This document shows, piece after piece, positions 1 through 64,000 of a DNA stretch of 64,000 bases. Source of the stretch: a plasmid. How positions within the stretch are numbered: the first letter of the stretch is position 1; the number at the start of each line of letters is the position of its first letter. The stretch lies in the sequence record AP029161.1, one strand, 5' to 3'. Position numbers and translations under genes: made by a program. The notes under the pieces were generated by a model. It was given only the letters and a program-made list of their open reading frames with translations. It searched no databases and had not been told where the DNA came from.

Positions 1-132
1 TATAAAAATTACTAAGTCCTTTCAATCCTCTCGAAATTCAAACAATCCAACAACTTAAATATCTGTTCCAAATATTTCTCTTTAATATTAGCTATAATTT
101 GGTTTTTTATCTAATAATTTATTGGATTAATT

Positions 133-462
133 ATGCTAAATATTGAAGATTTTAACAAATATGATTTTTCTGACGTGCTTCGCTACATGAAAAAATACGT
201 AGATATTACCATCGAAGATGCAAAAGATGGGCAAATAAATGAAGCACTAGAAACCGTGAGCGTGGATGAAGTCATGCTTTTTATTGTAAATTATAATATC
301 AATGACGTTAAATATCGGAGCGAGGAGTTTTTAAGATTGTTGTCTATGTATTTAAACGAAGAAATCAAAAGCTATATTTTAAGCAAAGGTTTTAATGTTA
401 AAAATTCTTATTTTCTTAAAGATAAATTAGGGAATATCATTTTTAATATATTTGATAAATAA
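133..462 (+). CDS. hypothetical protein
   Basis: ORF track only; no recognisable motif. Confidence 0.35.
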   Translation: MLNIEDFNKYDFSDVLRYMKKYVDITIEDAKDGQINEALETVSVDEVMLFIVNYNINDVKYRSEEFLRLLSMYLNEEIKSYILSKGFNVKNSYFLKDKLGNIIFNIFDK

Positions 463-473
463 AAGATTCATTA

Positions 474-1238
474 TCACGCATAATCAAGTAATTTAGGCAA
501 ATTAATTTGGTGTAATTTTAACTCGTTCTCAATTTCATGTTTTAAAATTTCAAGCTTTTCTCCATGAGTATAGCCCATTATATTCTCAATTACTAGTTCA
601 TATTTATCATCACTAGATTGTAGAGTTCTATAATATAATTGCTTTAGGCATGAACCATCTATTTTTAAATATACTCTATTTGAATTGGTATCTAAGAATA
701 TTTTAAAATGACTAAAACCTTTTCCAGTATTTTCTGTTTCTATATCTAAATAAAAACTAGATATTTCTTTTTTATTTAAAGTTTCATTTATGTATTTCCC
801 CATATATTCACTAGCAGAAATAATTTTATGAACCTCACCCATTTTAGAGCTAAAATAAAATTCATAGAATTTCATATTATCAAAAGATAAATTCCATTTA
901 TTATTAATAAATTTACAAAAATAATACTCTCCTACTTTTATTGGAGAATTTTGATAATCTATTATATGTTTTGCATATTTTTTATCACTCAATAAATATT
1001 CCCAATTTGCTGGTTCCAAAATTTTTATAATGTGCAATTTTTCCATAGAGTTTTCATATAAAATAGGTTTATTTGTTTTATCATCTCGAATAGGTATTAC
1101 TGTATATTCTAAACCAATTGGATGGGTTAATGTTTTTACTTCTGGTATTCTAATATTATAATGAGTATCATTTTCTACAAAATGAATAAATCGTTGCCAT
1201 CTTTTTTCTGTCTCTAGTTCTACTAAGTACATTCTCAC
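474..1238 (-). CDS. hypothetical protein (254 aa)
   Basis: Long ORF. Its 5' end overlaps the small membrane ORF 1168..1488, so the true start may be an internal Met. Confidence 0.45.
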   Translation of the reverse strand: MRMYLVELETEKRWQRFIHFVENDTHYNIRIPEVKTLTHPIGLEYTVIPIRDDKTNKPILYENSMEKLHIIKILEPANWEYLLSDKKYAKHIIDYQNSPIKVGEYYFCKFINNKWNLSFDNMKFYEFYFSSKMGEVHKIISASEYMGKYINETLNKKEISSFYLDIETENTGKGFSHFKIFLDTNSNRVYLKIDGSCLKQLYYRTLQSSDDKYELVIENIMGYTHGEKLEILKHEIENELKLHQINLPKLLDYA

Positions 1239-1685
1239 TTTTTTTAGTTAATTTTTTAATTTTCTTAACTTCATTTTCTAATTTTTTATCCAAGTGTAAA
1301 GTTATAAATAAAAAAATTGAACCAATTACAAAATTGATAAGTAATTCAATTAAATCAAAATTATTTTTTAAATTTCTCAAATAATATAAAAAGAAAATTG
1401 CAATAAATATTAAGAGAATATATTTTTTTCTACAAATAAATTTCAAAATATTTAGAAATATTTTTTTTAATGCTTGTGTATTAATCACTATAATCCCTCT
1501 ATTTACAAATTTAACTGAAATTTATAAATTACATATAGATACATTTATGTCAATTCAACTAAATATATTTATTAATACGCAATAGAATAAGTTAATCTGA
1601 TTTCACCAAAAAAATTCTTAATTTTTGACATTAAAGGCTCCTTTTTTATTATGTAGCCTCTTAATTAGAGGCTACATTGTGCTTT

Positions 1686-2084
1686 TTACTTTTTAGAGTT
1701 TTCCCAAAATTCTTTTTTTCTTAAAGCAGCAATATACAAGGTATATAGTATTTTATATATTCTAGGATTTTGATCTGAGTTATAATCAAACATTGATAAT
1801 TCTTTTAAAAATCTATCAAGCCTATGAGATTCTAAATACTGCATAAAACCACTTCCCGATACAATTGAAATTAATAATTTATTTAACTCATGAATTCTCT
1901 CTGACATATTTTCGTCATACCTATCAGCATAAGCACCCCAGTTACTTTCTATTAATTCATTGACTAATCTAATACCTTCTATTTTATATTCCTCATGATT
2001 TTTATTTTGATGAAAGTTAAAGTCTTCAATCAGTAATGCTGTTGCAGTACAGTAAAAACGTGTGTCGAATGCTATTACGCTCAT
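1686..2084 (-). CDS. hypothetical protein
   Basis: ORF track. Confidence 0.4.
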   Translation of the reverse strand: MSVIAFDTRFYCTATALLIEDFNFHQNKNHEEYKIEGIRLVNELIESNWGAYADRYDENMSERIHELNKLLISIVSGSGFMQYLESHRLDRFLKELSMFDYNSDQNPRIYKILYTLYIAALRKKEFWENSKK

Positions 2085-2129
2085 AATTAATCCTTTTTAT
2101 ATTGTAGTATTATATTTATTTGCCGCTGA

Positions 2130-2504
2130 TTAAGCGGCTTTTTTATTTCCAAACACTGCATTAAATAGTTTATCTCTAATATCTAAATCAAACATGTCTT
2201 CAACATTATAAAAATCAAACTCTTTTTCATCGCAAAATAAATGTAATTCGTTTTCAAAATCACTTGATTCGTCGTATGTGATTTCATTGATTTTATATTT
2301 ACCAGTAAAATCAACCGCAACTTCATTGTCAAAATCATAGTATTCGTTAAAAAGATATATATATTTCATATCTTTTGATATAAATATTAATTGCTCCAAA
2401 CCATCAATCTTATCATCATAACAAGCTTCTTCGTAAATAAAGTCATTCGGAGATAAGTTTAACTCTGTTGATGCAAGATTAAAATAAGAATCTATTTTAT
2501 TCAT
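2130..2504 (-). CDS. acidic hypothetical early protein
   Basis: Start codon embedded in conserved leader CATTTCAGTTCTCCCTTTGGGAT (2502..2524). Confidence 0.5.
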   Translation of the reverse strand: MNKIDSYFNLASTELNLSPNDFIYEEACYDDKIDGLEQLIFISKDMKYIYLFNEYYDFDNEVAVDFTGKYKINEITYDESSDFENELHLFCDEKEFDFYNVEDMFDLDIRDKLFNAVFGNKKAA

Positions 2505-2715
2505 TTCAGTTCTCCCTTTGGGATTTGTGTTGATGTGAAACTTTTTGTCTCACATATAATTGTTTACATCCGTTTAAACATTTTGTCAAACATTTTAGTT
2601 GATTAATTTAAAATATTTTTTTTATTTTTGTTTGACAAAAATTTATTTACATGTAAATATTTATTTGTGGAACGATAGTCGACCACACTAAACAAATCCC
2701 TTAGGGAGAACTGAA

Positions 2716-3105
2716 ATGGTAAATAATAAGATTCTATTACCTCTTCGCAATATTAATTTATTGGATCTTAATCCAAATGATACTGTCATTTTTTCAAACG
2801 GTGAGCAAAGAAAAGTTAAAAAAGTACAAATAGATAATGAACAAAAGGTTTATTATTTTGATATAGAATTTGATAAAGCTATTAAACTTCATCCAGAATC
2901 AAGAACAAAATCAAAAAGTAATTTATTTTACATTGATGGCAAATACATAGAAGATGAAAACAACAATTGTGTGAACATTGTTTCAATTTTGCCTTGTAAC
3001 TCAGATCAGAAAATAACATCAAAATATGCACACTATTCTAAAGAAGAGTTGATCTTACAAATCGAGAACTTATTAAGAAGCACAAAAAAGCTTGCCTCAA
3101 ACTAA
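2716..3105 (+). CDS. hypothetical early protein
   Basis: ATG preceded by conserved leader CCCTTAGGGAGAACTGAAATG. Confidence 0.5.
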   Translation: MVNNKILLPLRNINLLDLNPNDTVIFSNGEQRKVKKVQIDNEQKVYYFDIEFDKAIKLHPESRTKSKSNLFYIDGKYIEDENNNCVNIVSILPCNSDQKITSKYAHYSKEELILQIENLLRSTKKLASN

Positions 3106-3126
3106 AAATTATTTGGAGAAATTAAA

Positions 3127-3354
3127 ATGAAAGCATCTCAAGCAATTGAACTTATGCAGATGATAATTGATATTTATGGAGATTGTGATTTTTGGATATT
3201 CAATGACACATACGGAGATCATAAAGTTCAATCCATCAAATTTGGAAAAAATAAATTAGGTAAAGACGTTGTGTTTCTTGACTTTGACGACAAAGAAGAT
3301 GGGAAAGATAAGGAATTTACATTAAAAGATTTAAATGAAGTTAAAGCATCTTAA
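3127..3354 (+). CDS. hypothetical protein
   Basis: ORF track; RBS-like gga 8 nt upstream. Confidence 0.4.
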   Translation: MKASQAIELMQMIIDIYGDCDFWIFNDTYGDHKVQSIKFGKNKLGKDVVFLDFDDKEDGKDKEFTLKDLNEVKAS

Positions 3355-3385
3355 TTAATTTAGATAATCAGAATGTAGGAATATC

Positions 3386-3652
3386 ATGAAAGTAACTAAT
3401 AAACACAAAGTAAAAAAAATTATTCAAAATATCTTTCTTATTTTAAGAAAAGACGCAAAATGTAGCAGATGTGAAAAAGATATTTTTAATATAATTCATG
3501 ATTTTCAAGCAAGATTAAATTCTAAGGATTTTGATTTAAAATTTAGATGTAAAAATTGCAAGCATGACTATGTAATGGGAATTAAATACAAAGCAATTGA
3601 TAAAATTATAGATAGAATTGACACAATTAATTACTATACAAATTTAAAATAA
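3386..3652 (+). CDS. small Cys-pair protein (CSRC..CKNC, zinc-ribbon-like)
   Basis: Two CxxC pairs in translation. Confidence 0.4.
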   Translation: MKVTNKHKVKKIIQNIFLILRKDAKCSRCEKDIFNIIHDFQARLNSKDFDLKFRCKNCKHDYVMGIKYKAIDKIIDRIDTINYYTNLK

Positions 3653-3895
3653 AGGATATTTCATGAATTCTGAAATTATAGTTATTTGTATATATTCTTT
3701 TCTCTTTTTACTTTATGTAGTTGCTCAAATAGTGTTTTTAGTAGGACTAAATGATATAAGAAAAATTTGTAGAAAGAGGAAATAATAGAAATGTTTTATC
3801 AAGACAATTTATGGCATTCGAGAAGAAAATTATGGACTAGTAGCAGCACTTTCAAAATTTTGCGAACTATATTCTAAAGACAAAAATCAAGAGCA

Positions 3896-4660
3896 ATGCT
3901 AATATTAGCATTGCTTACTAAGATTTATTATTTTGAAGGGAATTATATGAATTGCGTTAAAAATTCAAAGCTTCAAGAAAATTTAAATTACTTTACTGAT
4001 CATTTTTTAATTGTTGAATCGGATATTCATTTTGTAAAATCATTTTTATGCCGAAGAGAAAAAACAACCTCTTATGCATTTAGAGTTATATTTTCACAAA
4101 ACTATATAACTATTTATGGAGATATAGGTAATCTGTGCTTTAGTAATATCAATCATGATTTAAATGATAAAGACCCTTTGAATTGGCTTCTTTCAATCAA
4201 TAAAAGTAATATTGATTATTTAATGAGTAAAGTCCCTTTAGTATTCAAGTCTGCTGTTTTTGAGTTTTCAACTAATAAAGCATTAGAAAAACTTCGCGAA
4301 TTAGAATTAGATCTTGAAAATGAAATTAAGGAAGAAAAAGAGTTTGACGAAGATTTCGATTACTATGAAGATAAGATGTTTTTTCAAAGAGAAAATGAAA
4401 AAATAAAAGAGTATGAAGATAAAATTAAAAAAATACGAGTGCTTAAAAAGGACTTGATTGATTTATCAGAATTTGAGTTTGTTCAACGATATATCAATGA
4501 TTTAAACTTTACTAGCTTTACTGAAGGAGATATTTTTAAAGATTATACTAGCAATGCTTATATTACGGCGGCCGCTTTATTTAAATTCTGTGAATTATAT
4601 ATTGATTATAAAAATAATAAAATACAGTTTCAAAAGAATATTGCTAATAAACAAGCATAA
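3896..4660 (+). CDS. hypothetical protein (start possibly at internal Met 3947)
   Basis: ORF track. Confidence 0.4.
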   Translation: MLILALLTKIYYFEGNYMNCVKNSKLQENLNYFTDHFLIVESDIHFVKSFLCRREKTTSYAFRVIFSQNYITIYGDIGNLCFSNINHDLNDKDPLNWLLSINKSNIDYLMSKVPLVFKSAVFEFSTNKALEKLRELELDLENEIKEEKEFDEDFDYYEDKMFFQRENEKIKEYEDKIKKIRVLKKDLIDLSEFEFVQRYINDLNFTSFTEGDIFKDYTSNAYITAAALFKFCELYIDYKNNKIQFQKNIANKQA

Positions 4661-4688
4661 CAGATGTTTTAATTTGAAGGAGTAAATT

Positions 4689-5411
4689 ATGACTAAGGTT
4701 TTAATTTTAGATACTGAAACTACAGGACTCGATAAAAGATCTCATTCAATAGTTGAAGTTGCAGCTATTAGCGTTGATTTAAGGTATAAAAAAATTGAAT
4801 CACAAAGAGCTGGTTTAATTTACGCAGTAACTAATCTCGATTCTGAAAATTTAACTGGAATCACTCAAGAAATGCTTGATGGTGTTAAAAATGCTACTGA
4901 CGACCCATTTGATACAATAAAATTAATGGCTAACTATTGCGATTGCATTGTGGCTCATAATGCTGAATTTGATAAAGGATTCGTTGAAGCAAGAGGAATT
5001 ATTCTAAAGGGTAGGAACAATCTTCCTTTAGAATGGATTTGCTCTTATCGCGACCTTGAGTATGACCTTCCAACAATCAATAAAAAATTAGGGACACTTG
5101 CAGAGGCTTATAGCGTAAATTCAGGTGGAGCACATAGAGCATTAGCTGATGTTACTATGCTCGCTCAGGTCCTCTTTAAATTACCTAACATCGAAGAGCA
5201 AATTATTAGAGCAATTGAAAATAAGAAAAAGCCTGAGATAAAAATTATCTCGCTAGCACATTACGATAGAAAGGATGATGTAAAAAGGGCTGGCTTTAGA
5301 TGGGACCCACAAAATAGAATCTGGTGGAAAAGCATCAGAGCAGCTAATGAAAATGAATTAAGAAATATAATTGATATACTTGGGTTTGATGTGAAAATTT
5401 TAACTCATTAA
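4689..5411 (+). CDS. DEDDh 3'-5' exonuclease (DnaQ/epsilon-like) domain protein
   Basis: Motifs LDTETTGLD (Exo I), VAHNAEFDKGFV (Exo II), HRALADV (Exo III) in order. SD aaggag upstream. Confidence 0.75.
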   Translation: MTKVLILDTETTGLDKRSHSIVEVAAISVDLRYKKIESQRAGLIYAVTNLDSENLTGITQEMLDGVKNATDDPFDTIKLMANYCDCIVAHNAEFDKGFVEARGIILKGRNNLPLEWICSYRDLEYDLPTINKKLGTLAEAYSVNSGGAHRALADVTMLAQVLFKLPNIEEQIIRAIENKKKPEIKIISLAHYDRKDDVKRAGFRWDPQNRIWWKSIRAANENELRNIIDILGFDVKILTH

Positions 5412-5431
5412 TAATAATTTGAGGTTCAGTA

Positions 5432-5713
5432 ATGTTTGAATATTTAATATTAAATGATTATGAAATCAATAACAGAGTCCCAAGCAATGAAGATTGGGAA
5501 AAATATGGTGAATTCTTTAAATCAAATTGGTCTTCTGAAAATTTAAAAAATGTAGCACAAGAGTATTTTTCAAAAAAGCATGATGGAACAAATGATTTAT
5601 CCGAAAAAATCATATTTATAAAAGAAAATAAACTTTACTCAGAAACTAAAAAGTTTTCTGTAGAGGCAATACCTGTTTTAGAATTTCATGCTAGTGAAGA
5701 AGATTTAATATGA
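5432..5713 (+). CDS. hypothetical protein
   Basis: ORF track. Confidence 0.4.
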   Translation: MFEYLILNDYEINNRVPSNEDWEKYGEFFKSNWSSENLKNVAQEYFSKKHDGTNDLSEKIIFIKENKLYSETKKFSVEAIPVLEFHASEEDLI

Positions 5714-6132
5714 ATTTGAAGAAAAAAAATCGCAAAAGAAAAGAACTTACTGAACATCAAATTTTATCGATGAGTAGTGAAGAATGGCGTGCATATAAAA
5801 AAAGGCAATATCGAGCAAATAGAACTCCAGAGCAGCGAGAGAAAGAACTTGCTAAACGTAGGGTAAATAGACCTAAATTAAAAACAGGTAAAAAGGCTCC
5901 AGTTTGGTTTGTAGACTTATTAAAGCTTCCAAAGGGAAAATATTTAGCTAAAGATATTGCTAATAAATTAGGAATTTCAGACAGAAATTTGAAAATAGTT
6001 TTGCGCAAGAGAGGAATTGAACCAGCAGGAACTGAATTAATTGACGGCTATTATTGTGCGTATTATCTTACATCTCAATTTAAAAGTTTACCGAAAGAAG
6101 AAATTGAAGACGCTAAAGAAAAATTAAAATAA
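5710..6132 (+). CDS. basic Lys/Arg-rich hypothetical protein
   Basis: ORF track; 4-nt overlap with upstream gene. Confidence 0.45.
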   Translation: MNLKKKNRKRKELTEHQILSMSSEEWRAYKKRQYRANRTPEQREKELAKRRVNRPKLKTGKKAPVWFVDLLKLPKGKYLAKDIANKLGISDRNLKIVLRKRGIEPAGTELIDGYYCAYYLTSQFKSLPKEEIEDAKEKLK

Positions 6133-6136
6133 ATAT

Positions 6137-6445
6137 TTGACACTTTATTGTAAATATTTACTAGTCATGTTATTCTTTTATTTGTTGAATATATGGAGGT
6201 TTATCATGAACTTTATACAATTAGATTTATTTGGTTTAAGTGCAGTAGTAAAAAAAGTAATAGATAAGGTTTGCTACGAGTCCAGATATTTAATCGAAAA
6301 AGTAGGTGATATCTACTGCTGCTATGTTCAAAAAAGAAAAGGTAAAGGCCGTTGGTCTAAAAAAACTTTAGTTGATAAGTCAAAGAAATGTTTTCATATT
6401 GAATATGCTAGTAATGACTTGGGTTTAAAGTTAAAGGGTATTTAA
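6137..6445 (+). CDS. hypothetical protein
   Basis: ORF track. Confidence 0.3.
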   Translation: MTLYCKYLLVMLFFYLLNIWRFIMNFIQLDLFGLSAVVKKVIDKVCYESRYLIEKVGDIYCCYVQKRKGKGRWSKKTLVDKSKKCFHIEYASNDLGLKLKGI

Positions 6446-6706
6446 ATGTTCTTACATTCAAGAATATTTATTTTATCTTTATTTACTTCAATATTTTTAT
6501 CAACTATTTATTTAATAATTAGTTGCATAAAAGTCTCTTTTGATGTTCAACTTTTTAGACCTGACTATTTAAAATATTTATATTTTAATTTATTATTTTT
6601 TATACTAATTATTTCTTCAATTTATTCATTCGTGATATTTTGTAAAAGAAGAAGAGATAAAATAATTCTAAAAAATAGAAAAAAATTTAATGATGATTAT
6701 AACTAA
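6446..6706 (+). CDS. small membrane protein (two hydrophobic helices)
   Basis: Translation is mostly hydrophobic. Confidence 0.35.
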   Translation: MFLHSRIFILSLFTSIFLSTIYLIISCIKVSFDVQLFRPDYLKYLYFNLLFFILIISSIYSFVIFCKRRRDKIILKNRKKFNDDYN

Positions 6707-6725
6707 TTGAATTTAGGAAATATTA

Positions 6726-7049
6726 ATGGAAACAAAACACTCTGATAATGATGTAGATTATTTTGAAAATTTAACTAAAAAATATGATATTAATCCTTTG
6801 CTTTTTCATAAAGCTGTGAACGCTTTTCCAGAATTTATAGAAGCAATAAACCTAAGTGATGATCAAGCTAGGATCTGGGCTGAAAAACAGCAATATTCAA
6901 AAGCTTTAAGATTCTTTCTTAAAAGTAGATTTCCATTGGATTGGCAAAATATTGTGAATAAAATAATTAATAAAAATAATGAGCCTTTACTTGGAAATAA
7001 AGGAGAGATTCAAGTCGATATATTTACTGATAATGATAAATTGTCATGA
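6726..7049 (+). CDS. hypothetical protein
   Basis: ORF track. Confidence 0.4.
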   Translation: METKHSDNDVDYFENLTKKYDINPLLFHKAVNAFPEFIEAINLSDDQARIWAEKQQYSKALRFFLKSRFPLDWQNIVNKIINKNNEPLLGNKGEIQVDIFTDNDKLS

Positions 7050-7615
7050 GTGCATTTATTTTTGACAATTTTTACCGCTATTCTTCTATAATTAGTGCAT
7101 GGCCTGATGGCACATTTTTAATACCTCAAAGTACAGAAAAATACGATAAAAAATTAGATAAATACTTACGTGATAAATATTATTTAGAAGTATATTCCAA
7201 TAGCCCTTATTCTTACTTTATAAGTCCACACGAAAAAACATTAGAAAAAGCAGAAAGTAAAGCTTACAAGATATTCTTAAATTATTTGAATTGTAAAAAT
7301 CATGAATTTGAACGTCAAGATTATTTTAGAGGTACTGGAATTTGTCGTAAATGCGATTTATTTTCTTTTAATGCTTTTACACCTGTTTTTAGATGTGTAA
7401 TTTGCAATATTCCTACTGCTTATTGTCATGATGATGAATACAAATTTTATTGTGAGGGACACAAAGATCTTAATAAATCACAATACTTTGCTATCCTCCA
7501 AAACAATATGATGAGGTCTAAAAGATGTTATGAAAGGATTGCAGAAATAAATGATGAATATAATTTTGCACAATTTAATTATATGGTTGAGAGAATTTAC
7601 TTTGATAAAAGATAA
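7046..7615 (+). CDS. Cys-rich (zinc-finger-like) hypothetical protein
   Basis: CRKC..CVIC..C..CEGH cluster. Confidence 0.4.
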   Translation: MSAFIFDNFYRYSSIISAWPDGTFLIPQSTEKYDKKLDKYLRDKYYLEVYSNSPYSYFISPHEKTLEKAESKAYKIFLNYLNCKNHEFERQDYFRGTGICRKCDLFSFNAFTPVFRCVICNIPTAYCHDDEYKFYCEGHKDLNKSQYFAILQNNMMRSKRCYERIAEINDEYNFAQFNYMVERIYFDKR

Positions 7616-7641
7616 TTTTTCTTATTGAACGTAGAATCTGA

Positions 7642-7791
7642 TTAGTAATTGTGCCGAGGAAAATAAGGTGGCGGATCTTTTGGGGGATCGTAAATAGAAC
7701 ATCTTTTAGGATTTACCCAATGGCAAGGAAACCTATATTGTAAGACTAATAATCCTACTAACGATACAAGTACAAAAAAATATTTCTTCAT
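7642..7791 (-). CDS. 49-aa putative secreted peptide (MKKYFFVLVSLVGLLVL signal-like, Pro-rich C-terminus)
   Basis: Read by eye on minus strand. Below ORF-track size cut-off, and locally GC-richer than surroundings. Confidence 0.25.
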   Translation of the reverse strand: MKKYFFVLVSLVGLLVLQYRFPCHWVNPKRCSIYDPPKDPPPYFPRHNY

Positions 7792-7919
7792 TTGAACCTC
7801 TATTAGATTTTAGGAATTTATTTTTATAAGTATGGACAAACATTTATTAATTTATTATAAATGTTATGTCAATCGTTATCTCAAAAAGTCAATATGTGTT
7901 TTTATTCCTTTAGATAAAT

Positions 7920-8306
7920 TTGAAAGGAAATTTTATGGTTGCTAAAAAAACTAGAAAGTCAACTGCAAAAAAAACTGGAGCAAAAAAAGCGACTCGTAAA
8001 AAGTCAACTAGAAAAACGTCAGTAAAGAAAAAGAAGGTAGCTGGTAAAAAGACTACTAAGAGGAAAACTATAAAAAGAAAAACAGCAAAAAAGACAACTA
8101 AAAAGAAGACTACAGCAAAAAATAAAACTACTAAACGCGGTCGTCCAAAAAAAGCTGGAGCAAAAATAGCTAAAAAACGAGGTCGTCCTAGTAAATTAGA
8201 GAAATTAAAAAAGAAAACACGGACTAGAAAATCCAAGAAATCATCTTCAGAATCGGGTCCTGACGAATATACACAATCATTAAATGTAAATCTGATAACA
8301 AAATAA
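7920..8306 (+). CDS. histone H1-like, Lys-rich DNA-binding protein with two AT-hook-like KRGRP motifs
   Basis: Translation is K/A/T-repeat rich with KRGRPKK and KRGRPSK. The antisense ORF 7910..8236 is an artefact of low-complexity sequence. Confidence 0.55.
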   Translation: MKGNFMVAKKTRKSTAKKTGAKKATRKKSTRKTSVKKKKVAGKKTTKRKTIKRKTAKKTTKKKTTAKNKTTKRGRPKKAGAKIAKKRGRPSKLEKLKKKTRTRKSKKSSSESGPDEYTQSLNVNLITK

Positions 8307-8318
8307 GGTTAAATATAA

Positions 8319-8927
8319 TTGAAAAACTTACTGGATACAAATCATTTAAAAGTATGGATTAGTATATCTGGCTTAGGTAAGTTATGGTCCAATGAAGCAA
8401 AAAAACTAAGTGATGCTTGTAAAAATTTTAGCATCACATTTATATTCGGATTTATCATATCAACAGTAACAAAATTAGATTTAAGTTCACTATTCAATGA
8501 CTATTTGTTGATAATAATTTACATAGAATTATATTTGTCGCTAACTTTTATTATTTTTGATTTTCTTCATTTCTTTTTCCCTTTTATTTTTGCATTATTC
8601 ATCAAATGCGATTATGAGAAAAAAAGAAAATATTTTTTAAGTACCAGAGATAAATCTGATCTAATTGAAAAAGGATATTTGAATTATGATCGCGAAAAAG
8701 ATTATACAGAAAAAATAACTAATGAAACACGTGATTTATACTTTTATACCATAATACAGCAATCCTTCTTTCTTTCAAAAGTCTTTATATCTATTATAAT
8801 ATTTCTATTATTTATATTATTTATGTTCATTATTACTAAAATTTACTATTTTTGTGCTCCATTTTTAATACCAATAATAATATTTTTTTCTTTAAGACAC
8901 TTAAGAAATAAACATGACAATATATGA
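8319..8927 (+). CDS. polytopic membrane protein
   Basis: Multiple hydrophobic segments. TTG start assigned by ORF track. Confidence 0.4.
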   Translation: MKNLLDTNHLKVWISISGLGKLWSNEAKKLSDACKNFSITFIFGFIISTVTKLDLSSLFNDYLLIIIYIELYLSLTFIIFDFLHFFFPFIFALFIKCDYEKKRKYFLSTRDKSDLIEKGYLNYDREKDYTEKITNETRDLYFYTIIQQSFFLSKVFISIIIFLLFILFMFIITKIYYFCAPFLIPIIIFFSLRHLRNKHDNI

Positions 8928-8959
8928 ACTAAAATTTTATGAAAAGATAAAATATAAAT

Positions 8960-10060
8960 TCATTTTATAAACCGACTATACAGCTCTGATATTTTTCCAC
9001 CGCTTTGAAGAAAAAATGAATTTTTTTCGTTGCTATTTTCATGAATAAAATATTTGTATTTGTTTGTCTTATTTTTAAAATCATTTTTTAACTCATACTC
9101 AGCATCTTCTCTTGAATCAAAGTACTCAATAAATTCTGAAATATTTTCTACTCCGTGCTGAGGATAGGTTGAGTTAATCATTTCCAAAAAAAGATGTTTT
9201 AAAGAATTATTAATATAAAAATAAGAAGATACATATTCTCTTCTATAATATTTACTTTCATCTTTTTTAACCTGCAAAATAGAAGGAAGAGGAATGCCAA
9301 ACCTACCACCATCACACCATACCAAAATCAATTCACCAATTTTGGTTTCTTTGTATTTAATTGTTAAAATGTCGGTGTAAGATTTCTGATCGTTAAAAAC
9401 TAAAACCCAATTTTCAAAATATTCTCTATTAAATTTACTTTTCTCAGAAATTATTGAAAAATTAGGATCTGGTTCATAATAAAAATGCAGTTTAGTATCA
9501 TTTACATAATTGTATTTCCAATTATTTTTATCTTTAAGATAAGTCATTATTTTTTCATTTGGAGTTTTGTCGATATTAAATCTTTCACGGTACATGTCTT
9601 CTATTTGTTTAGGAGTTGCGCTTCCATTCTTTGGTGTATTGCTGCTGCCAAGTCTCGTGTAAACTACACCTGCTCTAATTGTATCTTTTCCTTGACCATA
9701 GTCTTGCGTTAGAAAATAAGGTTTATGATTTATGTTTTGAATTTGAATAATATCTATAGGATTATCTCTGTAATTTAAAGCAAATAACTTTATATTAGGA
9801 AGATTATTTAATCTTGCATTTTTTACTAAGTCCATTAAGTCATTTTCTTTTTTTCTCTTAATATCATTTTTAATATCAAAGAAATTTTTATCGTCATCAA
9901 CGCCAAAAATAAGATATTTATACTTGCTATCAGTTTTTGAATTTGCAAGACATAATATGTCATGAATTAAATCTGAATTATTTTTATGATATTCTCTTTT
10001 AAAATCTATAAATTCACATTCTTGATTATTAATCAATTGCTTAATTTCTTCGTGATTCAT
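8960..10060 (-). CDS. AlbA_2 / Schlafen-like (divergent AAA) DNA-binding domain protein
   Basis: N-terminal pattern EFIDFKREY..LANSK..YLIFGVDDD typical of the AlbA_2 domain. The C-terminal ~200 aa are unassigned. Confidence 0.55.
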   Translation of the reverse strand: MNHEEIKQLINNQECEFIDFKREYHKNNSDLIHDILCLANSKTDSKYKYLIFGVDDDKNFFDIKNDIKRKKENDLMDLVKNARLNNLPNIKLFALNYRDNPIDIIQIQNINHKPYFLTQDYGQGKDTIRAGVVYTRLGSSNTPKNGSATPKQIEDMYRERFNIDKTPNEKIMTYLKDKNNWKYNYVNDTKLHFYYEPDPNFSIISEKSKFNREYFENWVLVFNDQKSYTDILTIKYKETKIGELILVWCDGGRFGIPLPSILQVKKDESKYYRREYVSSYFYINNSLKHLFLEMINSTYPQHGVENISEFIEYFDSREDAEYELKNDFKNKTNKYKYFIHENSNEKNSFFLQSGGKISELYSRFIK

Positions 10061-10113
10061 TATTCCTCCAATAAATTTTAACTATATATTTTGTTTAAAA
10101 CTTTTCAACTAAT

Positions 10114-10127
10114 TTAGACAGTCCGTT
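10114..10127 (+). promoter_or_regulatory. late-operon motif TTAGACAGTCCGTT, copy 1 (upstream of terS)
   Basis: 33 nt before the ATG at 10160. TAAATT lies 17 bp after TTAGACA. Confidence 0.55.
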
Positions 10128-10159
10128 ACAAACCCAATAAATTATTTTTTGGGGGTGTT

Positions 10160-10624
10160 ATGAAAAAGCAAACTAAAAAAATAAAAAACCCAAAAGGATC
10201 TGGTCGAAAAAAACTATTTCAAGAAAAGTATCACGAAGAAATTATTCAGACCATGAAAAAAGGCCAAGGAGTTTCATTTTTTGCAGCTAAGATAGGAGTT
10301 TCAAAACAAACCATCTACAACTGGATTAACGAAAATGTAGAATTTAAGGAATCATTTGAAATTGCTCAGACAGCATGCCAAGCATTTTGGGAGAATTTGG
10401 CTTTAAATAATGCAGTAACAGCAAAAGGAAATGGGAATCAAATACAATACCAAATGAGTAAAAGATTTAGAGATGACTATGCTGATTCTTCTCAAATAAA
10501 TATTTTTAACTCTAATAATCAAAATGTAAATAGATCTATAAAAGATATGACAAGAGAAGAACTAGAAGCATATGAAAAAGATTTACTTCAAAAGTTGAAT
10601 TTAGAAAGCAATAATGAGCATTGA
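10160..10624 (+). CDS. terminase small subunit-like HTH protein
   Basis: Basic N-terminus with HTH (GVSKQTIYNWINEN). It lies immediately upstream of terL and overlaps it. Confidence 0.5.
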   Translation: MKKQTKKIKNPKGSGRKKLFQEKYHEEIIQTMKKGQGVSFFAAKIGVSKQTIYNWINENVEFKESFEIAQTACQAFWENLALNNAVTAKGNGNQIQYQMSKRFRDDYADSSQINIFNSNNQNVNRSIKDMTREELEAYEKDLLQKLNLESNNEH

Positions 10625-12029
10625 TATTCAAGAAAGAATTGCAATTCTTGAAAAGCTAAAAAAGATAAAAGAAAGAAAAAAAGAGCAAGATGATTTTCTA
10701 TCCTTCTGTATAAAAAGTTTTCCCAGATATAAAGCTGGTTGGGTCCATGAAGAAATTTGTAAAAAGTTAGAAAAATTTGCTCATGATGTTTATCTTGAAA
10801 AATCTCCTAGACTGATGATCTTTATGCCACCAAGACATGGAAAATCTTTTTTAGTTAGCGAAAGATTTCCTGCTTGGGTTTTAGGTAAATACCCTTATTT
10901 TGAATTTATTTCTGCAACATATGGAAAATCTTTAACACAAGGCTTTTCAAGAAAGTGCAGAAATTTAATTCACTCAAAATGGATAAAAGAAATATTCCCT
11001 AACTTTGACTTAAAGAAAGATAGTAAATCAGTTGATTTTTGGGAAACAACTTATGGTGGAGCTTTCATCGCAACTAGTATTGGTGGATCAGTAACTGGTA
11101 AAGGCGCACACATTTTATCAATTGATGATCCTCATAAAGGTATAGAAGAAGTTTTATCAGAAGTGATGAGAAACAAAACTCATGATTGGTATAAAACAGA
11201 TGCTTTTACACGTCTTTTACCTGGCGGTGGAGTAATTTTAACTCTTACGAGATGGCACGATGATGATTTAGCAGCAAGAATATTAGCAGAAGATACGGAT
11301 AATGAATGGGAAGTAATTTGTTACCCAGCGATAGCTACTGAAGATGAAGCGCATAGGAAAAAAGGAGAAGCATTACATCCAGAACGTTATCCTTTAAAAA
11401 TGCTTCAAAAGCTTTTAAAAACCCTTGGTTCGTTTTTCTTTAATGCTCTCTATCAACAGGACCCAGTGCCTGCTTCTGGAACAGTATTTAAAAAAGAATT
11501 TTGGAGATTCTATAATGAGCGATTTACTTTTTACGACAAAATTATTCAGGTTTGGGATTTAAGTTTTAAGGGTGACGAGAAAAGCGACTATACTGTGGGG
11601 CAAGTTTGGGGCAAAAAAGGAGCAAACTTTTATTTACTCGATCAAGTACGAGGTCAATGGGAATTTACTCAGCAAATTGAACAAATAAAAATGTTATCAA
11701 AAAAATATCCACTTGCATATTCAAAATACATAGAAGAAAAAGCTACGGCGACAGCGGTTATTTCTACACTCAAAAAAGAAATTACAGGTTTAATTCCATT
11801 CAATCCAAAATCTGATAAATACTCACGAGCTTTAGTTGCACAGCCTCCACAACAAGCAGGAAATATTCATCTACCTAACCCTCAACTAAATCCTTGGGTA
11901 AACGATTATATTGATGAACATTCTCGTTTTCCAAAAGGCAAAAATGATGATCAAGTCGATTGTACAAGTTTGGCGATGATTCAATTAAATAATAATGGGC
12001 TGGAGCATTTAAAAGCTTTGGTTTCTTAA
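10614..12029 (+). CDS. terminase large subunit
   Basis: ATPase motifs PPRHGKS and ILSIDDPHK, coupling motif LTRWHDDDL, and C-terminal nuclease Asp cluster GKNDDQVDCT. Confidence 0.85.
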   Translation: MSIDIQERIAILEKLKKIKERKKEQDDFLSFCIKSFPRYKAGWVHEEICKKLEKFAHDVYLEKSPRLMIFMPPRHGKSFLVSERFPAWVLGKYPYFEFISATYGKSLTQGFSRKCRNLIHSKWIKEIFPNFDLKKDSKSVDFWETTYGGAFIATSIGGSVTGKGAHILSIDDPHKGIEEVLSEVMRNKTHDWYKTDAFTRLLPGGGVILTLTRWHDDDLAARILAEDTDNEWEVICYPAIATEDEAHRKKGEALHPERYPLKMLQKLLKTLGSFFFNALYQQDPVPASGTVFKKEFWRFYNERFTFYDKIIQVWDLSFKGDEKSDYTVGQVWGKKGANFYLLDQVRGQWEFTQQIEQIKMLSKKYPLAYSKYIEEKATATAVISTLKKEITGLIPFNPKSDKYSRALVAQPPQQAGNIHLPNPQLNPWVNDYIDEHSRFPKGKNDDQVDCTSLAMIQLNNNGLEHLKALVS

Positions 12030-12859
12030 ATTTTAAATCCGAAATGCTTAAATGCTTTTTCTAGTAAATTCTTTTCATCTTCGGTTAGATTATTTTCTAA
12101 AATGTAGTTGCTAAATTTTTCGCTAGTAAATTTTTTACTTTCTTTTTGGGGAACGCGTTCCCCAGTCAGCCCACAAATTAAATTAAGCTCATCGATTAGT
12201 TTATCATCGCTTTCCCATTTTTTCTTGGAAATATTACAAAGAGAACGAAGGCTGAATTTTTCAGGGAACTCTTTGATTAACTCTCTTGCTTTTATTGGCC
12301 ACTGACCAACTTTTATTATATTTTTAATATATTTTTTATCTCGACTAAATTTTTTCGCTATGTCGTCAGCATCCCATCCTTGCGCAACTAGATCAGCGTA
12401 GCCCTCAGCTACATCAATTGGATGCAAGTCTTCACGTAGTAAATTTTCAATTAAAGCATGTTCAGTTCGTTTTGAAGAATTAGATGAGTAAACTTTAAGA
12501 TTAGCTTTAATTTTTTCAATACCAAGTTCTTTGCATGCTAAGATTCTTCTATGACCAGCGACAGCAATTAGTTCAAAATCATCACCATCAATGTTTCTCC
12601 TAACCTCAACTAGAACTGGCTGGATCACTCCCTCACTTGCAATACTATTCTTTAAATCCAAAAATTCAGGTTTACTAATATCAATTCTGTTTCTAATATT
12701 TTCATTTAATTTTATCTGATTTACGTTTAATGCCACTGTTTTATTTTCTTCAGCAGCTTTTTCATAAAGTAAAACAGTATTTAGTCTATCAGAATTAGAA
12801 ACAACGCTAGCAAATCTACTTAATTTTTCAGCTTCAATCGCTTGACTAATAGTACTCAT
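12026..12859 (-). CDS. parB: ParB-like partition protein
   Basis: ParB-box motifs GHRRILACKELG and ENLLREDLHPID. It lies downstream of parA and overlaps it by 4 nt. Confidence 0.8.
   Translation of the reverse strand: MSTISQAIEAEKLSRFASVVSNSDRLNTVLLYEKAAEENKTVALNVNQIKLNENIRNRIDISKPEFLDLKNSIASEGVIQPVLVEVRRNIDGDDFELIAVAGHRRILACKELGIEKIKANLKVYSSNSSKRTEHALIENLLREDLHPIDVAEGYADLVAQGWDADDIAKKFSRDKKYIKNIIKVGQWPIKARELIKEFPEKFSLRSLCNISKKKWESDDKLIDELNLICGLTGERVPQKESKKFTSEKFSNYILENNLTEDEKNLLEKAFKHFGFKI
12148..12163. promoter_or_regulatory. 16-bp perfect palindrome GGGGAACGCGTTCCCC (candidate parS copy inside the parB 3' end)
   Basis: Identical to the copy at 13810..13825. A GC palindrome of this kind is very improbable by chance in AT-rich DNA. 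Confidence 0.5.
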
Positions 12860-13737
12860 ATTTCAAGATCCTCTATTTCGATAGAATTTAAACTGTAATT
12901 TTCTTTCTTAATTTCTAATTTAGAAGTTGCTCCTGTAATTTCTTTCTGTGCTAAATCAATCTGTTTTTGAACTTCTTCAGCTAGGCTCAAATATGCTTTT
13001 GAAATTGGGCTTTTTTCTTTATAAATAATTAGTGCTTGATGTTTCATCGATGCACCATAAATCATTTGCGAAAATGGAATAATAGTTTCAAAAATGTGGA
13101 TATCATTTTCATTACCTATTTTTCTTAGAAGCTTTTCACCTGCTAATTGGAATGCGCTTTTTTTATCGAATTTCTGAATTACACATCCAAGCATTTTTAG
13201 ATTTGAATTGTAGTATTGTTTTATTTTTTCGGCATTGCCAACAACCATTGCTAGCCCGTCAATCACGTCGTTTTCAGCAAACATTGGGACCAAGTAAAAA
13301 TCACTCTCGCGAAGTGCTGACTGAAAAAGGCAATCAGGATTCGGATTTGTATCAATGATGACAAAATCATAACTATTGCGAACATCACTTAAAACATCTG
13401 CTAGCAAAAAAAGTTGTTCGGGCTTTCCTGTATGACGTAAAACTATTTCCTCTAAAGCTGTCGAACTTGGCAGTAAATCTAAATTCTCTACATTTGTTTT
13501 CACTGCAAACTTTTTAAAATTAACTTTTTTTAAAATTGCATTAGCTACAGATTGTTCTGATTTTAATTCACGACTACGAACATTCAACAATTCAGTAGCA
13601 TTAGCTTGATAATCGAGGTCCACCAAAAGAACTTTTTTTCCTGAATAAGCAAGGCATGAAGCTAAATTAACAGCACATGTTGTTTTTCCAGAACCTCCCT
13701 TCTGAATTGTGACCGTTATAATTTTTCCCATTCTCAT
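12856..13737 (-). CDS. parA: ParA partition ATPase (type Ib)
   Basis: Deviant Walker A KGGSGKTT. Confidence 0.85.
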   Translation of the reverse strand: MRMGKIITVTIQKGGSGKTTCAVNLASCLAYSGKKVLLVDLDYQANATELLNVRSRELKSEQSVANAILKKVNFKKFAVKTNVENLDLLPSSTALEEIVLRHTGKPEQLFLLADVLSDVRNSYDFVIIDTNPNPDCLFQSALRESDFYLVPMFAENDVIDGLAMVVGNAEKIKQYYNSNLKMLGCVIQKFDKKSAFQLAGEKLLRKIGNENDIHIFETIIPFSQMIYGASMKHQALIIYKEKSPISKAYLSLAEEVQKQIDLAQKEITGATSKLEIKKENYSLNSIEIEDLEI

Positions 13738-13809
13738 TCTCCTTTAATAAAATTTTTAATTAAAAATATTTTATTAAATTTTCATGTGATTAAAAGAGTC
13801 AAAAAAAAT

Positions 13810-13825
13810 GGGGAACGCGTTCCCC
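13810..13825. promoter_or_regulatory. 16-bp perfect palindrome GGGGAACGCGTTCCCC (candidate parS upstream of parA)
   Basis: Lies 73 bp upstream of the parA start codon. Confidence 0.55.
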
Positions 13826-13896
13826 TAATTTTACTAACTAAACGTTTAAATTTAATTTGTATATAGTTCCACTAATTTAATTTATAAGTAAACATT

Positions 13897-14550
13897 TTAG
13901 TTGAACATTCTTCCAGTTTTTTGAATATTTTTTTCTACTTCTTTTGCCTGAAGTGCTAATTGTTCAATTATTTCTTGATGAGGTCTATTTTTAAATTTAT
14001 CTATTACAGCTCTTCGTTCAGGATTATCAGGTGGTAGAACAGTTAGTATAACAGCTGCCATATTCTCCATATTTCCTTCTAATTGCTTAACCTTTTCCTC
14101 TAACTTAGATACTCTTTCAACATCTGCTTTATCGTTAATTTTAACATCCAATTTTGTAATGTCTTCAACTGTTGCAACTGTTGATCTAGAAAGTCTCTCT
14201 CTATTTATGTAGTTCAAAACGCCCGATGATGGAGCAAAGTAATTTTTTTTGTAAATGAAATTTGGATCATTAGGTTTAACTTTCCAAACTAAAACTCCTT
14301 TAAGTATAAGTTTCTCCCTTAGCGAATCAAAAGATTGTCCTTCTGAAATTAAACCAGCTCTTTCAAAATCATGTCGATAAAGCAAAACAAATTCTCCATC
14401 TCTTTTTTCTAATGGAGCTTCAACAAAAGCGTTTAGTAAAAAATGAGCTAGTTTCGATGCACTTTCAATTTTTTTTCTTCGTAAAAATTGTTCCAAGCTT
14501 CCATAGACCTTATATTTACCATTTACAGCCATGTTACTTCGTCCTTCCAT
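13897..14550 (-). CDS. putative replication initiator (Rep). Assignment is by context only.
   Basis: Gene lies immediately downstream of the iteron array and upstream of parS-parAB. The protein itself has no recognisable motif, only a C-terminal coiled coil. Confidence 0.35.
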   Translation of the reverse strand: MEGRSNMAVNGKYKVYGSLEQFLRRKKIESASKLAHFLLNAFVEAPLEKRDGEFVLLYRHDFERAGLISEGQSFDSLREKLILKGVLVWKVKPNDPNFIYKKNYFAPSSGVLNYINRERLSRSTVATVEDITKLDVKINDKADVERVSKLEEKVKQLEGNMENMAAVILTVLPPDNPERRAVIDKFKNRPHQEIIEQLALQAKEVEKNIQKTGRMFN

Positions 14551-14670
14551 AGTAGATAAATGACTAGGAAAAATATTACCATTTCATTTTTTTTTGGTCT
14601 AGCGTAGTTAGTTAATTTCTGACTGTGAGTAATGTAACATTCGCTAATTTAAATGTTGTTACTATGGATT

Positions 14671-14843
14671 TACTACGAATTTACTACGCTATAATTTTAA
14701 GCTACTACGAATTTACTACGCTAAAGTAACAGATCGTAGTAAATTCGTAGTATGAAATTTTAATAACTATTTAATATTATTAAAAATACTAGTTTATGAG
14801 TGCGTAGTAAATTCGTAGTAAATTCGTAGTAAATTCGTAGTAG
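14671..14843. repeat. iteron-like array of TACTACGAATTT (11-12 bp period) repeats
   Basis: Two direct 19-mers TACTACGAATTTACTACGC, one inverted copy, then 3.5 tandem inverted units CGTAGTAAATT. Confidence 0.65.
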
Positions 14844-15242
14844 ATTTTTTTTAAAAGGTGCTATTTTATTAAATAAGTCTGCTATAGTAATGTACGGAAA
14901 AACACCTATGCTCAACGATTAGGGCAACATCAAAAAAATACGATCCCAATGATATTTTGAATCGATGTAGCTTGTGTCCGCAGTTTAAGCAATCTGAAAA
15001 TTAAAAATTTGTGGGCGGCCACATGGTGCGAAATTTTCTTTGAAAATTATCGCACCTATCTTATCGCTAGTACAAGCATGTTAGTACTAGCGTCTTGTAG
15101 TCATGATCCTAGAAAAAAATAGTCGCCAGAGTATTTTAAACTTATAGTAAGTGAGATTTTAAAAATAGATGTTCCAATAGTCATCAGATTTTTTAATGAG
15201 CCTTAAAACGGCTTAAAATGATTTTGTTTATTTTTTATGCAT

Positions 15243-15671
15243 TTAGCGTTTTTTTAAAACAAGTTCCCATTCATAGCCCAGACCTTCAACGACTTTATTA
15301 AACGTAGAAATAGAAGGTTCACGCTTTCCATCTTCGTATTGTGAATAAGATGTTTTTGCGCAATTCAATTTGTCGGCAATTTTAGATTGTGAGAAATGTT
15401 CTTTATTCCTAATACTTTTGAATATTGTGGATGTAGCTAGTTTGAAGTTTTTAAACTTAATGTAAAATCGAACATCATCAACAATTTCAAGAGTAAAATC
15501 ATCATCCTTAAATTTTTCTTTCGAATTACAATTGAACATTAAAAGTAATCGATTGTTTAGTTTGCTAAAAAGATCTTCAACATCAGCCGTAGAGATTTCT
15601 AAAACATCAAGCAGTTCAATTTTTGCAATCCATCGTTCATTTTTAAAATAGTATTGGCCTTCCAAGTTCAT
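15243..15671 (-). CDS. XRE-family HTH repressor (CI-like) with C-terminal HTH
   Basis: SQSKIADKLNCAKTSYSQYEDGKREPSISTFNKVVEGLG helix-turn-helix. Lies divergent to the 15731 gene with a palindromic operator between them. Confidence 0.6.
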   Translation of the reverse strand: MNLEGQYYFKNERWIAKIELLDVLEISTADVEDLFSKLNNRLLLMFNCNSKEKFKDDDFTLEIVDDVRFYIKFKNFKLATSTIFKSIRNKEHFSQSKIADKLNCAKTSYSQYEDGKREPSISTFNKVVEGLGYEWELVLKKR

Positions 15672-15692
15672 AAATTTTTCTCCTAAATTTCG

Positions 15693-15708
15693 ACAGTCAA
15701 TTGACTGT
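15693..15708. promoter_or_regulatory. perfect 16-bp palindrome ACAGTCAATTGACTGT (candidate operator of the 15243 repressor)
   Basis: Centred in the 59-bp divergent intergenic region. Confidence 0.55.
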
Positions 15709-15730
15709 ATAAAAAATATTTATTTTTGCA

Positions 15731-16060
15731 ATGGATAAAAAAAAGTATTTTTGTAAAAATTGGGAACAAATGGAGGGACCTATGCAAAATTATATTTCGG
15801 TCACAGAATCAGAAATTGAAAAAATTAAAAATGAATTTGAATTTTACATAAATAAATTGTCAGAGATAAGTTCAATTTTAAATAATGAAATGGAAGCTTC
15901 TTTAGTCCTTCTATCTGCTGCAAGAATAAATATAGATAATATAAATGATAAGTTTAAAGTTGATTTTCCTTTGGCTGCTGAGCTATATAAAAATTTGTCT
16001 ACACAGGTTAAAGATTTTGAAGATGAAATTGCAGCTCATATAATTGCGGCTAAAAAATAG
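15731..16060 (+). CDS. hypothetical protein
   Basis: ORF track. Confidence 0.4.
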   Translation: MDKKKYFCKNWEQMEGPMQNYISVTESEIEKIKNEFEFYINKLSEISSILNNEMEASLVLLSAARINIDNINDKFKVDFPLAAELYKNLSTQVKDFEDEIAAHIIAAKK

Positions 16061-16628
16061 GGGTTTTATTATGGCTTTTAATTATAAAACAGCTTCCAAA
16101 GAAGAAAGACAAAATGAATTTAATAGGATTGCTAAAATTACAGGAGATAATCAAATCCATACAAAAAAAGAGCTTCATTATCTTCCTGAGATTTTAAGAG
16201 ATGATGAGGAATTACTTGCATTTTCATCTGGGTTTATGGACGGAAATTCTTGGCTTATAGCTTTAACTGATAGAAGAATTATATTTTTAGATAAAGGAAT
16301 GATTTATGGATTAAAACAATCATTTATTGATATTGATAAAATAAATTCAATTTCTTGCTCTTCTGGTATTTTATTTGGAGATATTATAGTAACAGATGGT
16401 GCAGTACAAAGAAATATTTCATATGTGGAAAAACATACTGTTAAATTATTTACCAATAAAGTTCAAGAGGTTATAGATTCTAGGAAAAAAACTAAGGAAG
16501 ATAATAAATACAACTTTAACCAAGGCTCAATTATTGAACAACTAGAAAAGTTAGCCGCTTTAAAAGACAAAGGAATTTTAACTCTATCTGAGTTCGAAAA
16601 TCAAAAACAAAAATTACTTAATTTATAA
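16044..16628 (+). CDS. bacterial PH (YdbT/bPH_2-like) domain protein with C-terminal SHOCT motif
   Basis: C-terminus LKDKGILTLSEFENQKQKLL matches the SHOCT pattern. Confidence 0.5.
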   Translation: MRLKNRGFIMAFNYKTASKEERQNEFNRIAKITGDNQIHTKKELHYLPEILRDDEELLAFSSGFMDGNSWLIALTDRRIIFLDKGMIYGLKQSFIDIDKINSISCSSGILFGDIIVTDGAVQRNISYVEKHTVKLFTNKVQEVIDSRKKTKEDNKYNFNQGSIIEQLEKLAALKDKGILTLSEFENQKQKLLNL

Positions 16629-16682
16629 TTACTATTTGGACATTCCGTTTATCTCTTCTTAATATAAAAATTAGGAGGAGAT

Positions 16683-18041
16683 ATGAAAAAGATTCAAAAT
16701 CTCAAAAAAACAAATGAATTAAATTTAGATGGCTGGCAAGATGTAAAGAGAGGTTTAAACTCTTTTAAAGACAAAAGAAATTCTATTCAATTAACTGATT
16801 TTTCGGTCAGTAAATCTTATGCTGATATTCTTTACAAAACCGATAGCCTAGCAAAAAAAATAGTTAACGAACCAGTTGAAGACTCGCTTAGAGAAGGTTT
16901 TAGTTATGTTCTTAAAAGAAAAAAAGAATCTGAAAAATTAAACCATGAGTTTAAACGTTTGCACTTAAGAAACAAAATAGAGTCAGCTTGGAAAGATGCA
17001 AGAAAATATGGAGGAGCTGTACTTCTTTTTGGGTTTGATGATGGAGATACGTTAGTAAATGAATTGGAAATAGAAAAAATTAAAGGAATAAAATGGATAC
17101 TTCCTTTTAATAAACATCAAATACAAGCAGAAGGAATTGATGAAAATTTAGAGTCATCAAACTTCGGAAGACCTTTATTTTATAAATTTAACTATTCAAA
17201 TAATTTTAAAGAAAATAACAATGTTGTAGAAAAATTCCACGCTTCAAGATGTATAGTTTTTGATGGAGATATTTTAGATTATGAAAGTTTTAAAAGAAAT
17301 GGATTTTTTCACGAAAGCATTCTAACCTCAATTTATCCAGCCCTAAAAAATTACAATATAGCCCACGAAAGTATAGCCGCTGCATTTCCTGAAATATGGC
17401 AAGGAATTTATAAAATTCCGTCATTTATGGATGCAGTAGCTTCTAGCAATGAGGAATTAGTTAAAAAAAGAATCCAAATAATGGATGATATGCGCTCAAA
17501 TTTTAGGGCATTAGTTTTAGGTGAAGGTGAAGATTTTGACAGAAAAGCTTTATCATTTGCAGGAATTCCTGAACTATTAAATAAAGTGACAGAAAGACTT
17601 GTTGCTGTAGCAAAAATGCCACACACAAAATTACTAGGTGAAGGTAGCCAAGGAAATACTAGCGGACGAACAGAGCAAACTGAATGGTACGATATTGTTT
17701 CTCACATTCAAGAACAATATCTACAACCTAAATTAGAAACTATTGGAGAGTATTTAAAACAATATATTTGTCAAGATAAAGAGCAGGAAATACAAATAGA
17801 ATTTAATTCTTTGTACCAGCAAGATCCATTAAAAGAAGCTGATGTCTATTTAAAATATGCACAAGCTGATAATCTTTATATTAATAACCAAACAATAGAT
17901 CCGCATGAAGTAGCGCAATCAAGATTTAGTGGGCTTAAATTTGGAAATAGAATTATTCTTGATAAAAAAATAAGAAAGGCTAATAAATTAACTTCTGAGA
18001 TTACAGAAAATAATGGAAATAGCGAGCCAGAAAATGAATAG
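16683..18041 (+). CDS. portal protein
   Basis: 452 aa; position immediately upstream of the Mu-F-like gene. SD aggagg upstream. Confidence 0.6.
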   Translation: MKKIQNLKKTNELNLDGWQDVKRGLNSFKDKRNSIQLTDFSVSKSYADILYKTDSLAKKIVNEPVEDSLREGFSYVLKRKKESEKLNHEFKRLHLRNKIESAWKDARKYGGAVLLFGFDDGDTLVNELEIEKIKGIKWILPFNKHQIQAEGIDENLESSNFGRPLFYKFNYSNNFKENNNVVEKFHASRCIVFDGDILDYESFKRNGFFHESILTSIYPALKNYNIAHESIAAAFPEIWQGIYKIPSFMDAVASSNEELVKKRIQIMDDMRSNFRALVLGEGEDFDRKALSFAGIPELLNKVTERLVAVAKMPHTKLLGEGSQGNTSGRTEQTEWYDIVSHIQEQYLQPKLETIGEYLKQYICQDKEQEIQIEFNSLYQQDPLKEADVYLKYAQADNLYINNQTIDPHEVAQSRFSGLKFGNRIILDKKIRKANKLTSEITENNGNSEPENE

Positions 18042-18876
18042 CATTCAATTTATTGAATATGCTCTTTTGAATTCAAAACCAAATTTAAAAGTCAGAATTC
18101 AAGCTGAACCTCCAATTTCTCTTGAACGTCAATTTCAAAATGAAGTTCAAAATTTAGTAAAACCATTTTTTAAGAAATTTAGAAATGATTTACTTTTAAA
18201 ATATAACAATTGGAATGATAAATATTCTTTAAATTTAGATTCTGAAGATGAAGAAGATAAGAGTGATATTGAAATATTTTTCAGTAATATTTTAAAAGGA
18301 TTAGGAATTTATTTTAGCTATAAAGTTTTAAAATCATTAATTAGTAATTTTGCACAAAAGATTTTTTTCTTTTCAAAAAACAAATTATCTAATCAGTTGG
18401 AAAAAATATTTGGATTGAAGCCATTTTATAGTCAAGAAAATTTAAAAATAGCAATTAATTTATGGGTGGAAAAGAACATAACTAAATTGAATAATAATTT
18501 AATTCAGTATGTAAATAATAATAAACTTACAATTTATTCAATGCTTGAAAAAGAAGAAAAAGGAAAAGATTATTTAAAAAAACAAGTAATTGAAAATGAA
18601 TTTAAATTTGAGTCTTCCATTGCCTTCTTAGCTCGTGATCAGGTTTCTGGGCTTGACGGCTTATTAACTAAAATTTTGCATGCGGAAATAGGTTTGGACG
18701 ATTTTATATGGTCAACATGCAGAGATGACAAAGTAAGACCCACACATCGAGCACTAGAAGGTAAGCTATGTTCTTGGTCTAACTTACCGAAATCAAATGG
18801 AATTTATATATATCCAAGTTCAGAAAATGGTTGTAGATGTGTTGCTCGCCCATTAGTTAGTCGCAAATTAATTTAG
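18013..18876 (+). CDS. head morphogenesis protein (Mu gpF / SPP1 gp7 family)
   Basis: C-terminal STCRDDKVRPTHRALEGK motif, characteristic of Phage_Mu_F. Confidence 0.7.
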   Translation: MEIASQKMNSIQFIEYALLNSKPNLKVRIQAEPPISLERQFQNEVQNLVKPFFKKFRNDLLLKYNNWNDKYSLNLDSEDEEDKSDIEIFFSNILKGLGIYFSYKVLKSLISNFAQKIFFFSKNKLSNQLEKIFGLKPFYSQENLKIAINLWVEKNITKLNNNLIQYVNNNKLTIYSMLEKEEKGKDYLKKQVIENEFKFESSIAFLARDQVSGLDGLLTKILHAEIGLDDFIWSTCRDDKVRPTHRALEGKLCSWSNLPKSNGIYIYPSSENGCRCVARPLVSRKLI

Positions 18877-18886
18877 ACAGTCCGTT
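18873..18886 (+). promoter_or_regulatory. late-operon motif TTAGACAGTCCGTT, copy 2
   Basis: 21 nt upstream of the ATG at 18907. Confidence 0.55.
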
Positions 18887-18906
18887 TTTAATTAAATATT
18901 TTTTAA

Positions 18907-20022
18907 TTGATTCAAGAAAATAATTTTTTGAATCCAATGGAGATTTTTTTAATGAGTGCCAATGTTTTTCCAAGTTACTCAAGGCAAGTAACAAATTATA
19001 CTTTACAAAGTGAAGAGAGTGAATCTATTAATTTGCAAGGTTTGCAATTTAACTATAATGAGTCTCAATTTATAGCTACAGTTAACAATAAATATGAGAA
19101 AATTATTAACTTTAAAAGAGAAGGTAATAATATATTTTTTGAAACTGATTCTTTGTTAATCACGCCAGATAGTGGCAAACCTACAACTAATATTATTGTC
19201 AAAAATAAAACGAAACAAATACTTTCTTATAACTTATATGTAGTTCCATGGTGTGATACTTATTTTGATGAAATTTGTGATATTAAGAAATCGATAGCAA
19301 ATAGCTCATTTAATTTTAATAAAACATTTCCATCTATTGAGTTTATACCATCTAATTCTATTACTACCTTAACTCATAATTTAAATAGAAGTGTCGCTGA
19401 TCTGACAGTTAGGATTTTAGACTTTTCTGAAAATCCAACTATTAAGAGGCCAATATATGGTAAATTTATTGGTGGTATTTTTAATTATGAAAATGTTGTT
19501 ATCTCACAAAATGTTTTAAACCCAAATAATGCTATTGATGTTAAATTTAATTCAGACGTAAAGCCAAGCTATTGTCTCATGAAATTAGAAGGTAGAAATT
19601 TAACATTAGAATTTCTCGATAGTCAAAATAAAAACTTTAACTTTTCAAATAGAAATTTAGACCAAGGTGCTTCTGATTTATTAAAACACAATTTAAACAT
19701 TGATATTTCAGTCTTGCCAATCCATGTGAAAATTGAGTACTTAGTAAATGGAAAAGCTGTTTTTGTCCCTGCTAACAAACCTAGAACATTAAAATTTAGC
19801 AAGATTGGAAATAGCACGTTAGCTAATCTTTTGAATCAAGATATTCTTTCAGACTCAGGAAATATTGTATTAATTATTTCAAATGAAAATCCTAAAAAAG
19901 AAATCACAATCAGCAATAATGTTGGATTAATTGCAAATAATTTTAAATCAATTGGTTATACAATTGATGTTAATGAGGTATTTGTTGGATTAACTTTGCA
20001 CATTGAATTAAAACAAGAATAA
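18907..20022 (+). CDS. hypothetical protein (371 aa), first gene of a block inserted into the head module
   Basis: ORF track; Asn-rich, no motif. Confidence 0.4.
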   Translation: MIQENNFLNPMEIFLMSANVFPSYSRQVTNYTLQSEESESINLQGLQFNYNESQFIATVNNKYEKIINFKREGNNIFFETDSLLITPDSGKPTTNIIVKNKTKQILSYNLYVVPWCDTYFDEICDIKKSIANSSFNFNKTFPSIEFIPSNSITTLTHNLNRSVADLTVRILDFSENPTIKRPIYGKFIGGIFNYENVVISQNVLNPNNAIDVKFNSDVKPSYCLMKLEGRNLTLEFLDSQNKNFNFSNRNLDQGASDLLKHNLNIDISVLPIHVKIEYLVNGKAVFVPANKPRTLKFSKIGNSTLANLLNQDILSDSGNIVLIISNENPKKEITISNNVGLIANNFKSIGYTIDVNEVFVGLTLHIELKQE

Positions 20023-20034
20023 GAAGGAAATAGA

Positions 20035-20253
20035 ATGAAAAATATTGAATCACTAAACGTTTCTGACTTAAATTTAGTAAATAAAAATCAAGAAATCATT
20101 GAGAATAAATTAAACTCTATAATCATTCAATTCAATGAATTAAAAGAGGAATTTAAAAAAATACCAATTGGAGCAAGTGCTTCTTCATTATCTGATTTGC
20201 AATTAAAATTAAATAACTTAGAAATAAAGCTTAACAATATTATAGGAGAATAG
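20035..20253 (+). CDS. small coiled-coil protein
   Basis: ORF track. Confidence 0.35.
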   Translation: MKNIESLNVSDLNLVNKNQEIIENKLNSIIIQFNELKEEFKKIPIGASASSLSDLQLKLNNLEIKLNNIIGE

Positions 20254-20254
20254 T

Positions 20255-21028
20255 GTGATTGATTTGTTTGATAAGTTACAACTTAATATCTTAAAAGTTA
20301 ATAAACTTTTAGAAAAAAAAGTAAATAAAGTTTTTTATGATACTACTGAATATAAATCAAAAGTAAACGGTGATATAGAGATTAAAGCGATTTCTAAAGG
20401 TAATCCAGTTCAACAAAATGTAGTTATAGGTAATAACAATATATCGATTTATAAAGATTTTATTGGAGGAATATTTATTGATTCTTTCCTTGGAAAGTCA
20501 AAAGAATCTGATGTTTTTGGTAGTAGTATAAGAAGATTCTATGATGGTAGAAATGGAACTGAATATACATATAAATTAAAAATTAGCAAGAATGATACAA
20601 TAAAAATTTCTAATTTGGAAAGCAATAGTAACTCAAAAATTACAAATCCAAAAATACAAATTAATAATAAAGATGTAACCACAAACGTATATTCAGAATT
20701 AATAAATTATCAAATGACTGAAGTGACTTCAGCTTCAGATAATAAAAGATTTGATAATTTTACGGTTGGAGAAATTTATAATTATTCATTATACGAAAGA
20801 AATTATAATGGAAAATCTCCGGGTGAAGGAGGAAAAGTAGGTAGATTTAAATTTAGATATTTAGGAAAAACAGAAGGTACAATTTATAAACTTGATACTT
20901 ATGACATTGAAATAATTGAAAAAGAAGGAGATGGAGTTCCATTCCCTCATGGTCAAGTGAGTATTTCTTTTAAATTAGATATTGATTTAATTAATTTTGA
21001 TTCAAATATAGTGAAAGGTATAAAATGA
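20255..21028 (+). CDS. hypothetical protein
   Basis: ORF track; GTG start. Confidence 0.4.
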   Translation: MIDLFDKLQLNILKVNKLLEKKVNKVFYDTTEYKSKVNGDIEIKAISKGNPVQQNVVIGNNNISIYKDFIGGIFIDSFLGKSKESDVFGSSIRRFYDGRNGTEYTYKLKISKNDTIKISNLESNSNSKITNPKIQINNKDVTTNVYSELINYQMTEVTSASDNKRFDNFTVGEIYNYSLYERNYNGKSPGEGGKVGRFKFRYLGKTEGTIYKLDTYDIEIIEKEGDGVPFPHGQVSISFKLDIDLINFDSNIVKGIK

Positions 21029-21309
21029 GATCCTTAGTTGAAATAAGAAAAATAACTTACTTAAAAATAAACAACTGCATAGAACTAATTAATGAGTTGA
21101 ATAAGATACTAGATTTAAACTCTGAGGAAATCAAAAAAGAAGAAGAAAATAAAAATAAAATTTCTTTACCATACCTCGATAGTTCAATAGTCTTATGTGA
21201 GAATTTAATTTCCGAATTGAAGAGAAAAGTTTATTTAGTTGATTATTTGTCAAAAAAGAATAATGAATGCATAGAAAAGTATAACTTATTGATGGAGAAA
21301 ATTAGCTAA
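21025..21309 (+). CDS. hypothetical protein
   Basis: ORF track; overlapping stop/start. Confidence 0.4.
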   Translation: MRSLVEIRKITYLKINNCIELINELNKILDLNSEEIKKEEENKNKISLPYLDSSIVLCENLISELKRKVYLVDYLSKKNNECIEKYNLLMEKIS

Positions 21310-21884
21310 TGAGTTTGACTATTAAATCAATTGATGAAAAATTAAGTAATATAGTTACTGAAACAGATAGTCTTTTCGATAAAGCTAGATATCTAGTAAA
21401 AAACGATAAAGATATTTTTATTAAATTGATGGAGTTTGAAAAAAATATTGATTTATTTTTGAATAATATTCCAGATGTTTTTGAAAATAATTCAGTTTTT
21501 ATTAAATTAAAAGAAGATAAAATTCCAGAAATTATAGTAAAATTTAAACAGATTTTAATTGAATGTGGTTGTTTGGAATTATCTAATCTTGGAAATTCTG
21601 AAAGAAATTTTTTAATAAAAGATAAAAATGAAAAAACATTATTAGGTCTACTATTAATAGATAAAATGAAATATAAACAATATTTTGGAGATCCTGAAGA
21701 TCTAAATTTAGAAGAGCTTATAAAAACAAATTCAGAAATTAAGAATGCAGTAAAATCTATTTATAATGTTTTCAAAGATGCTAAAATAGAAAAGAAACTT
21801 AAGTTTGAACTATTTAGTGATATTGATATAATAAAAATTAAAAATAGAGTAAAAAAATATTATGATATTGCAAAACAATTATAG
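21309..21884 (+). CDS. hypothetical protein
   Basis: ORF track. Confidence 0.4.
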   Translation: MSLTIKSIDEKLSNIVTETDSLFDKARYLVKNDKDIFIKLMEFEKNIDLFLNNIPDVFENNSVFIKLKEDKIPEIIVKFKQILIECGCLELSNLGNSERNFLIKDKNEKTLLGLLLIDKMKYKQYFGDPEDLNLEELIKTNSEIKNAVKSIYNVFKDAKIEKKLKFELFSDIDIIKIKNRVKKYYDIAKQL

Positions 21885-21890
21885 ATACTT

Positions 21891-22691
21891 TTATTTTTCA
21901 ATATAATATTCTAATGTAAAATTACTAAATACTCTGCATGTATCGTTATTTGTACAATCCCCATAAGATCCAAATCTAAATCCATTAACACGAAGTAAAA
22001 TAAAGTCTAAACCCTTAATAGGCAATTTCTTTACTTCGTTGTTTTGGATTTTTTCAGCCACTTCAGAGCAGCTGCCTGCATTTTTGTATTTAATTGTATC
22101 GATAGCAAATTCAAAAGTTGAATACAATCCTTTGAAAGATTTGTAGCACAATAAATAACTACTAGTATGATATGAATTTCCAACTGTTCCCCATATTCCA
22201 ATATCTATGTGATATTTATCGTCAGAACCTTTTCCATCAACTGATTTTATTGGATCGAATGCAATTTTATCAGGAATCTTGATAAATGAATGCTTATCAT
22301 TTGGAAATAGAGAAGATTTAGAAATTGAGTAATTTGTTGAATCAAATATTCCATCTGATTCAACTAGATTTTTATAATCAAAATCAGCATTTATCTCAGC
22401 ATCAATTTTAAAATCTGATGTTTCATTGTTTAGAGTTAATTTCCCATTTCCAAAATGCAAAACAGATTCTTTTTCTTTAACCGCAATTGGATGAAAATCA
22501 GGTGGATTTACTGGCGGTAATGGTGCTTCTGGCTCTAATGGTGGAGGATTAACTGGTTTATTTTGAGTTGGTGTTTCTATATTTTCACTTCCTGCATTTG
22601 AAGCGTTACCGCTACTTTTTTGATTTTCACCTTTATTACAAGAAACAGTAAGTAAAGGAATTAAAAGAAAAGGAAGCATCATTTTTGACAT
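21891..22691 (-). CDS. Pro-rich lipoprotein (moron candidate)
   Basis: Signal peptide plus LLTVSC lipobox-like Cys, and a PPPLEPEAPLPPVNPP tract. It sits in antisense orientation inside the structural region. Confidence 0.5.
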   Translation of the reverse strand: MSKMMLPFLLIPLLTVSCNKGENQKSSGNASNAGSENIETPTQNKPVNPPPLEPEAPLPPVNPPDFHPIAVKEKESVLHFGNGKLTLNNETSDFKIDAEINADFDYKNLVESDGIFDSTNYSISKSSLFPNDKHSFIKIPDKIAFDPIKSVDGKGSDDKYHIDIGIWGTVGNSYHTSSYLLCYKSFKGLYSTFEFAIDTIKYKNAGSCSEVAEKIQNNEVKKLPIKGLDFILLRVNGFRFGSYGDCTNNDTCRVFSNFTLEYYIEK

Positions 22692-22782
22692 ATATTTTTC
22701 CTTAAAAAAACAATTAAATATTAAATTAAACTTAATGAATATAGCATGTTTAAGAATTTTATCAACATTTTTAAATAATTAT

Positions 22783-23136
22783 TTAGGCAAGCAGATCTTC
22801 AAACAGGTCTTTCAATTTGCTTGAAGAATGTTTCGAGTAAAGTTTAACAAGTTTTCTAAACTTTTCATGACTAAATTTTTTCTTAACTTTTCCATTTTTT
22901 ATCAAGTCAAGATATTTATTTTTAATTTTATTGCTACAGTATAAAGATTTTTTCGTTTTATTTATTTTAATATAGCCATCATGTTTAAAATTATTCCTTT
23001 TAAAAAACATAGTAATAGCTGAATGACTTGTGCCAAGTAATTCAGATAATTCATAAAGAGTGTATTGTTGATTTGGATTTAAATTTAATATTTTTTCTGA
23101 CCATTTAGGAAGAGGTCTTCCTCCTTTAAATTCCAT
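22783..23136 (-). CDS. HTH DNA-binding protein, paralog B (candidate late regulator)
   Basis: GGRPLPKW..YTLYELSELLGTSHSAITMF is paralogous to the N-terminus of the upstream gene. Confidence 0.45.
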   Translation of the reverse strand: MEFKGGRPLPKWSEKILNLNPNQQYTLYELSELLGTSHSAITMFFKRNNFKHDGYIKINKTKKSLYCSNKIKNKYLDLIKNGKVKKKFSHEKFRKLVKLYSKHSSSKLKDLFEDLLA

Positions 23137-23540
23137 TATTTCTCCAATATTTTACACAGTTCTTTTGCTATATTTTTGTCTGACTTAGCACTAATCGTTA
23201 AAAATAGATTAATTTTATGTTCAAGTTTTTCTTTTCTCTTAGCTATTTTTTTTATATCGCATACAATTAATTCATCAACAAGACCTTTTTCTCTCAATAG
23301 TTTTTTTTGTATTCCTGTTCTTATGTCTTGACCTAAAAAAAGACAAACTCTCGATCTTAAATGTATTTTGCGATATCGCGATGGTTTAATTTTTGCTTTT
23401 CTTATTTGACCTTCAATAGCATTCTTACTTTTATTGAAGATAAGACTTAAATCTTCAAATGAATATTCGATAGTAGGATCTAAATCAAAAAATCCCGTTA
23501 CCCAATCAGCAAAAGATCTTCCTCTATATGTCTTTATCAA
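23136..23540 (-). CDS. HTH DNA-binding protein, paralog A (TTG start)
   Basis: RGRSFADW..YSFEDLSLIFNKSKNAIEGQI. The start lies inside the conserved leader, with TTG in place of ATG. Confidence 0.45.
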   Translation of the reverse strand: MIKTYRGRSFADWVTGFFDLDPTIEYSFEDLSLIFNKSKNAIEGQIRKAKIKPSRYRKIHLRSRVCLFLGQDIRTGIQKKLLREKGLVDELIVCDIKKIAKRKEKLEHKINLFLTISAKSDKNIAKELCKILEK

Positions 23541-23574
23541 TTCAGTTCTCCCTATGGGATTGGTTTTACATTGA

Positions 23575-23587
23575 CGGACTGTCTAAA
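23575..23587 (-). promoter_or_regulatory. late-operon motif, copy 3a (reads TTAGACAGTCCGT on the minus strand; drives the regulator/lipoprotein operon)
   Basis: Plus strand reads ACGGACTGTCTAA. Confidence 0.5.
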
Positions 23588-23602
23588 TTGTTTAGTTAAA
23601 GA

Positions 23603-23613
23603 GACTGTCCGTC
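23603..23613 (+). promoter_or_regulatory. late-operon motif variant GACTGTCCGTC, copy 3b (faces the head operon)
   Basis: Forms an imperfect dyad with 3a (TTGACGGACTGTC .. GACTGTCCGTCAA). Lies 35 nt before the ATG at 23648. Confidence 0.45.
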
Positions 23614-23647
23614 AAAGTGCTTTTATATTGAGCTATGAGGAGGCTTC

Positions 23648-24814
23648 ATGTCAACTGGGTACAATTTTGTAAAAATAAATACCGACAAACCGCACATAAC
23701 ATCGCAGGGTTTTTTAAGATGCAAGGTTGCAGCAAGTAAAACAGGAGTCTTCACTTATTATGATAAGCACGGAAAAATTAGAAGAGAGTTAAGACTACCA
23801 GAGGAAGTCTTTAATAAAGATAGCATGGCTAGTTTGGCGAATATTCCTTTTACTAATGATCATCCTTTAGAAGCTGTTAATGCTTTTAATTCAGAAAAAT
23901 ATACTAAGGGTTTTACAGATTCTACAGTTCAACAAAATAAAGATTTACTAGAAACCTACGTAACTATTACTGATGCAAAACTAATTCAAAATATTTTAGA
24001 TGGAAAAAAAGAAGCATCAGCAGGATATTCGAGGGATTTAGAATATAAAAGCGGAGAATACGAAGGAAAACCATACGACTGCATTCAAAGAAATATTCGC
24101 TACAACCATTTAGCTCTCGTAAATAAAGGTAGAGCAAATAAAGATGAAGAATTAGCAAGAGTAAAGTTAATTTTAGATTCAGCAGATGCTGAAGATGATA
24201 TTTCGATAGAAATAGAAAATGAAAATTTAAATAGTTTAGAAAAAGAAGGAGAAAAATTTTCTATGAAGTTAAATTTAGATGGTATTGATCACGAATTTAC
24301 AGATGCTAATTTAGCAATTGCTGTAAATGATAAAATAAATAAAGATCTATTAAAAATAAATGAACTAAAAAATGCAAATGAAGATTTTAAGAAAAAGCTT
24401 GATGCTGTTAGTGCAGAAAAAGACGCTCTTAAGCTTAATTTAGATTCATTAAGCAATGAAATTAATGAATTGAAAAACGCTCCAAAAATTGATGATAAAT
24501 TGATATTAGAAAAAGCAAACGAATTAATTGAAGTTAAATCTTTTGTGGCTAGAGCCTTACCAAAGCTAAATCTAGACGGACTCAGTGCGGAAGAAATCAG
24601 AAAACAATTTGTCTCAGAAAAATTTGGAAAAGAACATACTAGTGACAAATCGATTGATTACATCAGAGCTTCATTTGATGCGTTTAAGAAATTAAATAAC
24701 GTTACTAATAATGATGCAGAAGCAAAAGCAGTGGCGAGTCATTTTCAAAATAGCACTAATGATTCAAGAGCTTCAGCAAGAGATAATTATATGAATAAAT
24801 TTTCTGGTAAATAA
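23648..24814 (+). CDS. prohead protease / scaffolding fusion protein (XkdF/DUF2213-like N-terminus, coiled-coil C-terminus)
   Basis: Position before the capsid gene. C-terminal half is a heptad coiled coil (KINELKNANEDFKKKLDAVSAEKDALK). Confidence 0.45.
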   Translation: MSTGYNFVKINTDKPHITSQGFLRCKVAASKTGVFTYYDKHGKIRRELRLPEEVFNKDSMASLANIPFTNDHPLEAVNAFNSEKYTKGFTDSTVQQNKDLLETYVTITDAKLIQNILDGKKEASAGYSRDLEYKSGEYEGKPYDCIQRNIRYNHLALVNKGRANKDEELARVKLILDSADAEDDISIEIENENLNSLEKEGEKFSMKLNLDGIDHEFTDANLAIAVNDKINKDLLKINELKNANEDFKKKLDAVSAEKDALKLNLDSLSNEINELKNAPKIDDKLILEKANELIEVKSFVARALPKLNLDGLSAEEIRKQFVSEKFGKEHTSDKSIDYIRASFDAFKKLNNVTNNDAEAKAVASHFQNSTNDSRASARDNYMNKFSGK

Positions 24815-24831
24815 TAATAAGGAGAAATTTA

Positions 24832-25317
24832 ATGGGTTATAGCATGTATATGGATATCGCTTATGCTGGTCAATTAGCAGATATAAATACATATATTGCA
24901 AGAACATATTCAGCAAGTGAGGATATTCCATTAGGAGTACTTGTTGCAAGAACTGAATTAGGGAAAGAAGATGCAAAAAAAGCAATTAAAAAAGAAGACG
25001 AAATTCTAGGAATATCAATGAGAGATGTTTCTGCAATTAATGATGGAACAGATGGTTTTAAAGCTAAATCTCCATTAGCGGCAATAAGTTTTGGTTGTAT
25101 TTATGTTGCCGTTGAGTCGGATGTTAAATCTGGCCAACCTGTTTTTGTAAGAGTAGTAGAAGATGGGTCTTTAAAAGTTGGCGGATTTTCTGGAAAAGAA
25201 GATTCAACAAAATCTAATACATTAAAATTAAAAAATGCAAAATTTGTAACATCTGCTCCAGCGGGAAAGATTGCGCAAGTAGAATTACTTGGAAATCTTG
25301 AGCTTGTTGCAGTTTAA
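24832..25317 (+). CDS. head structural protein (decoration/auxiliary). Assignment is by position only.
   Basis: SD aaggag. Lies between the scaffold and capsid genes. Confidence 0.35.
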   Translation: MGYSMYMDIAYAGQLADINTYIARTYSASEDIPLGVLVARTELGKEDAKKAIKKEDEILGISMRDVSAINDGTDGFKAKSPLAAISFGCIYVAVESDVKSGQPVFVRVVEDGSLKVGGFSGKEDSTKSNTLKLKNAKFVTSAPAGKIAQVELLGNLELVAV

Positions 25318-25336
25318 ATAAGGAGTCAATTAATTA

Positions 25337-26236
25337 ATGAATGATACGTTTTATGTAGAAGAACAGCTTAAAAATATAATTCCCAAAGCCTATGAAGCGA
25401 AATTTCCAGCATTGAAAGCTAAAGAAATTTTCCCTGTCGATTATTCAGATGGTAATGGCGTGGACGTGATTGAATGGTATTCATATGGTGCAAGGGGTAT
25501 TGCCAAAATTATTGCAAGTTACGCAGCTAAAGATATTCCACGAGTAGATGTTGATGGAAAAAAGAATTTTATAAAGGTTTTCTCTGGTGGAGATTCTTTT
25601 GGGTACAGTATCGATGATATTAGAAAATCTCAAAGAACAGGAAAATCACTCGAAGTTAGCAAAGCAACTGCTGCTTTAAGAGCAAATGAAGAGCTTATAG
25701 AGCGTATTGCATTTAAGGGTGATCCTAAATTTGGAATTTTAGGAATTTTAGATCATCCAAATATCCCAAGATTTTCTACATTAAAAAGTTCTACTAATAA
25801 ATTTGCATGGAAAGATAAGTCAGCAAAAGAAAAACTAGACGATTTATATGCAATGTTTAACACAATTACAAAATCTACTAATGATATGGAAACGCCTGAC
25901 TCTATCGCTTGGTCACCTGATATTCATAATTTTATGCACGAAACTCCTTATTCAGATAGGGATGCAACGCCAATTATTGAAATATTTAAAAAGGCAAAAC
26001 CTGAAATAAAAAACTTTTTTAAAGTTCCTCATTTCAGCAAAGCAGGAGCAAATGATTCAGATATCGTAATAATGTTTAATAAAGATCCTGAAAAAATATG
26101 TCTTAAAATTCCACATGAAACAGAGTTCCTACCTCCGCAAACAGAAGGATTGGAACAGGTGGTTTATACAACTCTTAGAATTGCTGGGGTTGTTATTTTT
26201 ATGCCATTTTCTGTTCTTATTGGTGAGGGTTATTAA
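25337..26236 (+). CDS. major capsid protein (by position and size)
   Basis: 299 aa, strong SD taaggag, follows the protease/scaffold. Confidence 0.5.
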   Translation: MNDTFYVEEQLKNIIPKAYEAKFPALKAKEIFPVDYSDGNGVDVIEWYSYGARGIAKIIASYAAKDIPRVDVDGKKNFIKVFSGGDSFGYSIDDIRKSQRTGKSLEVSKATAALRANEELIERIAFKGDPKFGILGILDHPNIPRFSTLKSSTNKFAWKDKSAKEKLDDLYAMFNTITKSTNDMETPDSIAWSPDIHNFMHETPYSDRDATPIIEIFKKAKPEIKNFFKVPHFSKAGANDSDIVIMFNKDPEKICLKIPHETEFLPPQTEGLEQVVYTTLRIAGVVIFMPFSVLIGEGY

Positions 26237-26559
26237 TGAAAATCAAGTCAAATTTAAATTACATTCACTATTTCGAAAACGTTGCGATTTTACCAAATGT
26301 AAATAATATTAGCGAAGATGATTATAATAAAATCAAAGATAATCCAATTTTTAAATACAAAAATGATGAAGGTTATTTTGAAACTAAATATGAATTTAGT
26401 CTTCAAAATTTAAATCCAGCAAGAGCAATTAAGTCTATAAATGATTGCATTGATGTGAATTTACTAAATAGTGAGCTGGAAAAAGAGACAAGAGAATCAG
26501 TTAAAAAAGCTATCATTAATAGAATTAAAGATATTTCAACTCCTGAAGAAGTGAAATAA
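26236..26559 (+). CDS. head completion/neck protein
   Basis: Position in a translationally coupled series. Confidence 0.35.
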   Translation: MKIKSNLNYIHYFENVAILPNVNNISEDDYNKIKDNPIFKYKNDEGYFETKYEFSLQNLNPARAIKSINDCIDVNLLNSELEKETRESVKKAIINRIKDISTPEEVK

Positions 26560-26910
26560 ATGGAACTTACAGCAGATTTTCTTAAATCAATATTTCCTGA
26601 ATTTAAAGATTATGAAAATAAAACGATCCAATATTTTATTGATTCAAATTCTAAGAAGTTAAATAAAGATTTTTATAACATTGATTGGGAAATGGCTGTA
26701 TTAAATTTATCTGCACATCAAACTTTATTAGCTAAAAAAGGTTCAAACAAAAAAGGTGAATTAGTTTCTGAAACGATTGCGGGTGTGGACAGAACCTATA
26801 AAACAAGTCACACAAATCCAAACGATTCTTATTTTTTATCAACTATTTATGGCTCTGAGTATCTGAGGATTAAAAAGGAAAATTCATATTTTAGAGGTTT
26901 CACTACATGA
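26560..26910 (+). CDS. head-tail adaptor protein
   Basis: Position. Confidence 0.35.
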   Translation: MELTADFLKSIFPEFKDYENKTIQYFIDSNSKKLNKDFYNIDWEMAVLNLSAHQTLLAKKGSNKKGELVSETIAGVDRTYKTSHTNPNDSYFLSTIYGSEYLRIKKENSYFRGFTT

Positions 26911-27425
26911 AAGTTTCTATTAAAGAAAAAATAAATATCAATTTAAAAAAGAAACTTAATGAAGTCTGCTCTTATGAAGCTTTAGTTGGAATAAACGAAA
27001 GAGATGCTCAAAAAAAGAAAACATATTTTAGTTATTCTGAGAAAAATGGAAAGCAATTAAAATTTTCAAAAGATGTAACTCTTGGAGAAGTAGCTGCAAT
27101 TCATGAGTTCGGCGACCCATCTAATAATATTCCTGAGCGTTCATTTTTACGTGACACGTTAGAAATAAAAAAAGATGAAATTATAAATAACATTAAAGAA
27201 CAAATAGAGACGGCAATAAAAAGTAAATCAAGTGCAAAAATGGCTGTTAAAGCGATTTCTAATGATTTTCTGAACAAGGTTCAAGAAAGAATTTTAGATG
27301 GAATCGAACCACAACTAAGCTCTGAGACAGTTGAAAGAAAAGGTCATGATTTACAATTAGTGGATACTGATCAGCTATTTGATTCTATAAAAAGCAGGGT
27401 AAATAAAAAAGGTGTTTCATCATGA
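26907..27425 (+). CDS. head-tail joining protein
   Basis: Position; overlapping starts. Confidence 0.35.
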   Translation: MKVSIKEKININLKKKLNEVCSYEALVGINERDAQKKKTYFSYSEKNGKQLKFSKDVTLGEVAAIHEFGDPSNNIPERSFLRDTLEIKKDEIINNIKEQIETAIKSKSSAKMAVKAISNDFLNKVQERILDGIEPQLSSETVERKGHDLQLVDTDQLFDSIKSRVNKKGVSS

Positions 27426-27757
27426 ATATTTTAGAAATGATGGAAGACAAGCAAATAAATATCAAAATTTTAAGAAAAAATCCTGCAAGATTTGAAAGAG
27501 GAAGGGAAATAAAAGATTCTGCTAATGAATTTGAATTAATAGGTTTCGCTTCACCTACAAAAAATAATTCCTCTACTCAAAGCCAAGGGTCTTATTCTTT
27601 TACTTCATTAGATGTTTATACTGAAGTAGAACTGCTTACGGATGATAATGAAAGTAAAATAGCTGACAGAGTCATTATAAATAATAAAAAATACAAAATA
27701 TTAGGATGTAATTTTTGTCATGATTTTTATATCTCGCAAGGAGAATTAGAAAAATGA
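27422..27757 (+). CDS. neck/tail completion protein
   Basis: Position. Confidence 0.35.
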   Translation: MNILEMMEDKQINIKILRKNPARFERGREIKDSANEFELIGFASPTKNNSSTQSQGSYSFTSLDVYTEVELLTDDNESKIADRVIINNKKYKILGCNFCHDFYISQGELEK

Positions 27758-28239
27758 GTTACATCGAAAAATTTAAGGATTATTTATATGATTGGTTAGT
27801 GGGATTTGGCGAGGTTCGCTTTGCAAATCAATCCGTAGGAATTCCAAAATATCCTTTTATTATTTGCAGCATTAAGTCAATCAATAAAAGAGGTTTAGAT
27901 CAAGAAATTTTGAATTTAAAAGATGATGAAGTTTTAAGATATGGTTCTAGGGATTTTAATGTTTCAATAGATATCTACGATAATGAAAATGGAAATGCTC
28001 AAGAAATTGCACAAAATATAGCGGATTATATAGATTCGAGAAGTACAAGTTTATTCTTTAGACAAATAAATTTTGTTTTAAATAGCGATGTTAAAATTGT
28101 AGATTTAACAACCCTAATTAAAACAAAATTTGAACAAAGAGTTCATATTGACTTAACAGCAAAATACACTGCAAATATTAAAGAAAAAATTGAAACAATT
28201 GAATTAAACAAAATTAAAATAAAAGGAGAATTTAACTAA
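27754..28239 (+). CDS. tail completion protein
   Basis: Position. Confidence 0.35.
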   Translation: MSYIEKFKDYLYDWLVGFGEVRFANQSVGIPKYPFIICSIKSINKRGLDQEILNLKDDEVLRYGSRDFNVSIDIYDNENGNAQEIAQNIADYIDSRSTSLFFRQINFVLNSDVKIVDLTTLIKTKFEQRVHIDLTAKYTANIKEKIETIELNKIKIKGEFN

Positions 28240-29330
28240 TGGTGTCAGTCAGTAACGTTGTCGAAGTTAATTTATCTCGACAAACAGCAGTTCCTAAAGA
28301 GGAAACATTTAATGTCCCATTAATATTAGGATTTAATAATTTACCTGCTTTCAATGATAAATTAGCACTGGAGTTTTATGACCCAAGTGAACTACTAGAC
28401 CCTAGTATTGGGTTCACAAGCACAAGTAAAGAATATTTGATGGCACAACAAATCTTTATGCAGGAGCCATCAATTAAAAAGTTTGTGGTTGGAAAAAGAA
28501 AAGTAAGTGTAGTAAATCCAACAGATGCAACAAAATCAATTTATAAAATTACTGATGACCTAGATGAAATTATTAGAGCAAATAACAACTGGTACGCTCT
28601 TTTTCTTGCTGACTTTTCAGAAAAAGATGACTTAATGCAAGCGTGCAAATGGGTTGAAGCGAGTAAAAATAAAATTGGTTCTTTTAGATCTGCTGATAAA
28701 AATATTTTAGATAGTTCAAAAAATTCTGATATTGCAAATACTTTAGCAGCAGTTGGATTTAATAGATCAATGTTAACCTACCATGCAACAAATAATGAAT
28801 TTCCAGAGGCTGCAATTTTAGGAAAATTTCTATCAAAAGAAGCTGGAACATACTGTTTAGCACATAAAAATCTAAACGGGATAACAAGTCAAAATATTTT
28901 GGATAGAGAATTTAAAGCAATTCAAAACGCTTCTTGTAATGTTTATACTGATATTCTCAGTACTCCCACATTTCAAGACGGTCGTGTATTAAATAAAGTT
29001 ACTAATTTTATAGATAATCCTATTACAGAAGATTCTCTTAAAGCAAAATTACAATCAAGAATTTTCGGTACATTTTCATTAGTTGATAAAGTTTCTTATG
29101 ATAGTGATGGACTTTTAATAATCGAAAACCAAATAAGATCTGTTTTGGAAGAATTTGAAAAGAAAAAAGCTATTCTTAAAGGTTGGGAAGTTAGAGTTCC
29201 TAAATTAGAAGAAATAATTAAAAAGTATAAGGAAGACAGACAGAAAAGAGAACTAAATAATATTTGGTTTAATGCAATAATTAATGGAGCAATACAAAAA
29301 GTTTCAGTAAACGGATTTATTTCATATTAA
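28239..29330 (+). CDS. tail sheath protein
   Basis: 363 aa, directly upstream of the tube, chaperone and tape-measure genes. Confidence 0.5.
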   Translation: MVSVSNVVEVNLSRQTAVPKEETFNVPLILGFNNLPAFNDKLALEFYDPSELLDPSIGFTSTSKEYLMAQQIFMQEPSIKKFVVGKRKVSVVNPTDATKSIYKITDDLDEIIRANNNWYALFLADFSEKDDLMQACKWVEASKNKIGSFRSADKNILDSSKNSDIANTLAAVGFNRSMLTYHATNNEFPEAAILGKFLSKEAGTYCLAHKNLNGITSQNILDREFKAIQNASCNVYTDILSTPTFQDGRVLNKVTNFIDNPITEDSLKAKLQSRIFGTFSLVDKVSYDSDGLLIIENQIRSVLEEFEKKKAILKGWEVRVPKLEEIIKKYKEDRQKRELNNIWFNAIINGAIQKVSVNGFISY

Positions 29331-29347
29331 TTTAGAAAGGTTAAATA

Positions 29348-29806
29348 ATGGCGATAGCAACTTACTCTCCAAAAGATGTAAAAGTCGTAGTTGGTGCAGC
29401 ACCAATGGTTGGTTTTGCAGATGGGAGTTTTGTAGATGTTGAATATAACGAGGAGGCTTTTAAACCATTTACGGGCGCAGATGGTAATCATGCTCGCACA
29501 AAAAATGCAAACGAAAGCGGAAAAATTACAATCAAATTAAGTCAGACTTCTCCATGCAATGATATTTTATCTGTAATCCACAACGTGGATAGAGAAACAG
29601 GAAATGGCATTGTTCCAATTATTATCAAAGATAATTATGGGACAACTTTAGTTGTTGGAGCTGAGTGTTACATCGAAAAATCTCCAAAAATTGGTTACGG
29701 AAAAGAAATCGAAGGAAGAGAATGGGTTTTTTATGTAGCTAAATTAAAAATGCATCTTGGCGGAAATAATGTTTATGGACAACTTTATGATGGAGGTAAT
29801 AAATAA
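29348..29806 (+). CDS. tail tube protein
   Basis: 152 aa; lies between sheath and chaperone. Confidence 0.5.
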   Translation: MAIATYSPKDVKVVVGAAPMVGFADGSFVDVEYNEEAFKPFTGADGNHARTKNANESGKITIKLSQTSPCNDILSVIHNVDRETGNGIVPIIIKDNYGTTLVVGAECYIEKSPKIGYGKEIEGREWVFYVAKLKMHLGGNNVYGQLYDGGNK

Positions 29807-29808
29807 TA

Positions 29809-30342
29809 ATGAGTAAAGATTTAGGAAAAGATTTATTCACTGCAATTAATTTAGATGGATATGAATATATTTGTTATCTATGGAATTCAGATAAAGCTGC
29901 TCGCTGGGTAAGGCGGTGTCAAGAAATATTTTTTAAACCTATTGCAGCTACAATCGGGAAAAATATTTCAGTTGAACAATTTTCACCAGATGAGTTTGAA
30001 TTAAAAAATATGCAATTAGATATCGAAAATGGTTTTAATTCATTTTTAAACTCTGTTGATGAAGTAAAATACGTTCAATATTTGAAAGAATTATTTGCTG
30101 GAGTTGCATACAAAAATAATTCAATAAATTTTGAAATGCATTTCAGAGGAAAAATGCTCCATATGCACAAACTCGCATACAAAATTTTGGAGTTTCAATT
30201 AGCGGATTTTTTCGACGCCGTGAGAGGCGGCGCATCGAGATACCTCTCTCAGGCATCGAACAAAAAATCCATCAACTTGACGGAGGAGAAATTGAATGGG
30301 GAGTCTGGCGATTGGTCGCAGGAAGGCTTGGAAACCCAGTAG
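29809..30342 (+). CDS. tail assembly chaperone (0-frame product, gpG-like)
   Basis: Position before the TMP. Contains the slippery site TTTTTTC. Confidence 0.6.
   Translation: MSKDLGKDLFTAINLDGYEYICYLWNSDKAARWVRRCQEIFFKPIAATIGKNISVEQFSPDEFELKNMQLDIENGFNSFLNSVDEVKYVQYLKELFAGVAYKNNSINFEMHFRGKMLHMHKLAYKILEFQLADFFDAVRGGASRYLSQASNKKSINLTEEKLNGESGDWSQEGLETQ
30207..30213 (+). other. -1 programmed ribosomal frameshift site T_TTT_TTC with downstream hairpin CGCCG-TGAGAG-GCGGCG
   Basis: Heptamer is in the X_XXY_YYZ phase of the 29809 frame. The -1 frame stays open to TGA at 30453..30455 (gpGT-like extension ..EIKNNWSLYDVANAHDYLDLKQEQEHLMNEYMKSKKQ). Confidence 0.6.
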
Positions 30343-30451
30343 AAATTAAAAATAATTGGTCTCTATATGATGTTGCAAATGCTCATGATTATCTTGATTT
30401 AAAGCAAGAGCAAGAGCATCTAATGAATGAATACATGAAGAGTAAAAAGCA

Positions 30452-33400
30452 ATGACAATAATTCAAGATTTGCAGATTAAAATTGACTTTATACTAAATG
30501 AAAAGCAATTAGAAAATCTTGAAAAAATACTTCATAATATTAAGGCGGATTCTTTAAGTTTAGGAAAGAGTCATGAGGAAATAAATAAAAAGCTAAAAGA
30601 AACTGCTAATATTTATGCTAAAGAGATATTTAGTAAAAGAGAAAATTTAAGCTTAAATAGAAAGCTGAGTGACTCTCAACATAAATTCAACGAAGCTATC
30701 AAACAAACAAATAAGCTTATTGCTTCTAGTAAAGATTTAACTCAAGACCAGTTAAAACAATTTCAAATTAAAGCCCCATCAGCTCCTAGAATTCCTCGAC
30801 AAAAAAAAGAAGTAGTTGTCGAAGAAATTAAAAAAGTAATTCAAGAAAAAGTTCAACCTAAAGTTGAAAAAAAAAGAAGATCTTTGCCTGATGCTAAACT
30901 AAGGATTCAGGAACTCGAAAATAATCTTTTTAGCGGATTTTTTAATAAAAGCTATGGTGTAACTCCAACTTTTCTAAAAAACATAGAAAATCAAAAACCT
31001 AAAGATAATACATTAAATTTAGGAAGTAATTTAAATAAAAATATCAACGCAGCTAATAGCAGCGCAATCAATTTGAAATCAAATTTAAATTCATTGAATT
31101 CTATTTTTTTAAATACGACTAAAATTAAAGTTCCTCTTCCACAAATTCCAATTCAAAATCCTGTACAAAATATTCCTATTGCTCCAAAAGTACCCAATTT
31201 TGTATTAGAAAAAAATTCAGGTATTGTTAAGGATTTAAATTTAAAAATAAATTTTGACTTAAATGATCAACAATTAAAAGCATTAGAAAATACAATTCAT
31301 AATATAAAATCTGAAGCTTTAGGTTTAGGTCATAGTCATGAAGCTATTAATAAAAGTATTCAAAAAAATGCGAATTTGTATGCAATTGCAACATTGGATG
31401 CAGAAAATAAGTTAAATCAATTAAGCAACTCTGATTATGAATTTGCAGAAGCTTTAAAACAATCTAATTTAGGGATGTATGAAGATATCAAATTAAAAAG
31501 CATACAAGCTAAAGAAGGAAGCAAAGTATATCAAATTAATACAAAGATTATTGAATCTCAAAAAAGATATAATGATTTAAAAAGACAAGGCGCAAATTTC
31601 ACTTCGTTTTCTGACTTTCTTAAGAAAGAAGCTTTAGTTGAAAAGCAAATTCAAGACCAGAATAATAGAAATTTATTGAAAAAAATTGTTCTATATAAAG
31701 ATTTATCTACTCAAGTTGCAAGTACAGGAAATAAAATAGCTCAGTCTAATCAAACAATAAATAAGAGTTTAACTAGTGCAAATTATAGAATAAATAATTT
31801 TTCAGATAATCTAAGAAATTTTACTTCTCAATTAATGTTTGTAAATCCTGCAACAATGTCCTTTGCTTTTGCTCTCCAAGGCTTTGGGCAAATGTTTAAA
31901 TCTTTATCGGTTATTGCTCAAAATTCTACCGATATTGTTAAAAAATCTATTGCTTCCTTGCAACAAATTATTTTTGGATTGGGAGTTGCTGCCGCTGGAG
32001 CTGCAGGCAGTGTAGCTTATATTTCACTTTCAACAGCTAAATATGCTGAAGATATTAAAAAGAATTCTGAAATTATTGGTATGAGCGCAGACGAGTATCA
32101 GAGAATTTCTTATGCTGCAAAAATTAGTGGAATAAATCAGCAGGAAATGGCCAGTTCTATGTCTGGTTTATTTCAAGCATTAAAAACTAATAAAGATGGA
32201 ACTCTTTCAGAAGTTCAAGAGAGGTTTATAAGTTTAGGAGTTGCATTAAAAAAGTCCAATGGTGAAGCAAGAAATGTATCTGAAATTCTTAGTGATGTAG
32301 CAGATAAATTTTCTAAAATAGATTCTCCAGTTAAAAGAGCAATATTAGCGGCTGAATTATTTGGTGAAGGCGGTAGAAAAATGCTGCCATTTTTAAGCGA
32401 AGGTTCAGAAAAATTAAGACAACTAGGAATTGAAGCTGAATTGACTGGAAATGTTTTATCTGATGAACAAGTTACTAAATTAGTTATTTTGCAAAATAGT
32501 TATCGCCGTTTAACTTCAATGTTGCATGGATTAAAATTATCAATTGGTATGAGTTTAATCCCATTTATGAGTAATGTTATTCGTAGACTTTCTGATTGGT
32601 ACGAAGCTAACGGGATGATTATACGTCAAAATCTATCTTCATTTTTTACAAATGTTTCTGATAGCCTTGGGCGTTTTGCTCAATTAATAAGAAACACATA
32701 TAATGTAATAACTGGATTTGCGGAAGGATTGGATAAAATAGGAATTTCTCTTTCATTTATTTCAAAAATATTATTACTTTTTGCAAGCTGGAAATTATTT
32801 GGAATTATCGGAAATATTTTATTAGGAAAATCAACTACAGGATTTTTTGGATTTATAGCCTCCAAATTTAGATGGCTTTATGCTGTTATCGCTGGGTTTT
32901 TTACTAGCATAGCTACATTTGCAACAACTCTAATTGCTGCATTTGGCTCAGGCGGATTAACTGGAGTATTAATATTTTTGGGAGATGTGATTTTAGGAAT
33001 ATTGGGGGCATTATTTACTGTTCCTGTTTTAATTGGCCTTGCTGTAGCTGGAATATTTTTATTAATCCAAGATTTTCTAACATGGATGGAAGGTGGAGAT
33101 TCTTTATTTAAGCGGATGTTTGGTGATTGGGAGCCAGCGAAAAAGAAGATAGATGAATTTATTGAAAATGTTAAACTATTTTTTAAAAATATGTGGCAAG
33201 ATATAAAGAACTTCTTCATAGAAAAATTTATAAATCCTATTAAAGAACATGGTTTAGTCGGGATTGTAGAAGCATTTGGAAATTTATTTATAAAAATATG
33301 TGAACTAATTGTAAAATTCACTTTATATTTAGAAGATAAATTCGTTGAAATATGTTCTTCATTATTTGATATTATTGCTGAATACTCGCCTAAGTTATTT

Positions 33401-33964
33401 AGCTATATTTGTGATAAAATAAAAGATTTATGGAATTTTTTAAAGCCATATTTAAAAACATTTTTTAACTGGATAATATATTCTACTCTTGACGGATTTA
33501 AATCTGTTGGTGATAAAATATATAATGTATTCATAAAAATCGTTGATGATATTAAGAAAATATTTTTGGGATTATTTGATTGGCTTGGTAGTAAATTAAA
33601 TAAAGGTTGGGATGCTTTTAATAATTTTTTAGGGCTAAGTAATCCTTTTGGTCTATCTAAAGGCAATTCTTATATGATTAAAGCAATTAGTGATGAAAAT
33701 GGTAAACTTAAAATAATTGAAGAAAAAGAACCTAGTAATAAAAACCTAGATAATTCTTTAGGATTCTCTTCTGGAATTCCTAGACTTAATAATAATATAA
33801 ACAACACTAATAAAAATGTTAATTTTAATATTCAATCTCCTTTAAATTTAAATGTATCTTCTAATTCAGATCCCCAAGAAATCGCTAGCATGGTTCAAAA
33901 AACATGGACTGAAAACTGGGAATACCAAATGCGAATTGCAAATGATAATATTTATAGAGGTTAA
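30452..33964 (+). CDS. tail tape measure protein
   Basis: 1170 aa, internal duplication, central hydrophobic segments. Its ATG overlaps the stop of the frameshift product. Confidence 0.85.
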   Translation: MTIIQDLQIKIDFILNEKQLENLEKILHNIKADSLSLGKSHEEINKKLKETANIYAKEIFSKRENLSLNRKLSDSQHKFNEAIKQTNKLIASSKDLTQDQLKQFQIKAPSAPRIPRQKKEVVVEEIKKVIQEKVQPKVEKKRRSLPDAKLRIQELENNLFSGFFNKSYGVTPTFLKNIENQKPKDNTLNLGSNLNKNINAANSSAINLKSNLNSLNSIFLNTTKIKVPLPQIPIQNPVQNIPIAPKVPNFVLEKNSGIVKDLNLKINFDLNDQQLKALENTIHNIKSEALGLGHSHEAINKSIQKNANLYAIATLDAENKLNQLSNSDYEFAEALKQSNLGMYEDIKLKSIQAKEGSKVYQINTKIIESQKRYNDLKRQGANFTSFSDFLKKEALVEKQIQDQNNRNLLKKIVLYKDLSTQVASTGNKIAQSNQTINKSLTSANYRINNFSDNLRNFTSQLMFVNPATMSFAFALQGFGQMFKSLSVIAQNSTDIVKKSIASLQQIIFGLGVAAAGAAGSVAYISLSTAKYAEDIKKNSEIIGMSADEYQRISYAAKISGINQQEMASSMSGLFQALKTNKDGTLSEVQERFISLGVALKKSNGEARNVSEILSDVADKFSKIDSPVKRAILAAELFGEGGRKMLPFLSEGSEKLRQLGIEAELTGNVLSDEQVTKLVILQNSYRRLTSMLHGLKLSIGMSLIPFMSNVIRRLSDWYEANGMIIRQNLSSFFTNVSDSLGRFAQLIRNTYNVITGFAEGLDKIGISLSFISKILLLFASWKLFGIIGNILLGKSTTGFFGFIASKFRWLYAVIAGFFTSIATFATTLIAAFGSGGLTGVLIFLGDVILGILGALFTVPVLIGLAVAGIFLLIQDFLTWMEGGDSLFKRMFGDWEPAKKKIDEFIENVKLFFKNMWQDIKNFFIEKFINPIKEHGLVGIVEAFGNLFIKICELIVKFTLYLEDKFVEICSSLFDIIAEYSPKLFSYICDKIKDLWNFLKPYLKTFFNWIIYSTLDGFKSVGDKIYNVFIKIVDDIKKIFLGLFDWLGSKLNKGWDAFNNFLGLSNPFGLSKGNSYMIKAISDENGKLKIIEEKEPSNKNLDNSLGFSSGIPRLNNNINNTNKNVNFNIQSPLNLNVSSNSDPQEIASMVQKTWTENWEYQMRIANDNIYRG

Positions 33965-33969
33965 TTAGT

Positions 33970-34545
33970 ATGGGGCTATTAAGTTTTTTTCAAAACGGTA
34001 AATCATGTTTGGCTTTTGATGATTTGGATATTGATGTTTCTTTATCAGAAACTCATTCATACGAGTCAGATATTACCAAAAACCCAGTCGAAAAAGGTTC
34101 TCCAATTTGTGATAATATTGTGCATAAACAACCCAAAGTTTCTATTAAAGGTTTATGCAGTCCATTGAAAATTGAATACTTAGGCGGAATAAAAGCTATG
34201 TCCGCTCAGTCTTTCGTCCAAAATAAATGGCAACAATTATTAAAATTAAAACTATCAGGTGAAACTCTTACATTATTTACAGGTCTTGATATTTATCCTG
34301 ATATGATAATGACAACTTTGAATAAAACAAGAGACGCTTCAAACTCAAATCATTTAGAATTCACAGCTACTTTTGAAAGAATAAAAATTGTTCCAGTTGA
34401 ATATACTTCTTTAAAAATAAATATGCCAAAATCTGCAAGCAAATCAAAAGTAAACTCAGAAAATAAAACTAATGCTGGATTACAAGAGAAAAAACCCGCA
34501 AGTAACTCATATATAATTGGTTTAAAGAATTTATTTGGTTTTTAA
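33970..34545 (+). CDS. tail protein (XkdP-like position)
   Basis: Immediately after the TMP. Confidence 0.35.
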   Translation: MGLLSFFQNGKSCLAFDDLDIDVSLSETHSYESDITKNPVEKGSPICDNIVHKQPKVSIKGLCSPLKIEYLGGIKAMSAQSFVQNKWQQLLKLKLSGETLTLFTGLDIYPDMIMTTLNKTRDASNSNHLEFTATFERIKIVPVEYTSLKINMPKSASKSKVNSENKTNAGLQEKKPASNSYIIGLKNLFGF

Positions 34546-34582
34546 ATTATAATAATTAGTAAAATAATATAAAATAAATAAT

Positions 34583-34596
34583 TTAGACAGTCCGTT
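34583..34596 (+). promoter_or_regulatory. late-operon motif TTAGACAGTCCGTT, copy 4 (upstream of dam)
   Basis: 39 nt before the ATG at 34635. TATTAA lies 17 bp after TTAGACA. Confidence 0.55.
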
Positions 34597-34634
34597 AATT
34601 CTCTCCTATTAAAAATTTAGGAGGTTTTTTATTT

Positions 34635-35480
34635 ATGCAACCAGCATTTAGCTACTATGGCGGCAAGTGCCGCATGGCAAAAGAGATTTTAAAATTGACA
34701 CCCAATCACGTAACTTACGTGGAACCTTTTTGTGGTTCTGCTGCAGTTTTATTCAAAAAGAATTACATAGAGCCATCAAGTAAATATCAGGAGGTTATTA
34801 ATGATAGTAATGGGTATTTAATTAATTTTTATCGTCAATTAAGAAACAACGGAGATCAGTTAATTGAAAAACTTGAACAAACTCTTTATTCAAAAGCTGA
34901 GCATGAACTAGCAATTAAAATTGCTAAAAATCTTGATCAGTATTCCGAGCTTGAGAGAGCATGGAGTTTCTATGTTAATATTCAGCAATCATTTTCTAGT
35001 TCTTTAAATAAGGTTTGGAATATTTCCAGATGCTCAAAGAGCATGTCGTTTACATGGGTAAATAAGTTAAAAAATTTAAGAGAAATTCACTCAAGGCTTT
35101 TAGAGCTTACTGTAGAAAACGAAGATGCAATTAAATGCATTCAGAAATGGGATGATCATGGGGTCTTTTTTTATGTAGATCCTCCTTATATTAATACTGA
35201 TTGTGGGCATTATAAAGGTTACACTGTAGAACAGTATAAAGAGCTTATTTATACTTTGGATCACTGCAAAGGTTCTTTTATTTTATCATCATATGAGAAT
35301 GAATACTTGCCTAAAAAATGGAAAAAAGAGTTTCATGAACTGAAAGTAACATTTAATTCAAAAATAAAAGATAAGTCTCGGACAGAAGTTTTAAGTTTCG
35401 TAGATCGTTCTCGCTATATTAAAGATGAAAAAATCAAGGAAAATGCTAAAAAATTTGGGGAGTTATTAAGGGCTGTATAG
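34635..35480 (+). CDS. dam: N6-adenine DNA methyltransferase (Dam / D12 class)
   Basis: Motif I VEPFCGSAAV and motif IV DPPY (YVDPPYINTD). SD taggagg. Confidence 0.8.
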   Translation: MQPAFSYYGGKCRMAKEILKLTPNHVTYVEPFCGSAAVLFKKNYIEPSSKYQEVINDSNGYLINFYRQLRNNGDQLIEKLEQTLYSKAEHELAIKIAKNLDQYSELERAWSFYVNIQQSFSSSLNKVWNISRCSKSMSFTWVNKLKNLREIHSRLLELTVENEDAIKCIQKWDDHGVFFYVDPPYINTDCGHYKGYTVEQYKELIYTLDHCKGSFILSSYENEYLPKKWKKEFHELKVTFNSKIKDKSRTEVLSFVDRSRYIKDEKIKENAKKFGELLRAV

Positions 35481-35493
35481 AATATTTAGAACA

Positions 35494-35808
35494 CTATTTT
35501 TTTCTTTTAATTTCATAAATCGTATCGTTTAAAGTATCGTGATCAAATCCAATATAATCTTTTGTTATTTCAACTATTTCTTTTGAAGTTGAATGTGATA
35601 TTTCATTTTTTTTCATCTGCAATTTACTTTTCTTTAGTTCTAGTTCTTGAATTTCAATTAAATGTTTATCAATTTGCAAATCTATTTCTTCTATATCGAG
35701 ATCGATATTTTTAAATTCTAAATTAATTATATTTCTTAACTTGTCTAGCTCTTTTTCTAACATCACAAGAATCCCTCGAAACCAAAATATGATACTATAT
35801 ACTATCAT
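35494..35808 (-). CDS. small coiled-coil protein
   Basis: ORF track; antisense orientation between late units. Confidence 0.35.
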   Translation of the reverse strand: MIVYSIIFWFRGILVMLEKELDKLRNIINLEFKNIDLDIEEIDLQIDKHLIEIQELELKKSKLQMKKNEISHSTSKEIVEITKDYIGFDHDTLNDTIYEIKRKK

Positions 35809-35872
35809 AAATATTATTAATTAACATAAAAAATATAGAAACATTTAAATAAATGATTTTAGTATACTTAAT

Positions 35873-35886
35873 TTAGACAGTCCGTT
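35873..35886 (+). promoter_or_regulatory. late-operon motif TTAGACAGTCCGTT, copy 5
   Basis: 32 nt before the ATG at 35919. Confidence 0.55.
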
Positions 35887-35918
35887 CTTCTTTTTTTAAA
35901 TTGAAAAGAGGAGGTTTT

Positions 35919-36236
35919 ATGGCTTTATTTGAAATCCCATTAATAAAATATAAATATTATGAATTTTCAGTTCCTCTTGATGGAATCTTATATAATTTTG
36001 AATTTTGCTGGAACGAAAGAGCTGAAAGATTTTTTATTAGCCTTTTTGATTCAGAAAAGAACTTAATTATAGCGAGTGTCCCTGCAGTTTTAAAAATCCC
36101 ACTTTTTTATGGAATAAAAGAAAAAAGACTCCCTAAAGGACAGCTATTATTTATAGACACGACTAATTCATTAAAAAAACATAATTTTGAGGATTTTGGA
36201 ACAAAAATAAAATTATTTTATGAAGGAAAAAATTAA
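35919..36236 (+). CDS. baseplate-module protein (start revised from the TTG at 35901 to the ATG at 35919)
   Basis: SD agaggagg lies 5 nt upstream of the ATG. Confidence 0.4.
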   Translation: MALFEIPLIKYKYYEFSVPLDGILYNFEFCWNERAERFFISLFDSEKNLIIASVPAVLKIPLFYGIKEKRLPKGQLLFIDTTNSLKKHNFEDFGTKIKLFYEGKN

Positions 36237-37066
36237 TGGAAAAGGAAATGCAATTTGAAAGGAATATTTCAATTATTGTCACTCCTTCTATTGGTGGAGA
36301 AGGTTTAATTTTTAAAAACTTTAGAATTAATTTTGAAGTACAAAAAAGTGTTGAAAAAAAAGTACAAAATACAGCAAAAATTCAAATATACAACTTAGGA
36401 GATAATTCGTTTAATTTTATAAAACAAAATAATATGGTAGTAACAATTAAAGTTAGATGGAAAGATCAAACCGATAAATTACTATTTTTTGGCAAAATTA
36501 ATAGAGCTTCTAAAGAAAAAAAAGATACTGATTGGATTATAAAAATTGAATCAGGAGATTCAGGAAATGCTTATAATTCAGCAAAATTAAGTAAATCTTA
36601 TCCTGAAAAAACTACTCATACAAATGTATTTGAGGATTTAAAAAACGAATTACTCAAAGGAAATATTATAAAAGGTATAAAAGGTTTTTTCTCAAGTGAT
36701 AATTTATTTAATAATGGATTTGCAGCGCATGGAAACGTTGGAAATTTAATGGATAATATTCTTACAGCTAATAATTACGAATGGCAAATTAATAATGGAA
36801 TACTAGAAATTCAAAAAAAAGGAACTTCTAATCAAATAATTAAATTAAGTTCAGAAAGTGGTCTTTTAGATTCTCCTGAAGTTACTGAAAATGGAATTAA
36901 GGCAACATGCTTATTGCAATCTGAAATCGCCCCGTTAAGACAAGTTTACGTCGAGAGTCTTTACATTAAAGGTGTTTTTATTCCTACAAAAGTTACTCAT
37001 TCAGGAGATAATTTAGAAGGAAAATTCCAAACAACATTCGAAACTAGCGAGAAGAAAAAGAAATGA
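36236..37066 (+). CDS. baseplate hub/XkdQ-like protein
   Basis: Position. Confidence 0.35.
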   Translation: MEKEMQFERNISIIVTPSIGGEGLIFKNFRINFEVQKSVEKKVQNTAKIQIYNLGDNSFNFIKQNNMVVTIKVRWKDQTDKLLFFGKINRASKEKKDTDWIIKIESGDSGNAYNSAKLSKSYPEKTTHTNVFEDLKNELLKGNIIKGIKGFFSSDNLFNNGFAAHGNVGNLMDNILTANNYEWQINNGILEIQKKGTSNQIIKLSSESGLLDSPEVTENGIKATCLLQSEIAPLRQVYVESLYIKGVFIPTKVTHSGDNLEGKFQTTFETSEKKKK

Positions 37067-37836
37067 GTACACCTTCATTTTATCAAGTAATATTTGATAC
37101 AATTGATTCTCATATCAAAAAAATTCACACATCTATGCCTGCTATAGTAAAATCATATGATGAGAAGCTTCAAAAAATTTCTGTGCAACCATGCTTTATG
37201 GATAAAGAAATTGATGAAATAACAGGACTGGAAATACCTAAACCTTTACCAGTTATCCAATCTGTTCCAGTTTTATTTCCAAGAACAAAATTTTCTTACA
37301 TTCACTTTCCAATTGATATAGGTGATTATGTTTTGTTAATTTTTACAGAAAGAAGCATTGATAAATTTACGCAAATTGGTGGTCTTGTTGAGTCCGATGC
37401 TAATTATAAACATGAACTAACTGATTGTGTTGCTCTAGCTGGCTTTTATCCTTTTTCTCATCCAATGCTAGGTGTAGACAAAAAAGCTTTGCAAATAGTA
37501 AATAATTTGTCAGAAATTAAGCTAGCAGAAGATGGAAAAATTTATTTGTCAAATCGTGGAGCTGTTTCTGCAGAAGCTAAACTTCCAGATGAACCTTTAG
37601 TTTTAGGAAATATATTAGTTGAATTTTCTAATAAATTAATTGAATTAATTGATAAAATAGCAGACGCTTTACAAAAAAATATAGGGGTTGGCAATTTAGG
37701 AGCTCCAGTTCCTGCTTCTCCATCACTAATAGCTGAATTAAAAAAAATTCAAATTGAATTAAAAAACAACAAAAGTATTTATTTAGATAACAGTGAAACA
37801 AATATAAATTCAAACCATTTTTTTGGAGAAAAATAA
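37063..37836 (+). CDS. baseplate protein (spike/XkdR-like position)
   Basis: Position. Confidence 0.35.
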   Translation: MSTPSFYQVIFDTIDSHIKKIHTSMPAIVKSYDEKLQKISVQPCFMDKEIDEITGLEIPKPLPVIQSVPVLFPRTKFSYIHFPIDIGDYVLLIFTERSIDKFTQIGGLVESDANYKHELTDCVALAGFYPFSHPMLGVDKKALQIVNNLSEIKLAEDGKIYLSNRGAVSAEAKLPDEPLVLGNILVEFSNKLIELIDKIADALQKNIGVGNLGAPVPASPSLIAELKKIQIELKNNKSIYLDNSETNINSNHFFGEK

Positions 37837-38063
37837 TGCCTTATACAAGTGCGGATGGAAAAGCTATTTATTTAAAAAATTTAAAAATTTCACTAAATAT
37901 GTCTGACTCTGATGCAAATCAAGAAATATTAGACAAGCAAGCTGAAGCTTTTGCTAAATCAATAGAAGAAATTTTACCTTTAATTTTAGTGACTGTGAGT
38001 CCATTAGGATTAGCAAACCCAGCTGGAAAAGTTGAAGGTATAGCTTTTGGTAAATTGTCATGA
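37836..38063 (+). CDS. small baseplate-module protein
   Basis: Position. Confidence 0.3.
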   Translation: MPYTSADGKAIYLKNLKISLNMSDSDANQEILDKQAEAFAKSIEEILPLILVTVSPLGLANPAGKVEGIAFGKLS

Positions 38064-38437
38064 TTGATCTCAAACTAAATGATGAGAACGATTTAGTTAT
38101 TAATCATACAGGTGATTTTGAGTTAATAAATAACGAAAAAGAATATTACAAACAGAAAGTAAAGTTAGAATTAAATACATTTTATAGCGAGTGGTTTTTA
38201 GATTCTGAAGTAGGTCTTGCTTGGCATGAGATGTTAGGAAATAAAGATTTTGATGAATCCAAATTAAATTTATATTTAAAGAAAAAAATTGAAGAAATAG
38301 ATGGAGTTAAAGAAGTTGAAATAATTAGTTCAGATTTAAATAGAGAAAAAAGACATTGTAATATAAGTTTAAAAATAAAAACAAAAAATGAGATTATCCA
38401 ACTAAATAATATTAAAGCAGGTAACAAAAATGGATAA
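38060..38437 (+). CDS. baseplate wedge protein (XkdS/gp25-like by size and position)
   Basis: 125 aa, immediately upstream of the baseplate J-like gene. Confidence 0.4.
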   Translation: MIDLKLNDENDLVINHTGDFELINNEKEYYKQKVKLELNTFYSEWFLDSEVGLAWHEMLGNKDFDESKLNLYLKKKIEEIDGVKEVEIISSDLNREKRHCNISLKIKTKNEIIQLNNIKAGNKNG

Positions 38438-39602
38438 AAAGTATGGTCTAACTAAATCTGGATTTGTAAAAAAAGATTTTCTTACTTGCTATTCGGAAAT
38501 AAGCGAATCTTTTAAAAGTAAAATAAATCAAAATATTGATTTAAGTCCTACATCTGTTTTTGGAAATATAATAGGAATTTTTGCAGAAAGAGAATCTTTA
38601 TTGTGGGATGGATTACAAGAGTTAAGTACAGCTATGAATCCAAATAACGCCACAGGAATACCATTACAAAATGCTATAGCCATTAATGGAATTTCAAAAC
38701 AAGAGGCGACAGCTTCAAAAGTTGTTCTAACATTTTCTGGAAAAATAGGAACAAAAATTCCAGCTGGAACAGGTGTTGCAATTCCTGATACTTCTTATCA
38801 ATTTAATACAAAATTAGACTCAGTAATTGGACAAAATGGGACTGTTGATATTGAAGCTGAATGCTCAATTTTAGGAGAAGTAAAAGCTTTAGCAGGAAGC
38901 ATTACTAAGATTTTAAATCCGATTTATAATATTGAGTCATGTGCAAACAAAAATGATGCGGTTGTGGGTCAATTTGAAGAAACGGAAGAAGATTTAAAAA
39001 TTAGAAGATTGCAATTACTGCAAAGAGCTGGTTCAGCAACTGAAAAAGGAATTCGTGCAGCAATACAAAAAGTTGAGGGTGTTAAAACATCTATATTATT
39101 AAATGCTGAAACTTCAAAATATATTCCTTCTGGTTCAATTCATTTGTATGTCGAGGGTGGCGAACCATTGGCAATTGCAAATGCAATTAATAATTCAAGA
39201 GGTGGTGGCTGCCTCTTATATTCAGATGAAAGTTCTATTAAAAATACCATAAAAGATTCTCAGGGAATCGACAGAGTAATTTCATTTTCTCGACCAAAAG
39301 AAAAAATAATTTATCTTTCAATTGCTTTAAAAACAAATTCAGATTTTCCTGTAAATGGATTTGATCAAGTTAAAAGTTCAATTATTGATTATGCAAATAA
39401 AAATTTAACGATTGGAAAATCACTAATAAATTCCTCTTTATATGTACCTATAAATTCTGTTAGTGGAATAATAGGAATTCAAATTTATCAAGGAATAGCT
39501 CCTAATCCAACCGATTCAATAAATATACAAGTAGAGCCTATTGAATATGCCAAATTAGATACATCAAGAATAAATTTTATTGATTGGAAAGGTAAATTTT
39601 AA
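38430..39602 (+). CDS. baseplate J-like protein (XkdT / gp6-like)
   Basis: 390 aa, follows the wedge gene, typical size and order. Confidence 0.6.
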   Translation: MDKKYGLTKSGFVKKDFLTCYSEISESFKSKINQNIDLSPTSVFGNIIGIFAERESLLWDGLQELSTAMNPNNATGIPLQNAIAINGISKQEATASKVVLTFSGKIGTKIPAGTGVAIPDTSYQFNTKLDSVIGQNGTVDIEAECSILGEVKALAGSITKILNPIYNIESCANKNDAVVGQFEETEEDLKIRRLQLLQRAGSATEKGIRAAIQKVEGVKTSILLNAETSKYIPSGSIHLYVEGGEPLAIANAINNSRGGGCLLYSDESSIKNTIKDSQGIDRVISFSRPKEKIIYLSIALKTNSDFPVNGFDQVKSSIIDYANKNLTIGKSLINSSLYVPINSVSGIIGIQIYQGIAPNPTDSINIQVEPIEYAKLDTSRINFIDWKGKF

Positions 39603-40181
39603 TTGGAAAAAATAGAAAATCATGCTGAAGAAGCTAAAAAAAGATTATTAAAACAATTTCAAAATAGCAAAATATTAAATGATTTTGTTGAAACAATTGG
39701 AGAAAGATTTCAAGAATTAGAAGATGAGCTTTTTAATTTATATTTACTGAATTATTTGAATGCAGAAGGAAATAAACTAGATGATTTTGGAGATATTATT
39801 GGGTCTTTGAAAGCTGGACTTGACGATGAGAAATTTAAAAACTTGTTAACTGCAGCTATTTGCGAAAATAATTCAGAAGGAACAATTGAAGATTTAATTC
39901 AGATTTGTAGACTCTTAACCCGTCCAAAAAAGGTTTTACTTTTTGAATCCGCTCCTAATCAAGTTTCTTTAGTTTCTATCAATCCTCAGCCTCTTGCAGA
40001 TTTAAAAACAATTTCCAGAGCATTGAGAAGTTCAAAACTTGCTAATTCAGAACTTTCTACATTTTTAATTAATTTAGACAGTCCGTATTTATTTTGCGAA
40101 AGTCAATTCATAAAGCCATGCGGATTTGGAATTGAAGAAATTCCAAAATCTGGTGGAAGATTTGCGATAGAATTGGAGTAA
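39603..40181 (+). CDS. tail protein (XkdU/DUF2313-like position), TTG start
   Basis: Follows baseplate J. Late motif copy 6 lies in its 3' end. Confidence 0.4.
   Translation: MEKIENHAEEAKKRLLKQFQNSKILNDFVETIGERFQELEDELFNLYLLNYLNAEGNKLDDFGDIIGSLKAGLDDEKFKNLLTAAICENNSEGTIEDLIQICRLLTRPKKVLLFESAPNQVSLVSINPQPLADLKTISRALRSSKLANSELSTFLINLDSPYLFCESQFIKPCGFGIEEIPKSGGRFAIELE
40074..40087 (+). promoter_or_regulatory. late-operon motif TTAGACAGTCCGTA, copy 6 (internal to the 39603 gene, upstream of the tail-fibre/lysis genes)
   Basis: Exact 13-mer. Confidence 0.45.
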
Positions 40182-40183
40182 CA

Positions 40184-40870
40184 ATGACAGTAGAAAGACC
40201 TGATGAATTTCCAGAATGGGCTACAAAAAATGAATCACTGATAAAATCGCCCACAATTGAGAAGAGAAAATTAGGATATTCGATAGACTCTACAACAGGA
40301 CTTCCTGATATCCCATCTTTAAAAGGTGAAAACTGGTTTAGGAATTTAGTATATAAATGGTTAAAGTATTTTGATGATAAAGTTTCTAATATAAGTTTCT
40401 CTATAAATTCTTTGTCTATTTCAAGTAAAGAAAAAAAGATCGATCTAAATAAATGGTATGATTTGGAATCTTTTGTTGTTCCAAAAGGAAAATGGCTTTT
40501 TATTATTTCTTTTAATCATTCAATTATGCGAGAACAACAACTTTCTAACATTGAACAATCACCTGTTTTTATTTGTGGTATTAGTAAAAATAGAGGTGAG
40601 CTTTCAGATATAAAATCAGGCACTAATATTGAAATAGTAAAAAGAATTCTTAGTTTAAGTGAGGTAGGGAATACTCTTTATAGTTCATATTTAGCTAAAG
40701 AATATGAGCAAGGAAAATTAGGTGCAGCAGTAGAAAATATTGGTTATTCGTGTGTAATAAATGAACCAGTAGATACAACATATTATATTAAAGATTTATG
40801 TTTTTCGTTTCCAAATGGGCAGGATATTTTTAAAGTATTTTATCAAATTAACGCAATTAAATTAGGATAA
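40184..40870 (+). CDS. tail fibre / receptor-binding protein candidate
   Basis: Last structural gene before the lysis cassette. Confidence 0.4.
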   Translation: MTVERPDEFPEWATKNESLIKSPTIEKRKLGYSIDSTTGLPDIPSLKGENWFRNLVYKWLKYFDDKVSNISFSINSLSISSKEKKIDLNKWYDLESFVVPKGKWLFIISFNHSIMREQQLSNIEQSPVFICGISKNRGELSDIKSGTNIEIVKRILSLSEVGNTLYSSYLAKEYEQGKLGAAVENIGYSCVINEPVDTTYYIKDLCFSFPNGQDIFKVFYQINAIKLG

Positions 40871-40880
40871 AGGAGTATAA

Positions 40881-41252
40881 ATGTCAGAATCCAAAGAAGA
40901 TATTGCCGCAGCTGTACGAGAGTTTTTTATTGCAATTAAATCTTCTCCAAATACCATGATTTTATTATTGGTTTTAGTTTGCGTTGGTTTTTCCTCATTG
41001 GTTACTTATTTAGTTTTTCAGAATTCAGGACAAAATAGTAAATATTATTCTGAATCTTTAATGAATCAACTTCAAGTTGCTAATCAGCAAGTGAAGCAAT
41101 TTAATGAAAATATATCAGTTACTAATATTGCTTTAAGTCAGCTTAAGGAACAATTTTCTGATTTTAAATCAATGCAAAGTGAAATTCAAAGTTCTATCAA
41201 GGATCATGAGAGAAGGCTTATAAAAATTGAAGTTAAGGAAGGAATTAGGTGA
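40881..41252 (+). CDS. holin-like membrane protein (one TM helix plus coiled coil)
   Basis: TM segment ILLLVLVCVGFSSLVTYLVF, directly upstream of the endolysin, SD aaggag. Confidence 0.4.
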   Translation: MSESKEDIAAAVREFFIAIKSSPNTMILLLVLVCVGFSSLVTYLVFQNSGQNSKYYSESLMNQLQVANQQVKQFNENISVTNIALSQLKEQFSDFKSMQSEIQSSIKDHERRLIKIEVKEGIR

Positions 41253-41677
41253 ATAAATTATCAGAAAATTTTTCATTAGAAGAATTTGAATATTCAAATA
41301 AAGCATTAGAACTTTCAGTAAAAAATAAAGCTCCTGAAAATGTTGTTTTAAATTTGAAAGCAATGTGCGAAGGATTATTGGAAATATTAAGGGAAAATTT
41401 AAATTGTAGTATTAAAGTTTCTTCAGGATATCGCTGCCCAGAACTAAACAAAGCAGTAGGTGGAAGACCTAATTCTAAACACATGCTCGGACAAGCGGCA
41501 GATATTTATGTTGATAAATTCTCTGCTCTAGAATTATTTAATTACATCAAAAATAATAAAGATAAATTTGATTATGACCAGCTTATTTTTGAAAAATCAG
41601 GGGCAAAAAGATGGGTTCATATTTCATATGTAAGTACTGAAAATAATAGAAAACAAGATTTAATTTTGAGTTTTTAA
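41249..41677 (+). CDS. endolysin, peptidase M15 (L-Ala-D-Glu / D-Ala-D-Ala peptidase family)
   Basis: Motifs SSGYRCPELN..SKHMLGQAADIY (zinc ligands H/D/H). Confidence 0.8.
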   Translation: MNKLSENFSLEEFEYSNKALELSVKNKAPENVVLNLKAMCEGLLEILRENLNCSIKVSSGYRCPELNKAVGGRPNSKHMLGQAADIYVDKFSALELFNYIKNNKDKFDYDQLIFEKSGAKRWVHISYVSTENNRKQDLILSF

Positions 41678-42247
41678 ATGAGTTTAAAATATAAGATAAT
41701 ATTCATTTTAATTATTATTGTTTCATCATTTCTTATTGGGAGAATAACTTCACCTGAAAAATTAATTACTGAAACTAAAATTGAAAAGTATCGGGATGAG
41801 GAAGCGATTAAAGTTGCTGTTGAGCAAGCAATTCAAAAAACTCGTGCTGAATTTAAGAAAAAGGTTGTCATCGACAAAACCAAATTAAAAGATGGGACTG
41901 AAACTTTACATAAGGAAATATTTAGCGAAGGAATAATGCTTAGCGAGAAATTAAACTTAGGAATCCAAAAAGAAGATGTCAGAGTTAGAGAGTATCAATT
42001 AACCGAGTTTAAAAGCCCTTTAAAACGCTTCTCTGTAAATATTGTTGTAGGAGTTGAATATCTTATTCCTAACAATATTAATGAATTTAATTTAAGCAAT
42101 TTTAATAAATTCGATGCCTATGCTTCAGGCAAAGCTTCTTTAAGAGTGATTGATAATTTTTGGTTCGGAACAGGCGCAAAAAAATATTTAACAAAAGATC
42201 AAAATTTTGTTTTTTCAGAAATCGGATACCATACTTATTTATGGTAG
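41678..42247 (+). CDS. spanin/outer-membrane-associated lysis protein candidate
   Basis: N-terminal TM helix. C-terminal alternating aromatic beta-signal ..GYHTYLW. Confidence 0.4.
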   Translation: MSLKYKIIFILIIIVSSFLIGRITSPEKLITETKIEKYRDEEAIKVAVEQAIQKTRAEFKKKVVIDKTKLKDGTETLHKEIFSEGIMLSEKLNLGIQKEDVRVREYQLTEFKSPLKRFSVNIVVGVEYLIPNNINEFNLSNFNKFDAYASGKASLRVIDNFWFGTGAKKYLTKDQNFVFSEIGYHTYLW

Positions 42248-42273
42248 TGTAAAAATGAAAGGAAGAAAAACGC

Positions 42274-42915
42274 ATGGATGCTGTTTTTGATAAAATTTTT
42301 AAAAATGGAATTTTAAACAAATATAAGGTTGAGCGAATTACAGGACGTGAATATTGGGATATTTTTTATCGAGAATTTGAGCAAGATAATCTTCAAAAAA
42401 TAACTTTCATTAGAGAAGGACTTCTCACTGAAGAGCAGAAAGAAAAAAGAAAATCTTTAGAAGAAAGATATAAGTCTGAAAAAATTGAAAATTACATTGT
42501 TGTAAAAGATGGTGATTTAAATATTGCTTTGTTTAGAGGTGAACAAAAAGATATCGATATTTATTACATGCGACATGCAATTGTTAGAAAAGAATATCGT
42601 GGAAAAGGAATTTATAACGATTACCTAGATAAGATTATAGAATACGCAAATGAGCGTGGATTCTTACAAATTATAAGCTGTTTTGTTTTGTCCAACATAG
42701 ATATTTATCGAACTAAAACAAAAAAAGATTTTTATATCACAGCAACCGAAACTCATGCTGAATGGGGACAAATTGGGTGGCTATGTAAATTCCTAAATGA
42801 AGATTTAAGAAAAGCTTTTCTTTTTAGATGTGGGAATATCGAATTTTCTAAAAAGCTTTATAATAATTCTGAAAGAAGCGCAAATAGCTTTATAAAATTT
42901 CTAAACGGATTTTAA
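42274..42915 (+). CDS. GNAT-family N-acetyltransferase
   Basis: Acetyl-CoA motif IVRKEYRGKGIYNDYL. Confidence 0.5.
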   Translation: MDAVFDKIFKNGILNKYKVERITGREYWDIFYREFEQDNLQKITFIREGLLTEEQKEKRKSLEERYKSEKIENYIVVKDGDLNIALFRGEQKDIDIYYMRHAIVRKEYRGKGIYNDYLDKIIEYANERGFLQIISCFVLSNIDIYRTKTKKDFYITATETHAEWGQIGWLCKFLNEDLRKAFLFRCGNIEFSKKLYNNSERSANSFIKFLNGF

Positions 42916-42984
42916 TCTTTTTTTATTGACTACTAAATTTTTTTTTGTTTTCATTTATACCTTAGTTCAAATATTGAGGAATAA

Positions 42985-43509
42985 ATGAAGTATATTTTTG
43001 TGTTTATCATCCCATTTATTTTATTTGTGATCTATTTTTATTCTGATGATGACAAAATATTTCTTCCAGATAAAGAAGCGGCTAAAAAATTAGATGAGGC
43101 AATTGAACTTTGCTTAATAAGATTTAACGTAATGAAATCTGTACTTTCAAATATGTATAATGAAAGATATTCTTTTAAAAATGATAATAATGGTTATATA
43201 TTTATTGATTTAATTAGAGAATTTAACATCTCTAAAGATAGATGTATTTCATCACAAAGTAATATTAAAGAAATTTTAAATAATTATAAATTCACAAGAG
43301 AAATGGAATATAAATTCGACAAAGCTTCAAGTAAAATTGATTTATATTATGATTATAATAGAAAATTTTCATATGAATTAACAAATTATATTAATGTAAA
43401 AATTTTAAATTCAAGCGATTTTAATACTTTCTTTTATTTAAGTGGGCATAGAGAATTAGCAGAATTACTAACTGCTTTTTTAAAAGCTGAAAATCAGAGA
43501 AAAATTTAA
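42985..43509 (+). CDS. secreted/membrane-anchored hypothetical protein
   Basis: N-terminal hydrophobic helix. Confidence 0.4.
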   Translation: MKYIFVFIIPFILFVIYFYSDDDKIFLPDKEAAKKLDEAIELCLIRFNVMKSVLSNMYNERYSFKNDNNGYIFIDLIREFNISKDRCISSQSNIKEILNNYKFTREMEYKFDKASSKIDLYYDYNRKFSYELTNYINVKILNSSDFNTFFYLSGHRELAELLTAFLKAENQRKI

Positions 43510-43521
43510 TAAAGGAGTTTT

Positions 43522-43932
43522 ATGAAAAGATGTTTAATAGTTTCATTTTTACTAAGTCCTTCAATTTTATTTGCTTCATATAAAATTGATTTTAATCTAT
43601 ATCCTCATGAGAAAGGAGGGAACTCAGATGCTTCAACTTTTTCATCTTCAAAGCTAATAAATTTTCCTAAAAATTATATTGGTAAAACAATTACAGCTCC
43701 GATACTTTACTGTTTTACGTCAGAATTAAAAGGAAAAGATTTAAATAATAAAGAAGTACTATTTGATGGTGTGAGGTGTGCATCTGGAGATATTTCGGTA
43801 GGTGTTATAATGGATTTAAAAGACAGAGAACTAGCAAAAAATGATAAATATAGAAATGTAACTGGAAAAATTGTTGCTACTGATCCTGGTGGATTTAATA
43901 TCCTTATAATAAAACCTGAAATACTTAAATAA
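43522..43932 (+). CDS. secreted protein
   Basis: Signal peptide MKRCLIVSFLLSPSILFA; SD aaggag. Confidence 0.4.
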   Translation: MKRCLIVSFLLSPSILFASYKIDFNLYPHEKGGNSDASTFSSSKLINFPKNYIGKTITAPILYCFTSELKGKDLNNKEVLFDGVRCASGDISVGVIMDLKDRELAKNDKYRNVTGKIVATDPGGFNILIIKPEILK

Positions 43933-44009
43933 CTAATTAAAATTATTTATTTTTATCTTAATTTTAAAATTGTGATTTACGTAATATTTTAATATTATTA
44001 ATTTTCTTA

Positions 44010-45614
44010 TTATTCATATATTTCTTTAATAAAATCTTTAAATGCTTCAGCTATTTCATATAGAGTAATACTACTATTTAATTCACTTTTTTGATGAAGA
44101 ATTTCTTGATTTAAATTTAAAATTTTATTTGATTGTTCAATAATTTTTTCTACACCAAAATTTTTTAAATTATCTTTATTTATAAATAAAATCATCATCC
44201 AATTATATATATTTACATACTCAATTTTACTAAATATTGATTCAATTTTATACTCCCTGTAAAATTCATTTAAAACAAACTCTCTAAATAGATAATATTC
44301 TACAGGAAAACCAAAGAAATTACATTTTTTATGATATACAATAGTGATAAAGTAGAGTTCTTTAAATTTTAAATAGTGATCGAAATTTTCTTTTACTATG
44401 TTATTAATTAAAGAATTCCAAAAATTATGAATTATACTTTGATTATTAAAATCTTTAAGATTTGTATCTCCTAATCTTAGATGGTTACATAAAACCTTTA
44501 AATTTTCTTCTAGTTCAAATTCATTTAAATGTATTTTTTTGGAAATTCTCCTTATTAAATCATTTAAAGTATTAAATTTTACTAGCATACTATAGCTATG
44601 GTAATCAGAATTGCTATTATTTAAATTAAAATATAGCATAAATTCAAAGTAATCAATTATTTCTATAATCTCTCTTGTGCTAAATATTTTTAAAAACTTA
44701 AGCTCATCAGGAAGAGATTTTGTTTCATTTAAAATAAATGGAAACATGTTGTTATTAATTTTTTTATGCAAAATATTATTTAATATCTCAGGAATTATAT
44801 CTAATTGAAAATATTTCGCATTTAATTTTTCGATCATTTCAATAGCATTGTTTTTATTGTCATTTTTCGAGTATCCAAAGGGGACTATGTATTTTCTCCT
44901 GTATCTGAGTAAATTTGATAATAAGGCCCAACGGTCTTCTTCTTTTAATGAACTTCGATCAAGATCATCTAAAATTATTACTTTAATTTTGTTATCGTAC
45001 CATAATTCAATAGATTCAAAAAAACAATTATAAATGTATGATATTTTTAATTTATTTGTTGCAAAAATAAAAGGAATAATTAAAAAAATGAAATAAATAA
45101 TTGTACTGTATGATGAATAATCAAAACCGACAATTTTTTTAAAATATAATTCATTATAAAATATAATCAAAATTGATAATATAAAATAATAAATGGAAAA
45201 AAATATTTTCCAGTGTTTTGGTGCTATATGTGAATACGCTTCATCTAAAGTAGAAATTCCAAAAAAAGAAATTTTCTTTTTATAATATCTACTATTCAAG
45301 CATAATTCATGAACTACTCTATCTGAAAGAGCGGATTTACCCGCACCCCATTCACCAATTATAAACACTGTTTTATTATTTCTATCTAAAAAAGCTTTAA
45401 TTTCACTAATTTTATTAGTATGATATTTGAATTCTATAAAATCCGAAGGAGTATTATTTTTATCTATTTCATTCCAAAATAGATAAAAAGATTCTTTCAA
45501 TATTTCATAGTATGTATATATGTTAAAAATTCTTTTGATTTTATTAGTACAATTATCTTTTAATTTAATATATTTTTCAGATTTTATCATACAAATTATT
45601 TCACCAGTGTACAC
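44010..45614 (-). CDS. KAP-family P-loop NTPase
   Basis: Walker A GEWGAGKSAL and Walker B VIILDDLDR are separated by two inserted TM helices (FFSIYYFILSILIIFY and IIYFIFLIIPFIFA), the hallmark of the KAP family. Confidence 0.7.
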   Translation of the reverse strand: MYTGEIICMIKSEKYIKLKDNCTNKIKRIFNIYTYYEILKESFYLFWNEIDKNNTPSDFIEFKYHTNKISEIKAFLDRNNKTVFIIGEWGAGKSALSDRVVHELCLNSRYYKKKISFFGISTLDEAYSHIAPKHWKIFFSIYYFILSILIIFYNELYFKKIVGFDYSSYSTIIYFIFLIIPFIFATNKLKISYIYNCFFESIELWYDNKIKVIILDDLDRSSLKEEDRWALLSNLLRYRRKYIVPFGYSKNDNKNNAIEMIEKLNAKYFQLDIIPEILNNILHKKINNNMFPFILNETKSLPDELKFLKIFSTREIIEIIDYFEFMLYFNLNNSNSDYHSYSMLVKFNTLNDLIRRISKKIHLNEFELEENLKVLCNHLRLGDTNLKDFNNQSIIHNFWNSLINNIVKENFDHYLKFKELYFITIVYHKKCNFFGFPVEYYLFREFVLNEFYREYKIESIFSKIEYVNIYNWMMILFINKDNLKNFGVEKIIEQSNKILNLNQEILHQKSELNSSITLYEIAEAFKDFIKEIYE

Positions 45615-45680
45615 GAATAGAAAAAAAACTAATCCGAGTATTATAACATAGATATTAAATTTCTAAATAATTGCATCTAT

Positions 45681-46370
45681 TTATTTGTTTTTTTTCTCTC
45701 TAATCAATCTTCTCTGCTCATTTCCAACCGCTTGCATTCTTATAAAGTATGATCGATGCCTATACCCAGCTTCATAATATTCAGGTTCGTGAATTAATCT
45801 AAAAAGTTCATCAGGGGATTTTTTTAAAGCTTCCTCGGCTTTTTCTTTTCCAATAGCCTTAATTGCTCCACAGGCATGAGCGATAAAAGCAGGTCTTGCA
45901 ATTTCTGGGCGTTTTAAACACTTGGCTAGCAAACGTCGGGTCCAGTTACCAATCCTTTTGTCTATGTGATATAGTAAAAAATTTGGAGCGCATTTTAATT
46001 TTGTGTCTTTACCTCTTTTTTCTATGCTAATCTTTTTACGATTCAAAATATGCTGAATCTCTTTTTCTGCAAATTCAGCATCTTGAATTTTATCAGCTTT
46101 AATAAGCATTATAGAAAGTCCCTTTTTTTGACTTTCTGATAACTTATCCCCGTCTTTAAATGAGCAAATAATAGAAGCTATGGCTTCAACAAATTGCGGG
46201 TCCACCTGCTTAACTGTTTGTGGAATTTTAATTTTGCGAAGCTCTTCCCTAAACTCACTTTTTTGATTTCTAAGATAAAGAGATCTATTTTTGCCCATTA
46301 TACAACCATTTCTGATAGTTAAAATTCGCCATCTGCACATTGAAGACAGGTAAGTCCCAGCTTGCGCCAC
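45681..46370 (-). CDS. hypothetical protein (start probably at the internal Met near 46298)
   Basis: ORF track; overlaps the HAD gene only if the long start is used. Confidence 0.4.
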   Translation of the reverse strand: MAQAGTYLSSMCRWRILTIRNGCIMGKNRSLYLRNQKSEFREELRKIKIPQTVKQVDPQFVEAIASIICSFKDGDKLSESQKKGLSIMLIKADKIQDAEFAEKEIQHILNRKKISIEKRGKDTKLKCAPNFLLYHIDKRIGNWTRRLLAKCLKRPEIARPAFIAHACGAIKAIGKEKAEEALKKSPDELFRLIHEPEYYEAGYRHRSYFIRMQAVGNEQRRLIREKKNK

Positions 46371-46816
46371 ATATCAACTACTTGTCTACGATCATCAACG
46401 CAAAAAATCACGTCATATTTTGGCTGAATGTGCAAATTGTAGATCTCTTGCTTAATCACTGCATCCTGTCGAAAATCTTGATCTTTTCTCATTAGCAGTA
46501 AATCGTAATATTGATCATGGGTGGCTAGCCATTCTTCAGTTATTTTTCTTGTAAATTCATTTCTACCAGTAACTAATATTATTTTGTGAGAATCTTTAAA
46601 ACTTGAAATTATTGAAGCGCACCAAGTGTTTAACTTATCTTGAATTATATTTTCATCTTTTGAAAATGATTTCCAATCTTTTTTAGTTCCTGCAATAAAG
46701 CATCTTCTGTGCTCACAATCTGCTAAAGTTCCATCCAAATCGATTATAATTGCTTTTTGTTTCATAATTTTTCCTTTTATTAATACATTGGGCTTTGTTG
46801 ATATAGAGCACTCCAA
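46319..46816 (-). CDS. HAD-superfamily phosphatase (polynucleotide 3'-phosphatase / 5'-nucleotidase-like)
   Basis: Motif I IIDLDGTLAD, motif III K, motif IV VDDR. Confidence 0.65.
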   Translation of the reverse strand: MECSISTKPNVLIKGKIMKQKAIIIDLDGTLADCEHRRCFIAGTKKDWKSFSKDENIIQDKLNTWCASIISSFKDSHKIILVTGRNEFTRKITEEWLATHDQYYDLLLMRKDQDFRQDAVIKQEIYNLHIQPKYDVIFCVDDRRQVVDMWRKLGLTCLQCADGEF

Positions 46817-47487
46817 AATGTTTTATGAATATTATCTTTCAATAATTGATAATCAAATCTATCACTTAAAAATTTTCCATCATCATCAATAGCTTTATAA
46901 ATTAAATGTTTCCATTCTAGTTTTTTAAATTTGGTCATTAAATAAGCTGTATTATCATTAAGAGACCATCTTGATCCAACATGAATAAAAATACCACCTT
47001 TTTTCATGTGTTTTCTTATTAACTGATTTAAGCATTGTTTCATACTATCTCTTATTAATTTATTATTTAGTTTGTGCTCATCATTAATAAAATCATCTGT
47101 TATAATTAAGTCATATCTAGCTCCTTTTAATAGGGATAAATTGCTGTATGAATTAAAATTTAAATTTGTACATGAGAAATTTTCACGTAATTTTATCTTA
47201 CTTAATATTTTAAATTCTCTAAATATTTTTTCAGAAGAATAATTATTTGTCCCTACTACACAAATATTTATTTTATCATTTTTAGAATATAAATAACTTG
47301 GTAAGTATTTACAGAATAATTCAGTTTTTAAATGCCTTGGAGGCAAGTCAAATATTAAATACGATTTATTTTTGAATAAATTTGTTTCAATTTCATAATC
47401 TATCTTTGATAATATATCATCAATATAAGGATACATTTCAAGATTTATAAATTTTTTAACAAAATAATTTCTAAAATTGTTTTCCAT
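46780..47487 (-). CDS. terminase large-subunit ATPase-domain-only paralog
   Basis: PPRHLKT, YDLIITDDF, IFIHVGSRWSLND and ALYQQSP align with terL PPRHGKS, ILSIDDP, ILTLTRWHDDD and ALYQQDP. The protein ends 5 aa after the Q motif, with no nuclease domain. Confidence 0.5.
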   Translation of the reverse strand: MENNFRNYFVKKFINLEMYPYIDDILSKIDYEIETNLFKNKSYLIFDLPPRHLKTELFCKYLPSYLYSKNDKINICVVGTNNYSSEKIFREFKILSKIKLRENFSCTNLNFNSYSNLSLLKGARYDLIITDDFINDEHKLNNKLIRDSMKQCLNQLIRKHMKKGGIFIHVGSRWSLNDNTAYLMTKFKKLEWKHLIYKAIDDDGKFLSDRFDYQLLKDNIHKTFWSALYQQSPMY

Positions 47488-47553
47488 GTAATAATTCTTT
47501 CATTTAAGTTGAATTTATTGAAATAGTTAGCTCTAAAAAGTAATAGGTATCTA

Positions 47554-47967
47554 CTAAAAGGGAATATCATCCATCATAGGTCTTGAATTTGAACTAAATT
47601 CAGAATCATATCCATCATAATCATCTGTTTTTTTATCTCCATTACTCTCTAAAAATTGCATGTTATGACCAAGGATTTCTGTCGCATAACGTTTTTGTCC
47701 TTGCTGATCTTCCCAAGAGCGAGTTTGAAGTTCTCCCTCGATATAAAGTAATCTTCCCTTTTTTAAATATTTTCTTGCATTTTCTGCATGATTTCCCCAC
47801 AAAATAACTCTGTGCCATTCTGTTTTAGTTTCTTTTTTCCCATCTTTAGTCCAAGTCTTACTTGTAGCGAGGCTTAATGTGCAAACATTATGACCCGATG
47901 TTGTTGCTCGTAATTCTGGATCTTGACCTAATCTTCCTACTAAAATAACTTTATTTACGCTCGACAT
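47554..47967 (-). CDS. ssb: single-stranded DNA-binding protein
   Basis: OB-fold motifs ([18 protein letters not shown]) and acidic tail DDIPF. Confidence 0.85.
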
Positions 47968-47999
47968 TTATTATATTCCTTTTAAAAATTAATTTTATT

Positions 48000-48575
48000 T
48001 TAAACAATAGCCAAAACTTCTTCTCTACCTGCTTTACTCCCGCAAGGTATTTCATATCCTTTTCTAATTGCTTCTGCTAAAGCTTTTTTATCTACAATTT
48101 TAATAGTTTTTTCTTCAATAAATTCTTGAGGTATTTTGCTTTCATCTAATTGATTGACAACGTTTTTAATATCAGAAAAATCAACATTCCAATTAATCGC
48201 TTCAACTCCACCTTTGTTTCTAATTTTAAAAGATTTAATTGAGCCATGTATTTCTCGAACATTATTTTCTAGCATGATATTTAAAGTTTTCTTGTAAATA
48301 TCATCTTTAATTTTTGCAAGTTTTGTTTGTTTAATTTTAATATCTTTTATTATTTCATCAAATTGTTTCATTTGAATATCTAAAGCATCAATTAAAAAAA
48401 TCATTTTGTCAGTAGCTACTTGTGAATTAACTTCTGCAATATCTAGCGATGGAATTAAATCGTCTGGAATTTCTCCAGCTGTTACTTCCAAATATTCCAA
48501 GAATTCTGCTAATTTTTTTTGAGTTTCGGCGAAAGGAATTATTGCAGGAATAATAGCATTATCTTTTTTAGCCAT
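48000..48575 (-). CDS. Gp157-like recombination-associated protein
   Basis: Size, coiled coil, position beside SSB and divergent from RecT. Start lies in the conserved leader. Confidence 0.4.
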   Translation of the reverse strand: MAKKDNAIIPAIIPFAETQKKLAEFLEYLEVTAGEIPDDLIPSLDIAEVNSQVATDKMIFLIDALDIQMKQFDEIIKDIKIKQTKLAKIKDDIYKKTLNIMLENNVREIHGSIKSFKIRNKGGVEAINWNVDFSDIKNVVNQLDESKIPQEFIEEKTIKIVDKKALAEAIRKGYEIPCGSKAGREEVLAIV

Positions 48576-48768
48576 TTCAGTTCTCCCTTTGGGATAGGTT
48601 TTAAAATCGTCACAACGACGACAATGTTATTTTTACCACGTTGTAAATATTTGTCAACGGGTCGATATTAAAAAAATATTTACAATTATCAATTGACAAA
48701 TATAAAAATTAATTTTATTTTATATTTGTTACTTTTTAATCAACTCAAATCCCAAAGGGAGAACTGAA

Positions 48769-49767
48769 ATGGATACACAACGTCAGTGGAACGATTCTAA
48801 GAATCAGAAAACACCAATAATAAGTGAAAAAGACTTAAAGGAATTATCAAAAAGATATTCTGAATATTCAATTGAAAAATTAGATGCTTTACTCAAAACA
48901 ATAATTGTAAAAGAAGTTACACTAGCTGAAGTAGAAGCTTTTTTATACATTGCTAAACAATCTGGATTATGTCCATTCAAAAAACAAATTCAGCTAATAG
49001 ATTTTAAGGGAACTAAAAGACCATATACTACTATAGATGGCTTTAGAGTATTGGCTGAAAGAAGTTCGCAATATGTAGGTCAGACAACTCCATTATTTTG
49101 TGGGAAAGATAAAATATGGACTGAAGTATGGACGGAAAATACTCCGCCACTTGCAGCTAAAGTGGGAATTCTTCGTAAAGGATTTTTGGAACCTATTTTT
49201 GCTATTGCAAAATATTCTTCGTACAACAGCGATACTCCTACTTGGAAAAAAATGCCAGATGTCATGTTAGCAAAATGCGCTGAAGCATTAGCTTTTAGAA
49301 AAACATTTCCAGATAATATGTGTGGTTTATACACACTTGAAGAAATGACTCAAGCATCTAGTGAATTTAGTAATGAAATTGAATCACAAAATACAGAAAT
49401 AAAATCAATTACACCTAAGAGTAAAAAGACAGAAATTATTTCGGATGTGATTGAAGTTAAAACAGAACCTGAAAAAATAGTTAGTGTTCCTGAAGATGTT
49501 GTTAAAGCTAAAAATAGTTTAGAAAAAAAAGTGCAGTCTATAGACTGCAATGAAGATTATGAAGCCGTTTATAATGGCTGCGATGTACACAGAAGAAAAT
49601 TATGGGATTTATTTAGGGAGTTAAAAATATTTTCAGAAGTAAAAAATGACCCTAAAAAAACCGTTGAAGTATCTAAATATTTTGCAGAAAGATGCTTTGG
49701 CGTGCCACTTAATCAATTGCAAGAACATTTATTATCGCTGCAAGAAGAATATTTAAATGCTTGTTAA
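48769..49767 (+). CDS. recT: RecT-family single-strand annealing recombinase
   Basis: TIDGFRVLAERS..WKKMPDVMLAKCAEALAFRKTFPD..GLYTLEE core. Confidence 0.8.
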   Translation: MDTQRQWNDSKNQKTPIISEKDLKELSKRYSEYSIEKLDALLKTIIVKEVTLAEVEAFLYIAKQSGLCPFKKQIQLIDFKGTKRPYTTIDGFRVLAERSSQYVGQTTPLFCGKDKIWTEVWTENTPPLAAKVGILRKGFLEPIFAIAKYSSYNSDTPTWKKMPDVMLAKCAEALAFRKTFPDNMCGLYTLEEMTQASSEFSNEIESQNTEIKSITPKSKKTEIISDVIEVKTEPEKIVSVPEDVVKAKNSLEKKVQSIDCNEDYEAVYNGCDVHRRKLWDLFRELKIFSEVKNDPKKTVEVSKYFAERCFGVPLNQLQEHLLSLQEEYLNAC

Positions 49768-50057
49768 AATGGTAGTCAATTTCGAGTCGTAAATTTTTAG
49801 GTTTCCTATATGTATTATATAATTTTGAATTTATTAATAATAATTTTTAGCAATAAAAAAATTTTAAAAATTTAATTTATAATGAAATATATTATTTATT
49901 TCTCAAGTATTATAGATGTATTCTTTATATTATTGATAGTAAAGTTTTTTATGCTAATTTATCTTGAATTAGTAGATTTTTTATATAATATAAATTAATA
50001 CCATATATTTGTATGGTTCTATAAATTGTCCTTATTATTAAAAAAGGAACTTTATTA

Positions 50058-50294
50058 ATGTTTGTATTATTTGAAAAACTATTACGTAAAATTTATGGGA
50101 TAAAAGAAAATGAATTAAACATAATTTCTGTAAGTAAAGATAAAGATGAAAATATAGTAGTAGAATATAAAGAAACAATAAGTAGAGTAGTATATAAAGA
50201 TAAACTGAAAAACTTAGAGCTCAATACTAAACAAAATATTGATATAAAAAAATGTAGTGCAAAGCTAATTTCAAAAAATTTAGATTTAGAATAA
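50058..50294 (+). CDS. small hypothetical protein
   Basis: ORF track. Confidence 0.3.
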   Translation: MFVLFEKLLRKIYGIKENELNIISVSKDKDENIVVEYKETISRVVYKDKLKNLELNTKQNIDIKKCSAKLISKNLDLE

Positions 50295-50308
50295 TAGAAG
50301 GAGTAGAT

Positions 50309-51502
50309 ATGCAAAATAATAGAAATAATTTGAGTAATCCGAAATATTTATGGTTCTTTGTAATGTCATTTACAGTAATTATGATTTTTGCGAATTGGTT
50401 TGATCCCAGACTAATTTTAATTCCTTTTTTTAATTTAGAAACTGATGCTGGAACTTTAATCTTTCCACTTACATTTTTAGTTTCAAATATCATTACAGAA
50501 GTATATGGATACAAACATGCCAGAAAAGCTATTTGGTGCGGCTTTGGATTTAATTTATTTGGCCTCTTATTTGGCCAGTTACTAATACATTTTCCTTCTC
50601 CAATTTATGCTGATAATGTAGCTTTTGATTCTGTAATTAAAAAAAGCTCGATTATTGTAATTGCTTCAATGATTAGCTATCTTGTTTCAGAGCCATTAAA
50701 CTCATATATAATGTCCAAAATGAAAATTAAATTTAAAAATTTAACTGCTTTGAGATTTGTAATGTCAACTTTTTTTGCTGCATTTGTTGATTCTATTGTT
50801 TTTACAGCGATAGCATTTTCTTGGTACTTAAAAATTGAAGACTGTGTAAAATTAGCTTTAACTATGTGGATGTTAAAAGTTTTAATTGAATCAATTGGTA
50901 CATTATTTTCTGTTAGGCTAACAAATTACTTAAAAAATAAAGAAAGAATAGATATTTATGATCGAAAAACAAAATTCAATATATTTAGTTTAAACACAAA
51001 TTACACTACTGAAGATAATGAATACAAAAATAATTTATCAAGTATAAACTCAGAAAACAATACTGAATATTATATAACAAATGATTTAACTGAAAAAGAA
51101 ATTGAAAGCTCATGGAATTTAGTAAAAAATTGTTTTTGGTCTGAAGAGATTCCTTACGTTAAGTTCAAAAGTGCTTTAAATAATTCATTAAATTTTTGCA
51201 TTGTTAATGTAAATTCGGGTCATATATGTGGGTTTGGAAGAGTAATAACTGATTACTACACTTATGCATATTTATGCGATGTCGTGATTCATCCTGAATA
51301 TAGGAAAAAAGGATTAGGAAATATATTAATTGACAATATTTTAAATCATAAGGATTTACAGGGATTGAAAACTATAAATTTACGTACAACTAAAGAAGCT
51401 AAAAAAATATATATTAAAAATGGTTTTAAATTAGCAAAAGATCCTGAATATATTTTAGAAAAAGAAGATTTAAATATTTATAAAAAATTTAAGGCAGTTT
51501 AA
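50309..51502 (+). CDS. fusion protein: N-terminal Vut_1/YhhQ queuosine-precursor transporter domain, C-terminal GNAT acetyltransferase domain
   Basis: FPLTFLVSNIITEVYG, FVDSIVFTAIAF and MWMLKVLIES resemble YhhQ. C-terminus has HPEYRKKGLGNILI GNAT motif A. Confidence 0.65.
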   Translation: MQNNRNNLSNPKYLWFFVMSFTVIMIFANWFDPRLILIPFFNLETDAGTLIFPLTFLVSNIITEVYGYKHARKAIWCGFGFNLFGLLFGQLLIHFPSPIYADNVAFDSVIKKSSIIVIASMISYLVSEPLNSYIMSKMKIKFKNLTALRFVMSTFFAAFVDSIVFTAIAFSWYLKIEDCVKLALTMWMLKVLIESIGTLFSVRLTNYLKNKERIDIYDRKTKFNIFSLNTNYTTEDNEYKNNLSSINSENNTEYYITNDLTEKEIESSWNLVKNCFWSEEIPYVKFKSALNNSLNFCIVNVNSGHICGFGRVITDYYTYAYLCDVVIHPEYRKKGLGNILIDNILNHKDLQGLKTINLRTTKEAKKIYIKNGFKLAKDPEYILEKEDLNIYKKFKAV

Positions 51503-52151
51503 CCTTAATTATTTCTCCAAGTATTTCATAATTTATATTTAGCTCTTCGATCTGAGAAGATTCTTTATCAATACTGCCTAACAAAATTCTTTTTCCATTA
51601 ATCAAAATTCTTTTTAATGATATTTTATCTTTATATTTAATAGCACAAATTGTATCATTTTCAGGTTTTTTATTAATATTTACAAACCAAATTGAGCCTT
51701 CATTAAAAATAGGTTTTATAAAATCATCAAATTTAAAGCCAAATATCTTATCGTTTATATATTTTATATCAATATCAGTATCAGTGTAAAACAAAGCTTC
51801 TTTTGAATCAGAAGGACTATAAACTGGAATATTTTTCAGTGTTTTCTTTGGAATAATACTAACATCTTCAGTGTAAATTTTCTTGACTCCTAGAATATCA
51901 TCAAGTGAAATATTATACCCATTATTTTGAAAATAATTAGCAATTTTTTTCAAAACCATTTTAGAAATGTATTTCGTTTTTTTTGTTTCATCATTACTTA
52001 ATAAACGATAAAAAACAGATGAAGAAACGTCTATAGCCTCAGCCAAAGCATTTAAAGAAAAATTAGAGTCTTTATCTTTTTTTAAATTTATTAATTTAAT
52101 TATCTGATTTTGAATATGATGCGTATTTTCGACGCTGTCCCACGCTGCCAC
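51489..52151 (-). CDS. CI-like HTH transcriptional regulator
   Basis: N-terminal HTH LNALAEAIDVSSSVFYRLL. C-terminal domain lacks clear S24 catalytic residues. Confidence 0.45.
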   Translation of the reverse strand: MAAWDSVENTHHIQNQIIKLINLKKDKDSNFSLNALAEAIDVSSSVFYRLLSNDETKKTKYISKMVLKKIANYFQNNGYNISLDDILGVKKIYTEDVSIIPKKTLKNIPVYSPSDSKEALFYTDTDIDIKYINDKIFGFKFDDFIKPIFNEGSIWFVNINKKPENDTICAIKYKDKISLKRILINGKRILLGSIDKESSQIEELNINYEILGEIIKVKLP

Positions 52152-52279
52152 GACATCTCTCCTAAATTTTTAAAATTATATTGCTAAAAAAATCGTTATG
52201 CTTTATAAGCATATTCAACACTTAGCATTATCAAGGAGATAAGTGAAGTGGTTTAAAAAAAAAGAGGCGCACATTTTGA

Positions 52280-53584
52280 ATGCACACCACTACCGCAAAT
52301 AGAATGTATCTCAAATGTGCACAAAAATCAAATATTTCGCACAGGGAGAGCTACGTGTCTGATTTTATTATGTCAAATGCTTACCAAAAATCCTCCAAAA
52401 CCAGAAAAACATACAAAAATAAATTAATTTTAAGACCGATGAAAGAGGGTTATACGCTTGGGCATGCTCAAAAAGAAGCTTATAATGGTGGACGCTCATT
52501 AAGAGCGATTTGGTCAAATTCGAGTTTAAAGCCAAATCAAAAATTAGTGTTGTTGTGTCTTGCGTCCCACTTAAATTTCAAAAATACTTTTAAAGCTTGG
52601 CAGAAAATTTCTGCAAAACAAATTGCAAGTGAAACGCAATTTGGAATTCGTACTATCCATTCTATTTTAGCTGATTTAGTAAAAAATGGTTATTTGTTAA
52701 AAAAACAAAATTTTTCAAGCAAAACTTTTTTACAAGAAGAAAATAGTTATTGTTTATCAGATAAGCTTTTTGATGAGCATGTTATTTATTTGCAAAAAAG
52801 TTTTATCCCCAAGCACGATGAGCACGTTAAAGAATTTAAGCAACAAAAATTTGCAAAAAAGAGTTATATACCTTCTGCAAAACCTGCAGAGGCGGTAAGC
52901 AAAGCCTGCAACCCTGCCTTGCAAGATTCGCAAGCCGCCATTGCAAAACCTGCAGACGTTTTTCCTCTTGTATTTTCCCCTAATTTTCTCCCTTTAAATA
53001 ATTCCATGTGTGGTGAAAATAAATCACACACAAAAAATGAACATAAAAATAGCAAAAATTTAAAACAGGCAAGTATTATTGTTTGCGAGTTGCTTAAGCA
53101 TAAATTAAATAAACGCTTTATCCCAAATTTTGAATGTGAGGGCATTATAGAAAGGTCAATAAGCAAGCTTAATATTATTGATATTAAGATAATCTTAGAC
53201 TTTTGTAAGGAAGCAATCTCTAATCCCAATTACAAGAAGATTAACAGTTATGAAAATATTGAAGTTATTTTCATTCAAGAGCTTGAAAGTTTCATTAATG
53301 ATAAAAATTATATTTCAAATTTCAGAATTTCAGATCATAAAGAAATAAAAACGGAGATAATTAAAGCTGAACCTCTTGCAGAAAACAAAACTCAAACTGT
53401 AATAGAAGAATATCCTGAACCATTCAAATCATGGTTCAAGACGCTCAACGAAACAACAAAAAATACTATTCGAAAAGAAATAAAAATTCATGGCAGAGTT
53501 AAATTTTTTAACTTAATCCTTCCATCCGTAAGAGCTTATAAATCCTTTATAGAGCAATTAGACTCAGAAAGAAGGGCTGCATGA
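52280..53584 (+). CDS. putative phage replication initiator (winged-helix N-terminal region). True start is probably downstream of 52280.
   Basis: NQKLVLLCLASHLN..ISAKQIASETQFGIRTIHSILADLVKNGYL winged-helix-like. Confidence 0.35.
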   Translation: MHTTTANRMYLKCAQKSNISHRESYVSDFIMSNAYQKSSKTRKTYKNKLILRPMKEGYTLGHAQKEAYNGGRSLRAIWSNSSLKPNQKLVLLCLASHLNFKNTFKAWQKISAKQIASETQFGIRTIHSILADLVKNGYLLKKQNFSSKTFLQEENSYCLSDKLFDEHVIYLQKSFIPKHDEHVKEFKQQKFAKKSYIPSAKPAEAVSKACNPALQDSQAAIAKPADVFPLVFSPNFLPLNNSMCGENKSHTKNEHKNSKNLKQASIIVCELLKHKLNKRFIPNFECEGIIERSISKLNIIDIKIILDFCKEAISNPNYKKINSYENIEVIFIQELESFINDKNYISNFRISDHKEIKTEIIKAEPLAENKTQTVIEEYPEPFKSWFKTLNETTKNTIRKEIKIHGRVKFFNLILPSVRAYKSFIEQLDSERRAA

Positions 53585-53841
53585 TTAATAAATATTGCTA
53601 CGTGTGCAGCTTCCCGATTGTTTTTTCAAAAACCAGAACAAAAAAATATTACTGCGAAAAGCATAATATTTGTGCTACCGAAAAAACAAAGATTCTGAAA
53701 AAAAGAGGTCGGAAAAAGCTTGATGAAATAGATAGAATAGAAAAAGAAATAGAAAGAAAAAAATATAAAAAAATACTGAATAGAGACTATTATAATTTCG
53801 TAGTAAGAGAAAAAAGACAAATTAAAAAAGAATCGAGATAA
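53581..53841 (+). CDS. small basic zinc-binding protein
   Basis: CYVC..CEKHNIC, followed by a hairpin terminator TTTTACCA..TGGTAAAA. Confidence 0.4.
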   Translation: MINKYCYVCSFPIVFSKTRTKKYYCEKHNICATEKTKILKKRGRKKLDEIDRIEKEIERKKYKKILNRDYYNFVVREKRQIKKESR

Positions 53842-54030
53842 TTTTTTTCGTATTTTACCACTACCTGATGGTAAAATACCCTTAAAAAAAGTCAGACAAA
53901 AAAATCGACACATGAGATTTTTTAAATTACATTTTTATCAGAACCCTTTTATAAAATCGTTCCTTTAGGAATAGCCGAAGTAAAAAGTAAAAGGGTTCAC
54001 AAGAAACCATTCCCTTTGGGAGTACCGAAA

Positions 54031-54621
54031 ATGCAGAGTATTAAGATAATTAATACCTCTAATAATGAGGTATTTTATGCTACTGAAAAATCAGTAGGAT
54101 TTGATATTGCAGCGGATGAAAGTGTTTTAATTTTACCGCTGCAAGTTAAAAAAATAAAAACTGGCTTAAAATGGAAAATAGAAGATAATTCTGAATTAAT
54201 AAGCATAAAAGAGGCTGCTAAATTAGTTAAATGCTGCACCTCAACAATCCATCGACAATGTAAAAAAGGTAGGCTTAATTTTGAAAAAATAGATGGAGTT
54301 TATTTTATAAATAAGGATCATCTTTTATCGTATTTTAATAATGAAGAAATAATCGATTTACCTGAAAAATATGAGCTTCAAATAAGACCTAGAAGCTCCT
54401 CACTACTAAAAGAAAAACTTCATATACAAATAGGAACAATTGACCCTGATTACACTGGTGAAATTTGTATTATCGCACAAAATATTTCTTTTAAACCAAA
54501 ATTAATTTTAAAAGGGGAGCGGATTGCTCAAGGAATAATATCGAAAGTTTGTTTAGCTGAAAACGTATTTAGTAGAAATATAATTAGAAACAATAATGGT
54601 TTTGGGAGTACTGGAAAATGA
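54031..54621 (+). CDS. dut: dUTPase with ~50-aa HTH-containing insertion between motifs I and II (start revised to the ATG at 54031)
   Basis: All five dUTPase motifs present (VGFDIAA, RPRSS, GTIDPDYTGE, RIAQG, NNNGFGSTGK). Insertion ISIKEAAKLVKCCTSTIHRQCKKGRL is excisionase/MerR-like HTH. Confidence 0.65.
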   Translation: MQSIKIINTSNNEVFYATEKSVGFDIAADESVLILPLQVKKIKTGLKWKIEDNSELISIKEAAKLVKCCTSTIHRQCKKGRLNFEKIDGVYFINKDHLLSYFNNEEIIDLPEKYELQIRPRSSSLLKEKLHIQIGTIDPDYTGEICIIAQNISFKPKLILKGERIAQGIISKVCLAENVFSRNIIRNNNGFGSTGK

Positions 54622-54818
54622 ATAATTTAAATTTACATAAAGAATATATGGATAAAATTGAAGATATAACTAAATCATATGCTTTTATGAAAAAGATTAT
54701 TAGAGAAAATAATGTTCAAAAAAATATTGTAAATAACAAAAATATTTACGTATCACTTATGAATTTAAAAAAGTCTGTTGAAAATCTTATGTTTACATAT
54801 CAAAGAGATAAAAAATGA
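54618..54818 (+). CDS. hypothetical protein
   Basis: ORF track. Confidence 0.35.
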   Translation: MNNLNLHKEYMDKIEDITKSYAFMKKIIRENNVQKNIVNNKNIYVSLMNLKKSVENLMFTYQRDKK

Positions 54819-55045
54819 TAAACAATGAAAATAAAAATAATTTTTCTATAAATAAGTATTCTAAAACTGAATTATATATTAATTGTAAAATATTAAAAGA
54901 AATTAATGATGCAAGAAAATTAATCGGATTAAAAGAACTTTCACAGAAAGATAGAAAATGCATTTGTTGTAATAAAATTATTAAGAATTCAACATCTGAA
55001 AGACTTTGTCAAAGTTGCAGAAATAACGCAAATAATACTTATTAA
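54815..55045 (+). CDS. zinc-ribbon protein (CICC..CQSC)
   Basis: Cys pairs. Confidence 0.35.
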   Translation: MINNENKNNFSINKYSKTELYINCKILKEINDARKLIGLKELSQKDRKCICCNKIIKNSTSERLCQSCRNNANNTY

Positions 55046-55058
55046 GGAATTTTAAAAT

Positions 55059-55322
55059 ATGGAAGAAAATAATTTAATTAAATTTTTAGAAGATGAAAAT
55101 AATCAATTAAAAATTGAAATAGATAACTTAAAAAATGATAAAAAAGTTTTATTAAATTTAATTGAACAAATTTCTATTAAAACAGTAAATCAGCTTTCAA
55201 ATTTAGAAAAAACTCTTTCATACTTCAGAGATTTTAATAACAAAATTAAGGCTCCTCCTCCATCTACATCTAAAGCTCCTGAACCAAATTTAAATATCTG
55301 TAATAGAAGGTATGCTCCATGA
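55059..55322 (+). CDS. coiled-coil hypothetical protein
   Basis: ORF track. Confidence 0.35.
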   Translation: MEENNLIKFLEDENNQLKIEIDNLKNDKKVLLNLIEQISIKTVNQLSNLEKTLSYFRDFNNKIKAPPPSTSKAPEPNLNICNRRYAP

Positions 55323-55525
55323 AATATAACAAAATAGATAAAAGAAAAAACAAGAAGCTATTAGAATATTATATTATGGCAATTGAAAAATTTGGAAATA
55401 TTTCTACCGTATCAAAACATTCCAAAATTTCTAAAAGCACTCTAAAGAAAATTTCTCTTGGTGAAAATCCAACAACAAGAACATATCAAAAATTAGAAAA
55501 TTTTGTCTTAAACCTTGAGTCTTAA
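55319..55525 (+). CDS. small HTH protein
   Basis: ISTVSKHSKISKSTLKKI helix-turn-helix. Confidence 0.4.
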   Translation: MKYNKIDKRKNKKLLEYYIMAIEKFGNISTVSKHSKISKSTLKKISLGENPTTRTYQKLENFVLNLES

Positions 55526-55543
55526 TTATAAAAGGATTTTAAA

Positions 55544-56173
55544 ATGACTGCATTGTCCTCAAAAAATGAAAACGAAGCTTTAGAAATATTGTTAACTAAT
55601 TTAGATGAAACAAAAACTATAACTGATGAATTTTTAGCAGAATTCGCTGGAGTCAGAAAGGACAATTTTAATCGGCGAGCCGATCAGCTAATTTCAATGG
55701 ATGTAATCGGTAATTTTAATAAAGTAACAATTGAGAATCTGAATAACATTGGACATATTAATAAAAAAATAATCAGAAAATATTCTCTTCCTGATGTTAT
55801 CCTTGTTTTGAGCCAATATGAAAACTCCTATCAAAGAAGAGCATTAAAAATATGTAGGCTAGCTCTACAGAAGTTTGTTAACGAGTCTGTGCAAACCTGT
55901 ACTAATTTAATGCCCAGAAATTCAACAATTCCAGCTCCTCTTTACGCTGAAAATATTTTTGGTGAATTGGTAAAAGTAGGATCGACAACTAAAAATATTT
56001 TGGACTTGAGTTATGAAGATTTAATTGAAGCAAAGCTTTCGCATATCCAAAAAATTATAATCGGATTAAATAAAAAACAGAAACAATTCAGTGAAGAACT
56101 CTTACAAATAAAAAATTCAAAATTAAACAAAATATCGAAAGTTGTAAAAGAATTAAAAGCTTGTGGCGTTTGA
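55544..56173 (+). CDS. antirepressor-like hypothetical protein
   Basis: ORF track; weak resemblance only. Confidence 0.3.
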   Translation: MTALSSKNENEALEILLTNLDETKTITDEFLAEFAGVRKDNFNRRADQLISMDVIGNFNKVTIENLNNIGHINKKIIRKYSLPDVILVLSQYENSYQRRALKICRLALQKFVNESVQTCTNLMPRNSTIPAPLYAENIFGELVKVGSTTKNILDLSYEDLIEAKLSHIQKIIIGLNKKQKQFSEELLQIKNSKLNKISKVVKELKACGV

Positions 56174-56302
56174 AATTAGCCCAAAAACTAGAGTGGCCAG
56201 CGCATGCCGCTGACCCCTACTCGATTACCGAAATGCTATAAAGCATACAGAACTATAGAATAACATGTAGTTTTGTAAAAGCAATACGAAAGTTAAAAAT
56301 CT

Positions 56303-57262
56303 ATGAATGCTTCATTTATAAAGCTATCGTTTCCATTAAGTGCAAAATTGGGGATACCTAAAGCATTAATTTTACAACGCATTTGCGACTGGATTAGATA
56401 TAATAAGACTAAAAAAAATATGAATATTAATGGAAATGTATGGGTCTATAGATCTGCAAAAGAGCTTGCAGATGATTTAGATGGCAATTTTTCCATTAGA
56501 TCTATTGAAAGACATTTAAATTCTCTTATTAAAAACGGTTGGATAATAAAAGAAAACTTTAATAAAAATACTTTTGATAGGACCTGTTGGTATACGGTCA
56601 ATGCAAAAAAAATAAAGGAAACTTTTAATAATTGGGAACTTGAAACAAACTTTAAAGATTCTGACCTAATTGATGATCTCGATCCGTCACATCTGTCGGA
56701 TTCGTGTCCGACAGATGTGACGGATCGAGATCATCAAGTTGTCGGAATGGATTCCGACAATCATGAAAATCTCCCTATATATAATAAAAGAGAAGAAATA
56801 AAAGAAGAAAAAAAGAAGAAGATTGCAAAAAAAGAAAATTCTTGCTTGAAAGAAAAAAAACTTAATGAACGAGCCTCTCAAATGCTTAAGTCAGGGATTG
56901 AGGCTTATGTCAAAGCTTATGAGTATCGTTACAAAGCAAAATTTCTTGATTTTCCCACTCTGAGTCGCTCAATTCAACAAATCATAAAAAAAATGGGCAC
57001 ATCATTTTCGGAACAAAATTTAATTGATTGCATCAATTGCTATATGCGCTCTCAAAATTCATGGCATGTAACTAAAGGCCATTCGCCACTTTATCTAGCA
57101 TCAGATATTCAAGGAATTTTTGCAGCGACTCAGAACAAACAGCAAATCAAGACACAAACACAGGCACGCAAGGACGACGTTTCACAGTCAATCGACACTA
57201 ACATCATCAACGCTATCAACTCGCTTAAAAACGAAAAGAATAATGAAATTTTGGAGATTTAA
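56303..57262 (+). CDS. replisome organizer / DnaD-like replication protein containing a candidate internal origin
   Basis: N-terminal winged-helix-like region. Internal 31-bp perfect palindrome with four GATC sites. Confidence 0.4.
   Translation: MNASFIKLSFPLSAKLGIPKALILQRICDWIRYNKTKKNMNINGNVWVYRSAKELADDLDGNFSIRSIERHLNSLIKNGWIIKENFNKNTFDRTCWYTVNAKKIKETFNNWELETNFKDSDLIDDLDPSHLSDSCPTDVTDRDHQVVGMDSDNHENLPIYNKREEIKEEKKKKIAKKENSCLKEKKLNERASQMLKSGIEAYVKAYEYRYKAKFLDFPTLSRSIQQIIKKMGTSFSEQNLIDCINCYMRSQNSWHVTKGHSPLYLASDIQGIFAATQNKQQIKTQTQARKDDVSQSIDTNIINAINSLKNEKNNEILEI
56670..56737. repeat. 31-bp perfect inverted repeat TTGATGATCTCGATCCGTCACATCTGTCGGA / loop TTCGTG / TCCGACAGATGTGACGGATCGAGATCATCAA (candidate ori)
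   Basis: Read directly. Contains four GATC. GC-rich relative to flanks. Confidence 0.7.
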
Positions 57263-57300
57263 ATTTTGATTAGTATTAAAGCAAATCTGGAGATTATTAA

Positions 57301-57510
57301 ATGAGCAAATTAGGAAAGCGATACATTAATGAGATCTGTAAAAATAATTGCAGAGCAGGTGAAACAAAAACTTTAGATTCTGTTTGCAAAGAGTTTATTT
57401 CATTAAAGACAAAAGCGATTAATAAAAAATACGAATTATTAAAAGCGATAGAAGATATCGATGAATTTATTTTATTTTGTGAAGAAAAAATTAGCAATCT
57501 TAAAATGTAA
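57301..57510 (+). CDS. small protein, paralog of the 57808 gene
   Basis: MSKLGKRYINEI vs MSGLGKQYIANI, and similar C-termini. Confidence 0.4.
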   Translation: MSKLGKRYINEICKNNCRAGETKTLDSVCKEFISLKTKAINKKYELLKAIEDIDEFILFCEEKISNLKM

Positions 57511-57530
57511 TTAAAAAAAGGATTTTTAAA

Positions 57531-57794
57531 ATGATTTTTATTGATGGAACATTTAAAGATACAATTCTTAAAAAGTATAAAAGTTTATCTTGTACTCCTA
57601 AAAAATGTTCAGCGTGTAAAAAAGAACCATGGGAAAATGGAAAGTTTGAATTTTGGATTTCAAAAGACAATGTTGGGTACCTTCGAACATGTTTAAAATG
57701 TGGAGAAAGTCAGACTTTAGCAACTCCCAAAAAAATAAAAGACCAAATTCAACTTAATAAGGTAATTTTTAATCTTACTTCTAAACTTAAATAA
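57531..57794 (+). CDS. zinc-ribbon protein (CSACK..CLKCGES)
   Basis: Two CxxC pairs. Confidence 0.4.
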   Translation: MIFIDGTFKDTILKKYKSLSCTPKKCSACKKEPWENGKFEFWISKDNVGYLRTCLKCGESQTLATPKKIKDQIQLNKVIFNLTSKLK

Positions 57795-57807
57795 AATTGG
57801 AACAATT

Positions 57808-58014
57808 ATGAGCGGACTAGGAAAACAATACATTGCAAATATTTTAAATAATGGTAGTAAAATTGGCACCACAAGATCGCCTAATCCAAATTATAATTTG
57901 ACCATTTTATGTAAAGAAAAAGCTTTAAAAAAAATTAATGAACTTTCTGAAGCAATTGTAGAGTTAGAAAAATTTGTCATTAAATGCGATGAAATAATTA
58001 AGGAAATTAAATGA
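57808..58014 (+). CDS. small protein, paralog of the 57301 gene
   Basis: See paralog. Confidence 0.4.
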   Translation: MSGLGKQYIANILNNGSKIGTTRSPNPNYNLTILCKEKALKKINELSEAIVELEKFVIKCDEIIKEIK

Positions 58015-58397
58015 AAAGTTATAAAACAAAAATTAACAAAGAAATTTTAGAGCTAGCAAAATCTATAGGCACTGAAATAAGAGTTGCACCTACTTTAAAA
58101 GACGCAAATATCGATTGGCTTTCTGAAAAAGATAATGAACTTTTATCTTTATATACTAACGGAATTATTTTTGTAAAATCCGAATCAAACTACAAGCCAA
58201 GAGATTTAAATTTAGTCGTATTGCATGAAATTGGTCATGTTTTTATTCAACATCATCAAATGAGAGGTTTTAAAATTGAAGATAAGACGGAAGAAATTGC
58301 AGCTAATTGTATTTCTTTTTCTTTAGCATATTTGATGGGTTTAAAAGTTTCAGATCATATGATTGAGCAATTTAATAAATTTAATGAATTAACTTAA
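58011..58397 (+). CDS. ImmA/IrrE-family zinc metallopeptidase
   Basis: HEIGH motif in VVLHEIGHVF. Confidence 0.65.
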   Translation: MKSYKTKINKEILELAKSIGTEIRVAPTLKDANIDWLSEKDNELLSLYTNGIIFVKSESNYKPRDLNLVVLHEIGHVFIQHHQMRGFKIEDKTEEIAANCISFSLAYLMGLKVSDHMIEQFNKFNELT

Positions 58398-58410
58398 GGG
58401 GGTAATTAAA

Positions 58411-59079
58411 ATGACTATTACAGCATTCATTGGTCAAGAAACTTCGAATTTGTTCTCAAGATTAAGTGTTGATAAAAGGTTTAAATTAAGAGAATCATCT
58501 CATGTAATTTCATTTGATATGGTTGTTAGAGCGTATATTGAAGAATTTTTTTTAAAATTTAAAACTACCAATAAAGAAGAAGAATTGATAATTAATAAAT
58601 GCAAAGAATTAGCATCGATTTTAGTTGATACAATCAAAGAAGAAAAAAAAATTTTACAAGGAATAATGGATATAAAAGCAATAATAGAATTAAGTCAAGA
58701 TTTTGATTTTTTTAATACTAACGAAAATAAATTAATGAAAAAGGATAAAGTTTTGCAACTATCAGAAGAAAAATGCTCTGAAGTTATTAATGGAATTAGT
58801 AGCGGACTGTTTTTTGAATGGCTTGAAGTTGAAATTTTAAAATGCGCTAATAACGGTTCAAGTTTATTATCATATAAAATCTTATTCGAAGAAAGATATA
58901 AATACTCAGGGATAAAATTAAAACTATTTCATTTTGATAGAGAAAATAAAATAAACTTTATAATAAAGCATCTAAAAAAACTTAACTATTCAGTTAAAAA
59001 AAGAGATATTATAAAAAGAAATATATTTTTTAAAAAGAAAATTGTTGGATTTAAATTTGAAATATCATGGGATGAATAG
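58411..59079 (+). CDS. hypothetical protein
   Basis: ORF track; SD gggggt. Confidence 0.4.
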   Translation: MTITAFIGQETSNLFSRLSVDKRFKLRESSHVISFDMVVRAYIEEFFLKFKTTNKEEELIINKCKELASILVDTIKEEKKILQGIMDIKAIIELSQDFDFFNTNENKLMKKDKVLQLSEEKCSEVINGISSGLFFEWLEVEILKCANNGSSLLSYKILFEERYKYSGIKLKLFHFDRENKINFIIKHLKKLNYSVKKRDIIKRNIFFKKKIVGFKFEISWDE

Positions 59080-59090
59080 GAGATTTTAAA

Positions 59091-59414
59091 ATGACATCTA
59101 TAGATAATTTTAATGCAGATTATGTAAAAAAACTCGCTTCATTAGAAGCGCAAAAGGATAATGAAATATTTACAAATGATACTGATAAATTAATAAATAT
59201 TTTAAAAGATTTAATTTTAAAAGACAAACAGAAAAAATTTGTTCTTGTTACAAATAATAATTGTCCAGAATTTAGTAGTTATATTAAAAAGCATAACAAA
59301 AATAAAAATCTAATAAACTATTTTGAAACTTTAGGCTTCAAAGTGGAATTTAATCACACAAATGTAAGATCTTTTAAGGGTGGTGAGTTTTTTTCGCTTA
59401 AAATCGAATGGTAA
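59091..59414 (+). CDS. hypothetical protein
   Basis: ORF track. Confidence 0.4.
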   Translation: MTSIDNFNADYVKKLASLEAQKDNEIFTNDTDKLINILKDLILKDKQKKFVLVTNNNCPEFSSYIKKHNKNKNLINYFETLGFKVEFNHTNVRSFKGGEFFSLKIEW

Positions 59415-59441
59415 AATTTATTTAAACTAAGAGGATATTTT

Positions 59442-59906
59442 ATGGATAATTTTGAAGAAAGATGTGTCGCTATTATTCGTGAAATTTGTCAGCGTTGTGA
59501 AAAAACATTATCCGAAAAGTATATAATTTCATGGCTAAAAAGCTGTAATAAACTAGGAGAGAAGAAGGCTTATCTTGCTTTGTCTGAGATTTATAAAAAA
59601 GCAAAGCAAGGCTATCAAATTCCCTCTATTTATGAGTTTGAACAGCTTGCTAATGAAGAAACAGAATCTAATTTATTGATAGCAGATAAAATTGTGCAAG
59701 CTATGAGCTTGTTTGGTGGTTATAGAAATGATGAAGCAAAAAAATTTATAGGTGAATTGGGTTGGAAAGTTGTACAAAATAATGGAGGCTGGCAAGAAAT
59801 GTGTTGGTCTGCTAATGTTAAATATATTGATGTACTGAAAAAGAGGCTTAAACAACAAATTAAAGATGTTAAAAATCAAGATAATAATGTGTTGATGATT
59901 TCTTAA
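59442..59906 (+). CDS. hypothetical protein
   Basis: ORF track. Confidence 0.4.
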   Translation: MDNFEERCVAIIREICQRCEKTLSEKYIISWLKSCNKLGEKKAYLALSEIYKKAKQGYQIPSIYEFEQLANEETESNLLIADKIVQAMSLFGGYRNDEAKKFIGELGWKVVQNNGGWQEMCWSANVKYIDVLKKRLKQQIKDVKNQDNNVLMIS

Positions 59907-59966
59907 GTATTTGCTACTCCTATCTATCTGCTTTAGAGAGCAAAGTTAAGAGATAGGAAAAATAAA

Positions 59967-60713
59967 ATGATTTCAGAAAGCAAGCCTAAATATTCAAAAA
60001 ACATGCTACCAAATATTGACTATGAAGAGCTAGAAAATCCTACACTTTTTTCTAGTAGTATTGTTGATTTAGAACATGGAATTATGAGACATTTGAGTCA
60101 TTTTGTTGAAGACCTAACCGAAATTTTAAAGCAAGAAAAAATGGCTCAAACGCCAGAAACAATGATTGCTCATCTATGCGCTTATCTTGGATTTTTAACT
60201 GCTAAAAATCTTAACGCTAAAAAATATTTAGATATAATTCCTCAGATTCAAAAACTGATTGAATCGGAATCTAAAAAATCCTATGAAATTTTTTCAAAGT
60301 TTTTACATGATTATAAGAACAAAACTAAAGAAGAAAAAGAGAAACAATTCTCAGAATTACGGAATAACACTCCAAGTAGTATTGTTGCGCAAACACTGCG
60401 TTTAGGTAGAGATATTTTCGATTCACTAGATTCTCTTCGTTATAATTCTTCTTTTTATAATAAAGATAAGTTTTTTTGTCCTCAAAATCTGTTCTTTGAA
60501 TTGCTAAATAAACATCAAAAAGTATTAAAAAAAGAATGGAGAGACCATCTATCAATGATGTTTATTATCAATCAAGCATCTATTCAAATCGGGTGGATTA
60601 TAGGTTATTACGGATATTATGATAAAAATTATCCGAATAATTATTTAGAATTTGGGTTGCCGTGTATAGAACTTTATTGTCAATTTGAACTAAAAAAATC
60701 TACTTTAAAATAA
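59967..60713 (+). CDS. hypothetical protein
   Basis: ORF track. Confidence 0.4.
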   Translation: MISESKPKYSKNMLPNIDYEELENPTLFSSSIVDLEHGIMRHLSHFVEDLTEILKQEKMAQTPETMIAHLCAYLGFLTAKNLNAKKYLDIIPQIQKLIESESKKSYEIFSKFLHDYKNKTKEEKEKQFSELRNNTPSSIVAQTLRLGRDIFDSLDSLRYNSSFYNKDKFFCPQNLFFELLNKHQKVLKKEWRDHLSMMFIINQASIQIGWIIGYYGYYDKNYPNNYLEFGLPCIELYCQFELKKSTLK

Positions 60714-60714
60714 C

Positions 60715-60948
60715 TTAATTATTTAAAAAATCTTTAAAATCTGGATTATTTTTTTCTTCATCTTTAATTACATTATTTAAATTTTGATTTGTTTTTAGAG
60801 CAAATAACTCAACGTTTCTCATATTTATATTTGCAGATCCAGCTTCGTACCGCTCCCAAGATCTTTTGGTAATCCCAATTAATTCTGCCGCTTCTTTTTG
60901 AGTAAGTTTTGCATTATTTCTTAGTCTTTTTAAAATTATTTTAAGCAT
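60715..60948 (-). CDS. XRE/Cro-like HTH regulator
   Basis: LTQKEAAELIGITKRSWERYEAG. Confidence 0.6.
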   Translation of the reverse strand: MLKIILKRLRNNAKLTQKEAAELIGITKRSWERYEAGSANINMRNVELFALKTNQNLNNVIKDEEKNNPDFKDFLNN

Positions 60949-61049
60949 ATAGTACCCCTTAAATTAGCACGGTTACCCGCAAGACTTGTACGGTAAACGA
61001 CAAAATGACGGTAGTCAATTAAAACTACCGCTTCTTCCAAAATAAGTTG

Positions 61050-61388
61050 TTAGAATGTGAGGTATTTTTTAAACCAATCTAAATAAAGAAATATCGAGTT
61101 ATCTTTATTTTCAAATTTTGAGGAAAGATAGTCTAAAAACAATTTAAATTCTTTTATATTATTTGGTTTTAAATAATATAATAAGTAGTCTGTACTTTCA
61201 TTCATATCACGCACAAATTCTTTTAATATAGTTTTGAATTCTTTATGTGTTTTATTATTATCATCAAATATATAATCGATGAATAAATCTACATTTTTAA
61301 AAGCTAATTCATTATTGTTTTGATATCCTTTTATTAAGATTGCTGCTGCTATGCAATAATAATTCTCATTAAATATTGAAGTACTCAT
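61050..61388 (-). CDS. hypothetical protein
   Basis: ORF track. Confidence 0.4.
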   Translation of the reverse strand: MSTSIFNENYYCIAAAILIKGYQNNNELAFKNVDLFIDYIFDDNNKTHKEFKTILKEFVRDMNESTDYLLYYLKPNNIKEFKLFLDYLSSKFENKDNSIFLYLDWFKKYLTF

Positions 61389-61451
61389 TTTAAAATCTCC
61401 TATTGAATTAAATTTTTACTTTAAAATTATAAGGCAGGTTACCCTGCCCTT

Positions 61452-61910
61452 TTAAATTTCTGATTGAGATACTCGATTATAAAAATTATCTATTAATCTG
61501 TCTTCGATATTAAATTTATTCATAAAAGATACGAATTTATAATAATTTTCAGACTGACAAATTTCAATTGCTTTTATTAAAGTTCTGTTAGTTTTAAATT
61601 TGTAGCTAAATTCTTTAAAAACATCTCTAATAAATTTCAATTTAATTTTGTGCAATTTTTTAATAGATTTTTTGAGTTTCTCAAGATCTTCTGAGTTATT
61701 TAGATTTAATTGAATTTTATAGCTATTATCGAAAGAGCCTAATTCTAAACTCTCTTTTTTGTAATTTGTTTTTAAATATTCAATGCGAGAAAAAATATTA
61801 TTTTGCATATCTGCTAATGAATATGAATTCATGTCGTCAATTTCAGAATTAATAAGGCTTAAAGCGATTTTTTCATGAGAAGCTTTTTTTGCAGATAATA
61901 ATTTAGTCAT
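61452..61910 (-). CDS. hypothetical protein
   Basis: ORF track. Confidence 0.4.
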   Translation of the reverse strand: MTKLLSAKKASHEKIALSLINSEIDDMNSYSLADMQNNIFSRIEYLKTNYKKESLELGSFDNSYKIQLNLNNSEDLEKLKKSIKKLHKIKLKFIRDVFKEFSYKFKTNRTLIKAIEICQSENYYKFVSFMNKFNIEDRLIDNFYNRVSQSEI

Positions 61911-61954
61911 TTTGAAATCTCCTATTGTTTTAAAATAAAATTCGTTTAAAATAG

Positions 61955-62019
61955 GAGACGGGATTTACCAGATCCCGTCTCGTGCGTAGAGACAGCCCGC
62001 TTTTTAAGCGGGTTTTTTT
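61955..62019. terminator. tandem hairpins GAGACGGGA..TCCCGTCTC and CCCGCTT-TTT-AAGCGGG followed by T7 (intrinsic terminator, probably bidirectional)
   Basis: Read directly; GC stems in an AT-rich context. Confidence 0.6.
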
Positions 62020-62284
62020 ATTTTTTTATGCTGTGATTCTTATAAAGATAATCTTCTAATTCCTCCATTTTATTTTCAAATTCTTGATAGATTTCTGAAA
62101 AATTACATGGCTTTTGGATATATTTTTCCCATCCAATTTTTTTAATGCAATCTCTATAGTCAATGTGTTCAATTGCTTCTATAAGTGGAACAATATCATT
62201 TGATGAAACAGAAAATGAAAAATAACTAGTCTTATATTTTTCAATATATACAGAATTGCCTTGAATAATAAAAAAGTCGCACAT
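62018..62284 (-). CDS. hypothetical protein (88 aa)
   Basis: SD AGGAGG 7 nt upstream on the minus strand. GC-rich structured leader upstream. Confidence 0.45.
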   Translation of the reverse strand: MCDFFIIQGNSVYIEKYKTSYFSFSVSSNDIVPLIEAIEHIDYRDCIKKIGWEKYIQKPCNFSEIYQEFENKMEELEDYLYKNHSIKK

Positions 62285-62400
62285 AAATTCCTCCTAGGCT
62301 CGCAAGCCATTGTGTTTGCGTATCAGAGGGTTCGCATTGCTCGTCTCACCCACGAGTGCGGTCGCTTCCCTCTTTAATATTTATAACCGACATTTTGTCG
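62285..62400 (-). other. GC-rich structured element in the 5' leader of the 62018..62284 gene (unclassified cis-regulatory RNA or att remnant)
   Basis: Nested stems GAGGG..CCCTC, CTCGT-CTCACCC-ACGAG, GGCTCGCAAGCC. Locally high GC. Confidence 0.3.
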
Positions 62401-62644
62401 GTTGTCAAACTTTCAACATCTTTTTTTTATTAGTTTTTTTGTTATCAAGATTTGTTTAATTAATTGGCAATTTGTTTTATCAAGTTTTGACTTATCTATA
62501 TTTTATAAGTGTTTTTTAGTTTTTTGAAATTTTACTTAGTTTGGATAGTGTTTTTATACTTTAAAATAAAAGATAAGTTTAAATTTGATGATTTTTTAGG
62601 CGATTCTTTGGATTTGGTAAAATTGATTTAAATTATTGATATTA

Positions 62645-63319
62645 TTAAGTTAAGTTGGGTTTAATTTTTTGACTGTGGTGACGAGATATTATTTTTAAGT
62701 TATCTACAAAAAAATAAATTTCAAGAATTATAATTAATATTAAAATATAATAAAGTATATTTATGCAGAAATAGTAATTTTCATAGATCATCTTACTCAA
62801 CTCAATATTTTTGAGCTGAGTAAGTTCTGATATTCTATTGCTATTATCTTTGCTTTCAACAACATCTTTCCATATTTTAAGGAAAATAAAAGATAAAATT
62901 ATTAATATAAGAGATGAAATATTATAGAATAGAGATGTTACTTTTTCAGAAGTTTGTTGTGAAATATTTCTAGTTAGATTTATTTTTAATTCTTCATTAT
63001 TTTTCTCTTCGTTTTCTGATATTGTCTTAATAGTACCAAGCAATAGATTCTGATAGTAATATATATCTATTACGTGTATACATTTCCAAAATAAATATAT
63101 GACTAAAATAGAGCAAGATATTACAAAATTGCTTATGAATTGTATAATCATTTTCTGAGAAATAATTATAGAAGCTGCACTTAAACTAACTACGACTGTT
63201 AAGCTTTTAGTTCTTAAATCTATAATTAATTCATTAAAATGTCTTGCAGTTTCTTGATAGAAAACCCATTTTTTATATTCAATATTTTTTTCATCATCTT
63301 CTTTTTCTGAGTCGGGCAT
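62645..63319 (-). CDS. polytopic membrane protein
   Basis: Several hydrophobic helices. Confidence 0.45.
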   Translation of the reverse strand: MPDSEKEDDEKNIEYKKWVFYQETARHFNELIIDLRTKSLTVVVSLSAASIIISQKMIIQFISNFVISCSILVIYLFWKCIHVIDIYYYQNLLLGTIKTISENEEKNNEELKINLTRNISQQTSEKVTSLFYNISSLILIILSFIFLKIWKDVVESKDNSNRISELTQLKNIELSKMIYENYYFCINILYYILILIIILEIYFFVDNLKIISRHHSQKIKPNLT

Positions 63320-63823
63320 AAATATTCCAAATAAAAATTAATCAATGATTTTATCGTAATATGATAAAATTTATTTAGAATTTATTTGAAATGAGAATGA
63401 ATTCATGTGACTTTAAAGCTAGTCAATTATTTTGAATTTATGAAATATTTTAAGAACTTACAGAGCTTGGCAGGAAACTTAAATTTTAAGTTGAGGAAGG
63501 CTATAGGCTTATGAAAAGCTCGCCTTTGGCTTCAAAGGTAATCTGCAAGTTGGATACTTCTATGTGAGTATTTTTTTGATAGCTCATCTGCCAAGTGCGG
63601 GGGTTCCTGAATATTCAGGCCAAAAGTCTAACAAAGAAAAAGTTATCATTGCATTTCAATGGTAACTCTTAAAAACCGAAAAAACATTATCCTACTTTTT
63701 CCCTTTTTCGTTCCAACCACTTTTTAGCCCTCCTTGTGCAAAAAATTTTTCTAACATAGAATGCATACCATTGTAATTGTTACAAAATAGAAAATTTTTT
63801 TTGCACACAAAAGGAGGAATTTT

Positions 63824-64000
63824 GTGAGATCAATTGTGAAGTTAATCGCAGTTTGCTCAACATTAGCTTTGAGTCATCCAATATTTGCAAATACCAATAT
63901 TGGTATTAATGTTGGTAATCATTACTTTGGTATAAGTCATTATCATAGTAATGGTGATCATTATTATGGTGGTGGTGTCTACTTTGGAGGAAAATACTAT
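63824..64000 (+). CDS. partial secreted Gly/Tyr/His-rich protein (GTG start, runs off the window end)
   Basis: SD AAGGAGG 7 nt upstream. Signal peptide IVKLIAVCSTLALSHPIFA. Confidence 0.4.
   Translation, partial: MRSIVKLIAVCSTLALSHPIFANTNIGINVGNHYFGISHYHSNGDHYYGGGVYFGGKYY

Follow-up and report, generated by a model that had tools for sequence, protein, structure and literature searches.

The locus considered here raises the question of whether a mobile element encodes, in one polypeptide, an importer of queuosine precursors and an acetyltransferase and, if so, where such a protein came from and on what the acetyltransferase would act. The DNA analysed is a stretch of 64,000 nt from a plasmid (sequence record AP029161.1), which is called the window below. 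The original prediction, made from the sequence alone, read positions 50309..51502 as a single-ORF fusion of a YhhQ-type transporter with a GNAT acetyltransferase, encoded by a phage. Both parts of this reading were borne out: the ORF is as described, with Pfam detecting Vut_1 and three GNAT models in it, and its carrier is a tailed phage with ParA/ParB (Pfam). The GNAT motif quoted in that prediction, HPEYRKKGLGNILI, was located at residues 328-341 (nt 51290-51331). The gene is a single ORF with an ATG start and a strong RBS (GAAGGAG) 7 nt upstream, and it encodes one inner-membrane protein in which a six-helix transporter is followed by a cytoplasmic tail, a linker and a C-terminal GNAT domain. 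The parts of the gene and its immediate neighbors are:

49770..50057, no strand assigned: AT-rich ORF-free stretch, a possible promoter or operator region (GC content)
50058..50294, plus strand: 78-aa ORF directly upstream of the fusion gene (ORF list, AAGGAA RBS)
50309..51502, plus strand: whole fusion gene, a 397-aa Vut_1/QPTR transporter plus GNAT (ORF list, Pfam, NCBIfam, contigs of other studies)
50345..50908, plus strand: six-helix membrane core, Vut_1/QPTR domain, residues 13-200 (Pfam, TIGR00697, hydropathy, AF2)
50909..51025, plus strand: conserved cytoplasmic tail after TM6, residues 201-239 (alignments A1, A2 and A6)
51026..51079, plus strand: linker, residues 240-257 (alignment with separate YhhQ C-termini and GNAT N-termini)
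51080..51499, plus strand: cytoplasmic GNAT domain of an XCC2953-like clade (Pfam, phmmer, AF2, Foldseek)
51489..52151, minus strand: regulator with an HTH and an S24-like domain; it converges on the fusion gene, with which it shares 14 nt (Pfam Peptidase_S24, HTH_26)

The linker of about 18 residues stands, in an alignment, where the separate-gene form has a stop codon and an intergenic gap. No chromosomal relative that could be retrieved has the halves in one gene, as would be expected if an assembly or sequencing frameshift had joined two genes here. Several observations speak against such an artefact. A 2549-nt contig from run X1, probably the source sample, has 0 differences from the window across 50041-52200. 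Low-depth contigs from three other studies, about 90-97% alike, show 0 indels across the domain junction (nt ~51026-51079), which they cross at 50865-51160 (X7), 50958-51126 (X3), and 50852-51072 plus 51067-51236 (X4). The identical fusion protein is recorded on 2 contigs, and the same architecture recurs in two diverged full-length relatives, P0002 and P0003. The artefact is thus largely refuted, its residual likelihood being close to negligible, and the single gene holds. In the contigs from other studies all of the variant sites listed in the Vut_1 part (8/8) are synonymous, which indicates purifying selection on this part. No RNA data set is among the sequencing runs listed as carrying the sequence.

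The transporter half matches Vut_1 (PF02592) at residues 46-201 (E 3.8e-38, 131.7 bits against a cut-off of 27.2; Pfam) and the NCBIfam family TIGR00697, "queuosine precursor transporter", at residues 19-201 (83.6 bits against 50.95). The E. coli-type YhhQ equivalog NF008406/PRK11212, in contrast, yields just 25.6 bits against a cut-off of 252. By these model scores the transporter is of a different subfamily of the YhhQ family than E. coli YhhQ itself, and its substrate is an extrapolation because it falls so far below the cut-off of that model. The C-terminus of E. coli YhhQ, a protein with six TM helices, has been validated by experiment as cytoplasmic (PMC5372724); this transporter imports preQ0 and preQ1, and the homologue from Chlamydia trachomatis imports queuine (PMC5372724, PMC11130926). 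In the fusion protein six hydrophobic segments, with K/R-rich loops at residues 66-74, 127-146 and after 200 (hydropathy, positive-inside count), likewise predict six TM helices and a cytoplasmic C-terminus, and the AF2 model of the full-length protein has a pLDDT of 91-98 for 10-residue blocks from residue 11 to 220. A PDB sequence search with the Vut_1 half gave nothing useful.

The fusion protein thus shares with QPTR/YhhQ proteins (COG1738) the Pfam and TIGR families, the predicted topology and relatives clustered with QueC, but it differs from them in possessing an extra conserved cytoplasmic tail (DIYD...FSL...Y...N) and the C-terminal GNAT domain, and in having, in place of a riboswitch, an adjoining homologue of a protein regulator. 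The conserved positions of the tail (K209, E212, DIYD 215-218, S227-L228, Y232 and N237) form columns that are invariant in alignments A1 and A2 (9 rows each) and partly so in A6 (60 rows). A close architectural parallel is offered by the QPTR-bTGT fusions, in which a Vut_1 transporter is also covalently linked to a cytoplasmic enzyme; there, however, the partner is a tRNA-guanine transglycosylase, bTGT, which acts on the imported base, whereas here it is a GNAT (PMC11130926).

The GNAT half is detected by three Pfam models (PF00583, PF13508, PF13673) at residues 258-377 with E values from 1e-12 to 2e-10, all above cut-off. Motif A of GNATs, which binds the pyrophosphate of acetyl-CoA, has the form R/Q-x-x-G-x-G/A and is present as RKKGLG (residues 332-337, nt 51302-51319); the conserved Tyr lies in KIYIKNGF (51404-51427). 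AF2 modeling of residues 243-397 from 61 rows gives a pLDDT of 94.2 and a pTM of 0.87. In the full-length model, on the other hand, block means of pLDDT are 40-53 over residues 351-397, and the arrangement of the domains is unreliable because a mere three rows cover the GNAT part; its inter-domain geometry was accordingly not interpreted. The closest solved structure is that of XCC2953 from Xanthomonas campestris (PDB 2OZH; phmmer E 5.8e-18; Foldseek E 1.2e-10, 32% identity), with which the domain shares FxRVI(S/T)DxxT(F/Y)AYLxDV and RxxGxx motifs. Unlike the fused domain, XCC2953 is a standalone soluble protein of 142 aa; being a structural-genomics target, it gives no functional clue. Next in the Foldseek ranking come small-molecule amine N-acetyltransferases (rice serotonin N-acetyltransferase, GNA1), and the PDB matches listed with a named function are GNAT-type acetyl/acyltransferases. 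Taken together, the retained motif A and Tyr, the confident predicted fold and the amine N-acetyltransferase neighbors make this GNAT look active. Longer relatives in its clade are fused to deaminase, racemase, HisA/F-like, PNPOx, NUDIX and other domains, with Vut_1 in 0/29, and as these partners are unrelated to each other the clade has no fixed substrate theme.

The two full-length relatives mentioned above are each 398 aa long and are 43 and 42% identical to the fusion protein over their length. In both, motif A has been lost (EDKSLE for RKKGLG) along with the C-terminal part of the domain, and the ORF stays open at full length; what is left is still homologous to GNAT (hhalign probability 97.8%). 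Given these losses, catalysis must be dispensable in at least the P0002/P0003 lineage. This, the very long branch of the pair in the GNAT tree (3.28 changes per site) and a chromosomal yhhQ-GNAT pair at locus L086 whose separate GNAT copy is pseudogenised (in-frame TAA and TAG) would be in keeping with a GNAT that modifies no substrate and serves as a regulatory or structural appendage, for example a sensor of acetyl-CoA that gates transport, a module for docking, or a remnant in decay. We consider this rather unlikely for the window copy, which retains motif A and the conserved Tyr on a short branch (0.087) and folds with high confidence; the separate chromosomal GNATs, too, keep motif A or near variants of it.

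These chromosomal GNATs bear on the origin of the fusion, which was missed earlier: the two halves occur as separate adjacent genes in Coxiellaceae-like (Gammaproteobacteria) MAG chromosomes. At loci L082, L085 (=L004), L089, L099 and L005 (cut at a contig end) a yhhQ gene is followed by a GNAT gene in a different frame, with the GNAT 43-49% identical to the fused domain; at L097 a C-terminal GNAT with 27% identity lies inside a larger protein. The pairing of Vut_1 with GNAT is restricted to 7 distinct loci among 158 Vut_1-related loci. In the GNAT tree the three fused domains form one clade (SH-aLRT 95), which together with four yhhQ-adjacent GNATs and three others makes up a wider clade of 10 of the 64 rows (support 96). 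The Vut_1 tree unites the window protein, P0002, P0003, P0004, P0005, P0006 and the Vut_1 of locus L001 in a single clade (98). The trees of both domains hence fit an origin of the fusion from a neighboring yhhQ-GNAT gene pair.

The fusion itself is rarely encountered. Scans of viral, genome and metagenome contigs with the single protein returned no relative, and relatives emerged from alignment-based rescans. Megablast of 49000-53000 gave no match among plasmids and phages; among 50,697 phage records just three contain a relative, at 28-29% identity, and the GNAT half finds no match in these three. The ESM Atlas holds no large cluster with both domains, and a search with the GNAT region among proteins of 218-695 aa, relying as it does on shared words, returned the fusion protein alone. 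One mixed alignment of Vut_1 and GNAT rows (A5) was discarded, as its GNAT rows fell on the membrane domain.

A survey of the 158 loci, with up to 10 kb of flank fetched on each side, places the chromosomal genes in a recurrent cassette comprising an HTH-S24-like regulator, an ORF of about 100 aa, Vut_1, and then either GNAT or QueC. A regulator homologue lies beside Vut_1 in 23/158 loci and the small ORF in 24/158; QueC shares the locus in 15/158, nine of which also have the regulator. Twelve of these 15 QueC proteins are 60-100% identical to the one at locus L133, where the QueC start lies 16 nt past the end of the Vut_1 gene. The window resembles this cassette in having a regulator homologue together with a Vut_1 of the same broad clade, and its GNAT stands where other loci have QueC. 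The regulator homologue is the product of 51489..52151, which had been labeled "cI-like" and is 31% identical to the cassette regulator of L089 (E 8e-26); its kinship with the cassette had likewise gone unrecognized. The differences are that in the cassette the regulator is upstream and on the same strand, whereas in the window it is downstream and convergent, as in L001, and that the window lacks QueC, has its GNAT fused, is carried by a phage-plasmid and has a small ORF without detectable homology to that of the cassette.

Some GNAT-bearing cassettes (L086, L097) also include a SAM methyltransferase and another Vut_1, which would fit modification of small molecules. One such scheme is detoxification, wherein the importer would admit toxic amine analogues (7-deazapurine antibiotics or similar) that the GNAT neutralises on entry, and the domain does show weak likeness to the ArsN2 and AAC(6')-Ia families (NCBIfam; E 5e-6 and 2e-5, far under their cut-offs). 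However, no specific resistance family scores above its NCBIfam cut-off, and nothing links the cassette to antibiotic gene clusters. We know of no such amine-bearing toxin for this host, and regard detoxification as improbable.

Zallot et al. propose YhhQ subfamilies of differing specificity (PMC5372724), the Pfam family is named "putative vitamin uptake transporter", and the E. coli-type model is missed by a wide margin; in line with these points, the "queuosine precursor" label might be over-propagated and the protein might import another compound (a nucleobase, a pterin/folate-like molecule or a vitamin) on which the GNAT then acts. Tgt and full QueC are both present in 4/5 genomes with the yhhQ-GNAT pair, so these four make preQ0 themselves and are not salvage-dependent, which also speaks for this alternative. 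Against it stand the TIGR00697 score above the cut-off, the sharing of the locus by QueC and Vut_1 relatives, down to the short gap in L133, and the presence of Tgt in 5/5 of the genomes tested. We therefore consider a different substrate unlikely, and uptake by the lysogen of a 7-deazaguanine that serves as a queuosine precursor (preQ1, preQ0, queuine or 7-carboxy-7-deazaguanine) probable, though by extrapolation from family membership and gene context.

The original prediction had also hinted at manipulation of 7-deazaguanine metabolism by the phage. Of this, an indirect link survives through the QueC genes beside Vut_1 relatives, but a role in modifying phage DNA found no support in the window. 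DpdA/TGT (PF01702, at E<=1e-3), QueC/D/E and FolE were sought in 77 window ORFs with Pfam and in 49 ORFs with PHROGs, and none was detected; tblastn with the L133 QueC against the 64-kb window likewise produced nothing at E<=1. It is nonetheless conceivable that a DpdA-type enzyme places a 7-deazaguanine in the phage genome and that the fusion protein furnishes this base, perhaps in acetylated form. There would be precedent for an N-acyl derivative, since phage DNA is reported to contain N-methyl and N-formyl dPreQ1. Phage-borne YhhQ homologues are known from a survey (Hutinet et al. 2019; PMC6884629), and Enterobacteria phage CAjan, a tailed phage with a Vut_1 transporter like the present one, carries its yhhQ inside a dpdA/folE/queCDE DNA-modification cluster (PMC7544227). 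None of those genes was detected in the 64-kb window, deletion of yhhQ in CAjan left the modification as it was (PMC7544227), and the closest relatives of both halves of the fusion are chromosomal cassette genes, all of which makes supply for DNA modification very improbable.

Instead, the fusion gene appears to be cargo of host origin. It sits between the RecT (recombination) and replication-initiator genes, and from this position we take it to be an accessory gene with no core phage function. Gene fusion together with a conserved adjacent gene pair is a classic sign that two proteins act in the same pathway; hence a precise and cheap hypothesis follows, namely that the GNAT acetylates preQ1 or queuine, altering Q-tRNA. 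The reading that we favor overall, tentatively and at somewhat less than an even chance, is that of a host-derived cargo which imports a 7-deazaguanine precursor and bears a tethered cytoplasmic GNAT. The fused gene and the homologue of the cassette regulator travel together on the phage-plasmid, and the transporter would take up the precursor into the lysogen. As the C-terminus is predicted to be cytoplasmic, the GNAT would lie at the inner mouth of the transporter, where acetyl-CoA is available, and could N-acetylate what is imported or a small amine much like it. Import might in this way be coupled to trapping, storing or diverting the base, and the likely pay-off for the element would be control over the host's queuosine-precursor pool. 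The most obvious candidate for acetylation is preQ1, which bears a primary aminomethyl group; that it is the actual substrate is possible but doubtful.

Queuosine-precursor salvage as known consists of transport followed directly by the action of Tgt. The fusion hints at an acetylation step and is not proof of one; the literature on queuosine-precursor transport and phage 7-deazaguanines, as far as the portions available to us go, describes none, and "acetyl" has 0 occurrences in the main text of PMC11130926 and PMC5372724. On a bolder reading, which we deem a decidedly unlikely one, 7-deazaguanine metabolism includes a step not yet described, the import-coupled N-acetylation of preQ1 (or queuine), of which the fusion and the gene pair are the signature. 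The acetylated 7-deazaguanine could then be a trapped storage form, a decoy that denies the base to Tgt or to DpdA enzymes encoded by rival phages, or a new modified base inserted into tRNA or DNA. Sensing would fall to a dedicated, non-cleaving repressor of the S24-like kind, in the role usually played by a preQ1 riboswitch. The locus also shows that temperate phage-plasmids can carry as cargo a regulator-plus-importer cassette, presumably for a tRNA-modification micronutrient, which bears on the tuning of translation by mobile elements in very AT-rich hosts. Were the acetyltransferase unrelated to 7-deazaguanines, the finding would shrink to an unusual but ordinary domain fusion. In 11 large ORFs the NAU share is 0.86 for Asn, 0.84 for Asp, 0.73 for His and 0.75 for Tyr, so that in this 27.6%-GC replicon the NAU codons read by queuosine are the prevalent ones.

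As to the surrounding DNA, the fusion gene had been said to follow the AT-rich stretch 49770..50057. The stretch is real, with 15.6% GC against 27.6% for the whole window, but the 78-aa ORF with its own RBS, which had been overlooked, intervenes. It ends 14 nt ahead of the ATG of the fusion gene, and its place relative to the transporter gene is that of the ~100-aa ORF in the cassette. It has no Pfam, PHROG or PADLOC match, and its candidacy as a homologue of the cassette small ORF found no support (hhalign probability 1.2% against a 5-row profile). PADLOC gave no match for the fusion protein, the regulator or the small ORFs. In the AT-rich stretch Rfam, preQ1 riboswitches included, has no family at E<=1, nor does it detect a preQ1 riboswitch in the window; promoter-like hexamers number 18 against 22.7 expected from shuffles.

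A PDB search with the single regulator sequence gave nothing useful, whereas its profile has weak matches to UmuD, cI and LexA (E 0.012-0.95). In a 16-row alignment of the regulator (A8) K181 is nearly invariant, whereas no Ser is conserved on the upstream side of the P147/F149 motif. A loss of the S24 nucleophile was considered on the basis of this missing Ser and of the position at which we presume the GDSM motif to lie, and was set aside. A hammerhead-like Rfam match inside the regulator gene is sub-threshold (E 0.13) and was taken as chance. Upstream of the regulator gene, two terminator-like matches overlap each other on the minus strand (52266-52288).

The window carries a single open reading frame of 397 amino acids in which a Vut_1 (YhhQ-family) transporter is joined to a GNAT acetyltransferase domain, as the original prediction had proposed. 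In Pfam, Vut_1 covers residues 46-201 (E 3.8e-38) and residues 258-377 match three GNAT models, each over its cut-off; residues 240-257 form a linker (domain junction at nt ~51026-51079), and residues 328-341 correspond to the GNAT motif singled out earlier (core RKKGLG, 332-337). Of the NCBIfam models, TIGR00697 ("queuosine precursor transporter") is matched at 83.6 bits (cut-off 50.95) and NF008406, the E. coli-type YhhQ equivalog, at just 25.6 bits (cut-off 252). The gene is preceded by the ribosome-binding site GAAGGAG, 7 nt 5' of the start, and lies in the following surroundings:

48769..49767: RecT, flanking the fusion gene on one side
49770..50057: AT-rich stretch, 15.6% GC versus 27.6% window-wide
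50058..50294: 78-aa ORF with its own ribosome-binding site, between the AT-rich stretch and the fusion gene, ending 14 nt before the fusion ATG
50309..51502, plus strand: Vut_1-GNAT fusion gene, one ORF, ATG start
51489..52151, minus strand: HTH-S24 protein, overlapping the fusion gene by 14 nt
52280..53584: replication initiator, after the HTH-S24 gene

The AT-rich stretch, earlier regarded as a possible module boundary, is indeed poor in GC, but it does not directly precede the gene because the 78-aa ORF intervenes. Neither a preQ1 riboswitch nor any other Rfam family gave a significant match in 49600-52400.

That two genes were wrongly joined by an assembly or sequencing artefact is excluded for practical purposes. 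A 2549-nt contig from run X1 matches 50041-52200 with zero differences, and as X1 is probably the source sample it is not independent support. Low-depth contigs from three further studies, ~90-97% alike, bridge the domain junction without an indel:

50958-51126: X3 (sludge) contig, spans the junction, no indel
50852-51072 and 51067-51236: X4 (wastewater) contigs, no indel
50865-51160: X7 contig, spans the junction, no indel

Of the variant sites listed, all 8 that fall in the Vut_1 half are at third codon positions and leave the amino acid unchanged. A protein identical to the fusion is recorded on two contigs, and the related proteins P0002 and P0003 (398 aa; 43 and 42% identical over their full length) are diverged but equally built. 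The junction-spanning contigs and this shared architecture speak against the artefact, and the two-domain gene is real. It is also rare: relatives occur in 3 of 50,697 phage records at 28-29% identity, none of which covers the GNAT half, and no ESM Atlas cluster of at least 50 members joins Vut_1 and GNAT. The literature, as far as its accessible portions go, yielded no account of a Vut_1-GNAT fusion or yhhQ-GNAT pair; "acetyl" is absent from the main text of both PMC5372724 and PMC11130926, and Table S1 of the latter, which reports a fusion of the transporter family (QPTR) to bacterial Tgt, could list more fusions.

The origin of the fusion can be traced among 158 loci with relatives of the Vut_1 half, collected by alignment-based scans (L004 and L085 are one contig). 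In L082, L085, L089, L099 and L005 (the last with the pair truncated where the contig stops) there is a Vut_1 gene of 246-254 aa and, a few bases to ~180 nt beyond it, a separate GNAT gene in a different reading frame, whose ~145-175-aa product is 43-49% identical to the C-terminal domain of the fusion. The pair is also present in L086, with its GNAT disrupted by in-frame TAA and TAG, and in L097 a GNAT with 27% identity forms the C-terminus of a 290-aa protein. The linker of the fusion occupies the place of the stop codon, short intergenic gap and GNAT start of the separate forms (fused '...NEYKNN-LSSINSENNT-EYYITNDL...' versus separate '...NEYFKNE*' and 'M..DYYIT...'), and these sequence comparisons indicate derivation from an adjacent Vut_1-GNAT gene pair. 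In a quick IQ-TREE analysis of the GNAT domain (64 rows, SH-aLRT support, no bootstrap) the three fused domains are monophyletic (support 95) and fall within a clade of ten (support 96) that also holds four yhhQ-adjacent GNATs, P0121, P0125 and the C-terminus of P0122, with the other 54 rows outside. A FastTree phylogeny of Vut_1 (157 rows) groups the window protein with P0002-P0006 and L001 (support 98), with a Legionellales, Coxiellaceae and Neisseriaceae group as sister. Both groupings are compatible with, without proving, a single fusion event in this lineage.

Modeled alone with AF2 (61 rows), the GNAT domain attains a pLDDT of 94.2 and a pTM of 0.87. The closest structure is 2OZH (XCC2953, no known function; phmmer E 5.8e-18, Foldseek E 1.2e-10), followed in Foldseek by rice serotonin N-acetyltransferase and GNA1. 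Its clade comprises 362 representatives (E<=1e-10) in a set of 1.84 billion; most stand alone, at ~140-160 aa, and elsewhere the domain is joined to many unrelated ones. Vut_1 was present in 0/29 of the longer relatives scanned. A non-catalytic GNAT is a rival reading on which the fused proteins themselves bear in different ways. The window domain retains RKKGLG and the Tyr of KIYIKNGF; in P0002 and P0003 the C-terminal domain is homologous (hhalign probability 97.8%), with motif A replaced by EDKSLE, an unalignable C-terminal part and a branch of 3.28 changes per site.

Hydropathy reveals six membrane segments in the Vut_1 half, and the K/R-rich loops (66-74, 127-146 and beyond residue 200) predict that both termini face inward. 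Six TM helices are likewise reported for E. coli YhhQ, whose C-terminus has been placed in the cytoplasm by experiment (PMC5372724), so the GNAT of the fusion is expected, by analogy, on the cytoplasmic side, with access to acetyl-CoA. The full-length AF2 model (60 rows, of which just 3 cover GNAT) has a mean pLDDT of 82.7, with block means of 91-98 across the membrane core (residues 11 to 220) and of 40-53 at residues 351-397, in the part with 3 rows. The cytoplasmic tail after TM6 (50909-51025) has conserved K209, E212, DIYD 215-218, S227-L228, Y232 and N237 in alignments A1, A2 and A6, and recurs throughout the clade of Vut_1 proteins of Legionellales, Coxiellaceae and Neisseriaceae type; this conservation could reflect a docking or regulatory motif.

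The HTH-S24 protein of the window is 31% identical (E 8e-26) to the product of the gene just upstream of the L089 pair, and such regulators lie beside Vut_1 in 23/158 loci, including L085, L089, L097, L099, L107, L110, L118, L133, L151, L153 and L157. The same-strand order is nearly always regulator, ~100-aa ORF, Vut_1. The small ORF, found in 24/158 loci and always between the S24-like regulator and Vut_1, has invariant positions that include YLGL, KRH and LG.A.G..A..L, and no Pfam or PADLOC match:

L089, 5685-5993: small ORF
L085, 1181-1471: small ORF
L086, 152-439: small ORF
L099, 5658-5960: small ORF
L097, 5684-5977: small ORF

The 78-aa ORF of the window holds this position, but hhalign detects no homology between the two (probability 1.2%). 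The slot 3' of Vut_1 has three occupants: GNAT, another Vut_1 paralogue (accompanied in some cases by a SAM methyltransferase, L086 and L097) and QueC. QueC shares a locus with Vut_1, within flanks of at most 10 kb on each side, in 15/158 loci, starting 16 nt past the Vut_1 end in L133; 12 of the 15 QueC proteins have 60-100% identity to that of L133, and 9 of the 15 loci also have the regulator. The flanks of L089, L099 and L133 contain mostly ordinary chromosomal genes (P5C reductase, SDR, hybrid histidine kinase, nucleoside phosphorylase), in L133 also a VirB4-type ATPase and a Schlafen/AlbA_2 protein, and no phage structural, packaging or lysis genes.

Across 16 aligned regulators the expected S24 nucleophile position has no conserved Ser, K181 is nearly invariant, and profile matches to UmuD, cI and LexA are weak; tentatively, the regulator may thus be a non-cleaving repressor. 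The family may be ligand-sensing and stand in for a preQ1 riboswitch. As it is tied to Vut_1 loci, the "cI-like" gene of the window (51489-52151) may not be the immunity repressor of the phage.

Both Coxiellaceae MAGs have, near the yhhQ-GNAT pair, a second standalone GNAT and a PNP_UDP_1 nucleoside phosphorylase (L089:7333-8361, fused to Cupin_5; L099:3546-4283), which may mark a wider nucleobase-salvage neighbourhood. Eight Legionella and Fluoribacter loci (L106, L116, L117, L119, L121, L122, L126 and L152) gave long match spans, and no regulator or GNAT homologue was found in them; L106, the one inspected, has tandem Vut_1 paralogues of 329 and 250 aa with a 4-nt gene overlap. In L001, a 104,899-bp metagenome contig, Vut_1 and the regulator are convergent as in the window; it also encodes a 2004-aa single-chain RNA polymerase beta/beta-prime fusion, near a family A DNA polymerase (1176-7190 and 13846-15525), a RES/Xre toxin-antitoxin pair and the Vut_1-regulator pair, and probably belongs to a mobile element such as a large phage.

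The chief worth of the find lies in gene-fusion evidence, which points to this GNAT clade acting together with a queuosine-precursor transporter. That the Vut_1 half imports a 7-deazaguanine precursor is fairly likely, judging from the TIGR00697 match, from QueC as a neighbour of relatives and from Tgt, which 5/5 genomes with the Vut_1-GNAT pair encode. Against this, the protein is remote from E. coli YhhQ and 4 of the 5 genomes encode a full QueC; the rival is a transporter for some other substrate. The tethered GNAT might acetylate the molecule that enters, or one closely related to it, with preQ1 as the obvious amine-bearing candidate; we regard this step as doubtful, with detoxification as a competing role, and the fusion makes it cheaply testable. 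The element would benefit through control of the host's Q-precursor pool, which fits the dominance of NAU codons (in 11 large ORFs they account for 73-86% of the codons for Asn, Asp, His and Tyr), a bias presumably shared by the host.

YhhQ homologues on phages have been described (Hutinet et al. 2019, PMC6884629; Kot et al. 2020, PMC7544227). In phage CAjan yhhQ lies inside the dpdA cluster, and its deletion left modification unchanged (PMC7544227); in contrast, the window has no DpdA/Tgt, FolE or QueC/D/E among 77 ORFs scanned with Pfam or 49 with PHROGs, and tblastn with QueC found no match. The suggested link to phage DNA modification is hence not supported by what could be seen.

By Pfam and PHROGs the window is tailed phage throughout (small and large terminase, portal, major capsid, tail sheath-like protein, tape measure, baseplate, M15 endolysin), with ParA/ParB, two replication-initiator-like proteins, RecT, Gam-like and SSB proteins, and no integrase detected in the 64 kb. 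The fusion gene is host-derived cargo of a phage-plasmid, travelling with a homologue of its regulator. Beside the terminase genes, a Schlafen/AlbA_2-domain protein (8960-10060, minus strand) gives a match to PDC-S50, a candidate defence family in PADLOC (E 1e-78). A 534-aa protein (44010-45614, minus strand) with no PADLOC match and a weak nSTAND3 NTPase match (E 1.6e-4, under the Pfam cut-off) could be a STAND-type protein of the phage, serving in defence or regulation. A 201-aa protein (54016-54621, plus strand) combines an excisionase-like HTH_17 and a dUTPase domain in one chain, and a second GNAT-like protein, unrelated to that of the fusion (42274-42915, plus strand; Acetyltransf_1, E 2.3e-4), is encoded directly after the M15 endolysin and spanin-like genes.

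Follow-up and report, generated by a model that had tools for sequence, protein, structure and literature searches.

The dut gene of an apparent phage-plasmid from the freshwater bacterium Pigmentibacter (P. ruber) encodes a dUTPase of the trimeric family that is interrupted, between its motifs I and II, by a 59-residue segment predicted to be an autonomous winged helix-turn-helix (wHTH) of the Xis/BldC/MerR type. A dUTPase with a nested helix-turn-helix (HTH) is a very rare architecture, represented by seven sequences from one phage family. The exposed face of the inserted domain varies from lineage to lineage on a fixed scaffold, and the reading that we rate most likely, at about even odds, is that alongside dUTPase activity the domain binds DNA of the element itself in a regulatory or architectural capacity. 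The gene lies in a 64,000-nucleotide stretch of plasmid DNA (sequence record AP029161.1), which we refer to as the window.

The gene, its enzyme core and its inserted domain

The window carries a tailed-phage genome, with genes for the large terminase, portal, prohead protease, major head protein and tape measure, and it also encodes a Gam-like protein, RecT, two replication initiators, an S24 LexA/CI-like repressor, and both ParA and ParB. No integrase was found among the ~40 window open reading frames (ORFs) scanned, in a window that may not hold the whole element; related elements fill entire contigs of 63-68 kb in assemblies of isolates. The element, with a GC content of ~30% or less, looks like a phage-plasmid, and nucleotide searches of phage and plasmid collections returned no match. 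The dut gene sits between the two replication-initiator genes, near RecT and the Gam-like gene, in what appears as an early/replication module. Its ORF was recovered exactly as first described, and the encoded protein is 100% identical to the nr entry "hypothetical protein GTC16762_33120 [Pigmentibacter ruber]". The ATG at 54031 follows a GGGAG Shine-Dalgarno sequence at a distance of 8-9 nt and is taken as the start because the alternative TTG at 54016 falls within the leader motif described below and homologues begin at MQSIK. The gene and its parts are as follows.

54031..54621 (+): dut, complete gene with stop codon, ATG to TGA, 196 aa (ORF list and sequence)
54031..54180 (+): N-terminal core, residues 1-50, with the KTGL strand; matches residues ~14-57 of solved dUTPases
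54091-54108 (+): motif I, SVGFDI (G23, D25), from an alignment of 51 sequences
54181..54357 (+): inserted segment, residues 51-109, comprising an acidic linker, the predicted wHTH and a flexible acidic linker; missing from insert-free outgroups
54196..54336 (+): predicted winged helix-turn-helix, residues 56-102 (AF2, Foldseek, Pfam HTH_17)
54238..54264 (+): putative recognition helix alpha2, residues 70-78, TSTIHRQCK (profile alignment to BldC)
54358..54618 (+): C-terminal core, residues 110-196 (Pfam, PDB matches, invariant columns)
54385-54402 (+): motif II, RPRSSS (R121, S122)
54433-54465 (+): motif III, GTIDPDYTGEI (D138, Y141)
54514-54534 (+): motif IV, GERIAQG (R164, Q167)
54586-54615 (+): motif V, RNNNGFGSTG (R186, F191-G195)

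Profile searches recognise the enzyme on both sides of the interruption. Pfam reports dUTPase (PF00692) in two separate stretches (E 1.6e-12, 47.7 bits vs a cut-off of 22), the best of which covers residues 108-195, PHROGs assigns the protein to dUTPase phrog_135 (E 5.9e-29), and dUTPases in the PDB match residues 5-50 and 108-195 while skipping the middle, with E-values down to 1.7e-15 for the second stretch. All five motifs of trimeric dUTPases are there, as the original prediction had it, and the key residues are kept in the 51-sequence alignment: G23, D25, R121, S122, D138, Q167, G190, G192, S193, T194 and G195 are invariant, Y141, R164, R186 and F191 are nearly invariant, and T44 and G45 of the KTGL strand are invariant or nearly so. 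The full-length AF2 model (mean pLDDT 83) retrieves PDB dUTPases by Foldseek at probability 1.00 and a target-side TM of 0.75-0.85. Profile, five motifs and jelly-roll fold all place the protein in the trimeric dUTPase family PF00692, and the core is presumably an ordinary, trimeric and active enzyme of the homotrimeric type.

The limits of the insert are set by insert-free outgroups, which read straight through TGLxxxI-PxGYELQ where the protein described here reads TGLKWKI, 59 residues, and then LPEKYELQ; the insert therefore corresponds to residues 51-109. It is located at the tip of a hairpin between motifs I and II, directly before a conserved LP-x-x-Y turn. The site had been called correctly, while the size had been put at about 50 extra residues and comes to about 59 against the outgroups. 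The insert starts with E-D-N-S, ends with I-I-D before L-P, and has no intein or endonuclease match in Pfam; its size (59 vs at least ~130 aa) and junction residues rule out an intein or homing-endonuclease insertion. A foreign base composition is likewise ruled out, as the GC content of the insert (27-30%) equals that of its flanks.

Structure prediction identifies the insert as a separate folded domain. In the full-length AF2 model, residues 56-102 adopt a beta-alpha-alpha-beta-beta-alpha fold at pLDDT 79-91 (beta1 56-58, alpha1 59-65, alpha2 70-78, beta2 84-87, beta3 90-94, alpha3 95-102), and the insert modelled alone, from six insert sequences, adopts the same fold at pLDDT 80. The view that the insert is merely a disordered loop fails because these residues are folded confidently; disorder (pLDDT <50) is confined to residues 105-110, in the C-terminal linker. 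That the embedded domain is an excisionase/MerR-like HTH, as originally proposed, is borne out by three kinds of match. Pfam assigns residues 57-104 to HTH_17 (PF12728; E 1e-7, 32.5 bits vs a curated cut-off of 27), and the insert of one relative, P0006, to the same family at 31.7 bits; PHROGs places excisionase families over residues 51-107; and Foldseek comparison of the insert with the PDB finds Pukovnik Xis (4j2n; rmsd 1.1 A, TM 0.69/0.76) and Streptomyces BldC bound to DNA (6ama; TM 0.73/0.81), with further matches to TraN, the pSK1 Par DNA-binding domain, MtaN, NmlR, SoxR, CadR, RacA and P2 Cox. The best structure matches are all DNA-binding wHTH domains of the Xis/MerR kind, with TM up to 0.74/0.82. 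Individually, the E-values against solved wHTH proteins are weak (0.016-1.8, structure and sequence profile combined; 0.016-0.03 for the structure matches to 4j2n and 6ama), as expected for a domain of ~50 residues, and the top matches of the insert's sequence profile, P2 Cox, BldC and Pukovnik Xis, are sub-significant.

From this fold and family, and from two further properties, we infer that the insert binds DNA. The wHTH domain is basic (pI 8.7-9.8) between linkers that are acidic on both sides, although BldC has the more basic wing. A weak profile alignment (E 0.22) sets T72 on BldC Thr27 and R75 on BldC Arg30, residues that in the BldC-DNA complex make a phosphate contact and a base-specific (guanine) contact, respectively (PMC5859096).

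The region upstream of dut contains three elements.

53905..53933 (+): promoter-like site TCGACA-17-TACATT (consensus scan, 9/12 matches; not enriched over shuffles)
53941..53998 (+): structured dut leader, a predicted long stem around a small inner hairpin (RNA fold -23.2 kcal/mol, z = -2.4)
54012..54029 (+): leader/RBS motif CCCTTTGGGAGTACCGAA, directly before the ATG; recurrent in the window

The gene was said to be headed by a conserved early leader, and this holds for the motif next to the start codon: CCCWWWGGGAGWACYGAA occurs in 6 copies in the window vs 0 expected, each adjoining the start codon of a gene that opens a gene block. The motif CCCTTTGGGAGTACCGAA, which can form a predicted 6-bp hairpin including the GGGAG Shine-Dalgarno, is conserved 5' of dut in relatives. 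Searches for a longer leader repeat (19-39-mers, exact and with 3 mismatches; blastn of the 189-nt intergenic region) found that only the 18-nt RBS-proximal motif recurs, and Rfam returned nothing over the whole window at gathering thresholds. A leader of ~95 nt follows the promoter-like site. Its stem is kept in 6-7 related loci, with double-sided changes in 5/22 pairs and an unfavourable covariation term (+1.39), and the promoter-like site is conserved in relatives, the AAATCGACACAT block being present in 7 related loci. The dut gene heads a block of same-strand genes and, with this candidate promoter, would begin a transcription unit of its own. Leader and motif are not tied to the HTH, because they are also found 5' of insert-free dut genes.

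Distribution, selection and history of the insert

The same combination of dUTPase and HTH_17 is encoded by six more genes, bringing the insert-bearing sequences known to seven. Five further proteins, at 50-77% identity, carry the precomputed HTH_17 plus dUTPase architecture, and the seventh gene is encoded on an IMG/VR contig. These relatives come from independent assemblies (NCBI, ENA, Logan, IMG/VR), and their genomes are phage contigs of 63-68 kb with Silvanigrellaceae-type hosts. Alignment with related Duts thus shows the extra segment recurring in six relatives and missing from insert-free outgroups. When 1.84 billion cluster representatives were searched exhaustively with HMMER, a single one (P0004) had the full-length architecture; the insert-free P0007 was also recovered, and all other matches scored >90 bits lower. 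IMG/VR yielded the one insert-bearing relative, and scanning IMG/VR with the insert alignment yielded no relatives; 185,579 GTDB species-representative genomes likewise held no insert-bearing relative. Of ten other long dUTPases scanned by Pfam, taken from this search and from the homologue search, only P0006, an insert carrier already known, has an HTH, and eight other long or multi-stretch matches lack one. No structure in the PDB or BFVD spans both parts of the protein (query-side TM at most 0.60), and full-text literature searches on dUTPase inserts turned up no paper describing such a nested domain.

Where contigs reach far enough, the relatives share the gene order RecT, variable genes, replication initiator, small ORF, dut, small ORFs; the contigs of two relatives are too short upstream to show it. 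In relatives, Acb2/Tad1-hairpin-like small genes are encoded a few genes 3' of dut, in the same gene block.

Comparison of five close relatives by the Nei-Gojobori method gives a dN/dS of 0.10-0.35 for the insert vs 0.05-0.11 for the core, at a dS of ~1. With values in this range the insert is a constrained coding module, under constraint 2-3 times weaker than that on the core.

A neighbour-joining tree of 135 core columns resolves a nine-member clade (100% bootstrap) with two branches, one joining the window group to the insert-free P0007 (78% bootstrap) and the other joining P0006 to P0008 (99% bootstrap), and genes with the insert are present on both. P0008, the sister of the insert-bearing P0006, keeps both ends of the insert but has lost 19-21 residues that include the recognition helix. 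In P0007, encoded on a phage contig of Fluviispira vulneris, there are still ~9 extra residues, EDKSSFNNI, whose likeness to the insert linkers is suggestive only. This distribution suggests that the ancestor of the clade already had the insert, and that one near-complete (P0007) and one partial (P0008) deletion followed. In both P0007 and P0008 Dut is intact at the same locus despite loss of the HTH or its recognition helix; because the domain was deleted twice with Dut retained, the dUTPase can evidently do without it, yet the HTH is kept in most, though not all, lineages of the clade. The domain's donor was sought among stand-alone genes, and no stand-alone paralogue of the insert is present in the window or in related loci; a stand-alone HTH_17 gene of the Fluviispira phage proved unrelated.

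Within the insert, variability is strongly patterned. Every pairwise comparison places the 90 nt at its centre (residues 61-90) among the regions of the gene that diverge most, with the 3' end of the gene (residues 161-190) equally or more divergent in comparisons with the window gene. For example, P0002 and P0003 are 93-98% identical over the first 150 nt and 63-70% identical at the insert centre, and P0004 and P0005 similarly combine a similar core with a divergent insert centre. Conversely, P0003 and P0005 have the most similar inserts (~80%), with the helix SPTTIRRMCAKG in both, and yet their cores are more distant. Insert alleles are thus discordant with the core tree, and at least two alleles occur on two core backgrounds. 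For these pairs, synonymous divergence of insert vs core is 1.0 vs 0.43 and 0.88 vs 0.59; since the insert exceeds the core at synonymous sites, module exchange by recombination is favoured over positive selection alone, and the insert module looks to have been exchanged between core backgrounds. The variable columns are 74, 76, 78 and 81 of helix 2, together with the wing, while helix 1, T72, I73, R75, C77, G80, L82 and helix 3 are invariant, and inserts as little as 27% identical still keep the scaffold and contact residues. As judged from these alignments, the exposed helix and wing vary on a fixed scaffold in the way that a specificity surface would.

Candidate roles of the inserted domain

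The DNA-binding role to which we give an even chance can be set out as follows. The core would hydrolyse dUTP during replication of the ~64-kb phage-plasmid of P. ruber, and the insert, connected to it through a short acidic linker at one end and ~10 flexible residues at the other, would act as a DNA-binding head. The dUTPases of the trimeric class are obligate trimers. From a trimeric core with one insert per subunit it follows that each Dut particle would display three Xis/BldC-like heads, which may bind the element's own AT-rich DNA. Since BldC and Xis-type proteins, the stand-alone representatives of the fold, act as DNA-bound multimers (PMC5859096), the Dut trimer may replace cooperative assembly, supplying the oligomerisation that Xis, Cox and BldC obtain by assembling cooperatively head to tail. 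Besides hydrolysing dUTP, the enzyme would thus have a second function as a regulatory or architectural DNA binder, or "trigger enzyme", whose target specificity differs by lineage. A regulatory role for such a domain has precedent in Xis/MerR-like proteins reported to regulate phage gene expression with no role in excision (PMC12266134). Besides the weak E-values and the less basic wing noted above, three considerations weigh against this DNA-binding model. Heads arranged with three-fold symmetry cannot sit head-to-tail on straight DNA as BldC and Xis do; a search for the DNA target of the HTH, through repeats in four regions near dut or in nearby intergenic DNA, gave only short, chance-level pairs and no convincing array; and the HTH is dispensable in P0007 and P0008.

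A more elaborate version of the model, which we regard as a long shot, makes the Dut trimer a factor for transcription or DNA architecture that responds to nucleotides: dUTP occupancy and ordering of the motif V arm would alter engagement of the heads with DNA at lineage-specific sites, and the uracil-nucleotide pool would thereby gate an early decision.

Domains of the HTH_17 kind can also mediate protein-protein contacts, as TorI does with TorR. The insert may be a protein-protein specificity module, with the core as its scaffold and possibly as a nucleotide-dependent switch, and candidate partners would include a satellite or island repressor, a host defence sensor, and a replisome or recombination partner. 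This reading is unlikely in our view. In its favour, a conserved core with a fast-evolving insert swapped between lineages is also seen in staphylococcal Duts (PMC6770826), the Acb2/Tad1-hairpin-like genes 3' of dut in relatives suggest a counter-defence neighbourhood, and the search for a DNA target near dut found none. However, the fold, the family and the conserved recognition-helix Thr and Arg favour DNA binding, the insertion site is unlike that of phi11, and no gene for a Stl-like partner was identified.

It is also conceivable, though distinctly unlikely, that the HTH simply tethers an ordinary dUTPase to the origin, the replisome or AT-rich DNA, such that dUTP is removed at the site of copying and nothing is regulated. 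The wHTH domains of the Xis/BldC type contact few bases specifically and prefer minor grooves of AT-rich DNA (PMC5859096), which would suit an element of ~30% GC or less, and both the position of dut between two replication-initiator genes, near RecT and the Gam-like gene, and the very strong purifying selection on the catalytic motifs are in keeping with a tethered enzyme. Against tethering, an enzyme acting on a small diffusible substrate would presumably gain little from being held in place, the allele-like fast turnover of exposed helix residues is unexpected for non-specific binding, and relatives without the insert persist at the same locus.

An improbable alternative makes the insert a functionless passenger, neutral or selfish, that is tolerated in a permissive surface hairpin. 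One relative lost the insert and another truncated it while both retained Dut, its constraint is 2-3 times weaker than that on the core, and the region takes other large, unrelated inserts. The Dut of Enterococcus phage VPE25/VFW and the metagenomic P0180 carry theirs in the same fold region before motif II, which on this evidence is permissive; they differ from the insert described here in lying just 5' of the KTGL strand and in not being alignable to it, and Pfam detects no HTH in that of P0180. A mere passenger is nevertheless difficult to reconcile with a dN/dS of 0.10-0.35 at saturating dS, with scaffold and contact residues that are invariant across inserts 27% identical, or with retention of a confident fold, and the insert lacks intein or homing-endonuclease features, while the module is single-copy in the window and in related loci.

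Finally, there is virtually no chance that a frameshift or assembly error fused dut with a neighbouring small HTH gene, as the HTH is internal with dUTPase sequence in frame on both sides, the identical architecture recurs in six other independently assembled homologues, the insert is under purifying selection, and nothing was found in favour of an artefact.

Likeness to known systems and implications

The core shares its five motifs, the catalytic Asp, Tyr, Arg and Gln, and the GFGSTG arm with the homotrimeric dUTPases of PF00692 (Rickettsia 7n56, H. pylori 8hrv, E. coli 1dup), from which it differs in that a 59-residue folded domain splits the hairpin that runs from the KTGL strand to the LPxxY turn.

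The Duts of staphylococcal phages phi11 and 80alpha, which carry a "motif VI" insert, derepress SaPIbov1 through Stl. They resemble the protein described here in being trimeric phage Duts with a conserved core and a lineage-variable insert of 30-60 residues, the staphylococcal insert itself being diverse and 30-40 residues long (PMC6770826). The anatomy is different: by alignment the phi11 insert lies in the hairpin after motif III, between motifs III and IV, whereas the present one lies between motifs I and II and so falls outside the motif VI type; the present insert belongs to the HTH_17 DNA-binding family and probably has another fold; and the hosts are unrelated, Bdellovibrionota-type here vs Firmicutes. 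The link to the staphylococcal signalling Duts is therefore only an analogy, a likeness in evolutionary pattern and not in anatomy. In this respect the original interpretation is partly supported: its structure-level claims hold, and the signalling link it drew is one of analogy.

Several Xis/Cox-type proteins are recombination directionality factors that work with an integrase. A classical excisionase role for the inserted HTH was considered and judged unlikely, because the element has the features of a phage-plasmid, with partition genes present and an integrase not detected among the ~40 ORFs scanned. The stand-alone wHTH proteins Xis, Cox and BldC (4j2n, 4lhf, 6ama) share with the insert a size of ~50 aa, the topology, the basic surface and the recognition-helix signature (S/K)T(I/V)xRxxxxGxL. 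However, they are free-standing and multimerise head-to-tail on direct repeats, whereas the domain described here is nested in an enzyme with expected three-fold symmetry.

Trigger enzymes with a DNA-binding domain include BirA, PutA and NadR, which combine enzyme and DNA-binding domain in one polypeptide, as does the present protein. BirA, PutA and NadR carry the DNA-binding domain at a terminus and work by a known regulatory logic, whereas here the domain is nested in a loop. We know of nothing comparable established for a dUTPase as a trigger enzyme.

Phage dUTPases are the textbook case of a housekeeping enzyme turned signaller, through derepression of SaPIs, and the generality of this behaviour is debated. 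The Duts described here constitute a second, independent phage lineage with a variable module on the dUTPase, at another site and with a recognisable DNA-binding domain. The finding covers seven sequences, all in a single phage family whose host order, the Silvanigrellales, has been little studied, and within it close relatives provide natural controls, namely a full insert, a recognition-helix deletion, an almost clean deletion, and alleles on two cores. If the insert binds DNA, this would be the first dUTPase to read DNA directly, and a natural domain insertion that makes a C3-symmetric enzyme a trivalent DNA binder. Should the less probable nucleotide gating also prove true, copy-number control, a lysis-lysogeny switch or counter-defence expression would be among the decisions possibly gated, and these enzymes would do through DNA binding what staphylococcal Duts are proposed to do as a G-protein-like switch.

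Gene content and nature of the element

The element that carries dut appears to be a phage-plasmid and not an integrated prophage. Genes for ParB and ParA, an S24 repressor and two replication initiators are present together with a complete tailed-phage structural module, no integrase was detected among the window ORFs scanned, and relatives of the element are entire contigs of 63-68 kb in isolate assemblies (whole-contig relatives: Fluviispira vulneris JACRSE010000008.1 and IMGVR_UViG_2816332137_000001). A literature search recovered no published accounts of Silvanigrellaceae phage-plasmids. Several accessory genes are also encoded, and in related phages small Acb2/Tad1-hairpin-like genes lie downstream of dut.

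Backbone and accessory features (window coordinates)
8960-10060 (-), Schlafen AlbA_2-domain protein
10614-33964, tailed-phage structural module
12026-13737 (-), ParB and ParA
44010-45614 (-), 534-aa protein; its STAND NTPase match is weak and below threshold
50309-51502 (+), fusion of a Vut_1 transporter and a GNAT acetyltransferase
51489-52151 (-), S24 repressor
52280-53584 (+), replication initiator
56303-57262 (+), replication initiator

The start-codon motif and the dut leader

An 18-nt sequence, CCCWWWGGGAGWACYGAA, occurs six times in the window, where no copies are expected. In every case, 0-1 nt separates the end of the motif from the start codon that opens a gene block, and the blocks so headed include two divergent pairs. 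The motif is predicted to form a 6-bp hairpin (ATTCCC/GGGAGT) with the Shine-Dalgarno sequence inside it, and it may represent a translational control element common to several genes or simply a strong RBS cassette.

Occurrences of CCCWWWGGGAGWACYGAA (window coordinates)
2505-2522 (-), motif copy
2698-2715 (+), motif copy
23541-23558 (-), motif copy
48576-48593 (-), motif copy
48751-48768 (+), motif copy
54012-54029 (+), motif copy

The longer leader of dut is retained in related phages, at six comparison loci besides the window, and consists of a promoter-like block, AAATCGACACAT, followed by a long stem that has a small hairpin within it. Across relatives, double-sided changes preserve 5 of the 22 base pairs of the stem; the fold has a z-score of -2.4, the RNAalifold covariation term is unfavourable, and Rfam contains no match to the leader.

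The dut leader
53905-54030, window
5871-6003, L002
5871-6003, L005
3323-3455, L009
3731-3863, L010
72-204, L011
835-967, L012

Variation of the insert and of the dUTPase core

Within the gene itself, dut is mosaic, with two insert alleles (the SPTTIRRMCAKG type vs the S.STI.REC.KG type) distributed over two core backgrounds. Genes that are 93-98% identical in their 5' parts share only 63-70% identity in the insert centre.

Mosaic dut genes at related loci
6001-6588, L002
3453-4040, L009
3861-4448, L010
202-789, L011
4001-4588, L013

Two natural deletion variants occupy the orthologous locus: P0008 (L005 6001-6522) retains both ends of the insert and lacks the recognition helix, and P0007 (L004 6001-6432) lacks nearly the whole insert, with ~9 extra linker-like residues remaining.

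Every one of the seven insert-bearing proteins has the same two cysteines in its inserted HTH, C68 (window 54232-54234) and C77 (54259-54261), and this holds even for the one whose insert is only 27% identical. The corresponding HTH_17 positions are usually aliphatic core residues, and the pair could serve as a redox site, a metal site or merely core packing.

The insert-bearing homologue P0006 (L012 965-1567) is a 200-aa protein in the database, where a TGA is read through as Trp (GSTGKWLIIIK). The additional residues at its C-terminus probably stem from an error in gene calling, because under table 11 the ORF stops at GSTGK, as in all its relatives. Separately, the database annotation of phi11_25 in phage phi11 (NC_004615; L008 2420-2929) is probably a mis-annotation.

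Just upstream of the conserved KTGL core strand, unrelated large inserts are found in the Dut of Enterococcus phage VPE25 (L001 2944-3645; ~70 residues) and in the metagenomic dUTPase P0180 (~45 residues), which marks the region of the dUTPase fold around this strand as an insertion hot spot.

Follow-up and report, generated by a model that had tools for sequence, protein, structure and literature searches.

A long palindrome within a replication-initiator gene of a Pigmentibacter ruber phage-plasmid as a candidate part of a gene-embedded origin

Why does a replication gene carry a perfect inverted repeat with four GATC sites in the middle of its coding sequence? This question is raised by pGTC16762-2 of Pigmentibacter ruber, of which a window of 64,000 nucleotides (the whole stretch of DNA analysed here; 27.6% GC) was studied. 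The original prediction regarded the repeat as a candidate origin inside an initiator gene, comparable to lambda ori in gene O, and coupled its use, or packaging, to adenine methylation by a phage-encoded Dam.

The plasmid is reported to be circular, with 67,953 bp and 27.75% GC (PMC11385108). It encodes a full tailed-phage set, including TerL, portal, head protease, tape-measure, baseplate and sheath-initiator proteins. Additionally, plasmid and lysogeny genes were identified, namely ParA, ParB, a CI-like repressor and two initiator-like genes. With tailed-phage, lysogeny, partition and replication genes on one replicon, pGTC16762-2 is a phage-plasmid. The earlier description as a phage was correct for the gene content, but the element is a circular phage-plasmid and not a simple phage. 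The CI-like S24 repressor is divergent from the early operon, which represents a lambdoid setting. Relatives were found on contigs of 62–68 kb, one of which carries a plasmid label, while a near-identity search of 14 kb against GenBank phages returned no match. Together they form an apparently undescribed family of 62–68 kb phage-plasmids in the Silvanigrellaceae, characterized by two paralogous initiator genes with an internal repeat island in each. In pGTC16762-2, the paralogous initiator-like gene Rep2 contains its own GC-rich repeat island just after the winged-helix region.

The palindrome is located in the other initiator gene, Rep1, which is organized as follows.

56303..57262, plus strand: Rep1, replication-initiator gene of 319 aa (ORF), enclosing the whole element
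56303..56650, plus strand: predicted N-terminal winged-helix DNA-binding domain, approximately aa 1–116 (AlphaFold pLDDT 70–85 for aa 10–115)
56670..56737, no strand: perfect palindrome with 31-nt arms and the spacer TTCGTG, encoding aa 123–145 of the predicted disordered linker
56864..57262, plus strand: conserved C-terminal domain, aa 188–319, with most of the invariant columns in an 11-sequence alignment

Rep1 has the same sequence as P. ruber GTC16762_33180, and its PHROG matches are to replication-initiation, O-like and DnaD-like families (4e-16 to 6e-7), with weak values for the ‘O-like’ families 678 and 391 (4e-8 and 6e-7, respectively). The sole Pfam match in Rep1 is a weak HTH_36 at aa 44–81 (17.6 bits against a cut-off of 25). 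RepA_N (PF06970) had no Pfam match in Rep1, and Phage_rep_O, the lambda O family, had none in Rep1 or in the other proteins of the family alignment. When phage and plasmid proteins were searched, only distant homologues of the N-terminal domain were detected, and a PDB sequence search with Rep1 returned nothing. The AlphaFold model has a low mean pLDDT of 54.5 and serves for domain boundaries only. Its Foldseek matches are generic winged-helix proteins (E >0.01), and the neighbours of the N-terminal domain include the RepA_N-type structures 4pql, 4pt7 and 5kbj at weak E-values of 0.01–0.06. On the basis of this model, Rep1 appears to be a winged-helix protein and not an HUH nuclease. The linker (aa 117–187) has a pLDDT below 50, is predicted to be disordered and varies in length among relatives. 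Rep1 thus presents the initiator plan of the lambda ori/O type, consisting of a predicted DNA-binding N-terminal domain, a flexible linker and a separate C-terminal domain. By analogy with the C-terminal domains of lambda O and pSK41 Rep, the last of these is presumed to recruit a host factor (PMC5703833).

The perfect 31-bp inverted repeat with a 6-nt loop described earlier was reproduced exactly at 56670–56737. Its arms, 56670–56700 (TTGATGATCTCGATCCGTCACATCTGTCGGA) and 56707–56737, comprise 31 nt each and are 100% complementary around an asymmetric 6-nt spacer (TTCGTG). No other inverted repeat in the 64 kb reaches this length, and among repeats of that size it alone is perfect. Rare codons are frequent in the region (CTC, CTG, two CCG, two TCG, ACG and CGA). 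The window aligns without gaps to two relatives, L005 and L013, through the palindrome and with the reading frame intact, so the palindrome is neither an insertion nor an assembly artefact. For the same strain, the short-read assembly has on record no gene with exactly the Rep1 product, and a contig break at the palindrome is possible there.

Within and beside the palindrome, a series of shorter elements was observed.

56683..56691, minus strand: outer half-site variant TCCGTCACA (reverse complement TGTGACGGA); relatives carry CCGTCA/CCGACA at the equivalent position
56694..56713, no strand: dyad 1, TGTCGGA-TTCGTG-TCCGACA, forming the inner core of the palindrome; a candidate site for binding of a Rep dimer
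56716..56724, plus strand: outer half-site variant TGTGACGGA, mirror of 56683–56691
56740..56759, no strand: dyad 2, TGTCGGA-ATGGAT-TCCGACA, the 20-bp core repeated 46 bp downstream in another reading frame
56775..56865, plus strand: A+T-rich tract (80%), strongly A-skewed, candidate DNA-unwinding element, with no GATC

The heptamer TGTCGGA occurs four times on both strands of the 64 kb, and all occurrences lie inside 56694–56759 (66 bp). The two dyads begin at different codon positions and encode different peptides (SDSCPT and VGMDSD), so they constitute a DNA repeat and not a peptide repeat. From the half-site at 56683–56691 to the next reverse half-site, the span is 24 bp, the same as in the relative L003. 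A GC-rich island (approximately 50% GC) precedes the A-skewed tract of approximately 20% GC; in the tract itself (56775–56865), the GC fraction is 0.198, 57 of the 91 nt are A, and the AT skew reaches 0.60. Clustered dyad-symmetric candidate sites in linker-coding DNA, with an A+T tract adjoining them, are features of the lambda ori/O type. The second hairpin at 56740–56759 and the A+T tract that follows it were absent from the original prediction.

One-mismatch matches to DnaA boxes numbered 19 against 19.4 expected in the window, with none near the element. The GC skew rises monotonically with gene orientation and gives no origin signal; since nearly all genes share one orientation, it is uninformative on this point. 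A further repeat was noted upstream of the gene.

56233..56246, no strand: ATGCT-N4-AGCAT palindrome preceding Rep1; a near-twin lies at 52198–52212 upstream of Rep2

Palindromes of this type were found four times in the window, where 0.57 would be expected, and two of the four are the copies upstream of Rep1 and Rep2, which possibly represent a shared operator.

The comparison with relatives covered nine genomes with a long Rep protein (L001, L002, L003, L005, L006, L009, L010, L011 and L018; 52–65% protein identity). CCGACA, CGGAATC or GACGGA half-sites are clustered at the equivalent place in every one of the nine, and these motifs are rare in the 5–14 kb flanks. Over the core, identity at third codon positions was 0.86–0.95 against a gene mean of 0.67 in the seven genes that align without gaps, in which amino-acid identity over the same core was only 0.52–0.82. 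The core codons are rare on the plasmid (ACC, TCG and CCG 5% each, GAC 16%). High third-position conservation was also seen in the A-rich tract, where the A/T bias of Lys and Glu codons is expected to account for part of it. Half-sites differ in number and orientation among lineages, and the core is duplicated in L002; such variation is typical of iteron arrays. The long palindrome was absent from every relative examined.

In three further relatives (L007, L012 and L015), Rep has only 265 aa, and the linker, the half-sites and the A+T tract are all missing. No substitute iteron array was found near these short-Rep genes. Some lineages thus do without the element, or their origin lies elsewhere, perhaps in Rep2. 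Judging from these sequences, the absence of the linker suggests that the linker peptide itself is dispensable.

The search was extended to IMG/VR with the patterns TGTCGGA-N6-TCCGACA and CGGAATC-N4-ACCGACA. Among the matches listed were unrelated contigs and an S. paludirubra contig (L209) that was already known; 14 specified bases are too few for this collection, so the motif scans are uninformative. Similarly, a 17-mer from the palindrome arm had a single IMG/VR match, on one strand only of an unrelated GC-rich contig, which represents chance.

The conservation pattern bears on whether the repeat acts in RNA. As a single strand, the palindrome folds at -48 kcal/mol as DNA and at -74 kcal/mol as RNA, the latter with a small neighbouring hairpin; the z-score is about -11 to -12, and none of 200 shuffles folded as well. 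RNase III could plausibly cleave a perfect stem of more than 20 bp. The 31-bp stem could thus serve in the rep mRNA as an RNase III target or as a translation barrier limiting Rep1, and the RNA fold with its z of -11 is consistent with this. However, a significant hairpin was not found at the equivalent place in any relative, so any RNA role would be limited to pGTC16762-2, and the features that are conserved are short half-sites in both orientations rather than a stem. Rfam searches returned only sub-threshold microRNA precursor models, far below gathering scores, as a generic long hairpin would. In the promoter and terminator scan, nothing was detected at the palindrome, nor was there a T-run after it. 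An RNA-level function is considered very unlikely.

The same data can be read as the trace of a neutral inverted duplication, or of quasi-palindrome correction, with no function in cis; the motifs shared with relatives would then reflect a conserved acidic peptide, SESETD. The palindrome would be tolerated because the linker is unconstrained. This agrees with its presence in one genome only, with the predicted disorder and variable length of the linker, and with the single frame, as SESETD, in which most relatives read the core. Yet the DNA motif occurs in two frames in the window, as do CGGAATC/CGGAA in L005, the rare G/C-ending codons are conserved, and the motif is missing elsewhere in the 64 kb. 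For the element as a whole, we find the absence of any cis function improbable, while for the outer 24 nt an accident may be the right description and is included in the explanation preferred here.

A probable history can be given for these outer nucleotides. The left 30 bp of the palindrome, with reverse, forward and reverse half-sites over 24 bp, corresponds to the core kept by relatives. In the other arm, 24 nt (8 codons) would then have been replaced in frame by the reverse complement of the first, through a template switch like those by which quasi-palindromes become perfect. Such an event would have created a fourth half-site and doubled the GATC sites from two to four. The long perfect palindrome as such is a lineage-specific elaboration, probably the result of this 24-nt in-frame inverted duplication. 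Since it is known from a single genome, no statement on selection is possible.

Considering these observations together, we judge it somewhat better than an even chance that the palindrome belongs to an array of initiator-binding sites acting in cis, most probably an origin, in the linker-coding segment of Rep1. This part of the original prediction, an origin-like element within an initiator gene as in lambda ori/O, is supported by the linker position, the locally unique repeated motif, the A+T tract and the conserved half-sites. Dimers of the Rep1 N-terminal winged-helix domain would bind the dyads and build a nucleoprotein complex. This complex would open the adjoining A+T tract at 56775–56865, and the C-terminal domain could then recruit the host helicase or primase.

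The array could instead be a Rep operator, or a copy-number or incompatibility determinant acting through titration or handcuffing, with the origin located elsewhere, for example in or near Rep2. In iteron plasmids, initiator dimers autorepress on inverted repeats, whereas monomers initiate on direct iterons. The sites observed here are dyads, as for dimer autorepression; in addition, the array is missing from the short-Rep relatives, and Rep2, the first gene downstream of the CI-like repressor, possesses a repeat island of its own. Against this reading, the dyads are not located at a promoter, the adjoining A+T tract is a need of an origin and not of an operator, and lambda O too binds dyad-symmetric iterons at a true origin. 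We regard an operator or copy-number role as unlikely, and an initiator-binding origin array remains the preferred interpretation.

The remaining part of the original prediction concerns methylation. The four GATC sites in the 68-bp repeat are present, in two pairs, and the plasmid encodes a putative modifying enzyme.

56675..56684, no strand: left GATC pair (GATCTCGATC), sites at 56675 and 56681
56723..56732, no strand: right GATC pair (GATCGAGATC), sites at 56723 and 56729, mirror image of the left pair
34635..35480, plus strand: D12-class N6-adenine DNA methyltransferase within the tail-gene cluster (Pfam 84 bits)

According to the methylation model, a Dam-like enzyme of the plasmid would methylate the four sites and thereby gate firing or packaging, as at P1 oriR, P1 pac and oriC. 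Nowhere else in the window are four GATC sites packed so closely: these span 54 bp, compared with 123 bp for the next tightest group. Because GATC is its own reverse complement, the palindrome doubles each site and just two of the four are independent; two or more in a 31-nt arm of such composition are nominally unusual (P = 0.006). However, each of the four arises where an Asp codon (GAT) precedes a codon beginning with C, in an Asp-rich linker. GATC touches the forward half-site (AGATCGGAATC) in L006, L010, L011 and L018, with two sites in L002, but no GATC position is conserved among relatives, and GATC is lacking from the cores of L001, L003, L005 and L009. The sites lie in the GC-rich outer arms, and no GATC was found between 56733 and 57332, a range that includes the A+T-rich tract. 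In oriC and P1 oriR, the GATC sites are carried in the A+T-rich region.

The expectation of roughly one GATC per 400 bp holds for the window (158–163 sites expected). With 116 sites observed (one per 552 bp), the observed/expected ratio is 0.71; this check confirms a mild depletion in the window but reveals no consistent trend in relatives (0.73–1.30), the family as a whole ranging from 0.71 to 1.30. Furthermore, the statement that the element encodes Dam stands only as far as the D12-class adenine methyltransferase at 34635..35480 is concerned. The original prediction also proposed late control for this gene, which does lie among the tail genes. A 96% identical enzyme is encoded in the S. paludirubra relative, which is compatible with the methylation model, but the Dam assignment remains putative, as the protein scores 81.6 bits against TIGR00571 (Dam), below the curated cut-off of 114.85. 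Its kinship to the solved GATC enzymes DpnM (1e-11) and T4 Dam (1e-5) is distant, so its GATC specificity is only putative. To our knowledge, SeqA-type readers of hemimethylated GATC occur only in some Gammaproteobacteria, whereas the host belongs to the Bdellovibrionota. The original prediction had itself named the absence of the palindrome from related phages as an unfavourable outcome, and its absence from all relatives examined counts against the methylation half. Given the variable GATC positions, the GATC-free A+T tract, the sub-cut-off Dam score and the lack of a consistent GATC trend, coupling of an origin or of packaging to methylation was not upheld; a link between the element and adenine methylation is unsupported, and we attach very little probability to a methylation-sensitive origin.

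In a more elaborate version, the palindrome would be a functional innovation, a cruciform switch that senses both supercoiling and methylation and is coupled to the methyltransferase of the tail cluster. The A+T-rich flanks and negative supercoiling would favour its extrusion, each hairpin arm would expose two fully paired GATC sites together with re-paired Rep half-sites, and the state of the cruciform would decide origin firing, for example between lytic and plasmid-mode replication. We regard this combination as very improbable.

Inverted repeats can also mark other DNA transactions, such as packaging at a pac site, recombination or dimer resolution, protelomerase cleavage, or rolling-circle nicking. 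Inverted repeats around a 6-bp asymmetric spacer, like the one observed here, resemble recombinase core sites, and P1 pac provides a precedent for GATC hexamers inside a gene. On the other side, the terminase genes are approximately 22 kb away on the circle, and the scan, which covered part of the ORFs, revealed no integrase, recombinase or protelomerase. The plasmid is reported to be circular and the initiator is predicted to be a winged-helix protein and not an HUH nuclease. A telRL-type protelomerase target in particular was rejected, as the replicon is circular (PMC11385108), the spacer is asymmetric, the site lies inside rep and the ORFs scanned include no protelomerase. With a circular replicon, distant terminase genes, no recombinase among the ORFs scanned and a non-HUH initiator, the telomere-resolution, pac, recombinase and rolling-circle readings are rejected, leaving them an exceedingly small probability.

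The Silvanigrellaceae (Bdellovibrionota) are poorly studied and include the emerging human pathogen Pigmentibacter ruber. If confirmed, the Rep1 element would give this family its first mapped origin and minimal replicon, and a possible starting point for a shuttle vector. The case also illustrates how an iteron array in an unconstrained linker may be turned into a perfect palindrome. The methylation idea would have been the surprising part, and it is the part left unsupported.

Several known systems share individual features with this locus. As in the Dam-controlled origins oriC and P1 oriR, a GATC cluster lies by candidate initiator sites and an adenine methyltransferase is present in the cell. 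Unlike in these origins, the GATC sites of Rep1 are outside the A+T region, are not conserved in relatives and represent two independent sites; we know of no SeqA-like reader in the host lineage. The 27-bp palindrome of SV40 and the 144-bp palindrome of HSV oriL are palindromic core origins of eukaryotic DNA viruses. They share with Rep1 a perfect palindrome with candidate initiator sites placed symmetrically on the arms, beside an A+T-rich element. Their initiators are unrelated, being superfamily 3 or UL9 helicases, and in HSV the A+T element is at the palindrome centre.

Extrachromosomal prophages with partition functions, in which a replication gene constitutes the minimal replicon, include P1 (repL/oriL), N15 and PY54 (repA), and in P1 the origin oriL is inside repL. 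Rep1 differs in having no homology to RepL or N15-type RepA. In contrast to the N15/PY54 type, pGTC16762-2 is circular and not linear, and the scanned ORFs contain no protelomerase. In a repABC plasmid, oriV is likewise located inside repC (PMC3155836).

Within gene O, at 39034–39160, lambda ori combines four iterons of 18 bp with an A+T-rich sequence of 38 bp (PMC3349717). In both lambda and Rep1, the cis site is in the initiator gene between the parts encoding the N-terminal DNA-binding and C-terminal regions, repeated sites with internal dyad symmetry are followed directly by an A+T-rich tract, and a CI-like S24 repressor provides the setting. However, the Rep1 locus contains two perfect dyads and two variant half-sites instead of four tandem iterons, and one dyad is extended into a perfect palindrome with 31-bp arms. 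Rep1 also lacks a Pfam lambda O match, with weak PHROG ‘O-like’ matches instead, a P-like helicase loader was not detected beside it, and pGTC16762-2 is kept as a plasmid with ParAB.

A close parallel in gene plan is pSK41, which represents the RepA_N theta replicons of Gram-positive plasmids. Its Rep protein has 319 aa, with an N-terminal winged-helix domain (aa 1–120) that binds four Rep boxes in the centre of rep, a dispensable linker (aa 121–199) encoded by the ori DNA, and a host-specific C-terminal domain that binds DnaG (PMC5703833). In pPR9, a variant of the pSK41-type replicon, the N-terminal domain is of the phage-type HTH_36 (PMC5703833). Rep1 differs from pSK41 Rep in having no Pfam RepA_N match, only weak fold E-values (0.01–0.06) and a model with a mean pLDDT of 54, its host is a Gram-negative member of the Bdellovibrionota, its sites are dyads plus a palindrome, and no antisense-RNA control was identified. 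The plan of the gene is nonetheless nearly identical (approximately aa 1–116, linker 117–187, C-terminal domain 188–319), RepA_N N-terminal domains are among the best structural neighbours of Rep1, and HTH_36 is weakly touched, as in pPR9. An origin embedded in its initiator gene is a long-established principle, and it is the long palindrome with its GATC sites that is specific to pGTC16762-2.

The inverted repeat within the initiator gene Rep1 is best read as belonging to an origin internal to that gene, or failing that to an array of initiator-binding sites; we hold this reading to be moderately probable. Predicted Rep sites of dyad symmetry and an A+T-rich tract for unwinding would be written into a dispensable linker of the initiator gene. 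The features concerned are as follows:

56694-56713, dyad 1, TGTCGGA-TTCGTG-TCCGACA, 20 bp, inner core of the palindrome
56740-56759, dyad 2, the dyad 1 sequence again with spacer ATGGAT
Farther out in the palindrome arms, variant half-sites TCCGTCACA and TGTGACGGA
56775-56865, A+T-rich tract directly 3' of the dyads, 91 bp, 80% A+T, strong A skew
34635-35480, methyltransferase of the D12 class

The source plasmid, pGTC16762-2, is circular, with 67,953 bp and 27.75% GC (PMC11385108); the GC content of the window is 27.6%. Phage genes in the window encode the large terminase, portal, head protease, tape-measure, baseplate and sheath-initiator proteins, alongside genes for ParA, ParB, RecT, a CI-like S24 repressor, a D12-class methyltransferase and two initiator-like proteins. 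From the structural genes together with ParA/ParB, the repressor and the initiator-like genes, the replicon is therefore a phage-plasmid. Its relatives are 62-68 kb contigs of P. ruber (one labelled plasmid), Silvanigrella paludirubra, a Spirobacillus MAG and freshwater metagenomes. Ten TACTACG heptamers in an 11-bp register (TACTACGAATT) were observed at 14671-14843, four forward as two pairs and six inverted as one pair and a run of four; they precede an operon made up of 13897-14550(-), ParA (12856-13737, -) and ParB (12026-12859, -), on its upstream side, and look like a parS/parC-like plasmid centromere. Within the leftward early region, and distant from the real terminase gene (10614-12029), an ORF of 235 aa (46780-47487, -) is similar to large terminases in their ATPase half, the N-terminal one (PHROG 38, 1.5e-17). 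Three cargo-like genes are candidate defence or accessory functions: a queuosine-precursor transporter fused to an acetyltransferase (50309-51502), a Schlafen/AlbA_2 protein (8960-10060, -) and a STAND NTPase-like protein (44010-45614, -).

Rep1 (56303-57262, +, 319 aa) matches phage replication-initiator PHROGs and is identical to GTC16762_33180 of Pigmentibacter ruber. An AlphaFold model of modest quality places a winged-helix N-terminal domain at aa 10-115 (pLDDT 70-85) and a disordered region at aa 117-187 (pLDDT below 50). The C-terminal domain, helical in the model, holds most invariant columns of the family alignment. RepA_N N-terminal domains are among the top fold neighbours, with weak E-values, and sequence-membership tests for the lambda O and RepA_N families both failed; Rep1 would work like these initiators, yet is a member of neither family. 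The second initiator-like protein, Rep2 (52280-53584, 434 aa), is 40% identical to Rep1 over 47 aa of the winged-helix region. Just past this domain lies a GC-rich, TGCA-rich repeat island (52870-52960) with two copies of TGCAAAACCTGCAGA 66 bp apart, and TGCA-rich islands occupy the equivalent place in relatives; a second origin within a gene is one possibility, serving for example plasmid-mode as against lytic replication. Furthermore, ATGCT-N5-AGCAT (52198-52212) just upstream of Rep2 and the near-identical ATGCT-N4-AGCAT (56233-56246) upstream of Rep1, among four such matches in the window against 0.57 expected, may act as a common operator, possibly of the CI-like repressor (51489-52151, -). 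Inserted into the dUTPase (54016-54621) at aa 56-112 is an HTH_17 domain for DNA binding (excisionase/MerR-like), a fusion kept in the relatives with long Rep proteins and absent from the Spirobacillus type.

The perfect inverted repeat of the original prediction was confirmed, with 31-nt arms (56670-56700 and 56707-56737) that are 100% complementary around the 6-nt spacer TTCGTG. It is the longest inverted repeat of the window and the sole perfect one of that size, and since it encodes aa 123-145 it lies within the disordered linker. TGTCGGA occurs four times in 64 kb, both strands counted, always at the Rep1 array. The two dyads begin at unlike codon positions (peptides SDSCPT versus VGMDSD), and codons rare in the plasmid (CTC 3%, CTG 2%, CCG 5%, TCG 5%, ACG 6%, CGA 7%) crowd the region; judged from sequence, the repeat is a DNA element rather than a peptide repeat. 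An operator or copy-control site, with the start site elsewhere, is unlikely; a role in other DNA transactions is extremely improbable. A hairpin 5.6 kb downstream (AACCGACA-TTT-TGTCGGTT, 62385-62403) reuses the CCGACA/TGTCGG half-site and could be terminator-like or an additional Rep site.

Half-site arrays were observed at the same place in nine long-Rep relatives (52-65% protein identity), for example ACCGACA-N6-TCGGAATC-N4-ACCGACA, and their motifs are scarce in the 5-14 kb flanks. Half-site number and orientation differ: the L002 core is duplicated, and the sites of L005 and L013 are mostly direct. In seven genes aligned without gaps, third-codon-position identity rises to 0.86-0.95 over the core versus a gene mean of 0.67, with core amino-acid identity (0.52-0.82) at or below the gene mean of 0.80. 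A neutral accident with no function in cis is quite unlikely. The Spirobacillus-type relatives, with a short Rep of 265 aa, have neither the linker nor the half-sites nor the A+T tract, and no replacement array was found near their rep genes. A few kb past the rep region, on the downstream side, they encode Cas6f (Csy4) and a Cas2-Cas3 fusion, type I-F-like CRISPR-Cas genes located in L007 (14248-19264), L008 and L012 (5037-5633), the last with IS605-type TnpA and TnpB beside them.

Absence of the palindrome from related phages had been named as a refuting condition of the original prediction, and none of the nine long-Rep relatives has the long palindrome. Within their linkers even the best palindromes do no better than shuffled sequence, the two weak exceptions being L002 (21 matches over 27-nt arms) and L009 (12 matches over 14-nt arms). 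An RNA hairpin would fit the single-strand fold of 56650-56780 (-48 kcal/mol as DNA, -74 kcal/mol as RNA, z-score about -12, equalled by no shuffle); we regard it as decidedly improbable. Insertion or assembly fold-back was ruled out because the alignment with L005 and L013 runs gap-free through the palindrome. The left 30 bp reproduces the L003 core, with reverse, forward and reverse half-sites spanning 24 bp. One arm was probably rewritten over its outer 24 nt (8 codons), in frame, with the reverse complement of the other arm, through a template switch. Template switches of this kind are known to perfect quasi-palindromes.

Methylation coupling was what made the finding attractive. The four GATC sites noted at first are present (56675, 56681, 56723, 56729) as the tightest group of four in the window. 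However, only two are independent, because GATC is self-complementary and the palindrome doubles each; the probability that a 31-nt arm with this base content holds two or more is 0.006, which makes the clustering nominally unusual, not overwhelming. At each site an Asp codon GAT precedes a codon whose first base is C, within a stretch rich in Asp. The window-wide count that had been proposed as a check gave 116 GATC against about 160 expected (O/E 0.71), a mild depletion compared with CCGG. The latter is nearly missing (1 versus 16 expected) and CGCG stands at 0.39 of expectation, suggesting that a host restriction system is strongly avoided. The A+T tract contains no GATC. In the cores of relatives, GATC takes the form AGATCGGAATC in L006, L010, L011 and L018 and occurs twice in L002, with none in L001, L003, L005 and L009; positional conservation is thus absent, and O/E at these loci ranges from 0.73 to 1.30. 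With the Dam subfamily model the methyltransferase reaches 81.6 bits, short of the 114.85 cut-off, and its kinship to DpnM and T4 Dam, GATC enzymes of solved structure, is distant; its gene carries 6 GATC in 846 bp. The protein is 96% identical in a 67.6-kb S. paludirubra element (L139) whose Rep is 55% identical, which points to a mosaic in which the two modules probably have separate histories. Methylation gating of the origin is very unlikely, and the comparative data lend it no support.

The proposed origin inside a replication gene, as lambda ori lies within O (PMC3349717), stands as a candidate layout, without the Dam control attached to it. The match to pSK41 rep is even closer: pSK41 Rep shares the 319-aa length of Rep1, its N-terminal 120 aa binds centrally placed Rep boxes, and its linker (aa 121-199) is encoded by ori (PMC5703833). 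The oriV of one repABC plasmid, inside repC, is a further precedent (PMC3155836). An origin inside an initiator gene is a well-known principle; this case adds a new host lineage, a family of phage-plasmids that seems not to have been described before and, in one of its members, the form of a perfect palindrome.
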